In this document: piece by piece, positions 1 to 64,000 of the stretch
How positions within the stretch are numbered: position 1 is the first letter of the stretch
How the letters are laid out: the number at the start of each line of letters is the position of its first letter
Assembly: GCA_016708565.1 (NCBI GenBank)
Contig: JADJFN010000001.1
Location: forward strand, 348,863-412,862
Length of the DNA stretch: 64,000 bases
Reading direction: 5' to 3'
DNA from: Myxococcales bacterium
Lineage (GTDB): Bacteria > Myxococcota_A > Polyangia > Haliangiales > Haliangiaceae
Program-made: the position numbers and the translations under genes
The notes under the pieces: model-generated
What the model saw: the letters and a program-made list of their open reading frames with translations, nothing else
Databases searched by the model: none
What the model was told of the DNA's origin: nothing

Positions 1-2294
1 TACAGGCGCTCGAGGTCCTCGCCGACCTTGGCCTCGAGCGCGGCCTTGCCGGGCAGGCCCGGGGCCTTGAACGCGTCGAGCACGTCGCGCAGGTCGGCGA
101 TGCCGGCGATGCGCGAGCTGATCTGCTCGCTGCACTCGAACGGGTACGAGACCAGGTACAGGAACGCGTCGGTCAGCGCCTGCAGCTGGGTCGAGGAGGT
201 CTCGACCTGGAGGCCGCCGAACTGCGTGACCACCTGGCCGGGCAGCGCGACCGGCTGCTTGATCGCGCCGTCGTCGATCTGGCCGTAGGTGGCGAAGGCC
301 TCGGTGGTGGCCGGCGTCCAGACCGGCAGCGCGACCTCGGCGGCGTCGGAGCCGGCGCTGGCCGTGCCGACGATCTGGAAGCGCGCGGTGCCGGCCAGCG
401 CGGCGGCGGCCGGGAACCGGACCTCGACGCGATCGTTGGCGGGCACGGTGACGCGCTTGCCGCTGCCGGCGGTGAGCGTGGCGTTCGACGCGCGCACCGC
501 GACGTCGACCGCGAGCGGCGCGTCGGTCTGGTTCTGCACCACGACCGGCAGCTCGAACTTGTCGCCGAAGTTGAGGAACCGCGGCGGCGACGGCCGCACC
601 ATCACCGGCAGCCGCGCCGTCAGCGCGCTCTCGCCCTTGCCGAACTGCTTGTCGCCGGCGACGGCGATCGCGATGAGGCGATAGCGCGTGAGGTTGTCGG
701 GCAAGGTCAGCGCGACGCTCGCGCTGCCGTCGGCGCCGGTCGTGACCTCGGGGGAGAACGCGGCCAGCGGGTTGATGTTGGTGCGCACCGCGATCGCCGG
801 CGGGGGCTGGCTGCCGCCGCCGCCCGGCGTGGTCGTCGAGGGGTCGGCCAGGGCGAGGCCGTCGACGACGTACTGGTTCTCGGCGCTCGACGAGCCGGAG
901 AACGACACGCCGGTCGAGTCGCCCTGGCTGCCGGCGGCGGCGCCGAGCGCGGACTCGAAGTTGCGGCCGCGCGTCGGGATGTTCTTGGTGAATTCGTCGG
1001 TGGGCTTCTGCGCGACCGCCAGCTGGTTGGCGTCGGGCTGCGCCAGCTTGACGAAGCCGCGCAGGCGGTGGTCGCTCGCGCCCATGTCGCGCCGCTGGTA
1101 GAAGGTGTCGATCGGGTTGGCGAACTGGTAGCCGGTGAGCGACAGCACCGCCTCGTCGACGGCGATCACCGCGACCTCGGCGCCGCTGACCGGCTTGCCG
1201 GCGGCGTCCTTGACCGTCACCGCGAGCGAGGTCTTGGCGCCGGGCGCCAGCTTGTCGGTCGGCGGCGCGATCGTCACCGCCAGCGTGCGGTGCTTGGGCG
1301 GCACCGACAGGTCGATGCTGCCGACGCCGTAGGCCGGGCGCTTGGGCAGCGCCGCGTCGGGCTGGCCGTCGTCGCCGACCCGCGCGCTCATGCCGATCAG
1401 ATCGACCTGGACGTAGAGGTTGGGCGTGAAGCCGTCGGTGATCGGCACCGTCAGCTTCTGCGTCGGGCCGGTCATCGTGAACCGGGTCGAGGTGACGATG
1501 CCCGAGCGGCGGACGCTCATGACGCCCTCGGCCGGGTAGAACGGCGCCTGCACCAACAGCTCGGCGGTGTCGCCCGGCTTGTACTCCTTGGCGTTGGGGA
1601 TGAGCGTGACCTGCTCCTCCTCGACGTCGCGGGCCGGCGGGGTCTTGCCGCCCGACACCCACACGGTCAGCTCGGTCGAGTTCTTGCGGCCCTGGTCGTC
1701 GGTGACCACGCCGGTGATGCGGTATTGGCCGCCCTCGGGCGTCTGGAACGAGCACAGCCCGGCGGCGGCGGCCGAGGTCAGCGCGCACGCCTGGACGTCC
1801 TCCTCGGTCTCGACGTACTTGCCCTTGTCGTACTTCCAGTCGAGCCGCACCGCCTGGACGTCGATGGCCTTGCCGACCACCGCCTTGCCGTCGAGATCGA
1901 CGTCGATCGCCTCGATCTCGATGGCCTGGCCCTTGTCGACGTACGGCTTCTTGGCGCGCATGCCGACGTAGTGCGCGGCCGGGTGCACCAGCAGCGTCGT
2001 CGACGCGTTCCACGCCTGGCGGTTGACGTCGGTGACCGCCGCGTTGGCGTTGACGCTCATCGGCACGGGCGGGTTGACGCCGAGGAAGTCGAGGTGCAGC
2101 ACGTGGGCGCCGGTGGCGTCGGTCTTGCCCTGGTGGTTCCAGCTCTGCGGCGCCTGGTAGCTCGGACCTTCGTCCCACCAGCGCCGGCCCCAGCCCCACC
2201 ACGGCACCCACTTGCCGAACGTGAAGTCGTCGCGGTTGGGCGGCGTGAACGTCGTCTCGCTCGCGGTCAGGTACCAGTTCACCTCGGCGCCGGC
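1..2294 (-). CDS. Alpha-2-macroglobulin family protein, C-terminal portion (partial; continues past the left edge of the window). It is in a different reading frame from the upstream part of the same gene.
   Basis: Translating the minus strand gives ...LYLVSYPFECSEQISSRIAGIADL... from nt 123-146. This is a thioester-region motif (P-F/Y-x-C-x-E-Q) typical of A2M/YfhM-type proteins. The frame stays open from about nt 2294 to the window edge with high GC3. The plus-strand ORFs listed over this stretch are rich in R, G and D and look spurious. Confidence 0.6.
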
Positions 2295-4774
2295 AGGCCG
2301 CCGCCGGCGAAGTAGCTGGCCTGGACCGTCACGTCGGCGCTGCCGCCGATCATCTTGATCGCGTCGTCGGCCTTGGCGCTGACCTCGTACTCGGGGCGGC
2401 GGAACTCCTGGATCTGGAAGCCGTGGTAGCCCGAGCCGCTGACCCGGCCCTTGGCCTCGAGCTGGATCGACGCGTAGCCGAGGTTGGGCGTCTTGGGCAG
2501 CGTGAACGCGAGGTCGAAGCCGCCGAGCGCGCTGACCTTGACGGTGCCCTTGGTGAGCTCGTTGCCGACGGGGTCGATGACCTTGTACGTCACCGACGAC
2601 ACCTGCCCGGCGATGCCGGCGACGTCGCCGCCCTCGCGGCCCTGGTGCACGCGCAGCCAGCCCTTGACGTGGACGTCCTCGCCCGGCCGGTACATCTGCC
2701 GGTCGTCGGTGATGTGCCACAGCAGCGAATCGGCGCGCTCCTGCTTGCGCCACTGCGGCTCGTCGGCCCAGTAGCCGTAGCCATCGGGCACGAACGCGAC
2801 GTCGTCGCCCTTCTTCGCGACTAGCATGCCGGCGCCGCCCTTGCGCTGCGCCGACAGCGCGATCACCGCGGTGCCGTCGTCGCCCGAGGTCGCCGTGAGG
2901 CCCCACGGCTCGATCGACAGCGCCGCGTCGGCGACCGGCGCGCCGTCGGCCAGCTTGTTGACCCACGCGTGCAGCTCGCCGGCGTCGACCGCGGCGTCGA
3001 CGCCCAGCCGGGTCGACTGCACCCACGCGATCAGCCGCGGCGGCTCGTAGCGCTCCTTCCACGGCGACGGCTCGATCACCGCGATCACGTGGCCGAGGCC
3101 GCTCTTCAGCGCGCCGGCCAGCTCGACCTTGGTCTCGGTCAGGTCGTCGGCCGCGCCCTTCACGCGCACCAGCGTGTCGACCACCTTCTTGCCGGGCAGG
3201 CTCGGCTTCTTCCGCTGCCACTGGTTCTCGAGGTAGTTGCCGTACGCGCCGTAGTCGCTCGGCGACACCTGGTACAGCTGCACCTTCAGCGCGTCGTAGT
3301 TGGTGGTGAACACGTCGAGCGTCGGCGTCCGCGCGCCCGGGTCCAGCACCACCAGCCCCGACGGGCCGTAGAAGTTCGGGTACGCCTTGCCGGTCTTCCA
3401 CGTGAGCGTCGCGTCCTTGCCCAGCGTCTGCCCGAATTGATCGAGCACGCCGCCCGACACCACCGTCTTGTAGGACGTCTGGCCCTTGGTCAGGCCTTGC
3501 ACCGTGAGGTAGTTGCCGTTGGCCAGCACCTGGCTGCGCTCGATCGTCGGCGCCGTCACCACCTGCGCCGCGTCGAAGCGATCGACGTCGAGCGGGTTGT
3601 TGAACTCGATCTGGAACGGCGCGCCCGGCGGGCACTCGCCCCAGCCGCACTCGGCGCGCACGATCTGGAGCGGCGGGTAGGTGTCGAAGCCGAAGCTCTG
3701 CCGATCCGGCGTCTTGTTGGGCCCCTCGGCCGACGGGGTGCCCGGGCCGATCGTCACCTCGACGTGGGTGTCCTTGGGGAACGCCTCGGTCGCGGCGAAC
3801 GCCAGCCAGCGGCCGTCCTGCTCGGCGGCCTTGGTCGCGTCGACCAGGCTCGTGAGCGTCTCGTGCTTGGCGATCTCGTCGGCGGTGAGCAGCCGCGCCG
3901 CGTAGGGCTTGCCCGCCGCGGTGATCTTGATCGTCGCCAGCACCGCGGCCGGATCGATCCGCTGATCGAAGCGCACGAACATCGGCGCGTCGAGCTGCTG
4001 TGGGCCACCACCCGGCCAGCTGGTCTCGACCCGCGGCGTCGGCGTCGTGAACGTGAACGTCTTGCCGGTGGCCAGCGCGTTGCCGGTCGCGCTCTTGGTG
4101 CCCTTGGCGATCTCGACCGTGTAGGTCGTCGCCTGAGGGAAGCGCACCGTCGGGTCGAAGATGATCGTCTTGGTGCTGAGCCAGCGCCAGCGCCCGGGCG
4201 GCGTCGGCGTGAGCTTGACCGGCACCACGCTCGCGGCGTCGTCCTGCGACGTCACCGCCACCATCGGCTGCGAGAACGTCAGCTGCAGCTGCGGCGCCAG
4301 CGGCACGTCGCCCTCGGGCGCCCACCGCAGGATCGTCAGCGGCTTGCCGGCGTCGTTGGTCGCCGGCGGCGGCCCCGCCTGCGGGTTCGGCACCGGGAAC
4401 GTGCCCTTGATCGTCTTGCCGGTCCGCGGCGGCGGCTGCGACCGGTCGCGCAGCGCGAACGCCTGGGTGTCATCGGGCTTCGCGCCGATCGGCGACACCC
4501 GATCCAGGATCGCCTTGGCCGCGGCGTCGGTGATCGGCTGGGTCGGCGGCAAGGTCGACCGGTCGGCCGCCGGCGCCCCGGCCTTGCCGTCGGACAGCCG
4601 CATCGTCAGCCCGGGCTTGCTGCTATCGAGCGTCAGCGCCCGCCCGGGGGTGACCACGCCGCTGCCGCCGCCGCCGGGTGGCTTGCTGCCGGCCCGCGGG
4701 CCGCACGATGCGAGGAAGGCGAGCAGGGTCGCGAGGGCGACGCCGCGGAGTGCAGGGCTGCGGTGGACCGGCAT
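2279..4774 (-). CDS. Alpha-2-macroglobulin family lipoprotein, N-terminal portion. It has a signal peptide with a LASC lipobox. The frame ends at a TGA at 2279-2281, while homology continues in another frame.
   Basis: An 831-aa ORF with a lipoprotein signal (MPVHRSPALRGVALATLLAFLASCG). The protein is large and rich in T, G, P and V, like a beta-sandwich (macroglobulin) domain protein. The downstream region encodes the A2M thioester segment. Codon usage is consistent with a real gene. Confidence 0.7.
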   Translation of the reverse strand: MPVHRSPALRGVALATLLAFLASCGPRAGSKPPGGGGSGVVTPGRALTLDSSKPGLTMRLSDGKAGAPAADRSTLPPTQPITDAAAKAILDRVSPIGAKPDDTQAFALRDRSQPPPRTGKTIKGTFPVPNPQAGPPPATNDAGKPLTILRWAPEGDVPLAPQLQLTFSQPMVAVTSQDDAASVVPVKLTPTPPGRWRWLSTKTIIFDPTVRFPQATTYTVEIAKGTKSATGNALATGKTFTFTTPTPRVETSWPGGGPQQLDAPMFVRFDQRIDPAAVLATIKITAAGKPYAARLLTADEIAKHETLTSLVDATKAAEQDGRWLAFAATEAFPKDTHVEVTIGPGTPSAEGPNKTPDRQSFGFDTYPPLQIVRAECGWGECPPGAPFQIEFNNPLDVDRFDAAQVVTAPTIERSQVLANGNYLTVQGLTKGQTSYKTVVSGGVLDQFGQTLGKDATLTWKTGKAYPNFYGPSGLVVLDPGARTPTLDVFTTNYDALKVQLYQVSPSDYGAYGNYLENQWQRKKPSLPGKKVVDTLVRVKGAADDLTETKVELAGALKSGLGHVIAVIEPSPWKERYEPPRLIAWVQSTRLGVDAAVDAGELHAWVNKLADGAPVADAALSIEPWGLTATSGDDGTAVIALSAQRKGGAGMLVAKKGDDVAFVPDGYGYWADEPQWRKQERADSLLWHITDDRQMYRPGEDVHVKGWLRVHQGREGGDVAGIAGQVSSVTYKVIDPVGNELTKGTVKVSALGGFDLAFTLPKTPNLGYASIQLEAKGRVSGSGYHGFQIQEFRRPEYEVSAKADDAIKMIGGSADVTVQASYFAGGGLPAPR

Positions 4775-4893
4775 CAGGGCCTGGAACGTACTCGCACGCG
4801 CGCCGGTCTGCGCACGGCATCGACGCGCGCTCGCCGATCACCGCGGCGGTGTGACGCGGGCGCCGCAACGCGGTGTCGCAGCCGGCCGGCGGG

Positions 4894-6198
4894 TCAACGC
4901 GGGGCAGGGGCTGGGGCGGGGACGGCGGCGAGCGCGACGTCGAGCGCCGCGTGCAGCTCGCCATCGACCAGCGCGAGCTGAGTCAGGCGCGTGGTGAGCG
5001 GGTGGCCGGCGATCGTGAGCTGGACGTGGGCGACGCGCCGGCGCGTGCGATCGAGCGAGCCGACCACGAGGTACTTGACCCAGGCCGCGGCGCTGATCAC
5101 CGGCGACGCGATCGCGCGCTCGAGGTCGCGGTCGAGCGCGGTCGCGCGCAGCTGGTCGCCCTCGAGGGCGATCGCGACCCGGACGCCGACCCGGAAGTAC
5201 GAGCAGCCGTCGCGCTCCTGCAGCACGTGGACCTTCCACGGGTGCGCGGGATCCTCGGCGACGTAGTCGAAGCGCGGCCGGAACGCGCCGCGCGGCGTCG
5301 GGGTCAGGCTGCGATCGTACCAGCGCGGCGCGCGGCCCGACGCGATCGCCCAGTTGGCCAGCTCGGCGACGGTGCTGGCGGCGACGGCGACGCCGACATG
5401 GTCGCCCGACGCGGGCGCGGTCGGCGCGCCGAGGCCGCCCCGGATCGGCAGGCCGGTGTGGATCTCGACCAGCAGCGCCGCGGGATCGGTCAGCGAGCGG
5501 ACCGCGACGTCGGCGACCGGCACGTCGGGGAGCTGCAGGCGCAGCCGGGCCACCTGGCCCAGCCGCACCAGCAGCAGATCGTGCAGGCCGCGGTACGCGG
5601 TGCCGGTGAGGTAGGTCGCGAGGCGGCTGACGGCGGCGTCGCGCAGCACCGGCGGTACGCGGCCGCGCGCCGCCGGCGGCAACCAGCGCTCGATCGCGGC
5701 GCCGAGCGCCGCGGCGGCGTCGGGCCCGAGCGTCGGCGCGATCGCCAGCAAGTCGGCGGGGCGAACCCCGAACGCGAGCGCGACGTCGCCGTGGGCGCGC
5801 TCGACCTCGGGCGCCAGCGCGACCTCGAGCGCCAGCGTGGCGATGGTGGCGTCGTCGTCGGCGATGGCGAGCGTCACCGCGAGCTGGACGTGGCCCGGCG
5901 CGCCCGGCCGCAGCGCGACCTGGTCGAGGCGCGCGCGCAACCCGCCCGGGACGACCAGCGCCAGCGGGCCGAGCTCGGGCAGCGCCAGCGGCGCGGCCCA
6001 CGGCGTCCGCGTCAGCAGCTCGGCGATCACCGCGTTGGCGCGGGCCAGCGGCACGGTGACGCGCACGTCGGGCGAGGGCGCGGTGGCCACCGCGCGGGCC
6101 GCGAGCGTCGCGCGGGCGGCGCGCACGTCGGCGCACCGCGAGCCACAGCCGGCCAGCGCCGCGGTCGTCGCGAGCAGGGCGATCAGGAGCGGGCGCAT
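4894..6198 (-). CDS. Hypothetical lipoprotein (signal peptide with a LAGC lipobox), directly upstream of the A2M gene on the same strand.
   Basis: A 434-aa ORF. The N-terminus MRPLLIALLATTAALAGCGS is a lipoprotein signal. The opposite-strand ORF 4873..6309 is rich in R, G and D and looks spurious. Confidence 0.5.
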   Translation of the reverse strand: MRPLLIALLATTAALAGCGSRCADVRAARATLAARAVATAPSPDVRVTVPLARANAVIAELLTRTPWAAPLALPELGPLALVVPGGLRARLDQVALRPGAPGHVQLAVTLAIADDDATIATLALEVALAPEVERAHGDVALAFGVRPADLLAIAPTLGPDAAAALGAAIERWLPPAARGRVPPVLRDAAVSRLATYLTGTAYRGLHDLLLVRLGQVARLRLQLPDVPVADVAVRSLTDPAALLVEIHTGLPIRGGLGAPTAPASGDHVGVAVAASTVAELANWAIASGRAPRWYDRSLTPTPRGAFRPRFDYVAEDPAHPWKVHVLQERDGCSYFRVGVRVAIALEGDQLRATALDRDLERAIASPVISAAAWVKYLVVGSLDRTRRRVAHVQLTIAGHPLTTRLTQLALVDGELHAALDVALAAVPAPAPAPR

Positions 6199-6284
6199 CG
6201 TGTGAATCTACGCGAGGCGCGGGGAGCGCGGCGGGCGACCCTGGTAGCATCGCGTGTCGATGATCACGGAACCGCGGGCCGCGC

Positions 6285-9703
<3,419 letters not shown>

Positions 9704-9707
<4 letters not shown>

Positions 9708-12700
9708 AGCGCACCTACGCGATCACCGTCTACGAGCGCAAGGTCGAGGGCACGCTGACCTGGACGCCGCTGGTGCCGCCGGGGTTGATCGCGGCGCTGA
9801 GCGGCAAGAGCGAGGTGCGGCTGCGCGAGCAGCTGGGCAAGCTGCTGGCCGCGGCGGTGCGCCAGGTCGAGCCCGAGCAGCACGAGCTGTTCGAGACCGC
9901 GCCCGGCACCCGGCTGCACCACGTGTCGCTGGATCTCAACCTGCGCGAGCGCGGGCGGGTCGGCGGGCGGTTCCCGCTGGTGCTCGAGCCGCGGTGGTTC
10001 ACCGACGCGCGCCAGCGGCTGCTCGCGTACCACCCGGCGGATCCCAGCGCGTGGTTCGACGCCGACGACGTCCACGAGGTCGAGCGGCTGGCGGCGCACT
10101 TCGCGCGCCAGGCGTGGGCCAGCGACGACGTCACCGCGCTCGAGGCCAAGAAGAGCGCGGCCAAGGAGCGGCTGATCACGGTGTCGTTCGACCTGGCGCC
10201 GCGGACGCTGCTCGATCGCGCCAAGGCCGCGGCCGAGGGCAAGCAGCGGGCCGGGCTGGCGCGGTCGGTGCGCCAGCACCTGGCGCAGCTCGGCGTCGAC
10301 CAGACCGCGCGCGCGATCGACGGCACCTTGCCGATGGGCGTGCCCCGGCCGGCCTACCGGGCCCAGCTGGCGCGGCTCCTGGGCGGGCCGCGGCCGCGCT
10401 CGACGGTGCTGGTGGGACGTCCGGGATCCGGACGCGCGACGTTGCTGGCGCGCTGGGTCGGCGATCGGCTCGAGGCCGACGGCTGGTACCTGCACCGCAA
10501 CGCCGATCGCGTGCACCGGGTGTGGCGGCTGTCGGGCAAGCGGCTGATCGCGGGCATGCAGTACTTCGGCGACTGGGAGGACCGGCTGCTCGATCTGGTG
10601 ACCGACGCCCGCGCCCACCGCGGCCTCCTGTGGTTCGACGATCTGCACCTGTTCGGGCGGCTGGGCGTGACCCGGCAGTCGGAGCGCTCGTTCGCCGACT
10701 TCTTCCGCGGCCCGGTGCAGCGCGGCGAGCTGACGATCGTCGCCACCGCGACCCGCGAGCAGCTGGCGCGGCTGGAGGACGACGCGCCGTCGTTCGCGCA
10801 GCTGTTCGCGCGGGTCGCGGTCGAGCCGACCGACGCCGCCGAGACCGCGGCGCTGATGCTGGCCGAGGTGCGCCGGCTCGAGGCCGAGCACCCGGTCGAG
10901 GTCCACCCGTTCACGCCGCGGACGGTCTACGAGCTGGCCACCAGCCTGTACCCGTGGACCGCGACGCCGGGCGGGCCGATCGACATGCTGCGCAAGCTGG
11001 TGGCCGCCGCCGGGCCGCGGCCGGCGCCGGGGGCGCGGCGGGCGCTGCCGCCCGAGGCCGCGGTGGCGCAGGCGGCGCGCGACACCGGCCTGCCCGAGCA
11101 CCTGATCACGCTCGACGCGCCGCTCGATCCGGCGGCGGTGACCGCGCACTTCGCGGCCCGGGTGATCGGCCAGGACGAGGCGGTGGCGGTGGCCACCGAC
11201 GTGGTGGTCAAGGTGCGCGCCGGGTTGACCGACCCCGGGCGGCCGCTCGGCGTGTACCTGTTCACCGGCCCCACCGGCACCGGCAAGACCGAGCTGGCCA
11301 CCGCGCTGGCCGAGTACCTGTACGGCGAGCGCCGCCGGCTGGTGCGGCTCGACATGAGCGAGCTGGCCGGCCCCGACGCGGTGGCGCGGCTGATCGGCGA
11401 CCGCTTCACGCCCGACGGCCTGCTCACCAGCCGGATCCGCGAGCAGCCGTTCGCGGTGGTGCTGCTCGACGAGATCGAGAAGGCCCACCCGTCGGTGCTC
11501 GGGCTGCTCTTGCAGCTGTTCGACGAGGGCCGGCTGACCGACGCCGGCGGCGAGGTCGCGAGCTTCCGCCACGCGGTGATCGTGATGACCTCGAACCTGG
11601 GCGCGCGGGTGCAGCAGCCGATCGGGTTCGGCGACTCGACCGAGGCCGTGCTCGGGCAGATCGCCAAGGCCGTGCGCGAGTTCTTCCCGCCCGAGCTGTG
11701 GAACCGCATCGATCGCGTGGTGCGGTTCCGGCCGTTGACCGCCGAGGTCGCGGCGCGGGTGGTCGACAAGGAGCTGGCCAAGCTCCTGGGCCGGCGCGGC
11801 CTGCGCGAGCGCGACGTCTTCGTCTACGCCGGCCGGGCGGTGCGCGAGCGCGCGGTGGCGCAGGCGTTCGATCCGCGGTTCGGCGCGCGCACGGTCAAGC
11901 GCTGGCTCGAGGAGCACGTCGCCGGCGCGCTGACCGAGGCGTTGACCGAGGCGCCGCCGGCGCGGATGACCGTGGCCCGGCTGCGCGAGGAGGCCGGCGC
12001 GATCGCGGTGACGCTCGAGCTGGTGCCCGAGGCGGTCGCGTGGGGCGGCGGCTTCCCGCTGATCGAGGCCCGCGAGCTGTCGGCGGCGGCGCTGGTGCCG
12101 GCGGCCGAGGCGATGGCCGATCGCATCGACGCGCTCCTGGCCACCGATCCGGTGGGGCGGGCGCTGGCCACGTTGCGGGCCCGGCCCGACGGCGAGCGCG
12201 GGCGGTACTTCGTCGAGCACTTCGCCGACGAGCTGGCGGCGCTGCGGACGACGCTGGTCGGCCGCCGCCGGGCCCGGCCGGGGCCGATCGCGCCCGAGGC
12301 CCACGAGGAGCACGACCTCGAGGCCTGGCCGCGCGAGGCCCACGTCGAGAAGAGCGGCGCGTGGTCGCAGCGCCGCGAGGTGCGCCGCTACGATCCGCGC
12401 TCCGGCGATCGCGCGCCCAAGGCCGCCGCCGGCCAGGCGGCGACGCTGGCGGCGCTGGCGCGCGCCGAGCTGCTGCTCGGCCACGTCGACGAGCTGGCCG
12501 ATCCCGACGCCCACGTCGTGACCGTGCTGGTCACGCCGGTCGGCGTGGTCGGCGGCGGGCCGCGGCCGCTGGGCTGGGGCCTGCTCGAGGCGCTGCGCGC
12601 GGTCGCCGATCAGGCGATGGCGCGCACCAAGGACGGCCGGATCGAGGCCTACCAGGCGCCGGCGGTCGGCCACGTGCAGCGCGCGTTCGCGGTGCGCGAT

Positions 12701-13068
12701 CTGTTCGCGCGCGCGGCGTTCACGCCCGAGCACGGCACCCACTTCTTCCAGTCGCTCACCGACGAGCCCGAGGTGTACCGGGTCGAGGTGCGGCCCGGCG
12801 ATCAGCCGCTGGCGCCGCTGCTGCGCGCGCACGCCGAGGCGCTGGCGGCGTTCGAGGCGGCGCAGGCCGCGGGCGTCGCCGGGCCGCCCAACCCCGAGGC
12901 GCTGCTGCCGGCGGTGCGGACGCTGGCGGCCGCGCCCGGGCAGCGGCCCGGCGAGGCGTTCGTCGCCGACGTCGAGGACTTCGTGATCGGCCTGGCGACC
13001 CGGCAGCACGCGGCCAGCCTGGCCGAGGTGGTGCGGGCGCTGTGGCACGTCCGCTGGAGCCACCGGCC

Positions 13069-13072
<4 letters not shown>
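9704..13072 (+). CDS. ClpA/ClpC-like AAA+ ATPase, paralog 2 of 3. D1 has a degenerate P-loop. There is a ~330-aa C-terminal extension.
   Basis: The GTG start at 9704 overlaps the upstream TGA (GTGA), which implies translational coupling. The D1 P-loop is degenerate: VLVGRPGSGRATLL, with Arg where Lys would be and Ala where Thr or Ser would be. The D1 Walker B is LLWFDDLHLF. D2 is canonical: YLFTGPTGTGKTELATALA, FAVVLLDEIEKAHP, MTSNLG and GARTVKR. An IGF tripeptide sits at the ClpP-loop position. Confidence 0.75.
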
Positions 13073-15339
<2,267 letters not shown>

Positions 15340-16197
15340 TCACCCGGGCAGCTCGGCGAGCAGCAGGTCGCGCAGCGCGCGCACCCGCGCCGGCAGCTGC
15401 GCGATCGGCGCCGACACCAGGTACAGCGGCGCGCTGGCCAGCGCGTACTCCGGCACCACCCGCGCCAGCTCGCCGCGCGCCAGCGGCCGCGCCGCGACGA
15501 ACGTGGGCAGGAGCGCGATGCCGGCGCCGGCCACCGCCAGCTCGGCCAGCGTGCCGAAATCGGCGCAGGCGATCGACGGCGGCCGCGGCCGCGACGCCGG
15601 CGCGAAGCTCTTGTGGCCGCGGGCGTCGGGCCACATGACCTCGTGGCCGGCGAACTCGGCGGCGCGCTTCGGCGTGCCGCGGCGGGCCAGGTAGGCCGGG
15701 CTGGCGAAGAACCCGGCGGTCAGCGCGCGCAGCCGCCGCGCCACCAGACCGCCGGCGCCGGGCCGCCCCAGCCGCAGCGCCAGATCGACGCCGCGGGTGA
15801 ACGGCACCAGCTGATCGGACAGCTCGAGGACCAGCCGCACCGCCGGGTAGCGCGCGCGGAAGCCGGGCAGGAGCGGCGCCACCAGCGCGCGCGCCAGCTC
15901 GGGCGTGGTGGTGAGGCGGACGGTGCCGGTCGGGATGGCGTGGGCCGCCGGCACCGCCCCGGCGGCGCGCTCGAGCTCGGCCAGCGGCGCGGCGACCTGG
16001 CGGGCCAGCGCCTCGCCCTCGGCGGTGGGCCGGACCGAGCGGGTGGTGCGCACGAACAGCCGCGCGCCGAGGTCGCGCTCGAGGGCGCCGATCACGCGGC
16101 TGACCCGGGTGCGATCGACGCCGAGCTCGCGGGCCGCGACGCTGAACGAGCCGGCGCCCGCGACCCGCGCGAAGACCGCGAGGTGGTTGAGATCCAT
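15340..16197 (-). CDS. LysR-family transcriptional regulator.
   Basis: The N-terminus MDLNHLAVFARVAGAGSFSVAARELGVDRTRVSRVIGALERDLGARLFVRTTRSV is a LysR-type helix-turn-helix. A LysR substrate-binding-like C-terminus follows. The ATG is at 16195-16197 on the minus strand. Confidence 0.8.
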   Translation of the reverse strand: MDLNHLAVFARVAGAGSFSVAARELGVDRTRVSRVIGALERDLGARLFVRTTRSVRPTAEGEALARQVAAPLAELERAAGAVPAAHAIPTGTVRLTTTPELARALVAPLLPGFRARYPAVRLVLELSDQLVPFTRGVDLALRLGRPGAGGLVARRLRALTAGFFASPAYLARRGTPKRAAEFAGHEVMWPDARGHKSFAPASRPRPPSIACADFGTLAELAVAGAGIALLPTFVAARPLARGELARVVPEYALASAPLYLVSAPIAQLPARVRALRDLLLAELPG

Positions 16198-16218
16198 TGA
16201 TGCGAGAGTCGCATCAAT
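16196..16218. promoter_or_regulatory. Perfect inverted repeat ATTGATGCGA-GAG-TCGCATCAAT (a LysR-type T-N11-A box). It overlaps the LysR start codon and lies in the divergent promoter region.
   Basis: Read directly in the sequence: 10-bp arms with a 3-bp spacer. It sits between the LysR gene (minus strand) and the lipoprotein gene (plus strand). Confidence 0.5.
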
Positions 16219-16272
16219 GACGTGCTGATTCCACGGATTGTCGCGGCGGCCGCGCGGCCGCATCGTGCCGTC

Positions 16273-16923
16273 ATGCACCACCTGTCGCGCCTCGTCGTCG
16301 CCTCGCTCCTCGCGGCCACCGCCGCCTCGTCCCTGGCCGGCTGCGGCCCCGGTCGCCCCGGCTCCCCGGTCGGCCTGACCCTGGCCGCCGCCGCGCCGCC
16401 GCCGCCGCTGGCGACGCTGGTGTGGGTCGGCCGCGGCGTCGCCGAGCGCCACGGCCCCGACGGCTGGGCGCCGGCGCCCAGCTTCGACTACGACTTCACC
16501 GTCGTCCAGCGCCGCTACGCCGACCACTGGGACTCGACCAAGACGATGCGCCGGTCGCACCCGGCCTACGACGGCTCGGCTGGGCCGCGGCTCTTGGTCT
16601 ACCAGTTCCGCCTCGACCTCGCGCCCGGCCCCGACGCCGCGGTCGCGTACCGGATCGCGTCGACGATCGGCAGCGGCCGGGGCCACGGCGATCCCGAGTT
16701 CCGCGAGGCGGTGCTCGAGCTCACCGCCGACGTGTCGATGTTCGCCCCGTTCGACCGCTACCGCATCACCCAGCACTACCAGTACGAGGAGGGCCGGCTG
16801 ACCGAGCTGGTCGAACTCAACGATGGCGCCGCGCCGTGGGTGCGCAACCACGAGGAGGCGCTGCTGTTCGGGCCCGAACGGTTCGCCGGCCCGCCGACGA
16901 CGCTGGCCGACGCGGCGCCGTGA
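16273..16923 (+). CDS. Hypothetical lipoprotein (LAGCG lipobox), divergent from the LysR gene.
   Basis: The N-terminus MHHLSRLVVASLLAATAASSLAGCG is a lipoprotein signal. The composition looks like a real globular protein (W, Y, F, D, E, H). An ATG at 16273 is in frame with the listed ORF. Confidence 0.5.
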   Translation: MHHLSRLVVASLLAATAASSLAGCGPGRPGSPVGLTLAAAAPPPPLATLVWVGRGVAERHGPDGWAPAPSFDYDFTVVQRRYADHWDSTKTMRRSHPAYDGSAGPRLLVYQFRLDLAPGPDAAVAYRIASTIGSGRGHGDPEFREAVLELTADVSMFAPFDRYRITQHYQYEEGRLTELVELNDGAAPWVRNHEEALLFGPERFAGPPTTLADAAP

Positions 16924-16926
16924 CGG

Positions 16927-18359
<1,433 letters not shown>

Positions 18360-18363
<4 letters not shown>

Positions 18364-19538
18364 GCCGACACGTCCAGCGTGACGCCGTCCCAGGCCAGCA
18401 CGTCGCCGACGATCAGCTGCACCCGGCCGGCGCCGATGCGATCCTCGCCCAGCGTGAACGGCCCGGCCGCGCGGCCCAGCCACGGCGCGCCGGCGGTGAA
18501 CGCGACCTCGCACGGCAGCCCGGCCGGCGCCAGGTCGATCACCTGATCGGGCCGCCCGATCACCAGCCGCCGGCCGCGGTCGAGGCCGCTGGCGACGCGC
18601 AGGTACGCGACCCCGTCGATCACCTCGAACTCGAGCCGGCAGTCCTCGCCCAGCTCGACCGCGCCGCGGCCGGCCAGCGGCACCTTGCCCGCCACCGGCA
18701 GCCCGCCGATCAGCGTGCCGTTGCGCGAGCCGGCGTCGCCGATCGTGAACCCGTCGCCGCCGACGGTGATCTCGGCGTGGCGGCGCGACACCCCGCCGGC
18801 GCGCAGCGGCAGATCGCACACCGCGTCGCGGCCCATCGCGACCAGGGGCCGGACGCTCACGATCACCGCGTCGCCGCCGCGCGGGCGCAGCTCGACCTTG
18901 CCGCCGCTGATCAGATCGGCGGTGAGCGCGTCGAGCACGCGCTGGCGATCGTCGGACGGCTCGGCGGCCAGGCTGCGCGTCAGCGCGGCGCGCGCCTCGC
19001 CGCGGCGCCCGAGCCGGCGGTGCAGCTCGTAGTCGGCGAAGGCGTCGCGCGCCGACTGCTCGGCGGTGGCGCGGCGCTCGTCGGCGGCCAGCGTGTCCTC
19101 GACGCGATCGATCAGGCCGGCGTCGGAGTAGGCCTGGGCCGCGCCGGCCAGCTCGCCGATCGCGGCCAGCGCGTCGCCGGCCTCGCGGTGGGCGCCGCCG
19201 GCCACGAGCAGCGCCGCCGCCTCGCGCACCCGCTCGCGATCGCGCGCGGTGGCGACGCCCTCGGCCTTGGTCTTGGCGTACAGCGCGCGGCCCAGCGCCG
19301 CGGAGGCCTGGGCCACCAGCGCCGGCTCGTCGCCGGCCCAGTGCACCGCGTCGCGCAGCGCGGCCAGCTCGGCGGCGCGATCGGCGGCGCGCGCGGCCCG
19401 CGCCAGGTGCATGCGCACCGCGCCGGCGCGATCGCCGGCCAGGCCGTAGTGGGTCGCGGCGGTGTCGGGATCGCCCGCGGCCTCGGCGGCGCGCGCGGCG
19501 CGCAGGTCAGTCGAGAACAGCTGGCGGAAGATGCCCAC
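18360..19538 (-). CDS. FHA-domain protein with an N-terminal helical/TPR-like region.
   Basis: The FHA core is MGRDAVCDLPLRAGGVSRRHAEITVGGDGFTIGDAGSRNGTLIGG. A GTG start is at 19536-19538. A TATAAT hexamer lies 9 nt upstream on the coding strand. Confidence 0.7.
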
Positions 19539-19587
19539 GCGAGGGTCGATTATACAGCCCGGCGTGGGCCCTCAGCGCCGGTCAGTT

Positions 19588-19692
19588 CGTTTCGCTCGAG
19601 CACCGGAGGACGCGTCGGGAGTCTCGCGTCGCGGGGGGAGGCTCGATCCCGGCTTTGCCGGGATCGAGGGGGGCTCGGCGACGAGCCCCCTG
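19588..19692. repeat. Structured repetitive intergenic element, intact copy. It contains three consecutive hairpins: GACGCG-N10-CGCGTC, GATCCCGG-ctttg-CCGGGATC and GGGGGGCTCG-gcgac-GAGCCCCC.
   Basis: The 22-nt core gacgcgtcgggagtctcgcgtc also occurs at 30988-31009. The motifs ggggggaggctcg and gaggggggctSggcgacSagccccctg also occur at 32051-32110. Confidence 0.5.
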
Positions 19693-19696
19693 GAAC

Positions 19697-21538
19697 TCAA
19701 GGAAGCGCGGCGCCGAAGCGCGCCTGGTACTCGGTGGCGAGCTGGGCCTTGGCGGCGGCGTCGCCGGCGCGGTCGAGGGCCTTGCCCAGCGCGCGGTAGG
19801 CCTGCGCCAGCTCGGGCTCGGCGGCGATCGCCGCGCGCAAGGACGCGATCCCGGCCGGCAGCTTGTTGCCCTGGGCCAGCATCACGCCGCGCAGGTACAG
19901 CGCCCAGGCCGCGCCGCTCCACGCGGCGATCGCCTGATCGCACAGCTTGCGCGCGGCCGGCACCGCCTGCTGGCGCAGCGCCAGGTCGCACTCGGCGGCG
20001 AGCAGCCCGGGCGCGCCGCGCCAGCGCTTGCCCGCGGCCTTGGCCAGCCGCTTGGCGTCGGCGAACTTGTCGGCGTAGATCGCCGCCAGCAGGTCGCGCA
20101 CCGCCGCGACGTAGGCCGGCTCGTCGAGCGGCGCGATCTTGCCGGGGACGCCGCCCGGGGGCAGGCCGTAGCGGCCGCGGGTGCGCAGCACCCAGGCCAG
20201 CACGTCGGCGCCCACGCCCGGCTGACGCTGCTCGGCGCTCCGCGCGGCGCGCTCGGCGTCGGACACCAGCCCCAGGGCCAGGTACGCCTCGGCGGTGGCC
20301 ATCCACACCGGCACGCGATCGCCGGCCATCGCGTCGACCGCCGCCAGGTGGGCGCGCGCGCCGGCGAGGTCGCCGCCGGACGCCAGCGCGCCGGCCAGCA
20401 CCATCCGCGGTCGCGGATCGTCGGGCGCGACGTCGGCCACGCGCTGGCACGCCTTCACCGCGGCGTCGTCGGCGGCGCCGTCGCGCGCCACCCGCAGCTC
20501 GCAGATCGCCATCCGCACGTCGGGCGACGCCGGGTACGCGGCGGCGATCGCGTCGAGCTCGGCCAGCGCCTCGCCGAGCTTGCCGGCCTGGGCCAGCCGC
20601 CGCGCCGCCAGCAGCTGCTCGTTGGCCGCGCCGGCCAGGTCGACCGCGGCGCCGCCGCTGGCGTCGACCATGACCCGCAGCGCGGCGAGGAACTCGCCCT
20701 TGGCGTCGTCGTCCCAGCCGCCCCACGGGTTGCCCTCGAAGTAGCTGGTCAGCCGCGCCGCCAGCGTGCGCACGTCGAAGCTGCCCCGCGGCGCCAGCCA
20801 GGTCTCGAGCGACAGCTGCATGATCGCGCGGCTCGGCTCCGACAAGGTCGCCATCTCGGCGCTGTAGATCGCGGCCAGCAGCCAGGTCGGATCGTTCTCG
20901 TGCGGCGCGCCCAGCGTGTGGGCCAGCTCGTGCAACAGCACGACGGTCTGCTTGTGGCGGCGCCGCGCCAGGTGCACCCGCTCGCGCTCGGCGTCGCTGG
21001 TGTCGGGGAACAGCTGCGTGAACGCCTTGCGCTCGGCGCCGTCGGCGTAGCCGCGCACGACGACGTGGCGGCCCAGCGGGCGCGCCACGCCGAGCTCCTC
21101 GAAGCTGCCCTCGACCAGGCTCAGCGCCGACGCGTAGCCGATGACCCAGTCGACGTCGTCGCCGGGATCCTTGGCCTCGAGCGCCGCCAGCACGTCACCC
21201 AGCTTGCGATCGGCCGAGCGCGCGGGCCACGGCTCGATGGCCTTGGCCTCGAGGCGGACGCCGACCGCCGGCACCAGGAACTGGTTGGCCTCGTCGAGCT
21301 GCTCCTCGATCTGCTGCCGCCAGTGCAGCGTGCCGGCCCGGTAGTCCTCGTCGACCCAGACCCGCACGCGCGCGGTGCGGGCCTCGCCCGGCAGCGGCCG
21401 CGCCACCTCGAGCCCGGCCGGCAGCGCCTTGCTCAGGTTGCGCCGCTGGATCTCCTTCTCCTTGGCCGCGTTCGAGAACGCGTTGGTGTAACAGCCGGCG
21501 GCCAGGGCCGCGATCGCACACAGGAGAGCGGCGCGCAT
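19697..21538 (-). CDS. Zinc-metalloprotease-like lipoprotein with TPR repeats.
   Basis: A LAAGC lipobox and an HELAHTLGAPHE (HExxH) motif. The C-terminal half is built of TPR-like Ala/Leu-rich repeats. Confidence 0.65.
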   Translation of the reverse strand: MRAALLCAIAALAAGCYTNAFSNAAKEKEIQRRNLSKALPAGLEVARPLPGEARTARVRVWVDEDYRAGTLHWRQQIEEQLDEANQFLVPAVGVRLEAKAIEPWPARSADRKLGDVLAALEAKDPGDDVDWVIGYASALSLVEGSFEELGVARPLGRHVVVRGYADGAERKAFTQLFPDTSDAERERVHLARRRHKQTVVLLHELAHTLGAPHENDPTWLLAAIYSAEMATLSEPSRAIMQLSLETWLAPRGSFDVRTLAARLTSYFEGNPWGGWDDDAKGEFLAALRVMVDASGGAAVDLAGAANEQLLAARRLAQAGKLGEALAELDAIAAAYPASPDVRMAICELRVARDGAADDAAVKACQRVADVAPDDPRPRMVLAGALASGGDLAGARAHLAAVDAMAGDRVPVWMATAEAYLALGLVSDAERAARSAEQRQPGVGADVLAWVLRTRGRYGLPPGGVPGKIAPLDEPAYVAAVRDLLAAIYADKFADAKRLAKAAGKRWRGAPGLLAAECDLALRQQAVPAARKLCDQAIAAWSGAAWALYLRGVMLAQGNKLPAGIASLRAAIAAEPELAQAYRALGKALDRAGDAAAKAQLATEYQARFGAALP

Positions 21539-21570
21539 CAGGTGGGAGCGAGGCTACCACCGCGCCGCGG

Positions 21571-22035
21571 TCAGGCAGCCAGCTTCGACAGCGCCGGGTC
21601 GGCGGCGAGCGAGTTGCCGTGGCGCAGCAGCACCGGCGTGCCGGTCCACGCGAAGCCGAGCAGGTAGTCGTCGCCGTCCTCGCGCGTCCACTGCACGCGG
21701 GCCTTGAAGCGGTAGGTCAGCCCGAGCTCGACGTCGTCGATGATGATCTCGACCGCGCTGCCGATCTCGGCGTACGGCGCGCGACCGCACACCATGCCGC
21801 CCGGGCCGATGTCGTCGACCGTGATCGCGTCGTGCAGCTTGCCGCCGCGGACCACCGCCGGCAGCCGCACGTGCTCGCGCCGGAAGCGGCGGCCGTCGAC
21901 CGCCGGGCTGGCGTCTTCGGCGAACGCCGCCTCGAGCGCGGTCAGCGCCTCGATCTCGTCGAAGCTGAGCCCCGCCCCCGACGCAGCCTTCCCCAGCAGC
22001 AGCCGGTATTGGTAGACGCGGTCGAGGGCGGTCAT
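21571..22035 (-). CDS. PilZ-domain protein (c-di-GMP-binding candidate).
   Basis: MTALDRVYQYRLL...RFRREHVRLPA...DDIGPGGM contains the RxxxR and D-x-S/G-x-GG signature motifs of PilZ. The ATG is at 22033-22035 on the minus strand. Confidence 0.6.
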   Translation of the reverse strand: MTALDRVYQYRLLLGKAASGAGLSFDEIEALTALEAAFAEDASPAVDGRRFRREHVRLPAVVRGGKLHDAITVDDIGPGGMVCGRAPYAEIGSAVEIIIDDVELGLTYRFKARVQWTREDGDDYLLGFAWTGTPVLLRHGNSLAADPALSKLAA

Positions 22036-22221
22036 GCCTGGACCTAGAGCAAACCCCGGGCCACGGGTGAGCTGGCCCCGGCGCCGGGTTAACCGGCGGA
22101 GATCACAGATCGGGGGAGGGGGGCTGGCGGATCGGGTGGCCGGGTTTGCCGTCACCAGGGGTGCAGCGACCTCGCCACATTGACAGGCCGCCGTCGGGCC
22201 GCGATCGTCCCGATCACCTCC

Positions 22222-23538
22222 GTGGATCTCTTTGCCCAGAACGCCGCGGCGCGCCGCGTCGGCCAGCCGCTCGCCGAGCGCATGCGCCCGCGATCGCTGG
22301 CGGAGTTCGCCGGCCAGGAGCACCTGCTCGGCCCCGGCAAGCTGCTGGGCCAGCTGGCGGCGGGGCGGAACATCCCGTCGCTCCTGTTGTGGGGCCCACC
22401 TGGGACCGGAAAGACCACCCTGGCGCGCCTGGTCGCCGAGGCGATCCGCGCACACCTGGTGACCCTGTCGGCGGTCGACGCCGGGGTCAAGGACGTCCGC
22501 GAGGCGGTGGCCGAGGCCGCCACCCGCCGCGATCAGTACGGGCGGCGGACCGTGCTGTTCATCGACGAGATCCACCGGTTCTCGCGGACCCAGCAGGACG
22601 CGCTCCTGCCCCACGTCGAGGCCGGCACGGTGACGCTGGTCGGCGCGACCACCGAAAACCCGTCGTTCGGGGTGGTCGGCGCGCTCCTGTCGCGGGCCCG
22701 CGTGGTGCGGCTCGAGGCGCTGACCGACCCGGTGATCGACGCGCTGGTGCGGCGCGCGCTGGTCGACCGCGAGCGCGGGCTGGGCGCGCTCGACGTCCAG
22801 ATCGCCGACGAGACCATCGCCGACGTCGTGACCCTGGCCGGCGGCGACGCGCGGCGCGCGCTGGGCATCCTCGAGGCCGCCGCCGAGCTGGCCGGCGGGG
22901 TGGCGCCGGCGGCGATCGAGCGGGCCCACGTCGCCGAGGCCGCCCAGGGCAAGGTGCTGACCTACGATCGCGCCGGCGACGAGCACTACGGCGTGGTCAG
23001 CGCGCTGATCAAGAGCCTGCGCGGCTCCGACCCCGACGCGGCGGCGTACTGGATGACCCGCATGCTCGAGGCCGGCGACGATCCGCGCTTCATCCTGCGC
23101 CGGCTGGTGATCTTCGCGTCGGAGGACGTCGGCAACGCCGACCCCCAGGCCCTGGTGGTGGCGGTGAGCGCGCTGTCGGCCTACGAGCTGGTCGGGCTGC
23201 CCGAGGGCGCGCTGGTCATGACCCAGGCCGCGGTCTACCTGGCGTGCGCGCCCAAGTCGAACACCGCGCTCACCACCTACGCCGCCGCGCGCAAGGCGGT
23301 GCGGGACCACGGCGCGCTGCCGGTGCCGGCGGCGCTGCGGCCGGCGTCGACCGGCCTGGCCCGGGCCATGGGCCACGGCCAGGGCTACAAGTACCCCCAT
23401 GACTTCGAGGGCGCCTACGTGCCCGCCGACTACCTGCCCGAGGCGCTGATCGGGACCCGGCTGTACCAGCCGACCGAGTCGGGCTTCGAGGCCGAGCTGA
23501 AGGCGCGGCTGGCGGCGCTGGCCGCGCGCAAGCGCTGA
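22222..23538 (+). CDS. rarA: Replication-associated recombination protein A (RarA/MgsA AAA+ ATPase).
   Basis: PLAERMRPRSLAEFAGQEHLLGPGKLL, LLLWGPPGTGKTTLARLVA, VLFIDEIHRFSRTQQDALLPHVE and GDARRALGILE are all conserved in RarA. A GTG at 22222 is preferred as the start over the listed ORF start at 22180, which sits inside a TTGACA hexamer. Confidence 0.8.
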   Translation: MDLFAQNAAARRVGQPLAERMRPRSLAEFAGQEHLLGPGKLLGQLAAGRNIPSLLLWGPPGTGKTTLARLVAEAIRAHLVTLSAVDAGVKDVREAVAEAATRRDQYGRRTVLFIDEIHRFSRTQQDALLPHVEAGTVTLVGATTENPSFGVVGALLSRARVVRLEALTDPVIDALVRRALVDRERGLGALDVQIADETIADVVTLAGGDARRALGILEAAAELAGGVAPAAIERAHVAEAAQGKVLTYDRAGDEHYGVVSALIKSLRGSDPDAAAYWMTRMLEAGDDPRFILRRLVIFASEDVGNADPQALVVAVSALSAYELVGLPEGALVMTQAAVYLACAPKSNTALTTYAAARKAVRDHGALPVPAALRPASTGLARAMGHGQGYKYPHDFEGAYVPADYLPEALIGTRLYQPTESGFEAELKARLAALAARKR

Positions 23539-23583
23539 CCAGGCATCACTCTTCGCCGGCGCGATGTGATACCCCTTTGGGCG

Positions 23584-23847
23584 ATGTCCGCCCTCGACTC
23601 CACCCAGGAAGAGCTGTTCCTCGGCATCGCCTACGCGCTCTTCATGAACCGCCTGCACGTGCTGCGTCTGACCGAGGTCGTGCGCCACGGGATCCGGCCC
23701 AACGCCGACGACGGCAACATGGAAGTGCCGGATCCGCTCGACGGCGAGCTCAAGCAGCAGGCCGTCGAGTACGTGATCAAGTGCTTCCCGGCCACGTTCG
23801 GCAAGCGGCTGCGGGCCGCCGCCGACACGTGGCTGTCGCTGTCGTGA
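23584..23847 (+). CDS. Small hypothetical protein (about 87 aa).
   Basis: High GC3. The sequence is not low-complexity (MSALDSTQEELFLGIAYALFMNRLHVLRL...). No family was recognised. Confidence 0.35.
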   Translation: MSALDSTQEELFLGIAYALFMNRLHVLRLTEVVRHGIRPNADDGNMEVPDPLDGELKQQAVEYVIKCFPATFGKRLRAAADTWLSLS

Positions 23848-23935
23848 TGCGGTAGGGGCGCGTCGCCGGGCCCTGGGCGCGGGGATCGCCACCCCTGCAC
23901 GGGGCGCGGGCACGGTCGATATCCGATCGTGCAAG

Positions 23936-25135
23936 ATGCCCATCGCCCAGCTCTCCGCGCGGGCTGATGATCCCGCGACCTACCTCCGCGACCGGATCGC
24001 GCGCGGCGACGTCGTCGTCCCGCCGTACCCAGCGGTGGCGGCCGCGCTGCAAGCGCTCGCGGCCAACCCGAAGTGCGGCAGCCGCGCGCTGGCCGAGGTG
24101 GTCGGGCGCGACGTGGCGCTGGCGGCGGCGGTGGTGCGGCGCGCGTCGAGCGCGGCGGCCGCTGGCCACGCCGGCATCCTCACGCTCGAGCAGGCGGTGT
24201 GCAAGCTGGGCGTCGCCGAGCTGGGCCGGCTGGCGCTGGCGGTGTCGGTCGGCGCCACCGCGACCCGCCGGGGGCCGCTGGCGCTGTTGCGGCGCGACCA
24301 GTGGCGCCACGCGCTCCTGGCCGCGGTGTTCGCGCAGGAGCTGGCGCCGCGCCGGGGCATCCACCCCGATCAGGCGTTCCTGGCCGGGCTGATCCACGAT
24401 CTCGGCGCGGTGATCGCGGTCGGCCTCCTCGAGGAGTACCTCGGCCTGCACGCCGACGCGACGTTCGACGCGACCGCCGGCGGGGCGCTGATCCAGGAGG
24501 TCCACGTCGAGCTGGGGCTCCTGATCGCCGAGCGCTGGCAGCTGCCCGAGGTGCTGCGCGAGATCATCACCTACCACCACGATCCCACCGCGTGCCTCCG
24601 CGTCTACCGGCGCGAGGTGACGCTGATCGGCCAGGTCGAGCGGATCATCGCGGCGCTTGCCAGCCCGGCCGGCGCCGAGGCGCTGCGCGAGCTGCCCGGG
24701 CTCGAACACGACGAGCGGTTCCGCATCGTCGCGCTCCTGCCGCGGGTCGGCGAGGTCATGGCCAGCTTCGCCGCCGAGCTGCCCGACGCCGCGCCGCCGC
24801 CGCGCGCGAGCGCGCCGCCCCCGGCCGCGCCCCGGCCGGCGACGTTCCCGGTCGACTTCGCGGTCGAGCCCGGCGCCAACCGCGCGCCCGGGCGGGCGAC
24901 CGCGATCGGGCCGGCGACCCTCGAGCTCGACTGTCCGGCGGCGCTGCCGATCAACTGGCTGGTCGCGCTCGGCCTCGACCTGCCCGACGGGCGGGTCGAG
25001 CTGCTCGCCAACGTGCTCGCGTGCGCGCGCGGGCCCCGCGGCTTCCACGTCGTCATCGCGCCGTTCGCCCTCAACGGGCCGCCCAAGCGCGCGTGGCTCG
25101 CGCTGCTCGAGCGGGCCCGCGCCGCCGCGGCCTGA
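23936..25135 (+). CDS. HDOD-domain signalling protein with a C-terminal extension.
   Basis: HDOD-like segments are LLAAVFAQELA and LAGLIHDLGAVIAVGLLEEYL. Residues HHD are present. The gene is next to the c-di-GMP signalling genes. Confidence 0.65.
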   Translation: MPIAQLSARADDPATYLRDRIARGDVVVPPYPAVAAALQALAANPKCGSRALAEVVGRDVALAAAVVRRASSAAAAGHAGILTLEQAVCKLGVAELGRLALAVSVGATATRRGPLALLRRDQWRHALLAAVFAQELAPRRGIHPDQAFLAGLIHDLGAVIAVGLLEEYLGLHADATFDATAGGALIQEVHVELGLLIAERWQLPEVLREIITYHHDPTACLRVYRREVTLIGQVERIIAALASPAGAEALRELPGLEHDERFRIVALLPRVGEVMASFAAELPDAAPPPRASAPPPAAPRPATFPVDFAVEPGANRAPGRATAIGPATLELDCPAALPINWLVALGLDLPDGRVELLANVLACARGPRGFHVVIAPFALNGPPKRAWLALLERARAAAA

Positions 25136-25157
25136 CCGCCGTCCCCGGAGCCGATCC

Positions 25158-26300
25158 ATGTCCCTTCACATCAAGCGTGCCGGTTCGAGCGCCACCGACC
25201 CCGCGGCCGCGGTGGCCGAGGTGTTCGCGGGCGTCCACCAGCCCGACGCGGCGTTGACGATCTTCTACTGCTCCTCTCGCTACGACCTGCCGGCGCTGGC
25301 GGCGGCGCTGGTCGCGCGGTTCGGGCCGGACGCGCCGCTGCTCGGCTGCACCACCGCCGCGGAGATCGCGCCGACCGGCTACCACGAGGGCTCGCTGACC
25401 GCGGTCAGCCTGGCCGGCCCGGGGTTGACCGCCCACGTCGAGCGCATCGACGCGCTGCACGCGTTCGAGCTCGAGCAGGGCGCGGCGGCGGCGCAGCGCG
25501 CGCGCGCGGCGTTGGTCGCGCAGGGCGGCCTCCCCGACGCCGGCAACACCTTCGCGTTCCTGCTGGCTGACGGGCTGGCCTCGCAAGAGGAGGCGCTGGT
25601 CACGTCGATCTACCACGCGCTCGGCGGCATCCAGCTGTGCGGCGGCTCGGCCGGCGACGGCATGCGCTTCGAGCAGACCCACCTGTTCCATGGCGGTCGC
25701 TTCCACACCGACTGCGCGCTCTTGACGCTGGTCCGGTCGCCGGCGCCGTTCCGGGTGTTCAAGACCGAGCACTTCGCGCCGTCGAGCGAGCAGCTGGTCG
25801 TGACCGGCGCCGACCCCGGGCGCCGCATCGTCACCGAGATCAACGGCGAGCCGGCCGCGGTCGAGTACGCGCGGATCTGCGGCGTGCCCGCCGACGCGCT
25901 GACGCCGATGGTGTTCGCCACCCACCCGGTCGTGGTCACGCTCGGCGGCAGCGTCTTCGTGCGGTCGATCCAGAAGGTCAACCCCGACGGCAGCCTGACG
26001 TTCTTCTGCGCGATCGACGAGGGCATCGTGCTGCGGGTCGCGCGCGGGGGCGACATGGTCGCGAACCTGGCCGACGCGTTCGCCGGGGTGGTGCGCGAGA
26101 TCGGGGTGCCCGATCTGGTGCTCGGCTGCGACTGCGTGCTGCGCTACCTCGAGCTCGAACAGGGCCGGCTGCGGCCCGCGATCGACGCGCTGATGACGCG
26201 GCACAACGTGATCGGCTTCGCCACCTACGGCGAACAGTTCAACGCGATGCACGTCAACCAGACCTTCACCGGCGTCGCGATCGCCGCCACCCGAGGCTGA
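25158..26300 (+). CDS. FIST-domain sensor protein (FIST_N plus FIST_C).
   Basis: A 380-aa protein with FIST-like architecture ([25 protein letters not shown]...[13 protein letters not shown]...[11 protein letters not shown]). An ATG at 25158 is in frame. It ends 1 nt before the start of the hybrid kinase gene. Confidence 0.7.
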
Positions 26301-26301
26301 G

Positions 26302-28720
<2,419 letters not shown>

Positions 28721-28731
<11 letters not shown>

Positions 28732-30919
28732 TCTCCCCCGTCCCCGGGTGCTGATCGTCGACGACGACGACATGACCCGCCTGCTCGCGACCGAGACCCT
28801 GGAGGGCGCGGGCTTCGAGGTGTTCGAGGCGGCCGACGGCGCGGCCGGCGTCGCCGCGCACGCCGAGCTGACGCCCGACCTGATGCTGCTCGACGTCAAC
28901 ATGCCCGGCCTCGACGGCTACGGCGTGTGCGCGCAGGTGCGGGCGCGGCCCGAGGGCAGCGCCACGCCGATCCTGGTGATGACCGCGCTCGACGACGTCG
29001 ACGCCGTCGAGCGCGCGTTCGCCGCCGGCGCGACCGACTTCCTGACCAAGCCGCTCAACCTGCCGCTCCTGGCCCACCGGGTGCGCTACCTGCTGCGCGC
29101 GGCCCAGGCGTTCCACGACGAGCGCGAGCAGGCGCAGGTGCTGGCGCGGGTGCAGCGGCTCGCGCGGCTGGCCCACTGGCGGGTCGACGCGGCCGGCTTC
29201 GCCTGGGCGTGCGACGTCGGCGCCGTGCTGTGGCCCGAGGTGGCGGCGTCGGTGCCGGCGCCGCGCTCGCTGCTGGCGCTGGTCCACCCCGACGATCGCG
29301 ACCTGGTCGCGACCGCGCTGACCACCACCGCGCCCCACCAGCTCGACTACCGGATGGTCCTGCCCGACGGCAGCGAGCGCCTGGTCCGCCAGGACGCCGA
29401 GGTCATCGACGACGCCGGGCGGCCGGTGCTGATCGGCGCCACCCAGGACGTCACCGAGCAGCGCGCGGCCGAGCGCCGGATCGCCCAGCTGGCGTTCTTC
29501 GACGATCTCACCGGCCTGCCCAGCCGCGCGTTCCTGCACCGGTTCTTGCGGCGGGTGCTGCTCGACGCGCGCGCCGCCGGCACGCCGGTGACGCTGATCA
29601 GCATCGGCATCGCGCTGGGCGCGGTGCCGGGCACCGTCAGCCCGACCGATCGCGACGAGCTGCGCCGGGCCATCGCCGCGCGGGTGGTCGAGCACGTGCG
29701 CGGCGCCGATCTCGACCTGCGGCTCGATCAGCCGGTCGGAGATCCCGACGCCTGGGTCGGCGGCGCGCTGCTGGCGCGGCCCGGCTCCGACGAGCTGGTG
29801 CTGGTGTTGCGCGACGCGCGCGCCACCGAGCCCGAGCCGGTGGCGGCGCGGATCGCGGCGGCGCTGGCGGTCGGCTACCGGGTCGGCGACCACGAGCTGT
29901 TCGTGACCTCGCCGGTCGGCATCGCGACCTCGGACGACTCCGGCGACGACCCGCGGACGCTGATCGAGCACGCCCGGGCCGCCAGCCACCAGGCCCGGGT
30001 CGCGGGCCAGCCGGTCCACCGCTTCTCGGCCGACGTGCTGCGCGCGGCGCGGCGCTCGGCCGACTTCGAGCGCCGGGTCCGCACCGCGGTCGCGCGCCTC
30101 GGCGATCCCGCCCGGGAGCCGGAGTTCACGCTCTACTACCAGCCCAAGATCGAGCGCGGCAGCGGCCGCACCGTCGGGGTCGAGGCGTTGATGCGGTGGT
30201 TCCCGCCCGACGGGCCGCCGATCTCGCCGGGCGAGTTCATCCCGGTGGCCGAGCGCTCCAACGCGATCTCGCTCCTCGGCGACTGGCTGCTGCAGGAGGC
30301 GTGCGCCCAGGGCGCGGCCTGGGTCGAGGCCGGCACGCCGATCCACGTCGCGGTCAACGTCTCGCCCCGGCAGCTGCGCTCGGTCGGCTTCGTCGAGCGG
30401 GTGGTCGCGAGCGCGGCCGCCGCCGGCTTCGATCTCGGCCTGCTCGAGATCGAGATCACCGAGCACGCCACCGTCGACGACTTCGATCAGGCGGCGGCGG
30501 TGCTGCACGCGCTGCGGGCGCGGGGCGCGCGGATCGTGCTCGACGACTTCGGCGTCGGCCAGTCGTCGCTGGCGTACGTCGCGCGGCTGCCGGTCGACGT
30601 GATCAAGATCGACCGCGCGTTCGTGGCCGGCCTCGGGCGCGACCCGGTCAGCGGCGCGATCGTCTCGGCGGTGATGGCGATGGCCGAGGCGCTCGACATC
30701 ACCGTGGTGGTCGAGGGCGTCGAGACCGCGCAGCAGGTGCGGATCCTGGGGCGCTACCCGGCGTGCGAGATCCAGGGTTACTACTGCGCGCGGCCGGCGC
30801 CGCCCGCCGAGCTGACGCCGTTCCTCACCGGGCGCTTCGCGTGGAACGTCGACGACGACGGCGCCGCGATCGAGATCGCCGTCGACGACGTGCCCGGCGA
30901 GGTCGTGCTGGCGTCGTGA
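28721..30919 (+). CDS. Response regulator receiver-PAS-GGDEF(degenerate)-EAL protein (likely a c-di-GMP phosphodiesterase).
   Basis: The receiver is [13 protein letters not shown]...[11 protein letters not shown]...KP. The GGDEF-like domain has GSDEL in place of GG[DE]EF. The EAL domain has [29 protein letters not shown] and a QGY(Y/F) motif. It overlaps the kinase gene by 11 nt. Confidence 0.8.
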
Positions 30920-30965
30920 CCTGGCCCGGCCGAGGGAGGTGCGGCGACCGGCCGGAGCCTGCACG

Positions 30966-31015
30966 TGTTTCGTTTGAGCCCCCGTCGACGCGTCGGGAGT
31001 CTCGCGTCCTGGGGG
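30966..31015. repeat. Left half of a second copy of the structured repeat element, truncated by the IS insertion. It ends with the 10-bp direct repeat gtcctggggg at 31006-31015.
   Basis: gtttcgtttgagcc...gacgcgtcgggagtctcgcgtc matches copy A at 19588-19630. Confidence 0.45.
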
Positions 31016-32044
31016 CTGACCATTGGCCAGTCCCGGGCGGGAGGGCGGGACGGCAGCGGCGGCGCGCGCGCAAGGCGGGATGATGCGGACCTGGGGTCCG
31101 CCAGGTTGCGATGCGGCCAACCACCGCCGCCCAGGTGACGCCCTTGGGCTTCCGGAGGAGGATGACGGCGTCGATCTCGTCGCGCGAGACTGGTCGCCGC
31201 TGGCAGTTCAGGGGTTGTGCGCGATAGCTGCAGGTGTTCAGCCCGATGGCCACGTGGCCAAGACGGTAGCCCACGGTGAACGCCGCGACGCTGCGGAGCA
31301 GCGAGTCCTGATGCCGCACGCGCCCGACTTCCAGGCCAGGTGGAACTCCTCGACGCGCCACCGCATCGTGTAGCCGACGATGACGTCGTGGGCCGCGGCC
31401 ATCGTGACGACCGACCGGTTGGTCAACAGGCGCCAGTGGATCGGCTCGGCACCGTCGGGTTGATGCCGCTCGCGCGCCTCGAGCGCGGTCACCGCGAACT
31501 GCTCGAAGGGCCCATGCCATCGCCCAGGGACGATCAGCTTGACCCACAGGCCCAAGCGACAGGCTGGGGGGAAGGCTCTGGGGGGGCGGGGGGGGCGGGC
31601 CGGTCGAGGTCCTCGCACGGTTGAGGGCGGCGGGGGGGCGCCCGTCCAGCGGATCACGCACCCCTGACTCACGAGCAGGCCGACACCGCCTGTAAGCCAC
31701 TCACGCCGGTGTTGCGCGTCGACAGCGGCCCAAGGCGTGCCGGCGGTCCGTCAGCCCCAGCGCGCCTGGTCGACCGGGACGAACACGATGTTGAACGCCG
31801 CGCTGCGCGCGCCCGCGCGAAACGCCGCCTGCTGCACTTCGTCTGCGACGACGGCGCGGTTCTCAAGCAACCGATACGCCGCCCGCGTGCGCCTAGCCTG
31901 GGTCAGGGTTGGGGGCCGTACCTACCGTCTGCGTCGCCAGGCTGCATCACCAAACGTCGACGTGGCCCCGCAAGCTGGCTATTCTGCACCTCGAGCAAAT
32001 CCACGGCCTTGGGCCGAAATTCCCGAGATGTGATCAATGGTCAG
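31016..32044. mobile_element. Decayed IS4/IS5-like insertion sequence (1029 bp). It has terminal inverted repeats CTGACCATTG...CAATGGTCAG and a 10-bp target-site duplication gtcctggggg.
   Basis: The inverted repeats and the direct repeats were read directly. GC content is about 64% against about 72% for the surroundings. Internal frameshifted minus-strand ORFs carry the transposase C-terminal signature Y-x2-R-x3-E-x6-K (YTMRWRVEEFHLAWK). Confidence 0.6.
31238..31672 (-). pseudogene. Transposase fragment (IS4 family-like), disrupted by frameshifts.
   Basis: HWRLLTNRSVVTMAAAHDVIVGYTMRWRVEEFHLAWKSG contains the YREK motif. A neighbouring frame (30825..31700 -) carries further transposase-like sequence. 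No intact full-length ORF is present. Confidence 0.5.
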
Positions 32045-32110
32045 GTCCTGGGGGGAGGCTCGTCGGGGACCTGGCCCCGACGAGGGGGGCTGGGCGACCA
32101 GCCCCCTGCC
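32045..32110. repeat. Right half of the IS-disrupted repeat copy. It begins with the direct repeat gtcctggggg and contains the hairpin GGGGGGCTGG-gcgac-CAGCCCCC.
   Basis: It matches the 3-prime half of copy A (19633-19692) after the IS and one duplicated copy are removed. Confidence 0.45.
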
Positions 32111-32112
32111 AC

Positions 32113-33068
32113 TCAGCGCATGAACGTGCGCCGCACCAGGTCGACCGCGCGTGGCCCGAGGGTCTCGCCGCGCCACGCCAGCGCGCGCGACACCACCAGC
32201 GCCTTGTCGGCCGGGTTGATCCGCGGCCGATCGGCGAACAGGCGCGGGCCGGCCGCGGCGATCTTGTCGAGGATGCGCATGCCGCCGTGCCACATCAGCG
32301 CCAGCTCGACCGCGAGGTCGGGGCCGACCACGTCGACCAGCGGGCGGGCGCGCTCGAACAGCGCCCGGGTGCGCGCCACCTCGTAGCGGACCAGCGCGCC
32401 GACCTGCGGCGTCGTGCGCCGGGCCTCGACGTCGGCCTCGCTGACGCCGAAGTGGCGCAGGTCCTCCTGCGGCACGTAGATCCGGCCCCGGGCGAGGTCG
32501 GCCGGCATGTCCTGGATCAGCCGCGCGAACGCCAGCCCGGTCGCCAGGTCGGCGGCGAACGCGTGCAGCTCGGGGGCGCGGTAGCCGCCGATGTACAACA
32601 GCAGGTGCCCGACCGGCTCGGCGGCCTCGCGGGTGTAGGCGCGCAGGTCGTTCCAGGTCGGGTAGCGCAGCGTCTCGAGATCGGTCCGGAACCCGGACAC
32701 CAGCTTGACGAACTCGGTGATCGGCAGGGCCAGCGACTTGATCGTCGCGGCCAGCGCGACGAACACCGGGTGCTCGGGCGGCTTGCCGAAGTAGGTCTGG
32801 TGCAGCAGCTCCTCCCAGCGATCGAGCTCGCGCGCGCGCCGGCCCTCGTAGGCCGGCTCGTCGGCGAAGTCGTCGGCGACCCGCGCGAACGCGAAGATCG
32901 CGAAGATGTGCTGGCGCAGGTTCGAGCGCGCGAAGATCGACGCCACCGGGAAGTTGTGGTGGTGGGCGCGGCACAGCGCCTCGCAGTAGCGGTAACAGGC
33001 GCCGACCTCGAGCGAGGGCGGCAGCGGGACGGCTTGGGCGGTGGCGCGGCGGTCGCCGATGCGGTGGA

Positions 33069-33072
<4 letters not shown>
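32113..33072 (-). CDS. Squalene/phytoene synthase family enzyme (head-to-head isoprenoid synthase; HpnC/HpnD or CrtB-like).
   Basis: YRYCEALCRAHHHNFPVASIF...FARVADDFADE (the first Asp-rich motif) and the overall family pattern. The GTG start at 33070-33072 overlaps the TGA of the HMGR gene (GTGA). Confidence 0.7.
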
Positions 33073-34364
<1,292 letters not shown>

Positions 34365-34375
34365 GCGGCCGGACC

Positions 34376-35293
34376 TTAGGGCCGCGGCCCCGGGATGTCC
34401 ACCCCGGTCGGATCGAGGGCGAGCGACAACGGGCACAGTCCGGCTTCGACGAGCGCGGCGGTCACCAGGTTACGCGCGAGCGCGGCCGGGCGCGCGATCA
34501 CGACCAGATCGCCGCCGCCGGCGCCGGTGGTCTTGGCGACCGCGCCCAGCGGGGCCAGCCGGAGCTGCAGCGCGCGCACCGCGGCGGGGACCAGCGCGAC
34601 GCCGGTGGTCGCCGCCAGCCGCGCGGTCGCCTCGGCGGCCGCGGCGAACCCGGCCAGCGCCGCCGGCGCGGTGGTGGCCCCCGCCAGCGCCGCCGACGCG
34701 GCGGCGATCGCGGCCAGCGCGGCGTCGACGCCCGGGCGCGCGCGGGCCGCGGTGACCGCGGCCACCAGCGTCGCGGTGTCGGCCGGCGCGCCGGTCCAGG
34801 CCACGTCGAGCGCCAGCCCGGCCGGCAGCGCGATCGGCGCCACCGCGCCGCGGGTGAACACGATCGCGCCGCCCCAGGTCGAGGCGGCGATGTCGGCGCC
34901 GCTGCCGGCGGCGCCGCGCCGGCCCTGCGCCGCCGCGTGGGCCGCGGCCGCCAGCCGTCCGACGTGCGCGCGATCGAAGGCGCCGACCGCGTGCAGCGCC
35001 GCGGCCACCGCGGCGACGGTCGCGGCCGCCGACGACCCGAGCCCCAGCTTGTGGCCGTCCTGGCGCAGCGCCTCGCTGTCGACGGTGACCCGGGCCAGCG
35101 CCGCGGCGGCCTCGGCGCCGACCTCGCGGCCGAGCTCCTCGGCGGCGGCGGCCAGGAACTCGGACAGTGCGACCGGCGCCGGGCCGACCGTCGCGCGCAC
35201 CCGGCGATCGACCGCGATCACCACCGCGGCGCCGCCGTCGAGCACCGCGTACTCGCCGGTCAGCATGATCTTGCCGGGCGCGGTGGCGATCAC
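34376..35293 (-). CDS. Phosphomevalonate kinase (GHMP kinase family).
   Basis: The N-terminus VIATAPGKIMLTGEYAVLDGG is the hallmark of phosphomevalonate kinase. The GHMP ATP motif is KLGLGSSAAATVA. The GTG start overlaps the MVD stop codon (GTGA). Confidence 0.7.
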   Translation of the reverse strand: MIATAPGKIMLTGEYAVLDGGAAVVIAVDRRVRATVGPAPVALSEFLAAAAEELGREVGAEAAAALARVTVDSEALRQDGHKLGLGSSAAATVAAVAAALHAVGAFDRAHVGRLAAAAHAAAQGRRGAAGSGADIAASTWGGAIVFTRGAVAPIALPAGLALDVAWTGAPADTATLVAAVTAARARPGVDAALAAIAAASAALAGATTAPAALAGFAAAAEATARLAATTGVALVPAAVRALQLRLAPLGAVAKTTGAGGGDLVVIARPAALARNLVTAALVEAGLCPLSLALDPTGVDIPGPRP

Positions 35294-36282
35294 GCCGGCT
35301 CCACGCCGGGGCCGGCCGCCGCCGTGGTCACCGCGGTCACGCCGGGCACCGCCGCCATCGCCGCCGCGACCGCCGCGCCGTCGGCGGCGCGGGTCAGCAC
35401 CTTGACGTGGGGGCCGGCGTCCATCGTCGCCCACGCCCCGACGCCGGCCGCGCGCAGCTCGCGCACCGCGGCCAACGCCGCCAGCGTCGCCGGCTGCCAG
35501 TACAGCACGGTCGGCCGCGACGCGATCGCCGCCGCGTGCATCGCCAGCGCGCTGCCCTCGGTCACCGCGCCCAGCGCCTCGAGATCGCCGGCGGCGATCG
35601 CGGCTTCGGCGGCGCCCAGGTCGCCGTCGACGCACGCCACCCACGCGGCGTACAGCGGCGAGGTGGCGGCGCAGTGATCCATCGCGTCGCGCGAGCCGTG
35701 GGTCTTGGCCGCGCCGCCGCCGACCTCGGCGACGATCATCCGCAGGTCGGCGACGAACGCTGGCGCGGCGGCGATCGGCGTGGCGATCGCGTCGTCGCCG
35801 TCCGCGCGGGCGCCGGCGTGCATCCGCACCAGCCCGCCGTAGATCGAGCGCGCGGCCGAGCCGGAGCCCAGCCGGGCCAGGCGCGACAGCGCCGCGCCGT
35901 CGAGGTCGAGGCCGGCGGCGCGGGTCGCGGCCAGCGCCAGCGCGGCGAAGCCCGAGGCCGACGACGCCAGCCCCGACGCGGTCGGGAAGTGGTTGACGCT
36001 GTCGATCGCGGCCCGGGCGTCGACGCCGGCCAGCTCGCGCACCCGATCGAGCCAGGTCGTGGTGCGGGCCAGCACCTTGGCGCTGGCGGCGGCGCCGTCG
36101 AGGGTCATCGCGTCGGCGGCCAGCGCGGGATCGAAGCGCACGGTCGTGACCGTGGTCAGCGCGTCGAGCGTCAGCGACAGGCTGCCGGCCGCCGGCAGGT
36201 TGCGCACGCCGTCGCGCTTGCCCCAGTACTTGACGAGCGCGATGTTGGCGCACGCGCGCGCGGTGAACGAACGACCGATCAT
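35290..36282 (-). CDS. mvaD: Diphosphomevalonate decarboxylase.
   Basis: ANIALVKYWGKRD is near the N-terminus, along with SGLASSASGFAALA and SGSAARS. The ATG at 36280-36282 overlaps the MVK stop codon (ATGA). Confidence 0.8.
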   Translation of the reverse strand: MIGRSFTARACANIALVKYWGKRDGVRNLPAAGSLSLTLDALTTVTTVRFDPALAADAMTLDGAAASAKVLARTTTWLDRVRELAGVDARAAIDSVNHFPTASGLASSASGFAALALAATRAAGLDLDGAALSRLARLGSGSAARSIYGGLVRMHAGARADGDDAIATPIAAAPAFVADLRMIVAEVGGGAAKTHGSRDAMDHCAATSPLYAAWVACVDGDLGAAEAAIAAGDLEALGAVTEGSALAMHAAAIASRPTVLYWQPATLAALAAVRELRAAGVGAWATMDAGPHVKVLTRAADGAAVAAAMAAVPGVTAVTTAAAGPGVEPA

Positions 36283-37202
36283 GGAGCACCTCCCAGCGTC
36301 GTGACGAAGCCGTCGGCGCCGAGCGCGCGCCACGCGGCCACCACCGCGTCGGCGCGGTCGGGGGCCAGCGCGATCACCGCGCCGCCGCCGCCGCCGCCGG
36401 TGAGCTTGGCCCCGAGCGCGCCGGCGCCGCGGGCGCCCGCGACCAGCGCGTCGAGCCGCGCGGTCGAGACGCCGAGCCCGGCGAGGTGGCGGTGGCCCTC
36501 GTCGAGCGCCGCGCCCAGCGCCGGCCAGCCGGCGGCGCCCGCGGCCAGCTGCCCGACCGCGGCGTCGGCCAGCGCGCCGAGCCGCGCCAGCGTCGCGTCG
36601 GTCGCGGCGGGCGCGGCGGCCCGGGCGTCGGCCACCCGCGCCACCATCGCCGCGGTCGAGCGCGGCTGCCCCGACAGGCCGATCACCAGCGGCAGCGGCG
36701 GCGCCGCGATCGCGGTCAGCCCGGCGCCGCGCACGAACCGGCCGAGCCCGCCGGCGCTGGCCAGCGCGGCGTCGAGGCCGCTGGGGTTGCCGTGGAAGCT
36801 GCGCTCGGCGCGGTTGGCCAGCTCGGCCACCGCGCCGTCGTCGAGGGCCAGCCCGCGCGCGCCGGCCAGCGCGCGGACGATCGCCACGCACAGCGCCGCC
36901 GACGAGCCCAGCCCGGCGCCGGCCGGCACGGTCGCGGTCGCGGTCACGAGGACGCCGTCGGCCACGCCCACGCCGTCGCCGATCGCCCGCAGCGCCGCGG
37001 CCACCGGGTGATCGTCGCCGGCGGTCACCGCCACCGCGAACGCGCCGGTCACGGTCAGCGCCAGCGGGCCGGGCCGCGCCGCGGCCACCGCTTCGACCCC
37101 GCGATCGATCGCGCCGGCCACCGCGGCGTGGCCGTACACCGCCGCGTGCTCGCCGAGCACGATCACCTTGCCGTGGCCGTGGCCGCGGGCGCCGGCGATC
37201 AC
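36279..37202 (-). CDS. mvk: Mevalonate kinase.
   Basis: GHGKVIVLGEHAAVYG (the MVK N-terminal motif), PAGAGLGSSAALCVAIV (GHMP ATP-binding) and KLTGGGGGGAVIAL. The GTG start at 37200-37202 overlaps the IDI-2 stop codon (GTGA). Confidence 0.75.
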   Translation of the reverse strand: MIAGARGHGHGKVIVLGEHAAVYGHAAVAGAIDRGVEAVAAARPGPLALTVTGAFAVAVTAGDDHPVAAALRAIGDGVGVADGVLVTATATVPAGAGLGSSAALCVAIVRALAGARGLALDDGAVAELANRAERSFHGNPSGLDAALASAGGLGRFVRGAGLTAIAAPPLPLVIGLSGQPRSTAAMVARVADARAAAPAATDATLARLGALADAAVGQLAAGAAGWPALGAALDEGHRHLAGLGVSTARLDALVAGARGAGALGAKLTGGGGGGAVIALAPDRADAVVAAWRALGADGFVTTLGGAP

Positions 37203-38287
37203 GGCCGCGCCACGCCCACCGCGGGCAGGCCGAGATCCTCGAGCCACCCGCGCAGCGGCGCGCCCAGGTGCCGCGGCGCCGCGCGCAGATCGGCGACCCG
37301 GCGGCTGCCGGTCAAGAGCATCACCGCGCGCACCGACGCGATCACCCCGGCCAGGAGCTCGCCGATCGCCTCGACGCCGCCGGCGCGCTGCGCCCGCAGC
37401 ACCGGCGCCGCCAGCCCGCCCAGCGCCGCGCCCAGCGCCAGCGCGCGCGCCACGTCGAGCCCGCTGCGCAGCCCGCCCGACGCGATCGTCGTGAGCCCGT
37501 GGCTGGCGCACGCCACGGTGGCCACCGCGGTCGGCACGCCCCAGTCCCACAGCTCGGTGCCGAGCGCCCGGGCCCGCGAGCCCTCGGCCGCGCGCCGCGC
37601 CTCGACCGCGACCCAGCTGGTGCCGCCGGCGCCGGCCACGTCGACGGTGGTCACGCCGACGAACTTCAGCCGCGCCGCCGCCTGCGCCGACAGCCCGCAG
37701 CCGGTCTCCTTGACGATCACCGGCACCGGCAGCGCGTCGACCAGCCGGGCGATCGTGTCGACCGCGCCGCGGAAGTCGCGATCGCCGTCGGCCTGGATCA
37801 GCTCCTGGCCGGGGTTCAGGTGGATCGCCAGCGCGTCGGCCTCGATCTGCTTGATCAGCTCGATCACCCGCGCGGTGCCGAGCGCCTTCGCTTGCACCAC
37901 GCCGAGGTTGCCGATCAGCACGACCCCCGGCGCGACGTCCTTGACCCGGAACGTCGCCAGGAGCTCGGGGTGCTCGGCCATCGCCCGCTGCGAGCCGACG
38001 CCCATCGCGAGGCCGGCGGCGGCCGCGGCGGTCGCGACCTCGCGGTTGATGCGCGCCGCGGTCGCGGTGCCGCCGGTCATGCCGGTCACCATCACCGGCG
38101 CGGCCAGCCGGTGGCCACACAGCTCGACGTCGAGCTCGAGCTCGTCGGCGGCCAGCTCGGGCAGCGCCTGGTGCACCAGGTGGACGTGCTCGAGCAGCGT
38201 CGTGCGCTCGGCGAAGTCGGCCTCGCCCGAGGCCGCGACCTCGAGGTGATCGGCCTTGCGCCGCGCGATCGCAGGTTCGTCGACCAT
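37199..38287 (-). CDS. fni: Type 2 isopentenyl-diphosphate delta-isomerase (FMN-dependent IDI-2).
   Basis: MVTGMTGGT, LAMGVGSQRAM, IHLNPGQELIQ, PVIVKETGCGLS and GGTSW are motifs characteristic of IDI-2. Confidence 0.8.
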   Translation of the reverse strand: MVDEPAIARRKADHLEVAASGEADFAERTTLLEHVHLVHQALPELAADELELDVELCGHRLAAPVMVTGMTGGTATAARINREVATAAAAAGLAMGVGSQRAMAEHPELLATFRVKDVAPGVVLIGNLGVVQAKALGTARVIELIKQIEADALAIHLNPGQELIQADGDRDFRGAVDTIARLVDALPVPVIVKETGCGLSAQAAARLKFVGVTTVDVAGAGGTSWVAVEARRAAEGSRARALGTELWDWGVPTAVATVACASHGLTTIASGGLRSGLDVARALALGAALGGLAAPVLRAQRAGGVEAIGELLAGVIASVRAVMLLTGSRRVADLRAAPRHLGAPLRGWLEDLGLPAVGVARP

Positions 38288-38340
38288 CGCCGGTTTCTAG
38301 CACGCTGCCGCCCCGCCGGCGGCCGGGCGCCGGCCGCGCG

Positions 38341-39222
38341 TCAATACACCATCAACAGCACCAGCGCGCCGAACGCCAGGCCGTTGAGCAAGAACAGCGG
38401 GTCGCGCAGCATCGCGTCGGTGGGGCTGTCCTCGCCGGCCTTGCGCAGCGCCAGGTCGGCGAAGCGCAGGATGCCGACGGCGCCGAGCGGCGCGGTCCAC
38501 ACCAGGTTGCGGGTGCCGAAGAAGCGGATGGTGTGCGCGTCGAGCGTGTACGCGACGTACGCGCCGATCGTCGCCAGCGCCAGCACGATCATCGACCACT
38601 GCACCGCCGTCGGGTGGTAGCCGGCCAGCGCCGCGCGGGTGGTGCCGACGTCGCGGCCGGCCAGCTTGGCGCGGGCCAGCTCGTGGGCGCGCTTGCCCAG
38701 CCCCAGGAACATCGCCAGCAGCCCGGTGCACGCCAGCAGCCACGGCGACGGCGCGACGCCGATGGCCGCGCCGCCGGCCATGACCCGCAGGATGAACCCG
38801 GCGGCGATCAAGATGACGTCGACGAACGCCACCTGCTTGAGCTTGAAGCTGTAGGCCAGGTTCTGCGCGAGGTACACGCCGGCCCACACCCCCGCCATCG
38901 GCGCCAGCGCGAACGCGGTGCCGAGGCCGGCCAGCGCCAGCACCGCCGCGACCACCAGCGCCGCGCGCTCGCCGAGGTGCCCCGCGGCGATCGGCCGCTT
39001 GCACTTGGTCGGGTGCGCGCGATCGGCGGCCACGTCGAGCACGTCGTTGAACGCGTAGACCGCGCCGGCCAGGGCGCAGAACGCCGCCACCGCCAGCGCG
39101 GCGCGCAGCGCGTAGTGCCCGTCCGCGAGGTGCTTGGCGAACACCAGCGGCGCGGCCACGAACACGTTCTTCACCCACTGGTGTGGGCGGAGCGTCTTGA
39201 GGACTGCGCGGGCCGGGCTCAT
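38341..39222 (-). CDS. UbiA-family prenyltransferase (decaprenyl-phosphate phosphoribosyltransferase-like).
   Basis: LKTLRPHQWVKNVFVAAPLVFA...FNDVLDVAADRAHPTKCKRPIAAG. It is polytopic and membrane-like. The start is taken as the ATG at 39220-39222. The ORF start at 39279 is the alternative. Confidence 0.7.
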   Translation of the reverse strand: MSPARAVLKTLRPHQWVKNVFVAAPLVFAKHLADGHYALRAALAVAAFCALAGAVYAFNDVLDVAADRAHPTKCKRPIAAGHLGERAALVVAAVLALAGLGTAFALAPMAGVWAGVYLAQNLAYSFKLKQVAFVDVILIAAGFILRVMAGGAAIGVAPSPWLLACTGLLAMFLGLGKRAHELARAKLAGRDVGTTRAALAGYHPTAVQWSMIVLALATIGAYVAYTLDAHTIRFFGTRNLVWTAPLGAVGILRFADLALRKAGEDSPTDAMLRDPLFLLNGLAFGALVLLMVY

Positions 39223-39291
39223 CGGCGAGCGCGCGGTGTTAGCACGGGGCTCGACGCGATGCCGAGTTCCCGGCGCCAACCGTGCGGTGGG

Positions 39292-41169
39292 CTACGGCGC
39301 GACCGCGGCAGAACCCGTGCCCGTCCCCGAACCCGAACCCGTCGCCGTGCCCGTCCCCGATCCCGTCCCCGATCCCGATCCCGTCCCCGATCCCGTCCCC
39401 GATCCCGATCCCGTCCCCGATCCCGATCCCGTCCCCGATCCCGTCCCCGATCCCGCGCCCACGCCGGCGTCGCCATCGTCGGCGGCCGGCGCGGCGTCCT
39501 CGGTGTCGGTGTCCTCGGTGTCGGTGTCCTCGGTGTCGGTGTCCTCGGTGTCCTCGTCCTCGTCGTCCTCGAAGTCGCCGCCGTCGTCGGCGCCGCCGTT
39601 GGCCTCGACCCAATCGGCGATCTTCGCCGTCTCGCAGGCCTTGGCCTCATCCGGCGCCTTCTTGCGGCAGTTGGTGACGTCGGTGAACAGGCCCAGGCAG
39701 TTCTCGCGCTCGAACTCGTCCTCGATGCCCTTGCACTCGTCCTGCTTCTTGACCGTGCCGTCGGGCAGGGTGACCTCGTCGACGTTGATCACCGCCTGGG
39801 CGCTGGACTTCACCACCGCCACCAGGCCGTCGAGGGTCCCGGTGGGCTTGGGCGGCGGCACCACGGTCAGGCTCGGCACGTAGGTCACGATCAACAGCGC
39901 CGCCATCACGGTGAACATGAATGGCAAGGTCGCGACCGTGACCTCCAGCAACGGTTTTCGAAACTTGAAGCTGGAGATGAACAGGTTGAGGCCGATCGGT
40001 GGGTGCAGGTAGCCGATCTCGAGGTTGAGCAAGAAGATCACGCCGAGGTGGTACGGGCTGACGTCGTACTCGTGGGCCACGGGCGCGATCAGCGGCACGA
40101 CGATCAAGATCGCCGAGAAGATGTCCATGACCATGCCGGTCAGGAGCAAGAGCCCGTTGAGCGCCAGCAGGAACGCCCACCGCGAGTCGATGTGGTCGCG
40201 GGTCCAGTGCACCAGCTTGGCGGGGACGCCCGCGGTCACCAGGTAGTTGGTCAGCGCGGTCGCCGAGTAGATGATGATGAAGATCGCGCCGATCAGCGCC
40301 ATCGACTCCTTGGTGATGGCCCACAGCGCCTGGGGCTTGAGGTCGCGGAAGATGCCCATCTCGACGATGATCAGGTACAGCACCGTCAGCGACGCGATCT
40401 GCGAGATGTCGCCGACGCCCTTGGCCAGGCCCAGCAAGATCAAGATCGGCAGGAAGATCACCGGCAGCGCGCCGGGCAGCGAGGCGAACAGCTCGCCCCA
40501 CTCGAACTTCTGGCGCGGCACCTTCTTGATGATCGCGATCGCCACCACCAGCGCCGACAGCATCAGGATCAGCAGCGCGCCCGGGATGATGCCGGCGAAG
40601 TAGAAGCGCTCGGTGGCCCACTCCCATTGCCAGTTCTCGGGCTTGGGCTGGATGCGCTGCAGGCCATAGATCGTGCCGAACAGGATGATCGGCAGGGCCG
40701 GCGGGAACAGCAGGCCGACCGAGCCGGTGCCGGTCACCAGGCCGAGCGCGAACCGCTCGGGGTACCGCTGCTTGATCAGCGCCGGCATCAACAGGCCGCC
40801 GAGCGCGACGATCGTGACGCCCGAGGCGCCGGTGAACGTGGTGTACACCGAGCACGCCAGGATCGTGACGATGCCGAGCCCGCCCGGCACCCAGCCCAGC
40901 GCGGCGTTGGCGAAGCGCACCAGCCGCTCGGCGGTCTTCGACGCGGCCATCACGTAGCCGGCGTAGATGAACAGCGGGATGCTCGAGAAGATCGTCGACT
41001 TGTCGCCGGTGCCGAGGCTGAAGAACTCGTAGGCGAAGCCGCCGAAGTCCTTCTCGAAGCCCTTGGTGCCGGTCTCGGCGCCGATCGCGGTCAAGAACAA
41101 CATCACCGCGAACAGCGGCGAGCCGGCGACGAACGCCAGCACCAGCAGGATGATCAGGAGCGTCAGCAT
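39292..41169 (-). CDS. dctM: TRAP transporter large permease (DctM family) with an unusual ~190-aa C-terminal tail. The tail is acidic, contains four Cys residues and ends in a (GSGT)n low-complexity stretch.
   Basis: A ~435-aa polytopic DctM-like core (LLMPALIKQRYPERFALGLVTGTGSVGLLFPPALPIILFG...). It is followed by ...DECKGIEDEFERENCLGLFTDVTNCRKKAPDEAKACETAKI...DDEDEDTEDTDTEDTDTEDTDTED...GSGTGSGTGSGSGTGSG. The whole region is one continuous frame. Confidence 0.8.
   Translation of the reverse strand: MLTLLIILLVLAFVAGSPLFAVMLFLTAIGAETGTKGFEKDFGGFAYEFFSLGTGDKSTIFSSIPLFIYAGYVMAASKTAERLVRFANAALGWVPGGLGIVTILACSVYTTFTGASGVTIVALGGLLMPALIKQRYPERFALGLVTGTGSVGLLFPPALPIILFGTIYGLQRIQPKPENWQWEWATERFYFAGIIPGALLILMLSALVVAIAIIKKVPRQKFEWGELFASLPGALPVIFLPILILLGLAKGVGDISQIASLTVLYLIIVEMGIFRDLKPQALWAITKESMALIGAIFIIIYSATALTNYLVTAGVPAKLVHWTRDHIDSRWAFLLALNGLLLLTGMVMDIFSAILIVVPLIAPVAHEYDVSPYHLGVIFLLNLEIGYLHPPIGLNLFISSFKFRKPLLEVTVATLPFMFTVMAALLIVTYVPSLTVVPPPKPTGTLDGLVAVVKSSAQAVINVDEVTLPDGTVKKQDECKGIEDEFERENCLGLFTDVTNCRKKAPDEAKACETAKIADWVEANGGADDGGDFEDDEDEDTEDTDTEDTDTEDTDTEDAAPAADDGDAGVGAGSGTGSGTGSGSGTGSGSGTGSGTGSGSGTGSGTGTATGSGSGTGTGSAAVAP
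39300..39560. repeat. Coding microsatellites inside the DctM tail: (cccgatcccgtc)n hexamer/dodecamer repeats and (ctcggtgtcggtgtc)x3.5.
   Basis: Read directly on the plus strand at 39303-39470 and 39478-39535. Confidence 0.6.
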
Positions 41170-41170
41170 G

Positions 41171-41863
41171 TCAGCCCGCCACTTCCGGCTCGGGCGCGGT
41201 CTTGCCCTGGCGCAGGTAGTCGATCTCGATGACGATGTGCAGGGTGACGTGGAACATGATCAGCACGGCGCACACCGGGATCAGCCAGCCCACGGTCGTG
41301 GTCGGGATGACCTCGTAGTGCTGCTTCTCCTTGGTCAAGGCGTGCTGGATGAGCCGACCGCCGTGGAACAAGAGCGCGCCGGCCAGCAGCGCGGCGACGT
41401 TGGTGAACACCCGCACCAGCGCCTTCACCTTGGTGGGGAACAGCGCCGAGACCAGGTCGAGGCCAAAGTTGCGCCGGCTCTGGGTGGCGTAGGCGGCGCC
41501 GAGCATGCCGATCGAGAACGCCGACAGGCGCACGATCTCGATCGCCCACAGCGGCCGTTCGCTGGCGAACATGTCGATGAACGTGCGGTACAAGCTGACC
41601 AGGACCAGCACGGCGAACGCGCCGAACAGCCCGGCGCGCTCGCCCGCGCCGACCGCCTCGTCGATCCGGCGCACCGCGCGCGCCAGCGGTGGCTCATCGG
41701 CGAAGTGATCGACCACGTGGGGCTCCGGGAACGCGACGGCCACGGCTACGCCCATCCCCGTCGCGGCAGGTGGTTCGGTCTTGAGGTGGACCTCGCCATC
41801 GGCCTTGGGGTCGGGCAGGTCGGGCGATGGCTTGACGGGTGGGTCATCACCGGATGCGCTCAC
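41171..41863 (-). CDS. dctQ: TRAP transporter small permease (DctQ family) with an N-terminal extension.
   Basis: It has four predicted TM helices and DctQ-like segments (FGAFAVLVLVSLYRTFIDMF...WAIEIVRLSAFSIGMLGAAYA). The gene ends 2 nt before the dctM start. Confidence 0.65.
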   Translation of the reverse strand: MSASGDDPPVKPSPDLPDPKADGEVHLKTEPPAATGMGVAVAVAFPEPHVVDHFADEPPLARAVRRIDEAVGAGERAGLFGAFAVLVLVSLYRTFIDMFASERPLWAIEIVRLSAFSIGMLGAAYATQSRRNFGLDLVSALFPTKVKALVRVFTNVAALLAGALLFHGGRLIQHALTKEKQHYEVIPTTTVGWLIPVCAVLIMFHVTLHIVIEIDYLRQGKTAPEPEVAG

Positions 41864-41994
41864 ACCAGCATCTTACGCAGGATCCGGAACCTGCCTCAAC
41901 CGATGCCGCCACCAAGTGCTCGTCCCGTCGGCCGCGTCGCGGCAGCCACCACGGTCGACTCGAGTGGAGGCGGCGTCTCGGCTACCCTCGCGCC

Positions 41995-42171
41995 ATGCCG
42001 ATCTGCCGCGAGTGCAAGGACGAAGTCGATCGCCTGGTCTCGGTCAAGGTCGCCGGCAAGGCCGTCAAGCTGTGCGCCGACTGCGCCGACCGCGCCCGCG
42101 AGGGCGCCGAGATCGCCGAGGCGAGCGAATCGGTGATCCAGGGCATGATGGGCTTCAAGGGCCGCCGCTAG
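41995..42171 (+). CDS. Small zinc-ribbon protein (58 aa, two CxxC pairs). It is on the strand opposite to the TRAP genes and lies between dctP and dctQ.
   Basis: MPICRECKDEVDRLVSVKVAGKAVKLCADCADRAREG... has high GC3. It is followed by a strong hairpin at 42203-42231. Confidence 0.4.
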   Translation: MPICRECKDEVDRLVSVKVAGKAVKLCADCADRAREGAEIAEASESVIQGMMGFKGRR

Positions 42172-42202
42172 CCACCAAGCGCGCGAGCACCGCCGCGCTA
42201 CC

Positions 42203-42231
42203 TCCGAAACGCAACCGCCCCGCACGAGGCG
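42203..42231 (+). terminator. Hairpin AACCGCCCCGC-acgag-GCGGGGCGGTT followed by GTT. It is part of a convergent terminator region that also includes hairpins at about 42277-42294 and 42312-42331.
   Basis: Perfect 11-bp stem, read directly. It lies between convergent gene ends. Confidence 0.4.
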
Positions 42232-42336
42232 GGGCGGTTGTTCCCTCAGACGGCCCCGCGCTGAACGCTCCGGGCCGTTTCGGGTGGGGGCCCCGGCGCA
42301 TGCCGGGGGAGGGTCTTACGAAAGACCCTCTCTAGG

Positions 42337-43359
42337 TCACGGCGCGGGGTTCTTCGCGCGGTACTCGTCGCGGTACTTCAGCACCATCTCGAGCTCGGCC
42401 TTCGAGTAGACCTTGCCGGTCAGATCGGCCCAGACGTCCTTGGCCGCCTTGTCGAAGTCGGCCAGGAGCTCCGGCGTGGTCGCGCTGATCTTCACGCCCT
42501 TGCGCTCCATCTGCTTCTTGGCGCTCTCGTTGTCCTTGCGGATCTGCTTGCGGAGCGTCTTCTGCATGCCCTTGGAGATCTTGAGCACCAGCTTCTGGTC
42601 CTCGGCCGTCACCTTCTTGTAGGCGTCCAGCTTGATGACCGTGGCGGCGATGCCGTAGCTCATCGGCATCGAGGTCATGTACTTGACCTTGGTGTTCCAC
42701 TGCAGCGCCACGGCGGCCAAGGGCGAGCCGTAGCACGCGTCGATGCGGCCGGTGGTCAGGTTGGGCTCGACCTCGGGCACGCCCAGCGGCACGCCCGAGA
42801 TGCCGAGCCGCTTGTACATGGCGCGGACGATCGCGTCGTCGCCCCACATCCACACCTTCGAGCTCTTGAGGTTGCCGACGCTGGTGATCTCGGACTTCGA
42901 GAGCAGGTAGATCCAGCCGACGTCGCCGCGATCGCCGAGCTTGTAGCCCTTGGCCTCGAACTTCTTGACGAAGTACGGCCACATCTTGTCGGCGACGTAG
43001 TCGAGCTCCTCGACCGTCGCGAACATGCGCGGCAGCTCGAGCACGCGGATCGACTCTTCGACCATCGACAGGCCGACCGAGGTCACGGCGGCGCCGTCGA
43101 GCTGGCCGAGGTTGATCTTGCGGACGACGTCGCGCTCGTCGCCCTGGACGCCGCCGGCGTAGTACTTGACCTTGACCCGGCCCTCGGTCTTCTTGTCGAT
43201 CTCGGCGGCGCCCTTGCCGAGGATCTTCATCCACGAGCTGCCGTCGGGCGCCAGGGTGGCCAGGCGGATCTCGACGTTGTCGGCCGCCGCCGGGGCGATC
43301 GCCGCGAGGGAAGCCGCGACGGCGGTCGCGAGGGTGAGACGGTTGACAAGGCTGCGCAT
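42337..43359 (-). CDS. dctP: TRAP transporter substrate-binding protein (DctP family).
   Basis: The signal peptide is MRSLVNRLTLATAVAASLAAIAPAAA. The body is a DctP-like periplasmic binding-protein sequence. A GGAG lies 8 nt upstream of the ATG. The ATG overlaps the stop codon of the tatT-like gene (TGATG). Confidence 0.8.
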   Translation of the reverse strand: MRSLVNRLTLATAVAASLAAIAPAAADNVEIRLATLAPDGSSWMKILGKGAAEIDKKTEGRVKVKYYAGGVQGDERDVVRKINLGQLDGAAVTSVGLSMVEESIRVLELPRMFATVEELDYVADKMWPYFVKKFEAKGYKLGDRGDVGWIYLLSKSEITSVGNLKSSKVWMWGDDAIVRAMYKRLGISGVPLGVPEVEPNLTTGRIDACYGSPLAAVALQWNTKVKYMTSMPMSYGIAATVIKLDAYKKVTAEDQKLVLKISKGMQKTLRKQIRKDNESAKKQMERKGVKISATTPELLADFDKAAKDVWADLTGKVYSKAELEMVLKYRDEYRAKNPAP

Positions 43360-44291
43360 CAGAAGAGCTCCTTTTCCTGGCTGAGGTACCGGCGGGCGCG
43401 CCGGTGGGCGATCTCGTTGGCGAGGCGCTGCTCCGGCCAGATCGCCGGATCGGTCTGCAGCACCTTGACCAGTTCGTCGTGGAACAGCGTGCGGTTCTGG
43501 GTCATGACGCCGACCCGCTTGGCGTAATTCACGCGGGCGAGCAGGAACTTGTCGTCGGTCAGCGCGAGGGCCTTCTTGAAGTGCTCCTCGGCCTTGGCCG
43601 CGTCGCCGCCCAGCTGGGCGCCGGCCGCGGTGTAGAGCAGGCCCAGCGCGACGTGGGGCAGGGCCGCCAGCGCCTTGTCCTTGGGCGGGTGCTTGTCGTC
43701 CATCTCGACGACCTTGAGCAGCATCGCCTTCGCGGTCGGCGCCTGCGCCACCAGCTCGACGTTGTCCTTGTTGTGGTTGATCATCGAGCCGAGGCCGATC
43801 GCCGCCCACATCAACGGGGTGCGCTGGCCGCTCGACGCGCCGTTGATCAGCTTGGTCACCGACTCGGTGTCGCCGAACAGGCCGTCCTGCCACTTCTTAC
43901 CGAGCTGCATCAGCGCGTAGTTCATGCAGCGCACGAACATCCGGGTCGCGCGGTTGTCGAGCTCCTGCGCCGCGTCGTAGTCGTTGGCGATCAGCGCGCG
44001 CTCCCACTCGTCCTCGACGAAGCCGATGCCGTACTGGCAGTAGCCCTCGGCGAGGATGCCGCGCAGGATCGGGTTGCCGGGATCGACCACCCAGAAGCCC
44101 TCGACGGTCTTGAGCGTGCCGGGGATGGCGCGCGCCGCCAGCTCGTAGTCGGACTCCATCTTGATCGACGGCTGGGCGCGGATCAGCACCTTCGCCGTGG
44201 TGTTGACGGTGAACTGGCCCATGTCGCACGCGGCGAGCACGAGCGTCGCCACGGCGGCGACGGCGAGAGCGAGGCGAGAGGTTCGGATCAT
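43359..44291 (-). CDS. TatT-like TPR lipoprotein (TRAP-associated T component family).
   Basis: A LAAC lipobox. A helical TPR-like protein of about 310 aa immediately upstream of dctP, matching the TPR-protein-associated TRAP transporter arrangement. Confidence 0.7.
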   Translation of the reverse strand: MIRTSRLALAVAAVATLVLAACDMGQFTVNTTAKVLIRAQPSIKMESDYELAARAIPGTLKTVEGFWVVDPGNPILRGILAEGYCQYGIGFVEDEWERALIANDYDAAQELDNRATRMFVRCMNYALMQLGKKWQDGLFGDTESVTKLINGASSGQRTPLMWAAIGLGSMINHNKDNVELVAQAPTAKAMLLKVVEMDDKHPPKDKALAALPHVALGLLYTAAGAQLGGDAAKAEEHFKKALALTDDKFLLARVNYAKRVGVMTQNRTLFHDELVKVLQTDPAIWPEQRLANEIAHRRARRYLSQEKELF

Positions 44292-44443
44292 GCGCGAGGT
44301 CCTGTGAGAGACGAGGGTTCGGCGTAGGGCATTCACGGCGGTGGCGGGATGAACCCGTCCGCTACCCCGGACGCGAAGGCTAAGTGAGCGAAAGGCGAGA
44401 GTCAATCACGGCGACGCGGTGGGCGACCGGGTACACTGGGCCG

Positions 44444-46054
44444 GTGACGCGCGCCTGGCTGGTCCTCGCCTGCGCCCTGGCCCTGGCGGCGGTCGGCTGC
44501 GACGCGTCGTGGCTGGGCGCCGCGCCGTCCGACCGCGGGCCGGGCGGGCTCAAGGCGGGCACGATCGTCGTGGCCCGCCCCGCCGACGCCAGCTCGCTCG
44601 ACCCGGCGCGCCCCAGCGACAACGAGTCGTCGGAGGTGATCTCGCAGCTCTACGACACGCTGGTGCGCTACCGCCCGGGCACCACCGAGATCGAGCCGGG
44701 CCTGGCGGTGGCGTGGGAGGTCGATCCCGCCGGGCGCTCGTGGACGTTCCGGCTGCGGCCGGGCGTGCGGTTCCACGACGGCACCGCGCTCGACGCGGCG
44801 GCCGTGGTGTTCAGCTTCGAGCGCCAGCGCGATCCCCAGCACCCGTACCACCGCGGCAAGTTCGCGTACTGGGAGAACGCGTTCAAGAACATCGAGCGGG
44901 TCGAGGCGATCGCGCCGATGATCGTGCGGATCACGATCAGCGATCGCTTCGCCCCGTTCCTGGCGGCGATGGCGACGTTCCCGGTGTCGATCGTGTCGCC
45001 GGCCGCGGTGGCCCGGTCCGGCGACGACTTCGGCGATCACCCGGTCGGGACCGGCGCGTACCGGCTGGAGCGCTGGACCCGCGGCGAGCGGATCGTCATC
45101 GTGCGCAACCCCGACTACTGGGGGCCGCGGCCGGCGATCGAGCGGGTGGTGTTCGAGGTCGTCCCCGACGCCCGGCAGCGGCTCATCGCGCTCGAGAGCG
45201 GCGCGGTCGATCTGGCGCTGGCGATCCTGCCCGCCGAGTCGCAGTTCCTCGATCTGCACCCGGGCCTGACGCTGCACCGGCCGCCGGCCAACAACGTCAC
45301 CTACCTGGCGATGAACTGCGCGCAGCCCCCGTTCGATCAGCCGGCGGTGCGGCAGGCGCTGGCCCTGGCGATCAACAAGCAGGCGATCGTCCGGCTGGCG
45401 TACCAGGGCCTGGCCACCGTCGCCGACGGCCCCCTGCCGCCGTCGCAGTGGGGGTACCGACCGGGGCTGGGCGCGGTGGGCTTCGATCCGGATGCGGCGC
45501 GGGCCCGGCTCGAGCGGCTGGCCGCCGAGGGCGCGATCGACCTGGGCCACACCTACAAGCTGTACGCGCCGACGACGCCGCGGCCGTACCTGCCCAACCC
45601 CGAGCAGGTCGCGCGGATCATCCGCGCCAACCTCGAGGAGGTCGGCCTGCACGTCGAGCTGGTGCTGCAGCCGTTCGCGGCGACGCGGCAAGACACCCAG
45701 GCCGGGCGCCACGACCTGGCGCTGGCCGGCTGGGTCGGCGACAACGGCGACCCCGACAACTACCTGTACCTGATGTTCGACAAGGACAACACGGTGCCCG
45801 GCATCGCCCGCAACATCGCGTTCTACCGCGACGACGCGGTGTCGACGCTGCTGCGCCGGGCCCAGCGGGTCGAGGACCGCGGCGAGCGCGAGCGGCTGTA
45901 CGCCGAGGCCCAGACCCGGATCGCGGCCGACGCGCCGTGGGTGCCGCTGGCCCACTCGCAGGTGACCGTGGCCGCGCGCGAGGACATCACCGGCGTGGTG
46001 GTCGATCCCACCGGCCACGTCGTGTACGCCGGGCTCAAGCGGGTCAAGCGGTGA
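44444..46054 (+). CDS. Solute-binding lipoprotein, family 5 (peptide/nickel/opine-type SBP, DppA/OppA-like).
   Basis: An AAVGC lipobox and a long family-5 SBP-like body (TIVVARPADASSLDPA...LVRY...). The start is taken as the GTG at 44444. Confidence 0.75.
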   Translation: MTRAWLVLACALALAAVGCDASWLGAAPSDRGPGGLKAGTIVVARPADASSLDPARPSDNESSEVISQLYDTLVRYRPGTTEIEPGLAVAWEVDPAGRSWTFRLRPGVRFHDGTALDAAAVVFSFERQRDPQHPYHRGKFAYWENAFKNIERVEAIAPMIVRITISDRFAPFLAAMATFPVSIVSPAAVARSGDDFGDHPVGTGAYRLERWTRGERIVIVRNPDYWGPRPAIERVVFEVVPDARQRLIALESGAVDLALAILPAESQFLDLHPGLTLHRPPANNVTYLAMNCAQPPFDQPAVRQALALAINKQAIVRLAYQGLATVADGPLPPSQWGYRPGLGAVGFDPDAARARLERLAAEGAIDLGHTYKLYAPTTPRPYLPNPEQVARIIRANLEEVGLHVELVLQPFAATRQDTQAGRHDLALAGWVGDNGDPDNYLYLMFDKDNTVPGIARNIAFYRDDAVSTLLRRAQRVEDRGERERLYAEAQTRIAADAPWVPLAHSQVTVAAREDITGVVVDPTGHVVYAGLKRVKR

Positions 46055-48837
46055 GCCGGCCGGGGCGGTGGCTGCGCGGGCTCGGCGCCGGCCTGGCCTG
46101 GCCGGCGCGGCGCATCGCGCGGGCGCGCCTGCGCACCAAGCTGGCGCTGGCGCTGACCGTCGCGGCGCTGCTGCCGATGCTGGTGGTGGCGTCCTTGGCC
46201 TCGGGCGTCGTGCTCGGCAGCCTCGATCGCGGCCTGCAGTCCGACGTGCAGCGCCAGCTCGACGTCGGGCTCAACCTGACCCTGCGCGCGGTCGAGCGGC
46301 TGGGCGAGGACGCCGTGCGGCTGGCCGCCAACCCCGAGCTGGCCGACTCGGTGCCGCGCGGCGCCGCCGCGATCCACGAGGTGGTGGCGCAGCGGGCGGC
46401 GTACCTGCCGTCGGCGCTGGTCCAGGTGCTGTCGCGCGACGGCCTGCCGCTCACCAGCGAGGTCATCGGCGGCGACGAGGCCCGGTTCTCGGAGCTGGCG
46501 GTCGACGGCAGCTCGGCGACGGTGGCGTCGGCGCGCGACTGGGCCCGGCGGGTGCAGCTCGAGCTGTCGCCCAAGGGCGTCGTGGTGCGGGCCTCGGCGC
46601 CGGTGCTCGACCGCCAGCTGTCGCTGGTCGGCGTGGTCGTGATCTCGGTGCCGCTCGACGGCGCGTTCGCCGACGGCATCAAGGGCGCGCTCGGCGTCGA
46701 CGTGCTGATCGGCAGCCTCAACGCCGGCGTGGCCACCTCGACGGTGCGCGACGCCGACGGCCGGCGGCTGTCGGCGCTGCAGGTGCCGACCCGGGTGCTG
46801 GCCCAGGTGCGCGAGCGCCGCCACCCGGTCGTGACCCAGGCCATCGCCGGCCGCGAGCACGCGGTGGCGTGGACCGCGCTCGAGGACGATCGCGGGCGCG
46901 CGGTCGGGCTGTTCGCGGTGGCGATCGATCGGCGGTCGCTGTCGCAGGCGCAGCGGGTGGCGTTCCGCTCGCTGGCCATCGGCGCGGCGGTGGCGGTGGC
47001 GTTCGCGTTCGTGCTGGCGGCGGCGCTGACCCGGCGCGTGGGCCGGCCGATCGCGACCCTGCACCGCGGCGCGATCGCGATCGCGCGCGGCGAGCTCGAT
47101 CAGGTGATCGACGTGCCGGCCGGCGACGAGATCGGCGACCTGGCCAAGGCCTTCACCCACATGACCGCGGCGCTCAAGGAGAACCAGCAGCGCCTGGCGG
47201 CGCGCATGCGCGAGATGGTGGCGATCCAGGACGCCGGCCGGGCGATGTCGTCGGTGATCGAGTTCGACCAGGTGTCGGCCAAGATCGTCGACGCGGTGGC
47301 CCGGGTGTTCGACGTGCGGCTGTGCGCGCTGTTCGCGGTGGCCGGCGGCGGCCGCGACGAGCCGCGGGTGACGGTGGCGGCGGCCCGGGTGCGCAAGGCC
47401 GAGCTGGCCAGCGCGCTGATCGGGGTCGACCCCGCCGACGCCGCGCCGCTGGCGCCGATCGCCGCGCAGGTGGCCCGGCTGCGCGCGACGTTGCGCGTCG
47501 ACGACGTGATCGCCGATCCCCGGCGCAAGGACGCGGCGCTGGCGGCCGGCGTCGACGGCTCGCTGCTGGCCATGCCGCTCGAGCGCAAGGGCGCGGTGGT
47601 GGGCGTGCTGGTGCTCGGCCGCACCCAGCGCAGCCGGACCTTCCTCGAGGCCGACGCCAACCTGCTGGCGACCTTCGCCGACCAGGCGGCGGCGGCGGTC
47701 GAGAACGCCCGGCTGTACGCGCAGGTCCGCGACGCCAGCGAGGAGCTCGAGGCCAAGGTGCGGCTGCGCACCGCCGAGCTGACGGCGATCAACGCCGAGC
47801 TGGGCCGCGCGCTGTCCGAGCTGCGCGACACCCAGGCCCAGCTGGTGCTGTCGGAGCGGATGGCCGGCCTCGGCCTCCTGGTGGCCGGCGTGGCCCACGA
47901 GATCAACTCGCCGTCGGCGGCGATCCGCGGCGCGGTCGAAGGGATGACCGCGGCGATCGGCCGGCTGGCGGTGCCCATGCACGAGCTGGCGGCGGCGGTG
48001 CCGACCGCGGCGGCCTTGTTCGCCACCGTCGAAGCGCACGCGCGCCGGCTGGCCGGCGAGCGCATGCCGACCGGCGCGGCGGTGCGGCGGGCCGCCAAGG
48101 AGCTGCGGGCCCGGCTGGTCGAGCTGGGCGCCGGGGCGGCGCCCGAGCTGGGCACCCGCCTGGCCGAGGCCGGGGCCGAGCTGGCCACCGTCGACGCGCT
48201 GGTGGCGGCGGTCCCGCCCGGCGCGGCCGGCGCGGTCCTGACCTACCTGGTCGAGCTGGCCGAGGTCCACCGGGCGTCGCTGCTGATCGCCAACGCGATC
48301 GTGCGCATCCAGCGCATCGTAGGTGCGCTCAAGACCTACTCGCACCTCGACCAGGAGCCGACCCGGGTCGCCGCCGACGTCCACGAGGGGATCGAGACCA
48401 CGCTCACCCTCATGGGGTACGCGCTGCGTGATATAACGGTGGTGAGGCGGTTCGCCGAGTTGCCCGCGGTGCCGATCTTTGTCGATGAGCTCAATCAGGT
48501 TTGGACGAACCTGATCCAGAACGCTGTCCAGGCGTGCGCGGGGAGAGGCACGATCACGATCGAGACCGTGGCCGCGGCGGCCACCGCCGCTGACCCCGCT
48601 GGGGTGGTGGTGCGGATCGTCGATGACGGGCCCGGCGTGCCGCCCGAGATCCTGCCGCGGATCTTCGAGCCGTTCTTCACCACCAAGCCCAAGGGCGAGG
48701 GCACCGGGCTGGGGCTGGGCATCGTCGCGCAGATCGTCGTCAAGCACGGCGGTCGGGTGGCGTGCGACTCGGTGCCCGGGCGCACCGCGTTCGAGGTGTG
48801 GCTGCCGACCGTGCGCCGCGGAGGCGCGACCGCGTGA
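46051..48837 (+). CDS. Sensor histidine kinase with a periplasmic sensor, HAMP and GAF domains and a HisKA-like (HisKA_3/7-type) plus HATPase core.
   Basis: There are two TM segments flanking a ~270-aa periplasmic region. The HAMP domain is IGDLAKAFTHMTAALKEN. A GAF-like region follows. The H-box is LVAGVAHEINSPSAAIRG. The ATP-lid has NLIQNAVQA and GTGLGLGIV. The GTG start overlaps the SBP stop codon (GTGA). Confidence 0.8.
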   Translation: MSRPGRWLRGLGAGLAWPARRIARARLRTKLALALTVAALLPMLVVASLASGVVLGSLDRGLQSDVQRQLDVGLNLTLRAVERLGEDAVRLAANPELADSVPRGAAAIHEVVAQRAAYLPSALVQVLSRDGLPLTSEVIGGDEARFSELAVDGSSATVASARDWARRVQLELSPKGVVVRASAPVLDRQLSLVGVVVISVPLDGAFADGIKGALGVDVLIGSLNAGVATSTVRDADGRRLSALQVPTRVLAQVRERRHPVVTQAIAGREHAVAWTALEDDRGRAVGLFAVAIDRRSLSQAQRVAFRSLAIGAAVAVAFAFVLAAALTRRVGRPIATLHRGAIAIARGELDQVIDVPAGDEIGDLAKAFTHMTAALKENQQRLAARMREMVAIQDAGRAMSSVIEFDQVSAKIVDAVARVFDVRLCALFAVAGGGRDEPRVTVAAARVRKAELASALIGVDPADAAPLAPIAAQVARLRATLRVDDVIADPRRKDAALAAGVDGSLLAMPLERKGAVVGVLVLGRTQRSRTFLEADANLLATFADQAAAAVENARLYAQVRDASEELEAKVRLRTAELTAINAELGRALSELRDTQAQLVLSERMAGLGLLVAGVAHEINSPSAAIRGAVEGMTAAIGRLAVPMHELAAAVPTAAALFATVEAHARRLAGERMPTGAAVRRAAKELRARLVELGAGAAPELGTRLAEAGAELATVDALVAAVPPGAAGAVLTYLVELAEVHRASLLIANAIVRIQRIVGALKTYSHLDQEPTRVAADVHEGIETTLTLMGYALRDITVVRRFAELPAVPIFVDELNQVWTNLIQNAVQACAGRGTITIETVAAAATAADPAGVVVRIVDDGPGVPPEILPRIFEPFFTTKPKGEGTGLGLGIVAQIVVKHGGRVACDSVPGRTAFEVWLPTVRRGGATA

Positions 48838-49898
48838 GCCTGCGCGAGACCATCCTGTGCGTCGACGACGAGGAGGGCGTGCTCCACGCGCTGCGCCAGC
48901 AGCTCGCGGCCCGCTTCGGCCACGAGTGCGACATCGCGACCGCGTCGTCGGGCGCCGACGCGCTCGAGCTGCTCGACGAGCTGGAGCGCGACGGCGAGAA
49001 GATCGCGGTGGTGATCGCCGATCAGATCATGCCGGGCATGAAGGGCGTCGACCTGCTCGAGCTGGTCGATCGCCGCAGCCCGTCGACCACCAAGATCCTG
49101 CTGACCGGGCAGGCCGGCCTCGACGCGGTGGTCAGCGCGATCAACCGCGCCAACCTCAACCACTACCTGTCCAAGCCGTGGGACGAGGCGTCCTTGCGGC
49201 TGGCCGTCGAGAACCTGCTGCGGCAGTACCGCCTGACCGCCGAGAACCGCGAGCTGATCGCGACCTTGTCGGCCAAGAACCAGGCGCTGCTCGAGATGAA
49301 CCGCGAGCTCGAGGCCAGGATCCACGAGCGCACCCACGAGCTGGCCGAGGCCAACGCCCGGCTGGCGCAGCTGGCGGTCACCGACGGCTTGACCGGGCTG
49401 TACAACCACCGCCACTTCCACGAGCGGCTGGCGCTCGAGGTCGAGCGCTCGGCGCGCAACGGCCTGCCGCTGTCGTTGTTGATGATCGACGTCGATCACT
49501 TCAAGCACTACAACGACCACCACGGCCACCCGTCGGGCGACGAGGTGCTGCGGCAGATCGCCCGGCTGCTCGCCGAGGGCCGGCGCGCCAACGACCTGGT
49601 CGCGCGCTACGGCGGCGAGGAGTTCGGCGTGGTGCTGGTCGACACCGCCAAGTTCACCGCCGCCAAGCTGGCCGAGCGGGTGCGCGAGCGGGTGGTCGGG
49701 TTCGGCTTCGCCCACAAGGAGGCGCAGCCGCTGGGCCGGGTCACGATCTCGATCGGCGTGGCGTCGTTCCCCGACGACGCCGGCGACGCGATGGCGCTGG
49801 TGCGGTCGGCCGACGACGCGCTGTACGCGGCCAAGCGCGCCGGCCGCGATCGGGTGGTGCTCGCCACCGCCAACCCCGGCGAGCCAGCCAGCGGCTGA
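48834..49898 (+). CDS. Response regulator receiver plus GGDEF diguanylate cyclase (catalytic motif intact).
   Basis: The receiver is ILCVDDEEGVL...VIADQIMPGMKG...KP. The GGDEF domain has RYGGEEFGVVL and the I-site-like RLALEVERS...D. The GTG start overlaps the kinase stop codon (GTGA). Confidence 0.85.
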   Translation: MSLRETILCVDDEEGVLHALRQQLAARFGHECDIATASSGADALELLDELERDGEKIAVVIADQIMPGMKGVDLLELVDRRSPSTTKILLTGQAGLDAVVSAINRANLNHYLSKPWDEASLRLAVENLLRQYRLTAENRELIATLSAKNQALLEMNRELEARIHERTHELAEANARLAQLAVTDGLTGLYNHRHFHERLALEVERSARNGLPLSLLMIDVDHFKHYNDHHGHPSGDEVLRQIARLLAEGRRANDLVARYGGEEFGVVLVDTAKFTAAKLAERVRERVVGFGFAHKEAQPLGRVTISIGVASFPDDAGDAMALVRSADDALYAAKRAGRDRVVLATANPGEPASG

Positions 49899-49963
49899 GC
49901 CACGGCGCCCTACCCGAAGCGAGATCCCACGGGCAGATCCGAGTTGCGGTAGGTTCACCGGCG

Positions 49964-50992
49964 ATGACCACCGCCCCCGCGCGCTCGCCCAAGGACGTCG
50001 CCGTGATCGGCGCCGGCAGCTACGGCACCTGCCTGGCCATCCTCGCCGCGTCGGCGGGGCACCGGGTCCACTTCTGGTGCCGCGGCGAGGCGGCCGCCGC
50101 CGAGCTGCAGGCGACCCGCGAGAACAAGCTCTACCTGCCGGGGTTCCGGCTGCCCGACGGCGTGACCGTCACCGCCGACCTCGAGGCCGCGGTGCGCGGC
50201 AAGCAGATCGTCGTCGGGGTGACGCCGTCGCACGCGATCCGCGACGTGCTCGGCCGGGCGGCGGCGTGGCTCGATCCCGACGTGGTGGTGGTCAACGCGT
50301 CCAAGGGGCTCGAGGACGGCACGCTGCAGACCATCGAGCAGGTCTACGCCGACATCTTCCCGGCGCGGATCGCGGGGCGCGCGACCTACCTGTCGGGGCC
50401 GACCTTCGCCGCCGAGATCGCCGGCGGCATGCCGTCGGCGATCGTGCTGGCCGGCCACGACCCCGAGACCACCGCGATGGTGCAGCGCGCGCTGTCGACC
50501 GATCGCTTCCGCACCTACTCGACCGACGACGTCACCGGCGTGCTGGTCGGCGGCGCGATCAAGAACGTCGTCGCGATCGCCGCCGGCGTGTCCGACGGCC
50601 TCGGCTTCGGCTCCAACGCCCGCGCGGCGCTGATCACCCGCGGCCTGGCCGAGATCACCCGCATCGGCGTGGCGATGGGCGCCGACCCGGTGACCTTCGC
50701 CGGCCTGTCGGGCATGGGCGATCTGGTGCTGACCTGCTCGAGCGACACCTCGCGCAACCGCAAGGTCGGCCTGGCGCTGGGCCGCGGCCAGGCGATGGCC
50801 GACATCCTCGCCGACATGCGCATGGTCGCCGAGGGCGTGAAGACGACGAAGGTGGCGTGGGACCTGGCGCGCAAGCTGGGCGTGCCGGCGCCGATCACCG
50901 AGGTGATGCACGCGATCGTCCACGAGGGCGCGCCGGCCCGCGAGACGATGCAGCGCCTGATGGCGCGCTCGCTGCGCAGCGAGAAGGACTGA
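49964..50992 (+). CDS. gpsA: NAD(P)H-dependent glycerol-3-phosphate dehydrogenase.
   Basis: VAVIGAGSYGTCLA (the Rossmann fold), NASKGLE and GAIKNVVAIAAG are typical of GpsA. Confidence 0.85.
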   Translation: MTTAPARSPKDVAVIGAGSYGTCLAILAASAGHRVHFWCRGEAAAAELQATRENKLYLPGFRLPDGVTVTADLEAAVRGKQIVVGVTPSHAIRDVLGRAAAWLDPDVVVVNASKGLEDGTLQTIEQVYADIFPARIAGRATYLSGPTFAAEIAGGMPSAIVLAGHDPETTAMVQRALSTDRFRTYSTDDVTGVLVGGAIKNVVAIAAGVSDGLGFGSNARAALITRGLAEITRIGVAMGADPVTFAGLSGMGDLVLTCSSDTSRNRKVGLALGRGQAMADILADMRMVAEGVKTTKVAWDLARKLGVPAPITEVMHAIVHEGAPARETMQRLMARSLRSEKD

Positions 50993-51000
50993 GCGACGTC

Positions 51001-51822
51001 TCAGAGCGCGCCACGGACGGTGAGCCCGACGGTGGTCGGCGACAGGCTGGGGACCACCGCCACCTCGGCCGCGCCGCGGCCGCGGCGATCGACCGCGAAC
51101 AGGATCACGCCGCCGACCACCAGCGCGCCGCCGGCGGCCCAGCCGACGATGGCGAGGGTCTCGGCGCGGCGGCCCTGGTCCTGCTTGGCCAGCGCGGCGT
51201 CGGTCCACGGGCCCTCATGGGCGGACAGCTCGTCGGATAGCGACCGCGCCTGCAACCCGAAATACACGCCGGCGCCGACGCCGGCGAGGCCGCCGACGGT
51301 CAACGCCAGCGCGGTGGGCCGGCGCCAGCCACCACCGGCGTGGGCGCGCGGCGCGGGCGGCGGCGCGGGGTCCGGCGGCGGCGCCAGGGTCGGCCCGGGC
51401 TCGACCACCGGCGGCGGCTCGGCGACCGGCGGCGGCTCGGCGACCGGCGGCGGCTCGGCCTCGACCGGCCGGGGCTTGCCGGCGGTGGCCTTCTTCAGCT
51501 TGGCCAGGTGCTGCCGCGCCGACGCGGCGAACTGCCCCTTGGGCTCGACGGCGAGGTAGCGCTGGTACTGCTCGATCGCGTCCCACGGCTGATCGGCCAG
51601 CCGGTACGCCTGCCCGAGGTTGTAGAGCAGCGCCGGGTGCGGGATCAGGTCGTAGGCCTCGCGCAGCTTGGCGATCGCGGTCGGGTAGTCGCTGGCGGCC
51701 TGCGCCGCCGACGCGGCGTCGACCAGCGCCGCGGCCTTGGCCTTGCGATCGGCGGCGTCGTCCGCGGCGGCGGTGCCGACGAGCGCCCCCAGCGCGAGCG
51801 CGCTCGCGAGCACGAACCTCAT
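51001..51822 (-). CDS. TPR-repeat protein with a signal peptide, a proline-rich (PPPVAEP)n repeat and a C-terminal TM segment.
   Basis: MRFVLASALALGALVGTAAA is a signal peptide. There are TPR-like repeats. PPPVAEPPPVAEPPPVVEP is encoded by nucleotide tandem repeats at about 51400-51470. Confidence 0.55.
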   Translation of the reverse strand: MRFVLASALALGALVGTAAADDAADRKAKAAALVDAASAAQAASDYPTAIAKLREAYDLIPHPALLYNLGQAYRLADQPWDAIEQYQRYLAVEPKGQFAASARQHLAKLKKATAGKPRPVEAEPPPVAEPPPVAEPPPVVEPGPTLAPPPDPAPPPAPRAHAGGGWRRPTALALTVGGLAGVGAGVYFGLQARSLSDELSAHEGPWTDAALAKQDQGRRAETLAIVGWAAGGALVVGGVILFAVDRRGRGAAEVAVVPSLSPTTVGLTVRGAL

Positions 51823-51906
51823 GGTCCCATCGTACCAGCCCGCCGCGGGCGCCGGGGCCGCGATCGACCTTGACCCCTGGCCGACGGCGGAGGATCCTGA
51901 TCGGCG

Positions 51907-53649
<1,743 letters not shown>

Positions 53650-53667
53650 GCCGCGCGGCCGCGGGCC

Positions 53668-54591
53668 TCACCGCGGGAACAGCGCGTCGCGCATCGCGAC
53701 GACGTCGGCGCAGGTGGTGCCGACCGGGACGCGGACCGCGCGGAACGTCGACGGCGTGCCCGGCTGCTGGGTGATGATCGGGTTGAGGTTCTTGACCGCG
53801 CCGATCTGCGCCGGCGTGCACGCGCCGCCGGTCGCGAGGTGGCAGCCGAGGATGCCCTGCTGCAACGACGCGTCGACCTCGCCGAGGATCAGGTCGGTCG
53901 AGAACACCTCGCCGGTGAGCTCGAACTGCGTGCGCAGCGTGACGTAGACCTCGTCGAGGTTGACCGCCGGCACGTCGTAGGCGCGCAGCGTCGCGCCGGG
54001 CTTGGCGTCGCCCTCTTGATCGCAGGCGCAGCTGACGCCGATCGCCAGCGCGCACGAGGTGTCGGCCGACGGCGGGCAGAAGCGGAACGCGCCGTCGGCG
54101 TCGGCCTCGGGCAGCGGCGTGGTGCCGGCGGTCGCCGGGTCGAGGTTGGCGCCGATCACCAGCGTCAGGCGCTCGACGGCGAGCTCGGCGCAGGTGGCGT
54201 CGGCCGAGGTCAGCGTGCCGGCGCCGGTCACGCCGGCCACCGACGCCACCGTCGCCGCCGGCACCTCGAAGCGGATCGGCCGGTCCTGCCCGGCGATCGG
54301 GATCGCCGGGATCTCGATGGCGCACGCCTCGGCGCGCACCGCGACCGCGGTGCCGGTCTGATCGAGATCGAGCGCGATCAGCAGCTCGGCCGAGGTGTCG
54401 ACCTCGACCAGGCCCGACGCGTTGACGTGGACGTTGAGCGTCGCGAGCACCGCGGCGCGGCCGTCGAGCTCGGCGAACCGGCCGCCGGGCACGCACTGCT
54501 CGCCGAACACCCGGGCGTCGATGGTGCTGCCGCCGCCGTCGCCGCCGCAGGCGGCGAGCAGCCCGGCGAGTCCCACGAGCGAGCGGCGCAT
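53668..54591 (-). CDS. Cysteine-rich hypothetical lipoprotein.
   Basis: A LAACG lipobox and 12 Cys residues. The opposite-strand ORFs over this region look spurious. Confidence 0.5.
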   Translation of the reverse strand: MRRSLVGLAGLLAACGGDGGGSTIDARVFGEQCVPGGRFAELDGRAAVLATLNVHVNASGLVEVDTSAELLIALDLDQTGTAVAVRAEACAIEIPAIPIAGQDRPIRFEVPAATVASVAGVTGAGTLTSADATCAELAVERLTLVIGANLDPATAGTTPLPEADADGAFRFCPPSADTSCALAIGVSCACDQEGDAKPGATLRAYDVPAVNLDEVYVTLRTQFELTGEVFSTDLILGEVDASLQQGILGCHLATGGACTPAQIGAVKNLNPIITQQPGTPSTFRAVRVPVGTTCADVVAMRDALFPR

Positions 54592-54690
54592 CGGTCCACG
54601 CTACCACCGCTCGGCGCGGGTGGCGCCAGCAGACTGCGATGACCGCGATCACGCTGGCGACCCGCCCCGGGAGGATGATATTCGGGGGCG

Positions 54691-56028
54691 ATGGGACGCG
54701 CGACCGCGCTGGCGGTGATCGCACTGGGCGTCGGGGCCGCGCCGGCCGCGGCGAGCCCGGTCGAGCTGTTCGGCTTCGGCAGCCGCCACGGCGCCCACGC
54801 CGGCGCCGGCGTCGCCGACGTCGACGACATGGCCGCGACCTGGATGAACCCGGCCGGGCTGGCCGCCGGTCGCAAGACGCTGACCACCGGCATGCTCGGC
54901 TGGGTGTCGAACCTGCGCGTCGGCGAGCGCCGCAGCCCGATGGCGCAGACCGGCGGCGGGCTGTTCGGCGTGACCTTGCCGGCGCCGCTGGGCGGGCCGC
55001 TGGCCGGGCGGCTGGGGCTGGGGCTCGGCATGTTCGTGCTGCCGACGTCGATCGTGCGCATCACCGCGCGCCTGCCCGACGAGCCGTTCTTCCCCTACTA
55101 CCAGGGCCGCGCCGAGCGGCTGGTGCTGGTGCCCGGCGTCGGCGTGCGGGTCACCGACGCGCTCGACGTCGGCGTCGCCGCCAACTTCCTGGCCGGGCTG
55201 GGCGGCGGCATCGAGGCCGGCGAGGGCGCGACCCGCGCGCTCGAGGCCCGCGTCGACGAGGTGGTGCCGGCGGTGGCGCGGCTGGTGGCCGGCGCGCGCT
55301 GGCGGGTGCGGCCCGACCTGGCGATCGCCGCGGTCTACCGGCAGCGCTTCGAGGTGCCGTTCACCACCGTCGCGCGCACCGAGGTCGCGGGCGAGCCGAT
55401 CAACCTCGACCTGGCCGCCAGCGGGCAGTTCGCGCCGCACACCGCGGTGCTCGGCGCGACCTGGAAGCCGCCGGGCGGCGCGCTGCACCTCGATCTGGCC
55501 TACGCGCGGTGGTCGAGCTACCCGGGGCCGTTCGTCAAGGTCGGCAGCGAGCTGCCGCTGGTCGGCCCGCTCGCCGCCGAGCTGCCGGCGGTGCCGTGGC
55601 GCGACACCGTCGCGGTGCGGCTGGGCGGCGACGTCGCGATCGGCGAGCGCGTGCTGGGCCGCGCCGGCTACGCGTTCGAGACCTCGCCGGTGCCGGCGGC
55701 GCAGCCCGGCGTCACCAACCTGCTCGACGGACCGCGCCACACCGTGGCGCTCGGCGCGGCGATCACCTGGCCGGCGGCGCTGGCCGGCAAGCCGGTGACC
55801 CTGGCGCTGCACGCGCAGGCGCAGCTGGTCGGCGGGCGCACGCTGACCAAGGCGATCCTGCCGGCCGGCGCGGCCGGCGGCACCTTCGACGGCCTGCGCG
55901 ACGAGGTCACCGACGATCCGCAGGACCCGGCGACCCAGGGCGCGCAGATCTCCAACCCCGGCTACCCGCGGCTCGACAGCGGCGGCCAGGTGTTCTCGGG
56001 CGGCGCGACGTTGGAGGTGGGGCTGTGA
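54691..56028 (+). CDS. Outer-membrane beta-barrel-like protein (FadL/OmpP1-like candidate), paralog 1.
   Basis: A signal peptide, alternating amphipathic strands, and aromatic/Gly-rich segments typical of outer-membrane barrels. It ends with a short terminal sequence. Confidence 0.55.
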   Translation: MGRATALAVIALGVGAAPAAASPVELFGFGSRHGAHAGAGVADVDDMAATWMNPAGLAAGRKTLTTGMLGWVSNLRVGERRSPMAQTGGGLFGVTLPAPLGGPLAGRLGLGLGMFVLPTSIVRITARLPDEPFFPYYQGRAERLVLVPGVGVRVTDALDVGVAANFLAGLGGGIEAGEGATRALEARVDEVVPAVARLVAGARWRVRPDLAIAAVYRQRFEVPFTTVARTEVAGEPINLDLAASGQFAPHTAVLGATWKPPGGALHLDLAYARWSSYPGPFVKVGSELPLVGPLAAELPAVPWRDTVAVRLGGDVAIGERVLGRAGYAFETSPVPAAQPGVTNLLDGPRHTVALGAAITWPAALAGKPVTLALHAQAQLVGGRTLTKAILPAGAAGGTFDGLRDEVTDDPQDPATQGAQISNPGYPRLDSGGQVFSGGATLEVGL

Positions 56029-57305
56029 GGGCCGCGGTCGCGCTGGCGTCGCTCGCGGCCGTCGCCGCGCCCGCGGGCGCCGATCCGTTCGATCAGTTCG
56101 GGCTGGGCGGCGCCGCCGGTGGCACCGCCGGCGCGGTCACCGCCACCGCGACCGGCGCCGCGGCCGCGCACCACCAGCCCGGCGGCGTCGCGCGGGCCGC
56201 GCACCCCGAGGTGGTCGCCGGCTGGAGCGCCGGCTGGATGGGGCTCGAGCTCGACGGGCGCGACGCCGGCGTCGAGGCGGTCCACGGCACGACGCTGGCC
56301 CTGGCGGTGCCGATCGCGGTCGGGCCCGAGCTGCGGCTCGGCGCCGGCCTGGCGCTGTACCTGCCCGATCAGTACCTGGCGCGCATCCGCCTGGCGCCGA
56401 TCACCGAGCCGCGGTTCGTGCTGCTCGACAACGACGCCCGGGTGGTGGTGGAGCCGGTGGCGGCGCTGGCCTACGCCGACAAGCTCGGCGTCGGCGTCGG
56501 CGCGTCGCTGCTGGCCGACGCGCGCTCCAACCGGATCGCGTTCGACGTCGGCGTCGTCGCCGGGGCCAAGGTCGGCGCCGCCGATCTCGACGTCGAGCTG
56601 CCGCCGCGGGTGGCGCCGCTGGTCGGGCTGTGGCTCAAGCCGCACCCGCGGGTGCGCGCCGGCGTCACCTACCGCGGCCAGCTGTCGCTCGACCTCGCGC
56701 TCGACATCCTGGCCAACGTCGAGGTGGCCGGCGTGGTCACCGGCGACGCGCTGGTGGCGCTGCGCGCCAGCGACTACTTCACGCCGGCGCGGCTGACCGG
56801 CGCGATCGCGATCGACGTCACCGCCGACGCGACCCTGGCCGCCGAGGTGGCGTGGGTGCGGTGGTCGGCGTTCCCGCCGCCGCCCGCGCTCGACGTGCTG
56901 GTCGCGCTCGACATCACGCCGCCGCTGGTGTCGACCGAGGCGCCGCCGCCCGACTTCACCGACGTGGTCACGGCGCGGCTGGGCGGCGAGCTGTGGCGGC
57001 GCGGCGCGCGGGTCGACGTCGCGGCCCGGGCCGGCGTGGCCTACCTGCCGTCGCCGGTGCCGCCCCAGCTCGGGCTCACCAGCTACGCCGACGGCGATCG
57101 CCTGCAGCTGGCGGCCGGCGCCGGCGTCGAGCTGCGCGACCTGCGGCCGTACCTGACCCGGCCGATCGCGTTCGATCTGGCGCTCAGCTGGCAGCACCTG
57201 GAAGATCGCCTGACCGTGAAGCACGTCGATCGGCTGCCCGGCCAGGCGTTCTCGTCGGGCGGCGACGTCGTCCACGCCACGCTCACCTCGACGGTGCGGT
57301 TCTGA
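56025..57305 (+). CDS. Outer-membrane beta-barrel-like protein, paralog 2.
   Basis: The GTG start overlaps the upstream TGA (GTGA). It has a signal peptide and a beta-strand periodicity similar to the upstream paralog. It ends ...TLTSTVRF (a C-terminal Phe). Confidence 0.5.
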   Translation: MRAAVALASLAAVAAPAGADPFDQFGLGGAAGGTAGAVTATATGAAAAHHQPGGVARAAHPEVVAGWSAGWMGLELDGRDAGVEAVHGTTLALAVPIAVGPELRLGAGLALYLPDQYLARIRLAPITEPRFVLLDNDARVVVEPVAALAYADKLGVGVGASLLADARSNRIAFDVGVVAGAKVGAADLDVELPPRVAPLVGLWLKPHPRVRAGVTYRGQLSLDLALDILANVEVAGVVTGDALVALRASDYFTPARLTGAIAIDVTADATLAAEVAWVRWSAFPPPPALDVLVALDITPPLVSTEAPPPDFTDVVTARLGGELWRRGARVDVAARAGVAYLPSPVPPQLGLTSYADGDRLQLAAGAGVELRDLRPYLTRPIAFDLALSWQHLEDRLTVKHVDRLPGQAFSSGGDVVHATLTSTVRF

Positions 57306-58756
57306 TGCGCGCCGCGTGGGTCGCGATCGCGCTGGCGGCGAGCTGCGGCTTCGCCCCCGAGGAGCCGTTCTCCGGCGCGCGCGCCGGCGACGGCATCGCG
57401 CCGTGGCGCGACCTGGGGCCGGCGCCGGTGTGCCTGGGCAACCAGTACCTCGGCCCCGACGGCACCGCCGCCGGCGGCTTCTGCTTCGACCGCAGCGCGA
57501 TCGAGGCGCCGTGCACCACCGACGGCGACTGCCGCTCGCGCGAGGCGTGCGTGTGCGGGCGCTGCACCGTGCCGTACTGCGCGACCCAATCGGACTGCGC
57601 CGCCGATCGGGTGTGCACGTTCAGCCAGCACCGCTGCGATCTGGCGTGCGGCGACGCCGGCGACTGCGCGCCCGGCGAGGAGTGCAGCAACGGCGCGTGC
57701 CGCGGCCGGTGCGCGACGTCGGCCGAGTGCCAGACCGGCGAGGTGTGCTCGAGCCGGAACTTCTGCGTCACCGACGACTGCGCCACCGACGGCGAGTGCG
57801 CCGGCGCCGAGCGCTGCCACGTCCAGCGGGTGCCGCGGCTGGTGCTCGAGCCGTTCGCGGTGGCGACGGCGGCGGCGGTGGTGCTGTACCTCGAGGTCGG
57901 CGACGACGCCCAGCCGACCCAGCGCGCGATCTGGCGCGCCACCTCGGCCGACGGCGTGCACTACCGCTTCGATCCCGCGCGGCCGGTGCTCGAGGACGCC
58001 GGCGCCGCCCACGCGCCGTCGCTGGTCGCCACCGCCACCGGCTGGGCGCTGTACTACGAGGCCGGCGACGGCGCGGCGATCAAGGTCGCGACCTCGACCG
58101 ACGGCGTCGGCTTCGGCGCGCCGACCGTGGCGCTGACGGGCGGCGTCGGCGCGGCGGCGATCCACGCGCCGAGCGCGGTGGCGCTGCCCGACGGGACGGT
58201 CGCGGTGTACTTCCAGCGCGGCGCGGCGATCGAGGTCGCCACCGGCCCGCTCGGCGGCGCGCTGACCGGCCGCGGCGTGGTGCTGGCGCCGGCCGACGTG
58301 ACGATCCCGCCCGGGGCGCCGCGGGCGCCGTTCTGGGACGCGGTGGTCGCGCTGCGCAGCCCCCACGCCGCGGTCACCGCGGGCGCGGGCGGCCCGTCGC
58401 TGCGGCTGTGGTTCGCCGGCTTCGGTCGCGAGAGCGCCGACTCGCAGCAGTTCGGCATGGACGTGGCGATCCCGGCCAACTACTCCATCGGCTACGCCGC
58501 CGGCGACGTCGCCGATCCCACCCGCTTCACGCCGTGGCCGTACGGGCCGGTGGTCGATCGCGTCGCGGCGTTCCTCGATCACCGCCAGGAGCTGGGGCCC
58601 GGCGTGGTGCAGCTGGTCGACGGCGACGGCCCGGCGCCGCGCTACCTGATGTACAGCGTCGAGGCCAGCGCCACCGATCCGACGATGCTCGGCCCCGACG
58701 CGCCGCTGACGATCGGCCGCCTCGGCGTGCTGGCGAACGGTGGCGCGACGCCTTGA
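57305..58756 (+). CDS. Lipoprotein with an N-terminal Cys-rich (EGF/disintegrin-like CxxGxC) repeat region and a C-terminal beta-rich domain.
   Basis: A LAASCG lipobox. There are more than 24 Cys in the first 170 aa, in repeating GxCxxxxxCxxGxC units. The ATG overlaps the upstream TGA (TGATG). Confidence 0.55.
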   Translation: MRAAWVAIALAASCGFAPEEPFSGARAGDGIAPWRDLGPAPVCLGNQYLGPDGTAAGGFCFDRSAIEAPCTTDGDCRSREACVCGRCTVPYCATQSDCAADRVCTFSQHRCDLACGDAGDCAPGEECSNGACRGRCATSAECQTGEVCSSRNFCVTDDCATDGECAGAERCHVQRVPRLVLEPFAVATAAAVVLYLEVGDDAQPTQRAIWRATSADGVHYRFDPARPVLEDAGAAHAPSLVATATGWALYYEAGDGAAIKVATSTDGVGFGAPTVALTGGVGAAAIHAPSAVALPDGTVAVYFQRGAAIEVATGPLGGALTGRGVVLAPADVTIPPGAPRAPFWDAVVALRSPHAAVTAGAGGPSLRLWFAGFGRESADSQQFGMDVAIPANYSIGYAAGDVADPTRFTPWPYGPVVDRVAAFLDHRQELGPGVVQLVDGDGPAPRYLMYSVEASATDPTMLGPDAPLTIGRLGVLANGGATP

Positions 58757-58842
58757 CCGGCCCCGCGGCGGCTGGCTACAAGGGGCGCGACGCGGTGGTT
58801 TTCTTTACCCCGCGCCGATCTGCTGCCTACGATTTCAACTCC

Positions 58843-58923
58843 ATGATCGTCGTCATCGGCAACGTCCTCGCTGGTCTGCTCGGCCTCTCGCTGTTCACCG
58901 CCACCGTGCGGCTGAGCCGCTAG
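58843..58923 (+). CDS. Candidate 26-aa hydrophobic small peptide (MIVVIGNVLAGLLGLSLFTATVRLSR).
   Basis: High-GC3 codons. It is preceded by an AT-richer stretch (58795-58840) and followed by the hairpin GTAGCGG-gccct-CCGCTAC at about 58950-58968. Confidence 0.3.
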   Translation: MIVVIGNVLAGLLGLSLFTATVRLSR

Positions 58924-59031
58924 GCGGGCGAGCCTCCTCCCTGCGAGTGACTCGTAGCGGGCCCTCCGCTACCTGACCGCGCCCCGCGCCGAACTCGACT
59001 CGGGTGGCCCGGCCGCCTTACAACGTGAGGC

Positions 59032-59352
59032 GTGAGTGAGGACGACACCCGCTACCGGATGCGGCCCCGCGAGCGGATCGCGGTGGCGATGCGCAAGGCG
59101 CCGGGGCCCACGCCCGACGCGGCGCCCGCCGACTTCCCGGCCGGGAGCGATCCCGAGATCCCCGTGATCCCGCCGCTCGCGGTGCCCACCGCCGGCGCGA
59201 CCCGGATCCGCTTCGGCGACACGGCGGTGGTCGTCGAGCGCAAGGGCGACCGCGTGACGCTGGTGTTCCCCGGCGGCGTGCGGGTCGAGGGCACCGCGGC
59301 CGAGGCGGCGAGCCTGGCCGCCGCGCTGTCGGTCCGGCCCCCACCTCGGTGA
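59032..59352 (+). CDS. Hypothetical protein (106 aa).
   Basis: GTG start and high GC3. Non-repetitive sequence. No family was recognised. Confidence 0.3.
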   Translation: MSEDDTRYRMRPRERIAVAMRKAPGPTPDAAPADFPAGSDPEIPVIPPLAVPTAGATRIRFGDTAVVVERKGDRVTLVFPGGVRVEGTAAEAASLAAALSVRPPPR

Positions 59353-59480
59353 GCGGTGGGGGTGCCGTGAGAGATCGGTGAGGGTGTTTGGTCGGCTGGC
59401 GGCGTTGCATCGACATGGCCGCACCGCATCGCTCGCTGACCCCGCCAACCATCCTCGGCGCTCGTGCCACAGTAGGCGGG

Positions 59481-60374
59481 ATGCGCACTTGCGCCACGCT
59501 GCGCCTGCCGGACGGGAGCTCGGTCGAGGTCGGCCCCGGGGATCTGCTCGGGCGCACGCCGACCGCCGCCGCGATGATCGACGACCCGCGGGTCTCCGAG
59601 GCCCACGCGTTCTGCAGCCTGCGCCACGGCGAGCTGCACCTCTTGTCGCTGCGCCGCTTGCTGGTGGTCGGCGGCAAGCCGGTCAACGACGTCGTCTTGC
59701 GGCCCGGCATCACGATCGGCATCGCCGACGAGCTGACGCTGACCGTGGTGGCGGTGGTCACGCCCGAGGCGCTGCTCGGCGTGCGCGCCCCGGGGCAGCC
59801 GACCCGGATCTTGTCGCAGGTGGCGTCGATCATCGGCACGCCGCCGCGGATCGTGCCGCGGGTCGAGCGCGACGCCGCGGCGGCGCTGTGGTCGATCGGC
59901 GACAGCTGGCGGCTCCGGCTGCGTGGCCGCCCGCAGGAGCGGGTCGGGCCCGGCGACAGCTTCGAGGTCGACGGCGTGACGTTCACGCTGACCACCGTGC
60001 CGATCGGCCAGGCCGGCCCGTCGGCGACGGTCGCCGGCGGCGCGACCGCCGAGCCGCTGCGCCTGGTGGCGTTCTACGACACCGTCCAGATCCACCGCCG
60101 CAACCGCGAGATCGCGACCGTCGGCGGCACCGGCGCGCGCATCCTGTCGGAGCTGGTCGCGTGCCAGGGGCCGACCGGCTGGGAGGTGCTGGCGCGCGGG
60201 GTGTGGACCGACGAGGCCGACGCGGTGGCGCTGCGCCACCGCTGGGACGTGGCGCTGGGGCGGCTGCGGGCCCGGCTGCGCGAGCTGGGCGTGCGCGACC
60301 TGGTCCGGTCGGATGGCGCCGGCCAGCTGGCCCTCGAGCTGTACGATGGGGACCAGGTTGACGACCGCACGTGA
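59481..60374 (+). CDS. FHA-domain protein with a C-terminal OmpR/PhoB-type winged-helix DNA-binding domain (putative transcription regulator controlled by Ser/Thr phosphorylation).
   Basis: The FHA-like region is LLGRTPTAAAMIDDPRVSEAHAFCSLRHGELHLLSLRRLLVVGGKPVND. The winged helix is GARILSELVACQGPTGWEVLARGVWTDEADAVALRHRWDVALGRLRARLRELGVRDLVRSDGAGQLALEL, which follows the OmpR trans_reg_C pattern. The start is either 59388 or the ATG at 59481. Confidence 0.6.
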   Translation: MRTCATLRLPDGSSVEVGPGDLLGRTPTAAAMIDDPRVSEAHAFCSLRHGELHLLSLRRLLVVGGKPVNDVVLRPGITIGIADELTLTVVAVVTPEALLGVRAPGQPTRILSQVASIIGTPPRIVPRVERDAAAALWSIGDSWRLRLRGRPQERVGPGDSFEVDGVTFTLTTVPIGQAGPSATVAGGATAEPLRLVAFYDTVQIHRRNREIATVGGTGARILSELVACQGPTGWEVLARGVWTDEADAVALRHRWDVALGRLRARLRELGVRDLVRSDGAGQLALELYDGDQVDDRT

Positions 60375-63300
60375 TCGCCGCGGCCCGACGTCGTCCGATC
60401 CCGGCCCGCGCGCGATCGCGCGCTCGGGCGCGGGCTGGAGCGATCGACCGGCCGGCGCGCGGCCGGTGACGGCGCCGAGCATCGACGCCGAGCCGCGCTA
60501 CGTCGACGTCGAGCTGGCCGGGGTCGGCGGCATGGGCACCGTGATGATCGCCCACGATCGCCACCTCGGGCGCGACGTCGCGATCAAGCGGATCGCCGCC
60601 GAGCCCGACGATCACGCGGCCGGCGCGCGGCTGGCGCGCGAGGCGGCGATCACGGCGCGGCTCGAGCACCCGTCGATCGTGCCGATCTACGACGCCGGCG
60701 TCGGCCCCGACGGCCGCCCGTACTACGCGATGCGGCTGGTGCGCGGGCGATCGCTGGCCGAGCGGCTGGCCGACACGCCCGACCTCGCCGCGCGGCTGCC
60801 GCTGGTGCGCGCGTTCCTCGCGGTGTGCCAGGCGATGGCGTACGCCCACCGCCAGGGCGTGATCCACCGCGACCTCAAGCCGGCCAACGTGATGATCGGC
60901 GAGTTCGGTGAGGTGCACGTCGTCGACTGGGGGCTGGCCCGCCGGCTCGACGAGCCCGAGCCGGAGCACGAGGCGCTGGCCGGCACGCCGGCGTACCTGG
61001 CGCCGGAGCGCGCGCGCGGCGAGGGCTCGACCCGCGCCAGCGACGTGTGGTCGCTGGGCGCGATCCTCGGCGAGCTCCTGTGCGGGGCGGCGCTCTTGCC
61101 GGCGAGCCGGCTCGAGATCCTGGCGCGGCTGTCGGCGAGCGAGCCGCCGCCGTGGCCGTGGCCCGCGCGCTGCCCCGGCGAGCTGGTGGCGATCGCGCAC
61201 AAGGCGCTGGCGTGGCGGGTGGAGGATCGCTACGTCGACGCCGAGGTGCTGGCCGCCGACGTGTCGGCGTACCTCGACGGCCGCCGGGTCGGCGCCCACG
61301 CCTACTCGACGACCGAGCTGGCGCGGCGGCTGATCTACGCGTGGCGCTGGCAGGTGGCCGCGGTCAGCGCCGGGCTGGTCGCGGGCTCGGTGGTGCTGGC
61401 CTTGACCTGGAGCCGGATCGCCGGCGAGCAGCGGCGGGCGATCCTCGCCGAGCGGCGCGCCACCGCCGCGCTGGCCGACACCCGGGTCGCGCTGGCGTGG
61501 GCGCTGGATCGCGGCGCGGTGGCGGCGCTCTTGGCCGGCGACGTCGCCGAGGCCGAGACCTCCGCCGCGCAGGCGCTCACCTACGGCGAGTCGATCGACG
61601 CCCGTGGCGTGCTGGCCGCGACCCGGGCCGCGGCGCGGCCGCTGGCGGCCCAGCGCGTCGACGTGCCGGGCTGCGCGCAGGTCGTCCCTGACGGCGCCAC
61701 CACCTTCCTCTGCCACGGCGCCGATCAGCTCGCGCTGTGGCGGGTCGGCGAGGCCGCGCCGCGCTGGCAGGTGCCGTCGGTGGCGACCGGCGCGATCGCG
61801 CTCGACGGGCGCTGGGTGATCGCGCTCGAGCGCGGCGTCGCGGCCACCGTGCTCGACGGGCGCGACGGCACGATCCACGCGCGGGTGCCGGTGGCGGCGC
61901 TGGTCGACAGCCTGGCCCGGGATCCGGGCGCGACCCGGGTGGTGCTGTCGAACCAGCGCGAGGCGATCCTGATCGCGCCCGACAGCGATCGGGTGCGCGC
62001 GCTCGAGCGGCCGTGCGGCACCCGCGCCACCATCGACGCGCTGGCGGTGGGCCGCGCCCAGGTGCTGATCGCGTGCAACGACGGCCGGCTGGTCAAGATC
62101 GGCGACGACGGGGCGGCCGCGGTGATCGCCGAGGTGCCGCTGGGCGGGCAGGACCCGGCCAGCACCGCGGCGCTGGCCGACGACGAACGCACGCTGGCGA
62201 TCGGCGGCATCCACGGCCAGCTGGTGCTGGTCGATCTGGTCACCGGCACGGTGTCGGCGCCGCGCACGGTGCTGCCCGAGCCGGTCCGCCGGGTGCGCCT
62301 CCTCGGCGAGCTGGTCGCGGTCGCCGGCGAGCGCGGCGGTATCCACGTGTGGAGCCGCAGCCTCGAGGCCGAGCTGCTGCGCCTGCCCGAGCGCGCCGGC
62401 GGGCGGTTCGAGCGGGTCGGCGACGAGCTGGTGACCGGCGGCGCCGGCTGGTGGCGCTGGCGGCTGCCGCCGGTCCCGCAGGCCCGCCGCTTCGAGGCGC
62501 CGGCCGGGCTGGCGGCGGCGGCGGTCTCGCCCGACGGCACCCAGGTCGTGGCCGCGCGCGGCGACGGCCGGCTGTCGATGTGGCAGACCGCGCTCGGGCG
62601 GCTGATCGCCGAGCCGGTGCTGGGCCCCGGCGTGATCAAGCGCGCGGCCTTCTCGCCCGACGGGCGCGAGATCGGCGTGGCGATCGCCGGGCCGCCTGGC
62701 GCGCTGGTGGTCGACGCGGCGTCCGGGGCGATCGTCTCGACCTCGCCCGATCTCCCGGGCTCGCACCGGGTCGCGTACCTGCGCGACGGCACGCGCGTGC
62801 TGGTGCCGTACGGCGACCGGCTGATCCGCTGGACGCCGAGCGGCGAGCGCCGCGAGGTGCGCGGCGCGCTGTGGGGCGATCTCGAGCTGTCGGGCGATCG
62901 CGCGCAGATCTGGCTGCTGTCGCGCAGCGGCGAGGTGTGGCGCGCCGACGGCGGCGCGCCGGTGCGGCGGTTCGAGGTGCCCGGGGCGCTGTCGATCGCG
63001 CCGTTCACCGCCGCCGCCGAGGTGGTGATCGCGACCACCAGCCAGGTCACCGTGCGCGATCACGCCGGCCGCGTCCGGATCGCCCTCGACGGCGTCGTCG
63101 ACGGCGTGTTCGACGTCGCGGTCTCCCCCGACGATCGCTTCGTGGTGGCGGCGGTCGCCGACGGCACGATCGAGGTGTGGTCGGCGGTCGACGGCCGGCG
63201 GGTCGCGCACCTGCGCGGCCACCAGGCGCGGGTCGCGTGGGTCGGCTTCGCCGCCGGCGCGCTGTGGTCGGCCGGCTGGGACGGCGTCGTGCTGCGCTGG

Positions 63301-63393
63301 GAGCTGGCCGCGCTCACCGCGCCCGCCGAGGCGCTGGTCGCCGACGCCGCCACCGCCTGGGCCCTGCCGCCGGTCGGCCGCACGACGCCGTGA
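60313..63393 (+). CDS. Ser/Thr protein kinase fused to a large WD40/beta-propeller repeat region.
   Basis: VAIKRI, HRDLKPANVMI, DWGLA (a DFG variant) and GTPAYLAPE are kinase motifs. The C-terminal ~650 aa carry repeated beta-propeller-like blades (...DGTIEVWSAVDGRRVAHLRGHQARVAWVGF...WDGVVLRWEL). The exact start is uncertain. An ATG at 60313 would overlap the upstream gene. Internal GTG codons are alternatives. Confidence 0.75.
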   Translation: MAPASWPSSCTMGTRLTTARDRRGPTSSDPGPRAIARSGAGWSDRPAGARPVTAPSIDAEPRYVDVELAGVGGMGTVMIAHDRHLGRDVAIKRIAAEPDDHAAGARLAREAAITARLEHPSIVPIYDAGVGPDGRPYYAMRLVRGRSLAERLADTPDLAARLPLVRAFLAVCQAMAYAHRQGVIHRDLKPANVMIGEFGEVHVVDWGLARRLDEPEPEHEALAGTPAYLAPERARGEGSTRASDVWSLGAILGELLCGAALLPASRLEILARLSASEPPPWPWPARCPGELVAIAHKALAWRVEDRYVDAEVLAADVSAYLDGRRVGAHAYSTTELARRLIYAWRWQVAAVSAGLVAGSVVLALTWSRIAGEQRRAILAERRATAALADTRVALAWALDRGAVAALLAGDVAEAETSAAQALTYGESIDARGVLAATRAAARPLAAQRVDVPGCAQVVPDGATTFLCHGADQLALWRVGEAAPRWQVPSVATGAIALDGRWVIALERGVAATVLDGRDGTIHARVPVAALVDSLARDPGATRVVLSNQREAILIAPDSDRVRALERPCGTRATIDALAVGRAQVLIACNDGRLVKIGDDGAAAVIAEVPLGGQDPASTAALADDERTLAIGGIHGQLVLVDLVTGTVSAPRTVLPEPVRRVRLLGELVAVAGERGGIHVWSRSLEAELLRLPERAGGRFERVGDELVTGGAGWWRWRLPPVPQARRFEAPAGLAAAAVSPDGTQVVAARGDGRLSMWQTALGRLIAEPVLGPGVIKRAAFSPDGREIGVAIAGPPGALVVDAASGAIVSTSPDLPGSHRVAYLRDGTRVLVPYGDRLIRWTPSGERREVRGALWGDLELSGDRAQIWLLSRSGEVWRADGGAPVRRFEVPGALSIAPFTAAAEVVIATTSQVTVRDHAGRVRIALDGVVDGVFDVAVSPDDRFVVAAVADGTIEVWSAVDGRRVAHLRGHQARVAWVGFAAGALWSAGWDGVVLRWELAALTAPAEALVADAATAWALPPVGRTTP

Positions 63394-63415
63394 GCGCGCG
63401 CGCCGCGCGGTCCGC

Positions 63416-64000
63416 TCACGGGCAGATGCGGTAGATCGCCAGGTACGGGCTGGGCGGGCTGAAGGTCATCGGCCCCTCGAAGCAGCCGCCGCCGACGCCG
63501 CGCGCGTCGATCGAGCCGACCGGCGTGCCGCCGTCGGTGAAGGTGACCTGCAGGCGATCGCTGCCGCCGGTCTGCGACCAGGTGCCGCCGAAGGTCGGCT
63601 CGCCCGGGATCGAGATGGTCTGTCCGGCGATCGCGTAGTCGGCGGCGAAGCCCGCGATCGAGCTCGGGAACAACGCGCACTCGAACCACGACGTCAGGCC
63701 GGTGCCGGTGCAGTGGTCGTGCTGGAGGTGCAGGTCGGTGGTGATCGGGGTCGCGATCGTCGCCGGCGCGACCGTCGTCGCCAGCGTGTTGTTGGCCGGG
63801 TTGGCGTCGCCGGTGATCGGGTTGGCGGTGTAGGTGAAGTTGAGCGGCGCGCTCGAGTACGGCAACTTGAGGTCGAAGTGGACGTCGGTGTAGCCGCCGA
63901 AGCGCGCGATGCCGTTGAGCTGGCAGTTCAGCGTGGTGGCCGACAGCGCGCAGCGGCCGTCGACGTTGGCCAGGTTGCCCATCACGAACACCTGCGGGCT
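63416..64000 (-). CDS. Hypothetical secreted/surface protein, C-terminal part (the gene starts beyond the right edge of the window).
   Basis: The ORF is open to the window end. It is rich in T, G and N and has several Cys, so it looks extracytoplasmic. Confidence 0.4.
   Translation of the reverse strand, partial: SPQVFVMGNLANVDGRCALSATTLNCQLNGIARFGGYTDVHFDLKLPYSSAPLNFTYTANPITGDANPANNTLATTVAPATIATPITTDLHLQHDHCTGTGLTSWFECALFPSSIAGFAADYAIAGQTISIPGEPTFGGTWSQTGGSDRLQVTFTDGGTPVGSIDARGVGGGCFEGPMTFSPPSPYLAIYRICP

Follow-up and report, generated by a model that had tools for sequence, protein, structure and literature searches.

A modular, hairpin-forming repeat at stop codons in a Myxococcales genome

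Among the closest described counterparts of the element reported here are the REP, BIME and REPIN sequences, which are likewise short, hairpin-forming, multi-copy extragenic repeats. The REPINs of enterobacteria and pseudomonads are mobilised by RAYT transposases, and REPs stabilise the upstream mRNA. Like the present element, REP and BIME sequences lie after stop codons, between convergent genes or within operons, are transcribed in mRNAs, have compensatory stems and a mosaic or modular make-up, and are hot spots for IS insertion. However, a REP is a 20-40-nt palindrome with a GT[AG]G head, whereas the element spans 128-145 nt with three unlike hairpins, and none of the aligned copies has a conserved GTAG or GTGG head abutting a hairpin. 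REPs also occur as inverted pairs (REPIN, BIME), in contrast to the single or directly tandem copies found here, and differ from the element in its strict polarity to the upstream gene, with the stop codon inside the element. The locus had been called possibly REP-like in a sequence-only reading of this DNA, which is apt for its behaviour but not for membership of the REP family proper.

In 36 pneumococcal genes the stop codon is supplied by a BOX repeat, with no evident truncation (PMC3049150), and SPRITE is a terminator-like repeat clustered at the 3' ends of coding sequences (Croucher et al. 2011, PMC3049150). BOX (boxA-boxB-boxC) resembles the element in being modular with variable module content, but its ends pair as inverted repeats and its mobilisation is thought to be MITE-like, whereas the element has neither end pairing nor terminal inverted repeats (TIRs). 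SPRITE has a long U-rich tract that is absent from the element. Both repeats have low-G+C Firmicutes as hosts and are unrelated to the element in sequence.

Correia and ERIC MITEs are similarly non-autonomous, about 100-200 nt long, highly structured when transcribed and polymorphic between strains, yet they have TIRs, a defined target duplication and both orientations, while the element lacks TIRs and has essentially one orientation. The PATEs of IS200/IS605 share with it the lack of TIRs, subterminal hairpins, a fixed junction sequence (CTCAG here) and strand-specific structure; however, their end hairpins are alike, whereas those here are dissimilar and the boundaries are not always at CTCAG. 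We know of no TnpA or TnpB partner of the element. An integron attC site was considered and rejected, as there are three separate hairpins instead of one long imperfect one, no GTTRRRY core, and scattered housekeeping neighbours. No small interspersed repeats (REP or MITE families) were found described in the literature for Myxococcota or myxobacteria.

Copies of the element in the window

A covariance model search of the window, the whole 64-kb stretch of DNA analysed, found three copies, W1, W2 and W3. Two had been proposed, both of which are real; the third, at 42245-42339, is diverged. The features are as follows.

19555-19699, + strand: W1, intact copy, delimited as inserted DNA against an empty orthologous site; covariance model score 140.5 bits
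19571-19608, + strand: left arm of W1, with CTCAG (19571-19575), T-rich GTTTCG (19589-19594) and GAGCACCGG
19609-19630, + strand: hairpin 1 of W1, GACGCG / 10-nt loop TCGGGAGTCT / CGCGTC
19633-19641, + strand: G-rich linker of W1, GGGGGGAGG, corresponding to GGGTGGGGG in the W3/L072 subfamily
19642-19668, + strand: hairpin 2 of W1, 12-bp stem, CTCGATCCCGGC-TTT-GCCGGGATCGAG
19669-19690, + strand: hairpin 3 of W1, 9-bp stem, GGGGGCTCG-GCGA-CGAGCCCCC
19691-19699, + strand: tail of W1, 6-nt TGGAAC and then TCA, the stop codon of the - strand TPR gene
19697-21538, - strand: TPR gene, ORF GC3 0.97, TGA in frame
30930-30948, + strand: probable remnant of an older copy, CCGAGGGAGGTGCGGCGAC, from sequence comparison with L001
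30964-31015, + strand: W2, left half, with left arm, hairpin 1 (30987-31008) and first copy of the target duplication; 54 bits
31016-32044, - strand: decayed IS4-family (Tn5/IS50-like) insertion sequence inside W2, with CTGACCATTG inverted termini
32045-32115, + strand: W2, right half, with duplicate, G-run, hairpins 2 and 3, tail and TCA; 74 bits
42245-42339, + strand: W3, variant without hairpin 1; covariance model score 26.4 bits, E 2e-6

W1 had been placed at 19588-19692, but it is longer: judged against the empty orthologous site, the inserted DNA runs from about 19555 to 19696, and the TCA at 19697-19699 is the stop codon of the neighbouring gene. The three adjacent hairpins described for this interval are present in the sequence, hairpin 2 being longer than first drawn, with 12 bp. 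In RNAfold predictions for both strands, hairpins 2 and 3 appear as drawn and hairpin 1 in a slightly shifted register; the folding z-scores are -2.6 (+ strand) and -4.35 (- strand), and none of 200 shuffles folded as well. The left-arm motifs of W1 are conserved among the copies, both in the alignment and in the printed flanks of the copies.

As proposed, the 5' half of the element recurs at 30966-31015 and the 3' half at 32045-32110. The 22-nt core of the former, GACGCGTCGGGAGTCTCGCGTC, occurs exactly twice, at 19609 and 30987, with a chance expectation of 0.00. In W2, hairpin 2 is CTCGTCGGGG-ACCTGG-CCCCGACGAG and hairpin 3 is GGGGGCTGG-GCGA-CCAGCCCCC. The two loci were also correctly placed at the 3' ends of genes, the TCA being the stop codon of the TPR gene at W1 and, at 32113-32115, of a squalene/phytoene-synthase gene (319 aa) at W2.

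The DNA that splits W2 is flanked by a 10-bp duplication, GTCCTGGGGG, at 31006-31015 and 32045-32054. It encodes a fragment homologous to residues 278-345 of the Tn5 transposase (phmmer, E 3e-12), and its ORFs have a weak, sub-threshold match to DDE_Tnp_1 (Pfam). By its sequence, that is by transposase homology, inverted termini and 10-bp duplicate, the insert is a remnant of an IS4-family element of the Tn5/IS50 type. Like IS50/Tn5 it has termini starting with CTGAC and a 9-10 bp target duplication, but it differs in being 1029 bp long and decayed, with a broken reading frame and a fragmentary gene. A 73%-identical relative is found at the identical junction (CCTGGGGG/CTGACC) in other assemblies. 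Joining the halves of W2 and deleting one 10-bp duplicate had been predicted to restore the full element, and exactly this allele, ...CTCGCGTCCTGGGGGGAGGCTCG..., is found uninterrupted in contigs L110 and L111, whose EAL protein is identical to that of the window. Within the window's own species, W2 has uninterrupted alleles (L110/L111), alleles with the IS (L113/L116/L117) and alleles with a module deletion of about 80 nt (L112/L118). The probable older remnant, CCGAGGGAGGTGCGGCGAC, matches the end of hairpin 2 together with the 5' arm and loop of hairpin 3 in L001, and forms the left edge of the ~80-nt indel of L112/L118.

The order of modules in W3 is CTCAG, GTTTCGG, GGGTGGGGG, hairpin 2 (CCCCGGC-GCAT-GCCGGGG), hairpin 3 (GAGGGTCTT-ACGA-AAGACCCTC), the tail TCTAGG and TCA, which at 42337-42339 is the stop codon of dctP. 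L131 carries W3 at the orthologous dctP site, and L130 does not. A conserved terminator-like hairpin and GCGTTTCGG lie downstream of the W3 site with or without the element. In L131 the hairpin-3 module is duplicated in tandem, and the duplicate carries its own GTGA.

Distribution and variation of the family

At least 17 distinct element loci were found; at least 15 further loci are in Myxococcales/Kofleriaceae-like metagenomes and MAGs, beside unrelated genes. Scans for the exact 20-mer and 18-mer identified true copies in two GTDB MAGs bearing the label Myxococcales and at 11 distinct metagenome loci (16 contigs; 8 from one metagenome, Ga0075163). The exact 20-mer had only two matches among the 185,579 genomes of GTDB, suggesting that the hairpin-1 subfamily is rare or lost at contig ends. 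Metagenome matches to the 18-mer were kept only when a G-run and the hairpins came after; 76 of the 95 were chance matches in unrelated genes, and 3 more were hairpin 1 alone in unrelated DNA. A viral origin was also rejected, the 4 IMG/VR matches to the 18-mer all being fortuitous ones within coding sequence, not surrounded by an element. In 83 kb of related loci, the covariance model detected 2 further copies and a partial one in tandem; at ten unrelated loci its scores were 127-151 bits. The density, by extrapolation from about 150 kb, is roughly one copy per 25-30 kb.

Seven aligned copies are 91-99% identical over about 115 nt, and their flanking genes are unrelated. Paralogy of flanking genes was rejected as the source of the similarity: these genes encode a TPR protein, squalene/phytoene synthase, DctP and, judged by C-terminal sequences, an aldehyde dehydrogenase, SucA and an outer-membrane protein. 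One copy has a sucA-like gene on one side and a sucB-like gene on the other. The hosts are uncultured Myxococcales, and the proteins encoded next to the element have their closest named relatives in Kofleriaceae.

On the element strand, the modules are ordered as left arm (CTCAG...GTTTCGG...GAGCACCGGTCG), hairpin 1 (invariant), G-run, hairpin 2 (variable), hairpin 3 (GCGA loop), 6-nt tail and TCA. In the most uniform subfamily, the distance from one CTCAG to the other is about 128 nt, and copy length reaches about 145 nt in W1. Copies differ through the loss of modules, deletions within the element, duplication in tandem and insertion of an IS: hairpin 1 is missing from many copies (W3, L034b, L042b, L112), internal deletions are seen in L073 versus L092 and in the first L072 copy, and copies are single or in direct tandem (L072, L131), never in inverted pairs. 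Read-through or SECIS-like coding after the TGA was rejected, since the length of hairpin 2 differs (27 nt in W1, 26 nt in W2) and modules are gained and lost, which leaves no conserved reading frame.

Comparison of orthologous sites shows that the element is inserted DNA, not ancestral spacer. The TPR-FHA spacer is 17 nt long in L126/L127/L129 versus 158 nt in the window, with protein length at the junction unchanged, and SQS_PSY is 91% identical in the empty-site sister species. Filled and empty orthologous sites differ in the stop codon (TAG versus TGA) with the same protein length. After the SQS_PSY stop codon, the element is absent in three related species. Contigs end inside the element in 5 of 8 cases with the TPR gene and 3 of 9 with the EAL gene, 3 more of the latter ending in the IS; the element accounts for short-read contigs of this organism stopping at certain gene ends.

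Hairpin conservation and position at stop codons

In the 12 aligned copies, which had been chosen for carrying the hairpin-1 core, the 18-nt core CGCG-TCGGGAGTCT-CGCG and the next TC are identical in 12/12, while the outer two 5' bases vary. Hairpin 2 varies in sequence between subfamilies, with pair-keeping changes on both sides in 7 of its 9 predicted pairs. In hairpin 3, 96.3% of cells are paired, 6/9 pairs have double changes, and none of 500 shuffles reached the observed score. As judged from these alignments, hairpins 2 and 3 have been preserved by compensatory substitutions.

The terminal TCA is the in-frame TGA of the adjacent ORF (GC3 0.94-1.00) in 14 of 15 loci, with a single polarity, and the spacing of TGA, 6 nt and then the 9-bp G+C stem is constant in 14/15. 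By frame statistics, which are ambiguous in a few cases, 9 loci have a co-directional and 6 a convergent left neighbour, and a gene never starts on the right side of the element (15 loci). To our knowledge, this coupling to stop codon and gene polarity is stricter than that of REP, ERIC or Correia elements. The base after TCA is G in 13 of 15 loci against an expected 55% (binomial p ~0.01).

The ends do not form TIRs, the left 35 nt scoring 6.0 against the reverse-complemented right 35 nt, with a shuffle mean of 6.1. CTCAG is found at both ends in the uniform subfamily, but the inserted DNA runs past the left CTCAG by 16 nt in W1 and 5 nt in W3, so that CTCAG as a simple target duplication is not upheld at these two copies; beyond the left CTCAG, W1 and L002 have 10 nt (GGCGTGGGCC) in common. 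A conserved + strand stop codon in the left arm (GTGAG, GTAAG, GTAGG) was rejected given its inconsistent frame to the upstream genes, and this variation fits a wobble or mismatch opposite an invariant partner. Among the 24 window ORFs scanned against Pfam, there was neither a HUH or other transposase nor a RAYT gene.

The GCGA/GTGA loops, several GGA motifs and the G.U pair of hairpin 1 all fall on the + strand. The GCGA loop, of GNRA type, and the G.U pair favour the strand antisense to the adjacent gene, and these strand features are easier to reconcile with a single-stranded DNA intermediate or with RNA from the + strand than with a function in the 3'UTR.

Origin and possible effects of the repeat

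W1 is probably a copy of a lineage-restricted, non-coding, modular interspersed repeat that would be transcribed in antisense as the start of a 3'UTR, and a new REP/BIME/BOX-like family is the best reading of the repeat. The original proposal of a REP-like family with a second copy split by an IS is upheld: further copies at unrelated loci, covarying hairpins and the pre-insertion allele were all found. The repeat would have spread in trans, now or formerly, by an enzyme or a recombination process, which may read the folded single strand together with a target containing a stop codon, and positions directly after stop codons, where copies do no harm, may be the only ones at which they persist. 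After insertion, the element would be transcribed in antisense orientation as the first ~100-140 nt of the 3'UTR of the upstream gene. The 9-bp G+C stem 6 nt past the stop codon would be expected to block 3' exonucleases, and a terminating ribosome would likely have to melt it; mRNA stability or translation termination may be modulated as a side effect.

Possible, if not favoured, is a selected cis-acting module of the 3'UTR, acting as a terminator without a U-tract, an mRNA 3'-end stabiliser or a termination brake, with spread being secondary. This reading overlaps in part with that of an interspersed repeat. The polarity and distance to the stop codon fixed in 14/15 loci, the stems maintained by compensatory evolution and the retention of W3 at the orthologous dctP site in two species are consistent with such a module. 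E. coli REP hairpins at most about 15 nt from a stop codon reportedly stall terminating ribosomes, a finding attributed to Liang, Rudd and Deutscher in 2015. However, the best-formed loops are on the strand that is not mRNA, no function is shared by the flanking genes, a single species has strains with different module content and tolerates an IS within the element, and orthologous sites of close relatives lack the element with neighbouring genes unchanged. The lack of a U-tract and the conserved terminator-like hairpin that follows W3 regardless of the element also argue against it. A terminator or attenuator in the classical sense, as the sequence-only reading had envisaged, is not supported: there were 0 terminator-like sites on either strand at 19300-19900 and no U-tract after any hairpin, a separate hairpin lies downstream of W3, and one copy sits between the sucA-like and sucB-like genes. 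The + strand features and a hairpin-1 loop that is invariant wherever present in at least three genomes would suit a trans-acting small RNA transcribed from that strand, antisense to the gene's 3' end and either sequestering a protein or pairing as antisense. Such an RNA is nevertheless very improbable, as hairpin 1 is missing from many copies, an IS interrupts one copy without apparent consequence, no promoter-like site was found at W1 and no terminator accompanies it, and Rfam 15 gave 0 matches in the whole window at gathering thresholds (best sub-threshold match 17.7 bits against a cut-off of 100 bits). The small structured RNA suggested earlier likewise lacks positive support, the presence of the element varying between strains and species.

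A non-autonomous single-stranded DNA transposon of the IS200/IS605 (PATE) or REP/RAYT type, moved by a HUH tyrosine transposase, appears unlikely. Under this scenario, subterminal hairpins would be recognised on one strand, with insertion beside CTCAG (C-TGA-G on the other strand). The lack of TIRs, the subterminal hairpins (hairpin 3 stops 10 nt short of the right end), the CTCAG on either side of uniform-subfamily copies, the G after TCA in 13/15 loci and the strand-specific wobble pair and GNRA-type loop all point in this direction. However, the two ends of the element bear different hairpins, in contrast to the similar ones of IS608-type ends. In addition, W1 and L002 share GGCGTGGGCC beyond the left CTCAG and the W1 insert reaches 16 nt further, the GT[AG]G head of REPs is missing, the 64-kb window showed no Y1 transposase, and the 14/15 agreement with gene direction exceeds what replication-strand bias alone would give. 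Quite improbable is a mobile DNA that homes to stop codons, inserting precisely at or in place of them in one orientation, where an enzyme or RNA-guided system would act on one folded strand with hairpin 1 as its recognition module. This would explain the TAG versus TGA at filled and empty sites with protein length unchanged, the tandem hairpin-3 duplicate carrying its own GTGA, and the best-formed loops on the strand antisense to the gene; if real, this way of targeting would be one so far undescribed among small repeats of bacteria. At about 75% G+C the genome has many hairpins, and single-fold z-scores are modest, but chance resemblance of G+C-rich intergenic hairpins or ordinary terminators can practically be dismissed given the 22-mer expectation of 0.00, the 127-151 bits at ten unrelated loci and the 91-99% identity over about 115 nt.

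With the interspersed repeat as the preferred explanation, a small interspersed repeat family is documented in Myxococcota, and the covariance model built here can serve to annotate it. In other respects the element is a genomic feature of an ordinary kind. A rough extrapolation suggests that a few hundred genes in each genome may bear a very stable stem-loop 6 nt past the stop codon, and such genes would provide a natural experiment on the influence of 3'-proximal structure on termination and mRNA decay in a bacterium of 75% G+C, while the near-perfect coupling to stop codon and polarity hints at a targeting mechanism.

Anatomy and variation of the element

The intact copy of the element, W1 (19555-19699), contains three adjacent hairpins.

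Hairpins of W1, in window coordinates
19609-19630: hairpin 1, GACGCG / TCGGGAGTCT / CGCGTC
19642-19668: hairpin 2, a 12-bp stem with a TTT loop, CTCGATCCCGGC-TTT-GCCGGGATCGAG
19669-19690: hairpin 3, GGGGGCTCG-GCGA-CGAGCCCCC

Inspection of 19400-19900 and 30800-32300 bore out every statement of a sequence-only reading about the sequence there; hairpin 2 was present as claimed, though its stem had been drawn too short, the actual one being 12 bp. With RNAfold, both strands of W1 gave hairpins 2 and 3 as drawn, whereas the register of hairpin 1 was slightly shifted. The fold z-score was -2.6 for the + strand and -4.35 for the - strand, with 0 shuffles folding equally well, and the 22-nt core has just two occurrences in the window against 0.00 expected.

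The most uniform subfamily has a 128-nt element ordered CTCAG-AGCGCGTGAGTCTTTCGGTCGAGCACCGGTCG-[hairpin 1]-GC-GGGGGGAGG-[hairpin 2]-[hairpin 3]-TGGAAC-TCAG. Seven of the aligned copies are 91-99% identical, namely W1, L004, L034a, L044, L080, L092 and L095 (L-numbers are contigs from other public assemblies and metagenomes, a and b separate copies on one contig); the remaining aligned copies are 62-82% identical. Wherever hairpin 1 is present its 18-nt core and the next two bases are invariant while its outer 5' bases vary, but all 12 aligned copies were retrieved via this core, and its invariance alone carries little information. Hairpin 2 comes in several sequence versions with compensatory differences, its fifth pair being A-T, T-A or G-C among copies. 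Hairpin 3 is 96.3% paired over 12 distinct versions, with changes on both sides at six of nine pairs, over 20 cells; its pairing score was reached by none of 500 shuffles, and slid controls gave 36-57% pairing. Of the 12 versions of hairpin 3, ten have a GCGA loop, one GTGA and one ACGA.

The family is modular. Hairpin 1 is missing from W3 (42245-42339), L034b, L042b and L112, and a different, longer middle module (...CGACGTCCCCGA...GGTTCA...GCCACCTGCCTCCACCTGGG...) replaces hairpin 2 at L007:1330-1400 and L042:11560-11660 (L042a). Internal deletions between short repeats are found in L073 relative to L092 and in the first L072 copy, and tandem arrangements in L072 and L131. In L004 (1620-1680), of the uniform subfamily, the left arm GTGAGTCTTTCGG can pair with the hairpin 1 loop and 3' arm TCGGGAGTCTCGC on the + strand only, a structure alternative to hairpin 1.

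Filled, empty and interrupted sites

In a sister species whose SQS_PSY (squalene/phytoene synthase) protein is 91% identical, the orthologous spacer between the TPR and FHA genes is 17 nt long (CCG TAG ATCTATACTCGCGAGCC GTG), whereas that of the window measures 158 nt and keeps the native TATA[A/C]TCG...GTG part beside the FHA gene. This puts the inserted segment at ~19555-19696. With or without the element the TPR protein is equally long, its stop being TAG at the empty and TGA at the filled site. As the left CTCAG of W1 (19571-19575) lies 16 nt inside the inserted DNA, and as W1 and L002 have GGCGTGGGCC in common to its left, CTCAG cannot be explained as a plain target duplication. W1 extends to the left in GGCGTGGG (19530-19569), a stretch with complementarity to CCCACGC in the start region of FHA. 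CCCACGC includes the GTG start as read on the - strand, and the hairpin predicted from the two would hide that codon. In the window the FHA GTG has a TATAAT box 10 nt upstream; the ortholog has TATACT.

The second copy, W2 (30964-31015 and 32045-32115), is interrupted by an insert at 31016-32044 that carries CTGACCATTG at both ends in inverted orientation and is bordered by a 10-bp duplication, GTCCTGGGGG. A reading-frame fragment within it aligns to Tn5 transposase residues 278-345 (E 3e-12) and its match to Pfam DDE_Tnp_1 is weak; the insert is a decayed IS4-family element. Among public assemblies, contigs encoding exactly the window's EAL/GGDEF response regulator revealed three alleles of this locus. 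The full copy that had been reconstructed by joining the halves exists in L110 and L111, where W2 is unbroken and the junction (...CTCGCGTCCTGGGGGGAGGCTCG...) is exactly as predicted. In L113, L116 and L117 an IS occupies the junction at which the window's IS sits. L112 and L118 lack ~80 nt (left arm and hairpin 1) between two GGGAGG repeats and retain the G-run and hairpins 2 and 3. In the second allele (L113:3156-3277, L116:2777-2829 and L117:2574-2626, compared with window 31016-31102) found in other assemblies of the same species, the IS end sits at the identical junction CCTGGGGG|CTGACCATTGG and is just 73% identical to the window's IS, although the flanks are identical; this could reflect repeated hits at a hot spot, conversion among copies of the IS or chimeric assembly.

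At the W2 site, three related species have no element behind the SQS_PSY stop. In L121 (3955-4015), from the 91% species, this stop is directly followed by a 60-nt W3-like element that bears the motif GAGCGTTCAGCG and is absent at 3955 in L119 and L120, from other population samples; the stop codon is TAG in the filled L121 allele and TGA in the empty ones. At the orthologous dctP site, L131 (3426-3560) carries a W3-type element and L130 none. In L131 the hairpin 3 module is tandemly duplicated together with GTGA, so the stop codon appears to be part of the repeated unit. Downstream of W3, between dctP and a small convergent gene, a terminator-like hairpin at 42213-42239 (AACCGCCCCGC-ACGA-GGCGGGGCGGTT, then GCGTTTCGG on the -, dctP, strand) is conserved in the window, L130 and L131. 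It is probably the native dctP terminator, which places W3 inside the dctP 3'UTR, upstream of it. The stretch 39287-39472 is a tandem repeat of hexamer periodicity, with GAYCCC and GTCCCC units spaced by 12 and 18 nt; it lies immediately past the start of a putative dctM ORF (39292-41169, - strand) and overlaps its first codons.

The element also behaves as a repeat in assemblies: five of eight contigs with the identical TPR protein, from independent assemblies, end inside it, 12-112 nt past the TPR stop, and of nine contigs with the EAL protein three stop within the element and another three within the IS.

Position at stop codons and distribution

The element terminates in TCA, and at 14 of 15 loci these bases, read on the opposite strand, form the in-frame TGA of an ORF; GC3 in the frame ending there is 0.94-1.00, the coding signature of this 75% G+C genome. 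The stop codon is followed by 6 nt (11 nt in L054) and then hairpin 3. The genes so terminated are unrelated: they encode the TPR protein, squalene/phytoene synthase and DctP, and three others resemble, in their C-terminal sequences, aldehyde dehydrogenase, SucA and an outer-membrane protein. The left neighbour is a co-directional gene start at nine loci and a convergent gene end at six, a split read from frame statistics with a few ambiguous cases, and at no locus does the right end face a gene start. Only the diverged L042a was found in the polarity opposite to its flanking genes. Since G follows TCA at 13 of 15 loci, the right end reads CTCAG, which also opens the left arm in W1, W3 and most uniform-subfamily copies.

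A covariance model built from 12 copies (R1) gave scores of 140 bits for W1, 74 for the right half of W2 and 54 for its left half, and found the third window copy, W3, which lacks hairpin 1, at 42281-42330 (26 bits, E 2e-6). Over 83 kb of related loci it found two more hairpin-1-degenerate copies, L034b and L042b, and a truncated tandem copy in L072; over ~90 kb of related species' loci it found none. Extrapolated from only ~150 kb and leaving out search-anchor copies, the density is about one copy per 25-30 kb. A 20-mer from hairpin 1, scanned against GTDB with one genome per species, led to two Myxococcales MAGs, both with all three hairpins laid out in full, the first unchanged and the second and third altered compensatorily. 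An 18-mer metagenome scan gave 95 hits, most of them fortuitous matches within coding sequence; true copies were present on 16 contigs from 11 distinct loci, and eight of these contigs came from metagenome Ga0075163. A viral sequence scan gave chance matches only. At L052:6731, L079:3057 and L084:4946, in Ga01815xx/Ga01816xx metagenomes, the exact hairpin 1 22-mer stands in unrelated A-rich context with the rest of the element absent. Three further stretches of the window are paralogous to one another (7780-8149, 11235-11604 and 14540-14855, at intervals of 3455 and 3305 nt); judging from the gene table of L102, in the coordinates of that contig, they seem to be parts of three tandem AAA+/ClpB-like genes.

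Nature of the repeat and its likely mode of spread

The element is a lineage-restricted, multi-copy, non-coding and modular repeat with stems under selection, gained and lost between species and between strains, and placed at stop codons in one polarity. The sequence-only reading was right in its main point, that the repeat is a REP-like family and that an IS divides one of its copies. In its behaviour the element resembles REP/BIME and the pneumococcal BOX and SPRITE repeats; BOX provides 36 genes with their stop codon, and SPRITE copies gather at CDS 3' ends (Croucher et al. 2011, PMC3049150). It differs from REPs in lacking both their defining short GT[AG]G-headed palindrome and inverted pairs, from MITEs in having no terminal inverted repeats, and from intrinsic terminators in having no U-tract; neither a sigma-70 promoter nor an Rfam family match was found for it.

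The IS remnant was the only transposase seen in a scan of 24 window ORFs. The element would likely spread in trans, by a mechanism reading the folded single strand, with copies surviving where they are harmless, directly after stop codons. On the mRNA it would form the first ~100-140 nt of the 3'UTR, where its very stable stems should hinder 3' exonucleases, and because hairpin 3 begins so close to the stop codon a terminating ribosome would have to open it. For E. coli REPs that lie near a stop codon, an effect on the terminating ribosome has been reported. The strand antisense to the adjacent gene carries the GNRA-type loop of hairpin 3 and a G.U pair in hairpin 1; together with the left-arm pairing, these strand-specific features are a hint of a single-stranded DNA intermediate, or of a + strand RNA, and not of a role at the mRNA level. 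Comparison with known systems spoke neither for nor against a single-stranded-DNA (IS200/IS605-like) origin.

Literature searches turned up no description of a myxobacterial repeat family of this sort, and the element is a new family of a known kind of repeat. What makes it worthy of follow-up is its near-obligatory, polar coupling to stop codons.

Follow-up and report, generated by a model that had tools for sequence, protein, structure and literature searches.

A predicted four-cysteine module and a repeat-encoded acidic tail on the TRAP permease DctM of a Myxococcales bacterium, with a possible role in docking

The question raised by this locus was whether the long C-terminal extension of a TRAP permease is a real part of the protein and, if so, what it may do. 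The window analyzed was a 64,000-nucleotide stretch of contig JADJFN010000001.1 (Myxococcales bacterium, assembly GCA_016708565.1), and the gene in question occupies 39292..41169 on the reverse (−) strand, as do all other features given below. Structural work on TRAP transporters is now focused on how the soluble binding protein finds and couples to the QM elevator, and to our knowledge no M subunit that has been solved or characterised extends beyond its last helix. A clade with a folded extracytoplasmic domain (1-3 copies) and a polyanionic stalk on M would be a natural experiment on partner recruitment.

The ORF is complete and uninterrupted (625 aa plus stop), starts with ATG, and has its stop codon at 39292-39294. 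Pfam DctM (PF06808) matched aa 3-433 (E 2e-65; 221.5 bits, cutoff 23.8) over profile positions 2-412 of 413, and TIGR00786 matched aa 63-438 with 302.1 bits against a cutoff of 268.45. By these profile matches, and by its DctQ and DctP partner genes, the ORF is identified as the TRAP large permease DctM. The canonical core (aa 1-433; 39871..41169), to which alignment with solved M subunits assigns ten TM helices and two hairpins, was confident in the full-length AF2 model, and its sequence homology to those subunits implies an elevator-type fold. The core alignment stopped 5-8 residues short of the C-termini in solved TRAP M subunits (9pym, 7qe5, 7qha_B). Because the core aligns nearly to the solved C-termini, aa 434-625 (39295-39870, 192 aa) are regarded as an add-on.

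A tail in frame with dctM had been described in the first-pass annotation, and the continuous 625-aa ORF, with 192 aa after DctM aa 3-433, bears this out; the peptide quoted there, the four Cys, and the (EDTDT)n and (GSGT)n tracts are present as described. The idea that a frameshift or missed stop joins dctM to unrelated downstream sequence draws on codon usage and on the database. GC3 in the ORF frame was ~1.0 up to aa 550, and within the (GSGT)n tract it was 0.77, lower than the 0.95 of another frame; frameshifted or split relatives also exist (P0034; P0195 with P0199). However, those splits fall in the core or the module, never at the junction, and more than 100 relatives from independent assemblies all have the one-ORF architecture. 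The G/S/A/T-rich tails of the orthologues L002 and L001 (core identity 98% and 80%, respectively) are read in the same frame as the window ORF and reach their top GC3 there (0.91-0.94). L002 ends ...VAP followed by a stop, like the window, and the stop and the downstream DNA are identical in the alignment of the two. Frame error or a missed stop, named in the first-pass annotation as what would refute the tail, was rejected, with the other frame favored by GC3 only inside (GSGT)n and the orthologues keeping the ORF frame; it is now barely credible. The tail is a genuine in-frame, lineage-conserved continuation of dctM. A scan of genome contigs yielded only two true orthologues, the closest record being JAEUJY010000028 (98% identical over the core).

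The neighboring genes indicate the type of transporter. The small membrane subunit gene dctQ lies at 41171..41863 (Pfam DctQ aa 88-211, E 2e-15) and, read from the first start codon, would give a product with ~85 extra aa at the N-terminus. Next to it, at 42337..43359, is a dctP/tatP-type gene for a solute-binding subunit of 340 aa (Pfam DctP; NF037995, 268 bits; PDB Tp0957, E 1.6e-14), which has a plain signal peptide without lipobox and, when mature, a net charge of +11 and a pI of 9.35. Both genes are on the dctM strand, with ends overlapping or adjacent. The gene at 43359..44294 encodes a TPR-like T component, TatT, which matched the full-length TAtT profile (PF16811, E 1e-56), PDB Tp0956 (E 7e-9), and Es_TatT 8g52 (E 7e-5). 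Its signal peptide has the lipobox LAAC (LVLAAC/D), with equivalents in loci L001, L002, L005, and L006, and TatT is accordingly predicted to be a periplasm-facing lipoprotein. By gene content, the transporter is assigned to the four-component TatT-associated TRAP (TPAT) systems, in the order TatT-DctP-DctQ-DctM. This context was absent from the first-pass annotation.

The same four-component operon type is found in the TPATs of Treponema pallidum (Tp0956 TatT, Tp0957 TatP, fused TatQM) and Enhygromyxa salina, in which a gene for a TAtT-family TPR-like lipoprotein is upstream of a DctP-type protein and the Q and M parts. For T. pallidum and E. salina, a physical TatT-TatP complex and a hydrophobic ligand have been described, and TatT ligands are given as hydrophobic or as long-chain fatty acids (PMC11713862, PMC5812351). 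The window system differs from the spirochaete one. In spirochaetes, Q and M are fused into one protein (632 and 609 aa) that stops directly behind its final TM helix and lacks both the module and the acidic tail, whereas in the window Q and M are separate genes and M has the 192-aa extension. The P subunit also differs, being a lipoprotein in T. pallidum (TatP) and a protein with a plain signal peptide in the window.

On the other side of dctM, a UbiA-family prenyltransferase gene (38341..39279; Pfam UbiA) starts 12 nt past the dctM stop; NF008977 (decaprenyl-phosphate phosphoribosyltransferase) scored 230.4 bits on it, below the cutoff of 234. A UbiA-family gene follows the long dctM in 8/9 family loci, making it the tightest neighbor, ahead of tatT and dctP. 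The TPAT synteny, TAtT gene included, is conserved in 7/9 loci, and in the remaining two, DctQ-DctM-UbiA stands without a P or T gene in the vicinity. Synteny with the UbiA-family gene extends to mevalonate-pathway genes, a linkage that may point to isoprenoid or lipid physiology.

The side of the membrane on which the tail lies was deduced from solved structures. In HiSiaQM, the M domain is built from ten TM helices (TM2-11) and two hairpins that do not cross the membrane (PMC9352664), and the N-terminus of TRAP M is periplasmic in the published topology; with ten TM helices, the DctM C-terminus is therefore periplasmic too. This topology can be transferred to the window protein because the core alignment runs near the solved C-termini, and positive charges (FKFRKP) precede its last TM helix. 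By homology and the positive-inside rule, the 192-aa tail is thus predicted to exit the last TM helix on the periplasmic side. The module described below is also C-terminal on the lipoprotein-like proteins P0128, P0135, P0148, P0176, and P0185. The tail of one DctM homologue, P0167, ends in a MYXO-CTERM sorting domain (TIGR03382, 19.1 bits, cutoff 15.85), the only such signal in the 217 collected proteins; the window tail, which ends ...GSAAVAP without a hydrophobic stretch, has no MYXO-CTERM signal.

The tail starts with a Pro-rich hinge (VVPPPKP) and a conserved amphipathic helix (aa 434-461; 39787..39870), delimited by AF2 and the family consensus; in the model, a low-confidence hinge (436-445) precedes the helix (446-461; 10-residue block means, pLDDT 72-89). 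The four-Cys module (aa 462-525; 39595..39786), presumably periplasmic, was delimited by a local HMM, Cys conservation, and AF2. Its cysteines C479, C491, C501, and C512 are encoded at 39733-39735, 39697-39699, 39667-39669, and 39634-39636. This 63-aa module is the conserved core of the tail: none of the four Cys varies across 44 modules, and their spacing is C-x11-C-x9-C-x10-C, without CxxC knuckles, in nearly all modules. Modeled alone, it was predicted by AF2 as a beta-hairpin and three helices (pLDDT 92.9), and in the full-length model its pLDDT was 85-94, compared with 32-43 for aa 529-625. No significant match to the module was found in Pfam, NCBIfam, PDB sequences, or PDB folds. Orthologues sharing a tail of a known family would have spoken against the first-pass annotation, and the module instead appears to be a previously undescribed domain family.

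That annotation had also suggested that the tail could bind a metal, which the predicted structure does not favor. C491 and C501 are 10 residues apart on one continuous predicted helix, and this makes a single Cys4 metal site geometrically implausible. A zinc ribbon has paired CxxC/CxxH knuckles, not the C-x11-C-x9-C-x10-C spacing found here, and sits in a reducing cytoplasmic compartment, whereas topology transfer and the lipoprotein occurrence place the module in the periplasm. The invariance of the four Cys would suit a cytoplasmic metal-binding Cys4 segment, but with the C-terminus on the periplasmic side of solved structures and the module present on lipoproteins and in a tail with a MYXO-CTERM end, such a segment is very unlikely. 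Since the tail is predicted to be periplasmic, the module occurs on lipoproteins, and one homologue has MYXO-CTERM, the Cys most likely form two structural disulfides and no metal site, C479-C491 and C501-C512 being the most plausible predicted pairs. The twin-CX9C (CHCH) proteins are similar in being small helical domains, with C491-x9-C501 on one helix and partner Cys on neighboring helices. However, the window module has only one CX9C helix, plus a beta-hairpin, and no fold match, and CHCH proteins belong to the mitochondrial intermembrane space, whereas this module is bacterial and probably periplasmic.

The comparison of orthologues proposed in the first-pass annotation revealed the tail in more than 100 long DctM proteins of Kofleriaceae-like Myxococcota. 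The 120 listed relatives had 525-724 aa, with the fragments P0024, P0025, and P0034 left out. The local HMM detected 1-3 modules after the last TM helix in 121/121 family members examined, and the net charge of the extension was negative in 118/118 (-5 to -57). The tail thus appears to be the rule within the Kofleriaceae-like clade and is unusual, as first claimed, only when compared with characterised TRAPs: HiSiaQM (7qe5/8thi), PpSiaQM (7qha), and the isethionate DctMQ (9pym) have neither a C-terminal periplasmic domain nor a disordered tail. The claim of a disordered tail stands for aa 529-625 and fails for the Cys segment, predicted to be a folded domain throughout the family. The acidic tail after the last module had a median length of 63 aa in proteins with one module, 6 aa with two, and 3 aa with three. 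Because long acidic tails are found in one-module proteins and almost none in two- and three-module ones, the modules and the acidic string look interchangeable. A G.FE-acidic motif was present in 26 of the 53 one-module relatives.

When the module profile was searched against 1.84 billion cluster representatives, only 72 matches were obtained, most of them DctM C-termini; P0173 and P0192 were discarded as repeat-driven false positives. A second, word-indexed search with the profile retrieved only 13 short fragments, none from a named cultured organism, and a literature search on DctM C-terminal extensions returned nothing relevant. Among the lipoprotein-like proteins, P0135 has a tRNA_anti-like OB fold at its N-terminus, and the N-terminal regions of P0128, P0148, P0176, and P0185 contain Cys and gave no Pfam match. 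A GGFE-acidic tail accompanies the module in P0176, and the module-bearing lipoprotein P0148 has no TRAP genes in its genomic context.

Beyond the module, the acidic segment (aa 526-565; 39475..39594; from TRF, charge, and pLDDT) consists of a GGDFEDD motif followed by (EDTDT)n, and the G/S/T/A-rich end with (GSGT)n occupies aa 566-625 (39295..39474; from TRF, codon use, and the L002 comparison). With pLDDT below 50 from aa 529 onward, aa 529-625 are predicted to be disordered. The net charge is -23 across the 40 aa of the acidic segment and -30 for the whole tail, in line with its first description as acidic. The microsatellite origin of the distal tail was also confirmed by Tandem Repeats Finder, in which a 15-nt unit (4.1-5.1 copies; 39492-39571; score up to 121) encodes (EDTDT)n and a 6/12/18/30-nt array (39314-39455; scores 137-146) encodes (GSGT)n; both arrays score far beyond chance. 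Gly codon use in the (GSGT)n part was atypical, with 10 GGA and 8 GGG, compared with 41 GGC and no GGA in the core. When the window DNA was aligned with L002, the tract flanks were nearly identical and ~140 nt of the interior differed, yet the total length was 625 aa in the window and 624 aa in L002 despite complete tract replacement.

In-frame length change, foreseen in the first-pass annotation, was observed in the cluster (cut at >=90% identity) of P0001, the nearest relative of the window gene in its collection (86% identical). Its members have 624, 620, and 614 aa; one 12-nt SGTG unit separates the two longer forms, and the shortest differs by changes in its (GT/GS)n and EDTDT tracts. Recent in origin and unconstrained in sequence, the (GSGT)n tract drifts in length, in frame, among close relatives. 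Phase-variable contingency loci are comparable in having a coding microsatellite with repeat-number differences among close relatives, but for switching, the unit length must not be a multiple of three or the repeat must lie in a promoter. The window periods (6, 9, 12, 15, 18, 30 nt) are all multiples of three and every observed variant was in frame; slippage therefore alters length and makes no on/off switch.

What remains is the function, for which binding of a partner protein or spacing, both proposed in the first-pass annotation, stays our best guess. The module on its flexible acidic stalk may act as a tethered docking arm, which is the step held with least certainty. It would hold soluble periplasmic partners at the permease, namely the non-lipidated basic P subunit and, through P, also TatT, and (GSGT)n would be a mere spacer, unconstrained in sequence, whose length drifts by in-frame slippage. 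The whole explanation, with a real tail, two disulfides, a docking arm, and a (GSGT)n spacer, is tentative and could well be wrong, its functional part being one that we infer only. Support for the arm is circumstantial and comes from the acidity of all 118 extensions, the trade-off between module number and acidic-string length, and the contrast with the lipid-anchored TatP of T. pallidum and the tailless spirochaete QM; against it, P and T genes are missing nearby in 2/9 loci and the tightest neighbor is the UbiA-family gene. The P subunits of the family are basic in 7/7 loci (net +7 to +17, pI 9.2-9.6) and have no lipid anchor, compared with net charges of -3 to +4 in PDB controls and -16 in one canonical locus. 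This complementarity is weak evidence because a basic TatP (net +7, pI 9.1) also occurs in T. pallidum, whose QM has no tail.

In an extended form of the docking arm, M would be self-recruiting: its tethered modules, pinned by disulfides, would capture TatP as a soluble protein and TatT by way of TatP, and their number (1-3), set against acidic-string length, would tune reach and avidity. This form is rather unlikely as it stands. If it were true, TRAP transporters would have their own equivalent of the ABC importers whose binding domains are fused, and the tail would take the place of the lipid anchor carried by the spirochaete P subunit. The presence of the module on lipoproteins encoded away from TRAP genes argues for a generic envelope role rather than a TRAP-specific dock: a portable C-terminal module could link membrane-anchored periplasmic proteins with one another or with an envelope component that they share, with no P/T specificity. 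That the same module ends lipoprotein-like proteins with unrelated N-terminal domains, that P0148 is not near TRAP genes, and that one DctM homologue ends in a MYXO-CTERM anchor all suit this reading, which is nevertheless doubtful: most profile matches are DctM C-termini, there is no candidate common partner, and peptidoglycan and LPS, being acidic themselves, are improbable direct ligands of an acidic domain.

Growth of the tail may also have been largely neutral: slippage would have produced the acidic and (GSGT)n parts, which would be tolerated without a function of their own, and the module may stabilise the permease or help it to fold. Slippage in a 75% GC genome, the rare Gly codons in the tract, length variation inside one cluster, the lack of (GSGT)n conservation even against a relative with a 98%-identical core, and post-module sequences that differ widely between relatives are consistent with this. 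It is unlikely, however, when every extension is net acidic (118/118), long acidic strings are confined to one-module proteins and almost lacking in two- and three-module ones, the G.FE-acidic motif recurs in 26/53 one-module relatives, and length is kept (625 and 624 aa) between the window and L002. The family-wide negative charge could also serve to raise the level of Na+ or of divalent cations where a Na+-coupled elevator opens to the periplasm, characterised TRAP transporters being Na+-dependent (PMC10942642, PMC10774421). A cation antenna of this kind (net -30) has a slim chance, as it leaves the folded disulfide domain and its occurrence on lipoproteins unexplained and no cation-binding motif was found. 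Quite improbable, too, is a lipid hand-off, by which the module would bind hydrophobic TPAT cargo or the polyprenyl product of UbiA and pass it to or from the permease. Saposins, which are small disulfide-rich helical domains, bind lipids and so provide a precedent. Tight synteny with the UbiA-family and mevalonate-pathway genes is in keeping with such a role, as is the binding of long-chain fatty acids by TatT proteins (PMC11713862).

For the tethered docking arm, an analogy is found in ABC importers such as GlnPQ and OpuA, in which the membrane subunit carries its substrate-binding domains by fusion or by a tether. The likeness, by analogy only, is that an extracytoplasmic appendage on the membrane component raises local concentration for substrate delivery; the fused domain there is the binding protein, whereas the fold of the window module is not that of an SBP and P is encoded by its own gene. 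With its confidently predicted fold, the module would add a small disulfide domain to those known, and the tail may help to approach the TatT-associated (lipid-linked) TRAP class, which is poorly understood. The microsatellite part, which was the first to draw attention, matters least.

The long dctM gene was found at 39292..41169 on the minus strand as a 625-aa ORF with an ATG start and no internal stop. The permease core was recognized by Pfam DctM (aa 3-433, E 2e-65) and TIGR00786 (302 bits, cutoff 268). In the search of solved structures, the core alignment ended no more than 5-8 residues short of the C-terminus in every solved TRAP M subunit (9pym, 7qe5, 8thi, and 7qha_B), and aa 434-625 (39295-39870, minus strand) are therefore extra. 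The computed net charge of this tail was -30, in line with the acidic tail described in the first-pass annotation, and both repeat-encoded tracts described there were recovered by Tandem Repeats Finder (scores 107 to 146): a 15-nt repeat encoding (EDTDT)n at 39492-39571 and a 12/18/30-nt array encoding (GSGT)n at 39314-39455, both on the minus strand. The tail itself has thus held up, whereas the microsatellite that first drew attention to it is its least significant part. The anatomical statements on the tail are made with high confidence.

The protein search for the window DctM listed 120 relatives; except for three fragments (P0024, P0025, and P0034), these were long DctM proteins of 525-724 aa. 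Source labels, where given, were Kofleriaceae, Myxococcales, or Deltaproteobacteria MAGs, and all carriers that could be identified were uncultured MAGs. A local HMM was built on the Cys segment and run on 121 proteins. It matched every one of them (one copy in 53, two in 54, and three in 14), without exception C-terminal to the last TM helix. The tail, whose presence and length the earlier reading had proposed to compare among orthologues, is shared across the clade, and its core is conserved and folded. In the alignment of 44 diverse modules, four Cys were invariant (C-x11-C-x9-C-x10-C in most), and one Gly and one Phe were nearly so. AlphaFold2 predicted from this alignment a beta-hairpin followed by three helices (pLDDT 92.9, pTM 0.80). 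The full-length model, made from an alignment of 59 sequences, had a confident core, a weak hinge (436-445), a helix (446-461), the module (pLDDT 85-94), and a terminal part (aa 529-625, pLDDT 32-43) that was read as disordered.

The module had no match in Pfam or NCBIfam, and Foldseek returned nothing at E<=1e-3; a tail from a known domain family, which had been named as a possible refutation, was not encountered in these searches. When 1.84 billion cluster representatives were searched with the module profile, only 72 proteins matched. Neither the DctM tail nor the four-Cys domain was described in the domain libraries, solved structures, or full-text literature search. The finding, of interest to researchers of TRAP transporters and the myxobacterial envelope, is a TPAT-type TRAP permease with a polyanionic tail and an undescribed, putatively periplasmic domain with four Cys. 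A secreted, His-rich protein (P0191, 253 aa, signal peptide) contained four tandem repeats with a weak module-profile match (E 5.8e-4), the first of which showed, by eye, the module spacing C-x11-C-x9-C-x10-C; this protein could represent a remote branch of the domain that is associated with metal.

HiSiaQM comprises Q1-Q4, a connector helix beginning on the cytoplasmic side, and the M domain, whose ten crossings are TM2-11, alongside two non-crossing hairpins (PMC9352664; PMC10942642). The M N-terminus is periplasmic (PMC5812351) and the number of crossings is even, and therefore the M C-terminus is periplasmic as well. The FKFRKP preceding the last helix of the window DctM agrees with the positive-inside rule. 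By this published topology, the tail is probably periplasmic, which answers the question of cytoplasm or periplasm raised in the first-pass annotation, and two independent observations agree. The module also formed the C-terminus of lipoprotein-like proteins (P0128, P0135, P0148, P0176, and P0185) whose N-terminal parts are unrelated, and a MYXO-CTERM sorting domain ended the tail of the DctM homologue P0167 (TIGR03382, 19.1 bits, cutoff 15.85). This signal was present in 1 of the 217 proteins collected, and a sortase-type C-terminal signal is odd on an inner-membrane permease. P0167 is a 654-aa fragment with three module-profile matches and G/S/A linkers in its tail, and the signal reads GGCSKGG...LLLYLLMRRRQT. 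P0135 had an N-terminal tRNA_anti-like OB domain, and the Cys-containing N-terminal regions of the other four lipoprotein-like carriers matched no Pfam family. P0176 also had a GGFE-acidic tail, and the P0148 gene adjoined hemerythrin and MCP-signal genes, with no TRAP genes adjacent.

In the prediction, C491 and C501 share one helix with a spacing of 10 residues, an arrangement in which a single Cys4 metal centre is implausible. The metal binding suggested earlier thus lost ground, and a cytoplasmic metal site in the tail would in addition conflict with the topology of the M C-terminus. Given an oxidising compartment, the four invariant Cys most simply form two disulfides, a likely arrangement, with C479-C491 and C501-C512 as the most plausible pairing. 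At one locus (L007), a DsbA/thioredoxin-like gene (8686-9567, minus strand) lay directly after the dctQ-dctM-ubiA triad; this single case fits a disulfide-containing periplasmic product.

An artefactual tail was considered as well, and codon usage in the repeat was unusual. In this 75% GC window, GC3 was ~1.0 up to aa 550 of DctM; in the (GSGT)n tract, it was 0.77 in the ORF frame and 0.95 in another frame (GIGD...), and Gly was encoded by GGA (10 times) and GGG (8 times), with 41 GGC and no GGA in the core. However, the tails of two orthologues, L002 (Myxococcales MAG JAEUJY010000028; core 98% identical, 624 aa) and L001 (Kofleriaceae MAG; core 80% identical, 648 aa), were G/S/A/T-rich and kept the ORF frame (GC3 0.91-0.94), and L002 had the same C-terminal end as the window protein (...VAP, stop). 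An artefact, including the frame error or missed stop between dctM and tail considered earlier, was rejected on these grounds. The window and L002 DNA had nearly identical flanks around a ~140-nt internal stretch that is a near-perfect microsatellite in the window only. Given the kept frame and these flanks, the codon pattern is better explained by recent slippage than by a frame error. On both strands of 36000-43000, many ORFs of 300-900 aa overlapped real genes in other frames or on the opposite strand; these, such as 38533..41232 (plus strand, 899 aa), gave Arg/Gly/Pro-rich translations and were discarded as artefacts of 75% GC.

In-frame length differences of the kind foreseen for the tail were observed in the cluster of the nearest relative in the collection, P0001 (86% identical). 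This cluster, at >=90%, contained otherwise near-identical proteins of 624, 620, or 614 aa, the first two differing by one 12-nt SGTG unit and the third having altered (GT/GS)n and EDTDT regions. Repeat-length polymorphism among close relatives is thus real. Since the length of every repeat unit is divisible by three, length alone changes, and phase variation was rejected. In one-module relatives (n = 53), the stretch following the module had a median length of 63 residues and a median Asp/Glu count of 21, and 26 of these relatives carried a G.FE-acidic motif (GGDFEDD in the window). After the last module, the median was 6 residues in two-module and 3 in three-module relatives. Extensions were net negative in 118/118 (-5 to -57), and the median module charge was -4; therefore, composition and charge are conserved, and sequence is not.

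The operon order was tatT-dctP-dctQ-dctM. The tatT gene (43359..44294, minus strand) encodes a full-length TAtT-family protein with a lipobox (PF16811, E 1e-56) that matched Tp0956 and Es_TatT in PDB. TatT is a fourth component in ~2% of TRAP systems; it forms a complex with the P subunit and binds long-chain fatty acids in Treponema pallidum and Enhygromyxa salina (PMC11713862; PMC5812351). Among nine family loci, tatT and dctP were upstream of dctQM in seven, and a UbiA-family gene was downstream of the long dctM in eight. The latter resembles decaprenyl-phosphate phosphoribosyltransferase (NF008977, 230.4 bits, below the cutoff of 234) and is often followed by genes for IDI-2 (type-2 IPP isomerase, FMN_dh), mevalonate kinase, HMG-CoA reductase, MVD (diphosphomevalonate decarboxylase), and PMK/third GHMP kinase. 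This linkage was noted at 34376-39279 (minus strand) and in L005, L006, L011, L012, and L013, and the importer stayed linked to the isoprenoid cluster down to ~52% identity. Divergent from tatT, on the plus strand, were genes for an SBP_bac_5 family binding protein (44384-46054) and a large HAMP-GAF histidine kinase (~46068-48837). This pair, upstream in five loci (at the equivalent position in L005, L006, L011, and L013), may serve the transporter operon as its own sensor. Translation from the first start codon would give DctQ (41171-41863, minus strand; Pfam DctQ aa 88-211) a ~85-aa Pro/Asp-rich N-terminal extension, predicted as cytoplasmic; called DctQ lengths among relatives were 189 to 263 aa. 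In contrast to the window M subunit, the fused QM of spirochaete TPATs (T. pallidum L009 and L010; 632 and 609 aa) stops directly after the last helix without the module, and the extension is therefore clade-specific and not a general TPAT feature.

The tail may be a tethered arm of negative charge on which periplasmic partners dock. This is consistent with the location of the tail in the periplasm, with a folded module of a sort that mediates protein contacts, with additional modules and acidic string seeming to replace each other, and with the acidity of every extension. The P subunits were basic in 7/7 loci (net +7 to +17, pI 9.2-9.6) and had no lipid anchor, unlike the lipoprotein P subunit of T. 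pallidum. However, T. pallidum TatP is basic too (+7), the module is also carried by lipoproteins whose genes are not near TRAP genes, two loci had no P and T genes nearby, and the tightest neighbour of the long dctM is UbiA. Other readings are that the module serves generically in the envelope or in oligomerisation, that it hands off lipids, that the tail is a cation antenna, or that it grew neutrally as low-complexity sequence. The docking arm is tentatively preferred as the best explanation overall, and docking as the actual function of the tail, with its circumstantial support, is somewhat more doubtful.

Four one-module relatives (P0007, P0008, P0010, and P0025; 68-75% identical) had tails with 3-4 GGFE-acidic motifs; three of the four tails ended in ...GEDEEVDAAP(K), and the P0007 tail had ...GEDEDVDAAPK instead. 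In Hsp70 and Hsp90, EEVD serves as the classic TPR-clamp ligand, and TatT is a TPR-like protein. In these relatives the motif stops short of the very C-terminus, and the window protein lacks it; a possible match between such tail ends and TatT is only a lead.

Follow-up and report, generated by a model that had tools for sequence, protein, structure and literature searches.

What does a binding protein of the dipeptide type do when the genes behind its own encode a sensor kinase and a cyclase in place of a transporter? The question is raised by a three-gene cassette at 44444-49898 (+) of the window, the 64-kb stretch of DNA that was analysed as a whole, in which the gene for a family-5 substrate-binding protein and probable lipoprotein (SBP, SBP_bac_5) is followed by that for a TM-dCache-TM-HAMP-GAF histidine kinase (HK) and that for a REC-GGDEF cyclase. 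The initial annotation had read the SBP as a co-sensor for the periplasmic domain of the kinase, with c-di-GMP as the output, and this reading now finds strong comparative support in orthologous loci that lack DppB/C, in an exclusive SBP clade, in the fusion protein P0316 and in pairs with Ser/Thr kinases. We put the probability that the cassette encodes an SBP-dependent two-component system making c-di-GMP at roughly 0.7; the SBP itself would most likely be the ligand-catching half of the sensor rather than a nutrient-uptake protein.

Three overlapping genes and their products

The frames of all three genes are backed by GC3 frame analysis, and both of the GTGA overlaps described earlier are present in the sequence (Table 1). 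A consensus scan of 44200-51100 found no promoter-like sites and one terminator-like site, which lies inside the cyclase gene and corresponds to chance level, while an Rfam search of the whole 64-kb window at gathering thresholds returned no match. The gpsA gene starts 68 nt past the cyclase stop and is a same-strand neighbour in 19 of 25 testable loci; the consensus scan placed no terminator-like site in the gap, and gpsA may be co-transcribed with the cassette. On the other side, the divergent TatT-DctP-DctQ-DctM operon adjoins the cassette in the closer subclade and is absent from the more distant one.

Table 1. Positions in the window of the cassette genes, of their main elements and of the flanking genes.
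Feature	Position	Strand	Basis
TatT-DctP-DctQ-DctM operon, divergent (TRAP transporter + TPR protein)	39292..44291	-	Pfam, synteny
DppA-like family-5 SBP, probable lipoprotein, 536 aa from GTG 44444	44444..46054	+	Pfam PF00496
Cys19 of SBP	44498-44500		
Arg380 of SBP (DppA Arg355)	45581-45583		
Asp433 of SBP (DppA Asp408)	45740-45742		
GTGA stop/start overlap, SBP/HK	46051-46054		read in sequence
Sensor histidine kinase, 928 aa, GTG start overlapping SBP stop (GTGA)	46051..48837	+	Pfam, motifs, hydropathy, AF2
Periplasmic double-Cache (double PDC) sensor domain of HK, proposed SBP docking partner	46225..46962	+	AF2, Foldseek
Four-helix DHp insert, ~67-75 residues, hairpin tip between His-bearing helix and DHp helix 2	48007..48207	+	AF2
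GTGA stop/start overlap, HK/cyclase	48834-48837		read in sequence
REC-GGDEF response regulator / diguanylate cyclase, 354 aa, GTG start overlapping HK stop	48834..49898	+	Pfam, motifs
Asp63 of cyclase (phospho-acceptor)	49020-49022		
I-site RxxD of cyclase (RAND, residues 251-254)	49584-49595		
Active-site GGEEF of cyclase (residues 260-264)	49611-49625		motif inspection
gpsA, NAD(P)H-dependent glycerol-3-phosphate dehydrogenase	49967..50992	+	Pfam

The SBP matches the SBP_bac_5 profile (PF00496) with 318.4 bits (E 8e-95; cutoff 32.4) over profile positions 1-365 of 368, the domain spanning residues 82-449. Its start is ambiguous between GTG 44444 and GTG 44384, a choice that leaves the mature protein unaffected. 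A lipobox-like AVGC with Cys19 marks the SBP as probably a lipoprotein; Asp stands at +2, and the equivalent cysteine is present in 88 of 121 orthologs. The best matches among solved structures by sequence are AibA (6OFQ, E 1.8e-85) and E. coli DppA (1DPP, E 4.8e-79), with 34% identity to the latter (tblastn). With the NCBIfam model NF043070, the DppA equivalog (cutoff 1005), the protein nevertheless scores only 258.7 bits, and it is therefore not a DppA ortholog; its scores with the SapA, GsiB, NikA and OppA models all lie far under the respective cutoffs. The earlier label of a family-5 peptide/opine-type SBP thus stands as to the family (PF00496) but not as to the opine-like character, the sequence matches and NCBIfam scores describing a DppA-like protein.

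The ligand-contacting residues of DppA have clear counterparts. Arg355, a residue of the clamp around the dipeptide termini, corresponds to Arg380 of the SBP, Tyr357 to Tyr382 and Asp408 to Asp433, and the equivalents of Arg355, Tyr357, Trp405 and Asp408 are invariant across 121 SBP orthologs. In DppA, Asp408 forms a salt bridge with the N-terminus of the dipeptide (PMC3295651). In the clade at large, 8 of 62 members have Ser or Thr at the position of Arg355, so that the ligand may vary among subclades. Clade-specific invariant positions in the SBP number eight.

The N-terminal part of the kinase comprises TM1 (residues ~30-58), the periplasmic dCache domain (~59-304), TM2 (~305-328), HAMP (326-376) and GAF (405-551), and its core consists of DHp helix 1 (581-649), a helical insert (~653-719), DHp helix 2 (726-764) and the CA domain (~773-920). 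The periplasmic domain had been put at ~270 aa; the AF2 model and hydropathy shorten it to ~245 aa. Pfam assigns HATPase_c to residues 812-920 (87 bits), and the catalytic motifs are His616 in AHEINSP, NLIQN at 820, DDGPG at 858 and GEGTG at 882. The four boxes (H, N, G1, G2) together with the DHp/CA fold place the protein in the HisKA type (motifs, AF2), although the Pfam HisKA profile aligns with helix 1 alone and remains at 17.3 bits under its cutoff of 26.9 because of the DHp insert. The AF2 model of the core, insert included, has a pLDDT of 91.6; the top matches among solved kinases, ZraS, HK853 and WalK/YycG, cover only the canonical ~235 residues (TMq ~0.39).

In the AF2 model of the sensor part (pLDDT 84.6 overall, >90 across the dCache domain), a long N-terminal helix is followed by two alpha/beta PDC modules, which between two TM helices is the dCache layout. 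Foldseek aligns this model with many solved dCache domains at probability 1.00, including TlpA, DctB, PctA and Mlp37, and with LuxQ (2HJE) at a TM of 0.65 and an rmsd of 5.4. Since direct ligand binders and the SBP-dependent LuxQ are returned alike, the dCache fold cannot tell direct from SBP-mediated sensing. Among Cache-clan profiles, sCache_3_3 alone touches the window kinase, at residues 205-300 and with 26.1 bits against a cutoff of 28.8; its orthologs carry precomputed dCache_3 / Cache_3-Cache_2 matches. The sensor-domain family is small, with 121 cluster representatives among 1.84e9.

The third product contains Response_reg (residues 7-125, 66.8 bits) and GGDEF (residues 181-340, 163.9 bits) domains by Pfam. 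Its GGEEF is intact, as had been claimed, and from the integrity of its motifs the response regulator is predicted to be an active REC-GGDEF diguanylate cyclase; it scores under the PleD equivalog cutoff (208 vs 474 bits), and its orthologs are 59-99% identical. As the protein has no DNA-binding domain, a role of the two-component system confined to controlling an uptake gene next door does not apply. M. xanthus DmxB was considered as an ortholog of the cyclase and set aside: it is of another size, lies in another locus and does not require phosphorylation, so that it does not represent the same system.

Genomic company of the binding protein

An SBP ortholog lies immediately upstream of the kinase gene at all 47 testable metagenome loci and a cyclase gene immediately downstream at all 34 where this could be tested, 52 of 67 unique related loci share the 4-nt overlap of SBP stop and HK start, and the HK stop overlaps the cyclase start by 4 or 1 nt in 48 of 52, the loci so counted being phylogenetically non-independent and their genes assigned by tblastn rather than curated annotation. 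The 11 genome loci (L001-L011, Kofleriaceae/Myxococcales MAGs) keep the SBP-HK-DGC order as far as each contig runs; L011 stops inside the SBP gene and contributes TatT and SBP only. A MAG, JAEUJY01, has a locus 96% identical to that of the window. Five long contigs, one of them a TARA marine scaffold, read SBP_5 / dCache-HAMP-GAF-HK / REC-GGDEF / gpsA, and periplasmic-domain identity among the scanned metagenome loci falls to 29%. The arrangement is beyond chance. In a mirror-tree comparison of 25 unique loci and the window, the four proteins correlate at 0.82-0.95, which is explained by shared phylogeny; the comparison detected no specific co-evolution of SBP and sensor domain (partial correlation of SBP with the periplasmic part of the kinase, given its cytoplasmic part, 0.27 vs 0.38 in the reverse control).

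The lack of ABC permease and ATPase genes, noted initially for the cassette, extends to the whole 64-kb window, where E. coli DppB/C/D/F found no match (tblastn, E<=1e-3) and where Pfam detected no ABC component in the 40 remaining called genes that were scanned (all but a 92-aa ORF at 21740-22015). The proposed check of orthologous loci points the same way: tblastn with DppB/C/D/F found no match beside the SBP, within ~10 kb, in any of >60 such loci, in contrast to the nearest non-orthologous SBPs. Most of these outgroup proteins, 30-40% identical to the HK-linked SBPs, have DppB-DppC directly downstream, where the same queries do find them; the others are orphans, and the orphans L015-L018 have unrelated neighbours (CTP synthase, glycosyltransferases, redoxin, NfeD) and no adjacent signalling gene. 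The HK-linked SBPs form an exclusive clade in the NJ tree, with 30/30 bootstrap once the fused member P0316 is included and with no ABC-linked member, rather than falling into a transport-only clade, the placement that had been named as contrary to a co-sensor role. At the testable loci the SBP gene is tied to a signalling gene and not to a transporter, a feature of SBP-dependent sensor kinases of the LuxPQ, TorTS, CBP-ChiS and ChvE-VirA type.

Perhaps the most revealing comparison is with proteins in which the same sensor drives another kind of kinase. P0316, known from one 8.7-kb metagenome contig (Ga0501233_000209, JGI 3300049668), has the architecture Pkinase-TM-dCache-SBP_5. Its dCache domain is 29% identical to the sensor of the window kinase (E 6e-15) and its SBP domain 44% identical to the window SBP (E 8e-126); a linker of ~12 residues separates the two, and the signal peptide and second TM are absent there. 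Judged by this domain order, P0316 is a Rosetta-stone fusion that joins homologs of dCache domain and SBP in one predicted extracytoplasmic chain. Two further proteins, P0278 and P0304, are Pkinase-TM-dCache proteins with the same dCache domain, and an SBP_5 gene directly follows each. Such dCache homologs on Ser/Thr kinases with an adjoining or fused SBP_5 are the strongest support for the co-sensor reading that sequence comparison offers. A distant sensor homolog, P0135 (dCache_3-HAMP-HD-GYP, 29% identity), has no SBP nearby, which indicates that an SBP is linked only to the closer family of sensors. Another relative, P0255, combines sCache_3_2-HAMP with the same kinase core and is situated at a contig edge.

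Other roles for the binding protein

The SBP could serve two masters, signalling to the adjacent kinase while also feeding peptides to an ABC importer of the Dpp/Opp type whose genes lie in another part of the genome. Orphan DppA paralogs that share a permease are common, and we found orphan DppA-like SBPs without adjoining permeases in other phyla; moreover, the closest precedents, DppA-Tap and CBP-ChiS, are both dual-function, and the peptide-clamping residues are fully retained here. We nevertheless regard a dual role as unlikely, considering that no ABC gene lies within ~10 kb at the orthologous loci or anywhere in the window, that the SBP clade is devoid of ABC-linked members, and that the SBP of P0316 is covalently fused to its sensor through a short linker, which is hard to square with permease docking. 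A distinctly improbable arrangement, in our judgement, is one in which the dCache domain binds the signal itself and the SBP does not recognise the ligand for the kinase but plays an accessory part, in buffering, scavenging or presenting it or in repressing the kinase. Direct binding of small ligands is indeed the rule among characterised dCache domains, receptors of this sort (TlpA, Mlp37, PctA, DctB) are the top structural matches, and several polar residues of the sensor domain are conserved among 70 sequences. Yet no other part of the cassette evolves as fast as this domain (mean distance 1.10 vs 0.74 for the SBP), whereas the pocket residues of the SBP are invariant, and the strict pairing of SBP and dCache with two output kinase types, together with the P0316 fusion, points to the pair as the functional unit.

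That the genes are neighbours by coincidence, the SBP being an ordinary orphan transport protein whose position reflects inherited gene order in one lineage, is already disfavoured, and we give it hardly any weight. The wider block (mevalonate genes, UbiA, TatT-TRAP, gpsA) is indeed syntenic in many loci too, so gene order is generally stable in the lineage. The SBP-HK-DGC core, however, outlasts changes in its surroundings, as at L089 and L084 and in the distant subclade without TatT, its stop/start overlaps are conserved, and the SBP/dCache pairing recurs with another gene order and another kinase type, once as a fusion.

A proposed signalling route and its relatives

For the SBP-dependent two-component system that we favour, we propose the following mechanism, in which we infer the SBP-kinase contact, the ligand class, the membrane anchoring, the direction of regulation and the specificity of phosphotransfer. 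The DppA-like lipoprotein would be periplasmic and, judging by Cys19 and the Asp at +2, probably anchored in the inner membrane. Its ligand would be a small molecule whose alpha-amino group and carboxylate are both free and lie as far apart as in a dipeptide, a di- or other short peptide being the simplest candidate. It would dock onto the double-Cache domain of the kinase, and its ligand-driven closure would alter the contact. The signal would then pass via TM2 and HAMP into the DHp/CA core; the cytoplasmic GAF domain may provide a second input. Autophosphorylation of His616 would be followed by transfer of the phosphate to Asp63 of the REC-GGDEF protein, and phosphorylation of REC would lead to dimerisation and GGEEF-dependent synthesis of c-di-GMP, as in PleD and WspR. 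The RxxD I-site would be expected to confer product inhibition.

Characterised SBP-dependent sensor kinases number only about a dozen, and the way in which the SBP switches the kinase varies by system (PMC12704726). Of these, the cassette is closest to CBP-ChiS and LuxPQ. In V. cholerae, CBP (SBP_bac_5) is paired with ChiS (dCache-like) (PMC8050422 Table 1), and the control of a membrane histidine kinase, dCache-like in its periplasmic part, by a family-5 SBP encoded next to it (PMC8050422, PMC12704726) is what we propose for the window pair, whose genes adjoin as well. However, CBP heads a (GlcNAc)2 ABC-transport operon and acts in both transport and signalling, while the window cassette is devoid of ABC genes. 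CBP binds chitin oligosaccharides, in contrast to the DppA-like, probably lipidated SBP with its peptide-clamping residues, and ChiS is a one-component DNA-binding hybrid kinase, whereas the window kinase, which has HAMP-GAF and the DHp insert, has a separate REC-GGDEF cyclase as its predicted output. LuxP-LuxQ of V. harveyi and V. cholerae has, as we propose for the cassette, a dedicated, transporter-independent SBP that binds a double-PAS/PDC kinase domain and is encoded by an adjacent gene, but LuxP is a Peripla_BP_4 protein that binds AI-2, and LuxQ is a hybrid kinase whose phosphorelay leads to LuxO and not to a diguanylate cyclase.

Individual features of the cassette also occur in more distant systems. 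NspS-MbaA of V. cholerae and ScrB-ScrC of V. parahaemolyticus are adjoining gene pairs in which c-di-GMP turnover is governed by a periplasmic SBP via a membrane protein with a dCache-like periplasmic domain (PMC8050422 Table 1). There, though, the direct target of the SBP is a GGDEF-EAL enzyme in the membrane, whereas in the cassette the route from SBP to c-di-GMP would run through a histidine kinase and then a phosphorylatable REC-GGDEF protein; the SBP families differ too, NspS belonging to SBP_bac_8. The closest proteins to the SBP by sequence, E. coli DppA and H. pylori AibA, have the same Asp408/Arg355/Tyr357 clamp. Each is encoded alongside a DppBCDF importer or works with one, and they signal to chemoreceptors (Tap, TlpB) rather than to kinases. 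WspR/PleD-type cyclases likewise have a REC domain with a phospho-acceptor Asp, a helical linker, GGEEF and an RxxD I-site, but WspR is fed by the chemosensory CheA and PleD has two receiver domains.

A bolder reading, which we advance tentatively and at slightly less than even odds, is that the whole monophyletic clade of DppA-like SBPs has left transport altogether and become the obligate, detachable ligand-binding subunit of one dCache sensor. The two-part periplasmic sensor would then be portable, coupled either to a histidine kinase and c-di-GMP cyclase or to Hanks-type Ser/Thr kinases, and welded into one chain at least once. If this is true, Kofleriaceae-type myxobacteria would possess a peptide-sensing input to c-di-GMP, and the natural fusion could open the SBP/dCache interface to structural work.

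Current ideas are not overturned by the cassette; its value lies in a new, widespread and experimentally tractable example of SBP-dependent signalling. It offers a clean case, combining the best-understood peptide-binding family with an intact clamp, no nearby transporter genes to complicate the genetics, a well-modelled dCache domain and an easily measured output in c-di-GMP, and it comes with natural variants in which the same SBP/dCache pair would drive a Ser/Thr kinase or is fused in one chain. In myxobacteria c-di-GMP governs motility, matrix production and development, and the cassette would add a nutrient (peptide) input to its control.

The three-gene cassette and its setting

[quoted passage not shown] GTGA can be read at both gene junctions, and the catalytic motifs are intact in HK (His616 in AHEINSP; N, G1 and G2 boxes) and in DGC (Asp63, a RAND I-site and GGEEF). 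Gene calls, Pfam matches, junctions and motifs together confirm the three-gene arrangement described in the initial annotation.

The signal sequence of SBP is short and ends in AVGC-D. A cysteine comparable to the lipobox cysteine is found in 88 of 121 orthologs, followed by Asp at +2 in 68 of those 88. Under the E. coli lipoprotein rule Asp at +2 specifies inner-membrane retention, which would hold SBP at that membrane, although myxobacterial sorting rules may differ. Hydropathy and an AF2 model place the transmembrane helices of HK at residues ~30-58 and ~305-328; the periplasmic domain proposed earlier is thus present between two such helices, but comprises ~245 residues rather than ~270.

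Positions of cassette genes and other features in the window
Feature	Position	Strand	Basis or remark
Alpha-2-macroglobulin-like genes (MG2, Big_5, A2M bait region, A2M)	3-4774	minus	
Three consecutive large genes (1140, 1122, 765 aa), ClpB-like AAA+ modules	6285-15339	plus	
Second c-di-GMP signalling operon	23936-30919	plus	
Co-directional block, squalene/phytoene synthase to TatT	32113-44291	minus	
TatT-DctP-DctQ-DctM TRAP operon		minus	Pfam; upstream of, and divergent from, the cassette
DctM, 625 aa	39292-41169	minus	
SBP	44444-46054	plus	Pfam SBP_bac_5, 318 bits
HK, 928 aa	46051-48837	plus	Pfam HAMP, GAF, HATPase_c; weak sCache_3_3 match
Four-helix insert of ~70 residues at DHp hairpin tip (HK ~653-719)	48007-48207	plus	AF2 model
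DGC, 354 aa	48834-49898	plus	Pfam REC-GGDEF
gpsA (glycerol-3-phosphate dehydrogenase)	49967-50992	plus	68-nt gap after DGC
Two adjacent paralogs, weak FadL/TodX-type outer-membrane transporter matches	54691-57305	plus	

No terminator-like site is seen in the gap between DGC and gpsA, a housekeeping gene of lipid synthesis. Beyond gpsA, Pfam identifies genes for a TPR protein and for a Ser/Thr kinase. The upstream block runs in the order squalene/phytoene synthase, HMG-CoA reductase, three GHMP-type mevalonate-pathway genes, an FMN-dependent IDI-2-like gene, a UbiA prenyltransferase gene and DctM-DctQ-DctP-TatT, a TRAP transporter with a TPR protein. From the mevalonate genes to TatT, it is also retained beside the cassette at several distant loci (L082, L083 and L085), a hint that isoprenoid metabolism and the TRAP system may be connected. 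The DctM profile spans only residues 3-433 of its protein, leaving ~190 C-terminal residues beyond it, and orthologs are of similar length (614 aa in L082 and 623 aa in L085).

Elsewhere in the window, the second c-di-GMP operon encodes an HDOD protein, a FIST-domain protein, a soluble hybrid kinase (HisKA-HATPase-REC-Hpt) and a REC-PAS-GGDEF-EAL protein. Each of the three ClpB-like genes carries AAA_2 and a ClpB D2-small domain, and a tandem triplet of this kind is unusual. The FadL/TodX-type paralogs score 30.9 bits (just above the Pfam gathering cutoff of 29.7) and 23.9 bits (below it) and are followed by an unannotated 483-aa protein. The alpha-2-macroglobulin-like genes, at the edge of the window, are divided between two neighbouring ORFs.

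Conserved gene order and the absence of ABC genes nearby

The nearest public match of the window is locus L001 of a Myxococcales/Kofleriaceae MAG, whose SBP is 96% identical. The best 11 loci in the species-representative genome collection all come from such MAGs, and the order SBP-HK-DGC is kept in all 11 as far as the contigs reach; that of L011 stops inside the SBP gene and shows only TatT and SBP. In metagenomes, SBP has 903 close relatives at E<=1e-10, the best 120 of which are all at least 52% identical. Long contigs reached via individual homologs, among them two of 3.4 Mb and 3.0 Mb and a TARA marine scaffold, also have the cassette order, with the precomputed Pfam labels SBP_bac_5, dCache_3-HAMP-GAF-HATPase, REC-GGDEF and gpsA.

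A reciprocal test used the N-terminal 400 residues of HK as query against metagenomes. Among the resulting loci, an SBP ortholog (44-100% identity) immediately precedes HK in 47/47 with enough upstream DNA, DGC immediately follows it in 34/34 (including one flagged solely for a shorter kinase), and gpsA comes next, in the same orientation, in 19 of 25 testable cases. At the gene junctions, 52 of 67 unique loci have a start codon in the HK frame that shares 4 nt with the SBP stop codon, and 48 of 52 have an overlap of 4 or 1 nt between HK stop and DGC start. All these counts come from loci that are related to one another, with gene assignments made by tblastn. In the most distant loci the HK sensor domain falls to 29% identity and the upstream TatT operon is also absent, indicating that the conserved unit is SBP-HK-DGC (with gpsA) and not a wider block.

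No ABC permease or ATPase gene was found among the window genes. A tblastn search with Dpp queries from the annotated E. coli K-12 dpp operon detected SBP alone, with no permease or ATPase match to DppB/C/D/F, and Pfam returned no ABC domain for the 40 other called genes that were scanned (all except a 92-aa ORF at 21740-22015). Neither DppB nor DppC was found in any locus of the HK N-terminal search. The earlier statement that no ABC permease or ATPase genes follow SBP therefore holds, and the orthologous loci, proposed as a check, likewise lack DppB/C.

The binding protein and the sensor domain

By sequence SBP is DppA-like. Among solved structures it is closest to H. pylori AibA and E. coli DppA and then to glutathione- and nickel-binding proteins; the scores of opine binders are much lower, and no NCBIfam equivalog cutoff is reached. 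Identity outside the orthologs is at most 40%; most of these relatives (Firmicutes, Chloroflexota, Kangiellaceae) have DppB-DppC immediately after the SBP gene, and the others are orphans in unrelated gene contexts. Membership of a transport-only clade had been named as a finding that would speak against a sensory role, yet the 62 HK-linked proteins form an exclusive clade when 133 unique SBPs are placed in a neighbour-joining tree. Equivalents of DppA Asp408, Arg355, Tyr357 and Trp405 do not vary among 121 orthologs; in the wider clade the Arg355 equivalent is Ser or Thr in 8 of the 62 members. Since these clamp residues are conserved and Asp408 of DppA forms a salt bridge to the bound dipeptide's N-terminus (PMC3295651), our best guess, and only a guess, is that the ligand has a free amino and a free carboxyl end, spaced as in a dipeptide.

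The AF2 model of HK residues 1-400 (pLDDT 84.6, periplasmic part >90) comprises a long helix prolonging TM1, PDC modules at ~95-201 and ~204-293, TM2 and HAMP. Foldseek confirms the dCache fold of the model, returning many solved dCache domains, including ligand-binding chemoreceptors, DctB and LuxQ, the last being the classic SBP-dependent kinase. As direct binders and LuxQ are retrieved alike, the fold cannot separate direct from SBP-mediated sensing. The sensor domain diverges fastest (mean pairwise distance 1.10, against 0.74 for SBP, 0.68 for the cytoplasmic part of HK and 0.38 for DGC). The HK core (pLDDT 91.6) is an ordinary DHp-CA unit apart from the hairpin insert, which is kept in 42 aligned HK homologs, absent from the best-matching solved kinases (ZraS, HK853, WalK/YycG) and the reason why Pfam HisKA matches the first DHp helix only.

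A possible signalling route and related kinases

A two-component system next to an uptake gene is commonly explained as the regulator of that gene. This explanation does not fit here, because DGC, the response regulator, lacks a DNA-binding domain. The interpretation put forward in the initial annotation, SBP as a co-sensor with c-di-GMP output, has the support that sequence data can give. Tethered SBP would capture its ligand and dock, or alter its docking, on the HK dCache domain, and the signal would pass through TM2 and HAMP, with GAF as a possible second, cytoplasmic input; we infer these steps from comparative genomics and by analogy with CBP-ChiS, LuxPQ and NspS-MbaA (PMC8050422, PMC12704726). 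His616 would then be autophosphorylated and the phosphoryl group transferred to Asp63, upon which REC-GGDEF would dimerise and make c-di-GMP under I-site feedback, as expected from the intact motifs and from what is established for PleD and WspR.

CBP-ChiS, in which an SBP of this family is combined with a dCache-like sensor, is the closest known system. In contrast to it, the cassette has no link to a transporter and directs its output to c-di-GMP via a separate response regulator; SBP is DppA-like and probably lipidated, and HK is a non-hybrid kinase of HAMP-GAF type. We found no description of the cassette in the literature searched, and a review listing organisms with SBP-stimulated receptors names neither delta-proteobacteria nor Myxococcota (PMC8050422).

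With the HK periplasmic domain alone as query, an exhaustive profile-free search of 1.84 billion cluster representatives recovered only 121, which marks the domain as a family that is small and lineage-restricted. Three of the 121 are Hanks-type Ser/Thr kinases with the HK-type dCache after a single TM helix. Two, P0278 and P0304, have a separate SBP_bac_5 gene directly downstream (one with a 4-nt overlap, the other after a 45-nt gap) and no ABC genes nearby. In the third, P0316 (L171, 1536-4823; seen on one 8.7-kb contig only), the last dCache strand leads after ~12 residues into an SBP_bac_5 domain in a single chain, with no signal peptide or second TM helix between them. Its dCache is 29% identical to window HK residues 33-292 (E 6e-15) and its SBP part 44% identical to window SBP residues 40-518 (E 8e-126); the fused SBP nests within the HK-linked clade, and the combined clade is exclusive in 30/30 bootstrap replicates. 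An SBP welded to its sensor in this way can hardly be an importer shuttle, and by a Rosetta-stone argument the fusion suggests that SBP and dCache physically cooperate. The three proteins would constitute a family of SBP-dependent Ser/Thr kinases.

An independent, more distant triad lies on soil metagenome contig L165 (3874-9347) and comprises an NtrC-type regulator (REC, sigma-54 AAA+, HTH_8), an SBP_bac_5 protein just 28% identical to the window SBP and a Cache kinase (sCache_3_2-HAMP-PAS-HisKA), with 1 nt separating SBP stop and kinase start; this suggests that the pairing of such binding proteins with Cache kinases recurs more widely.
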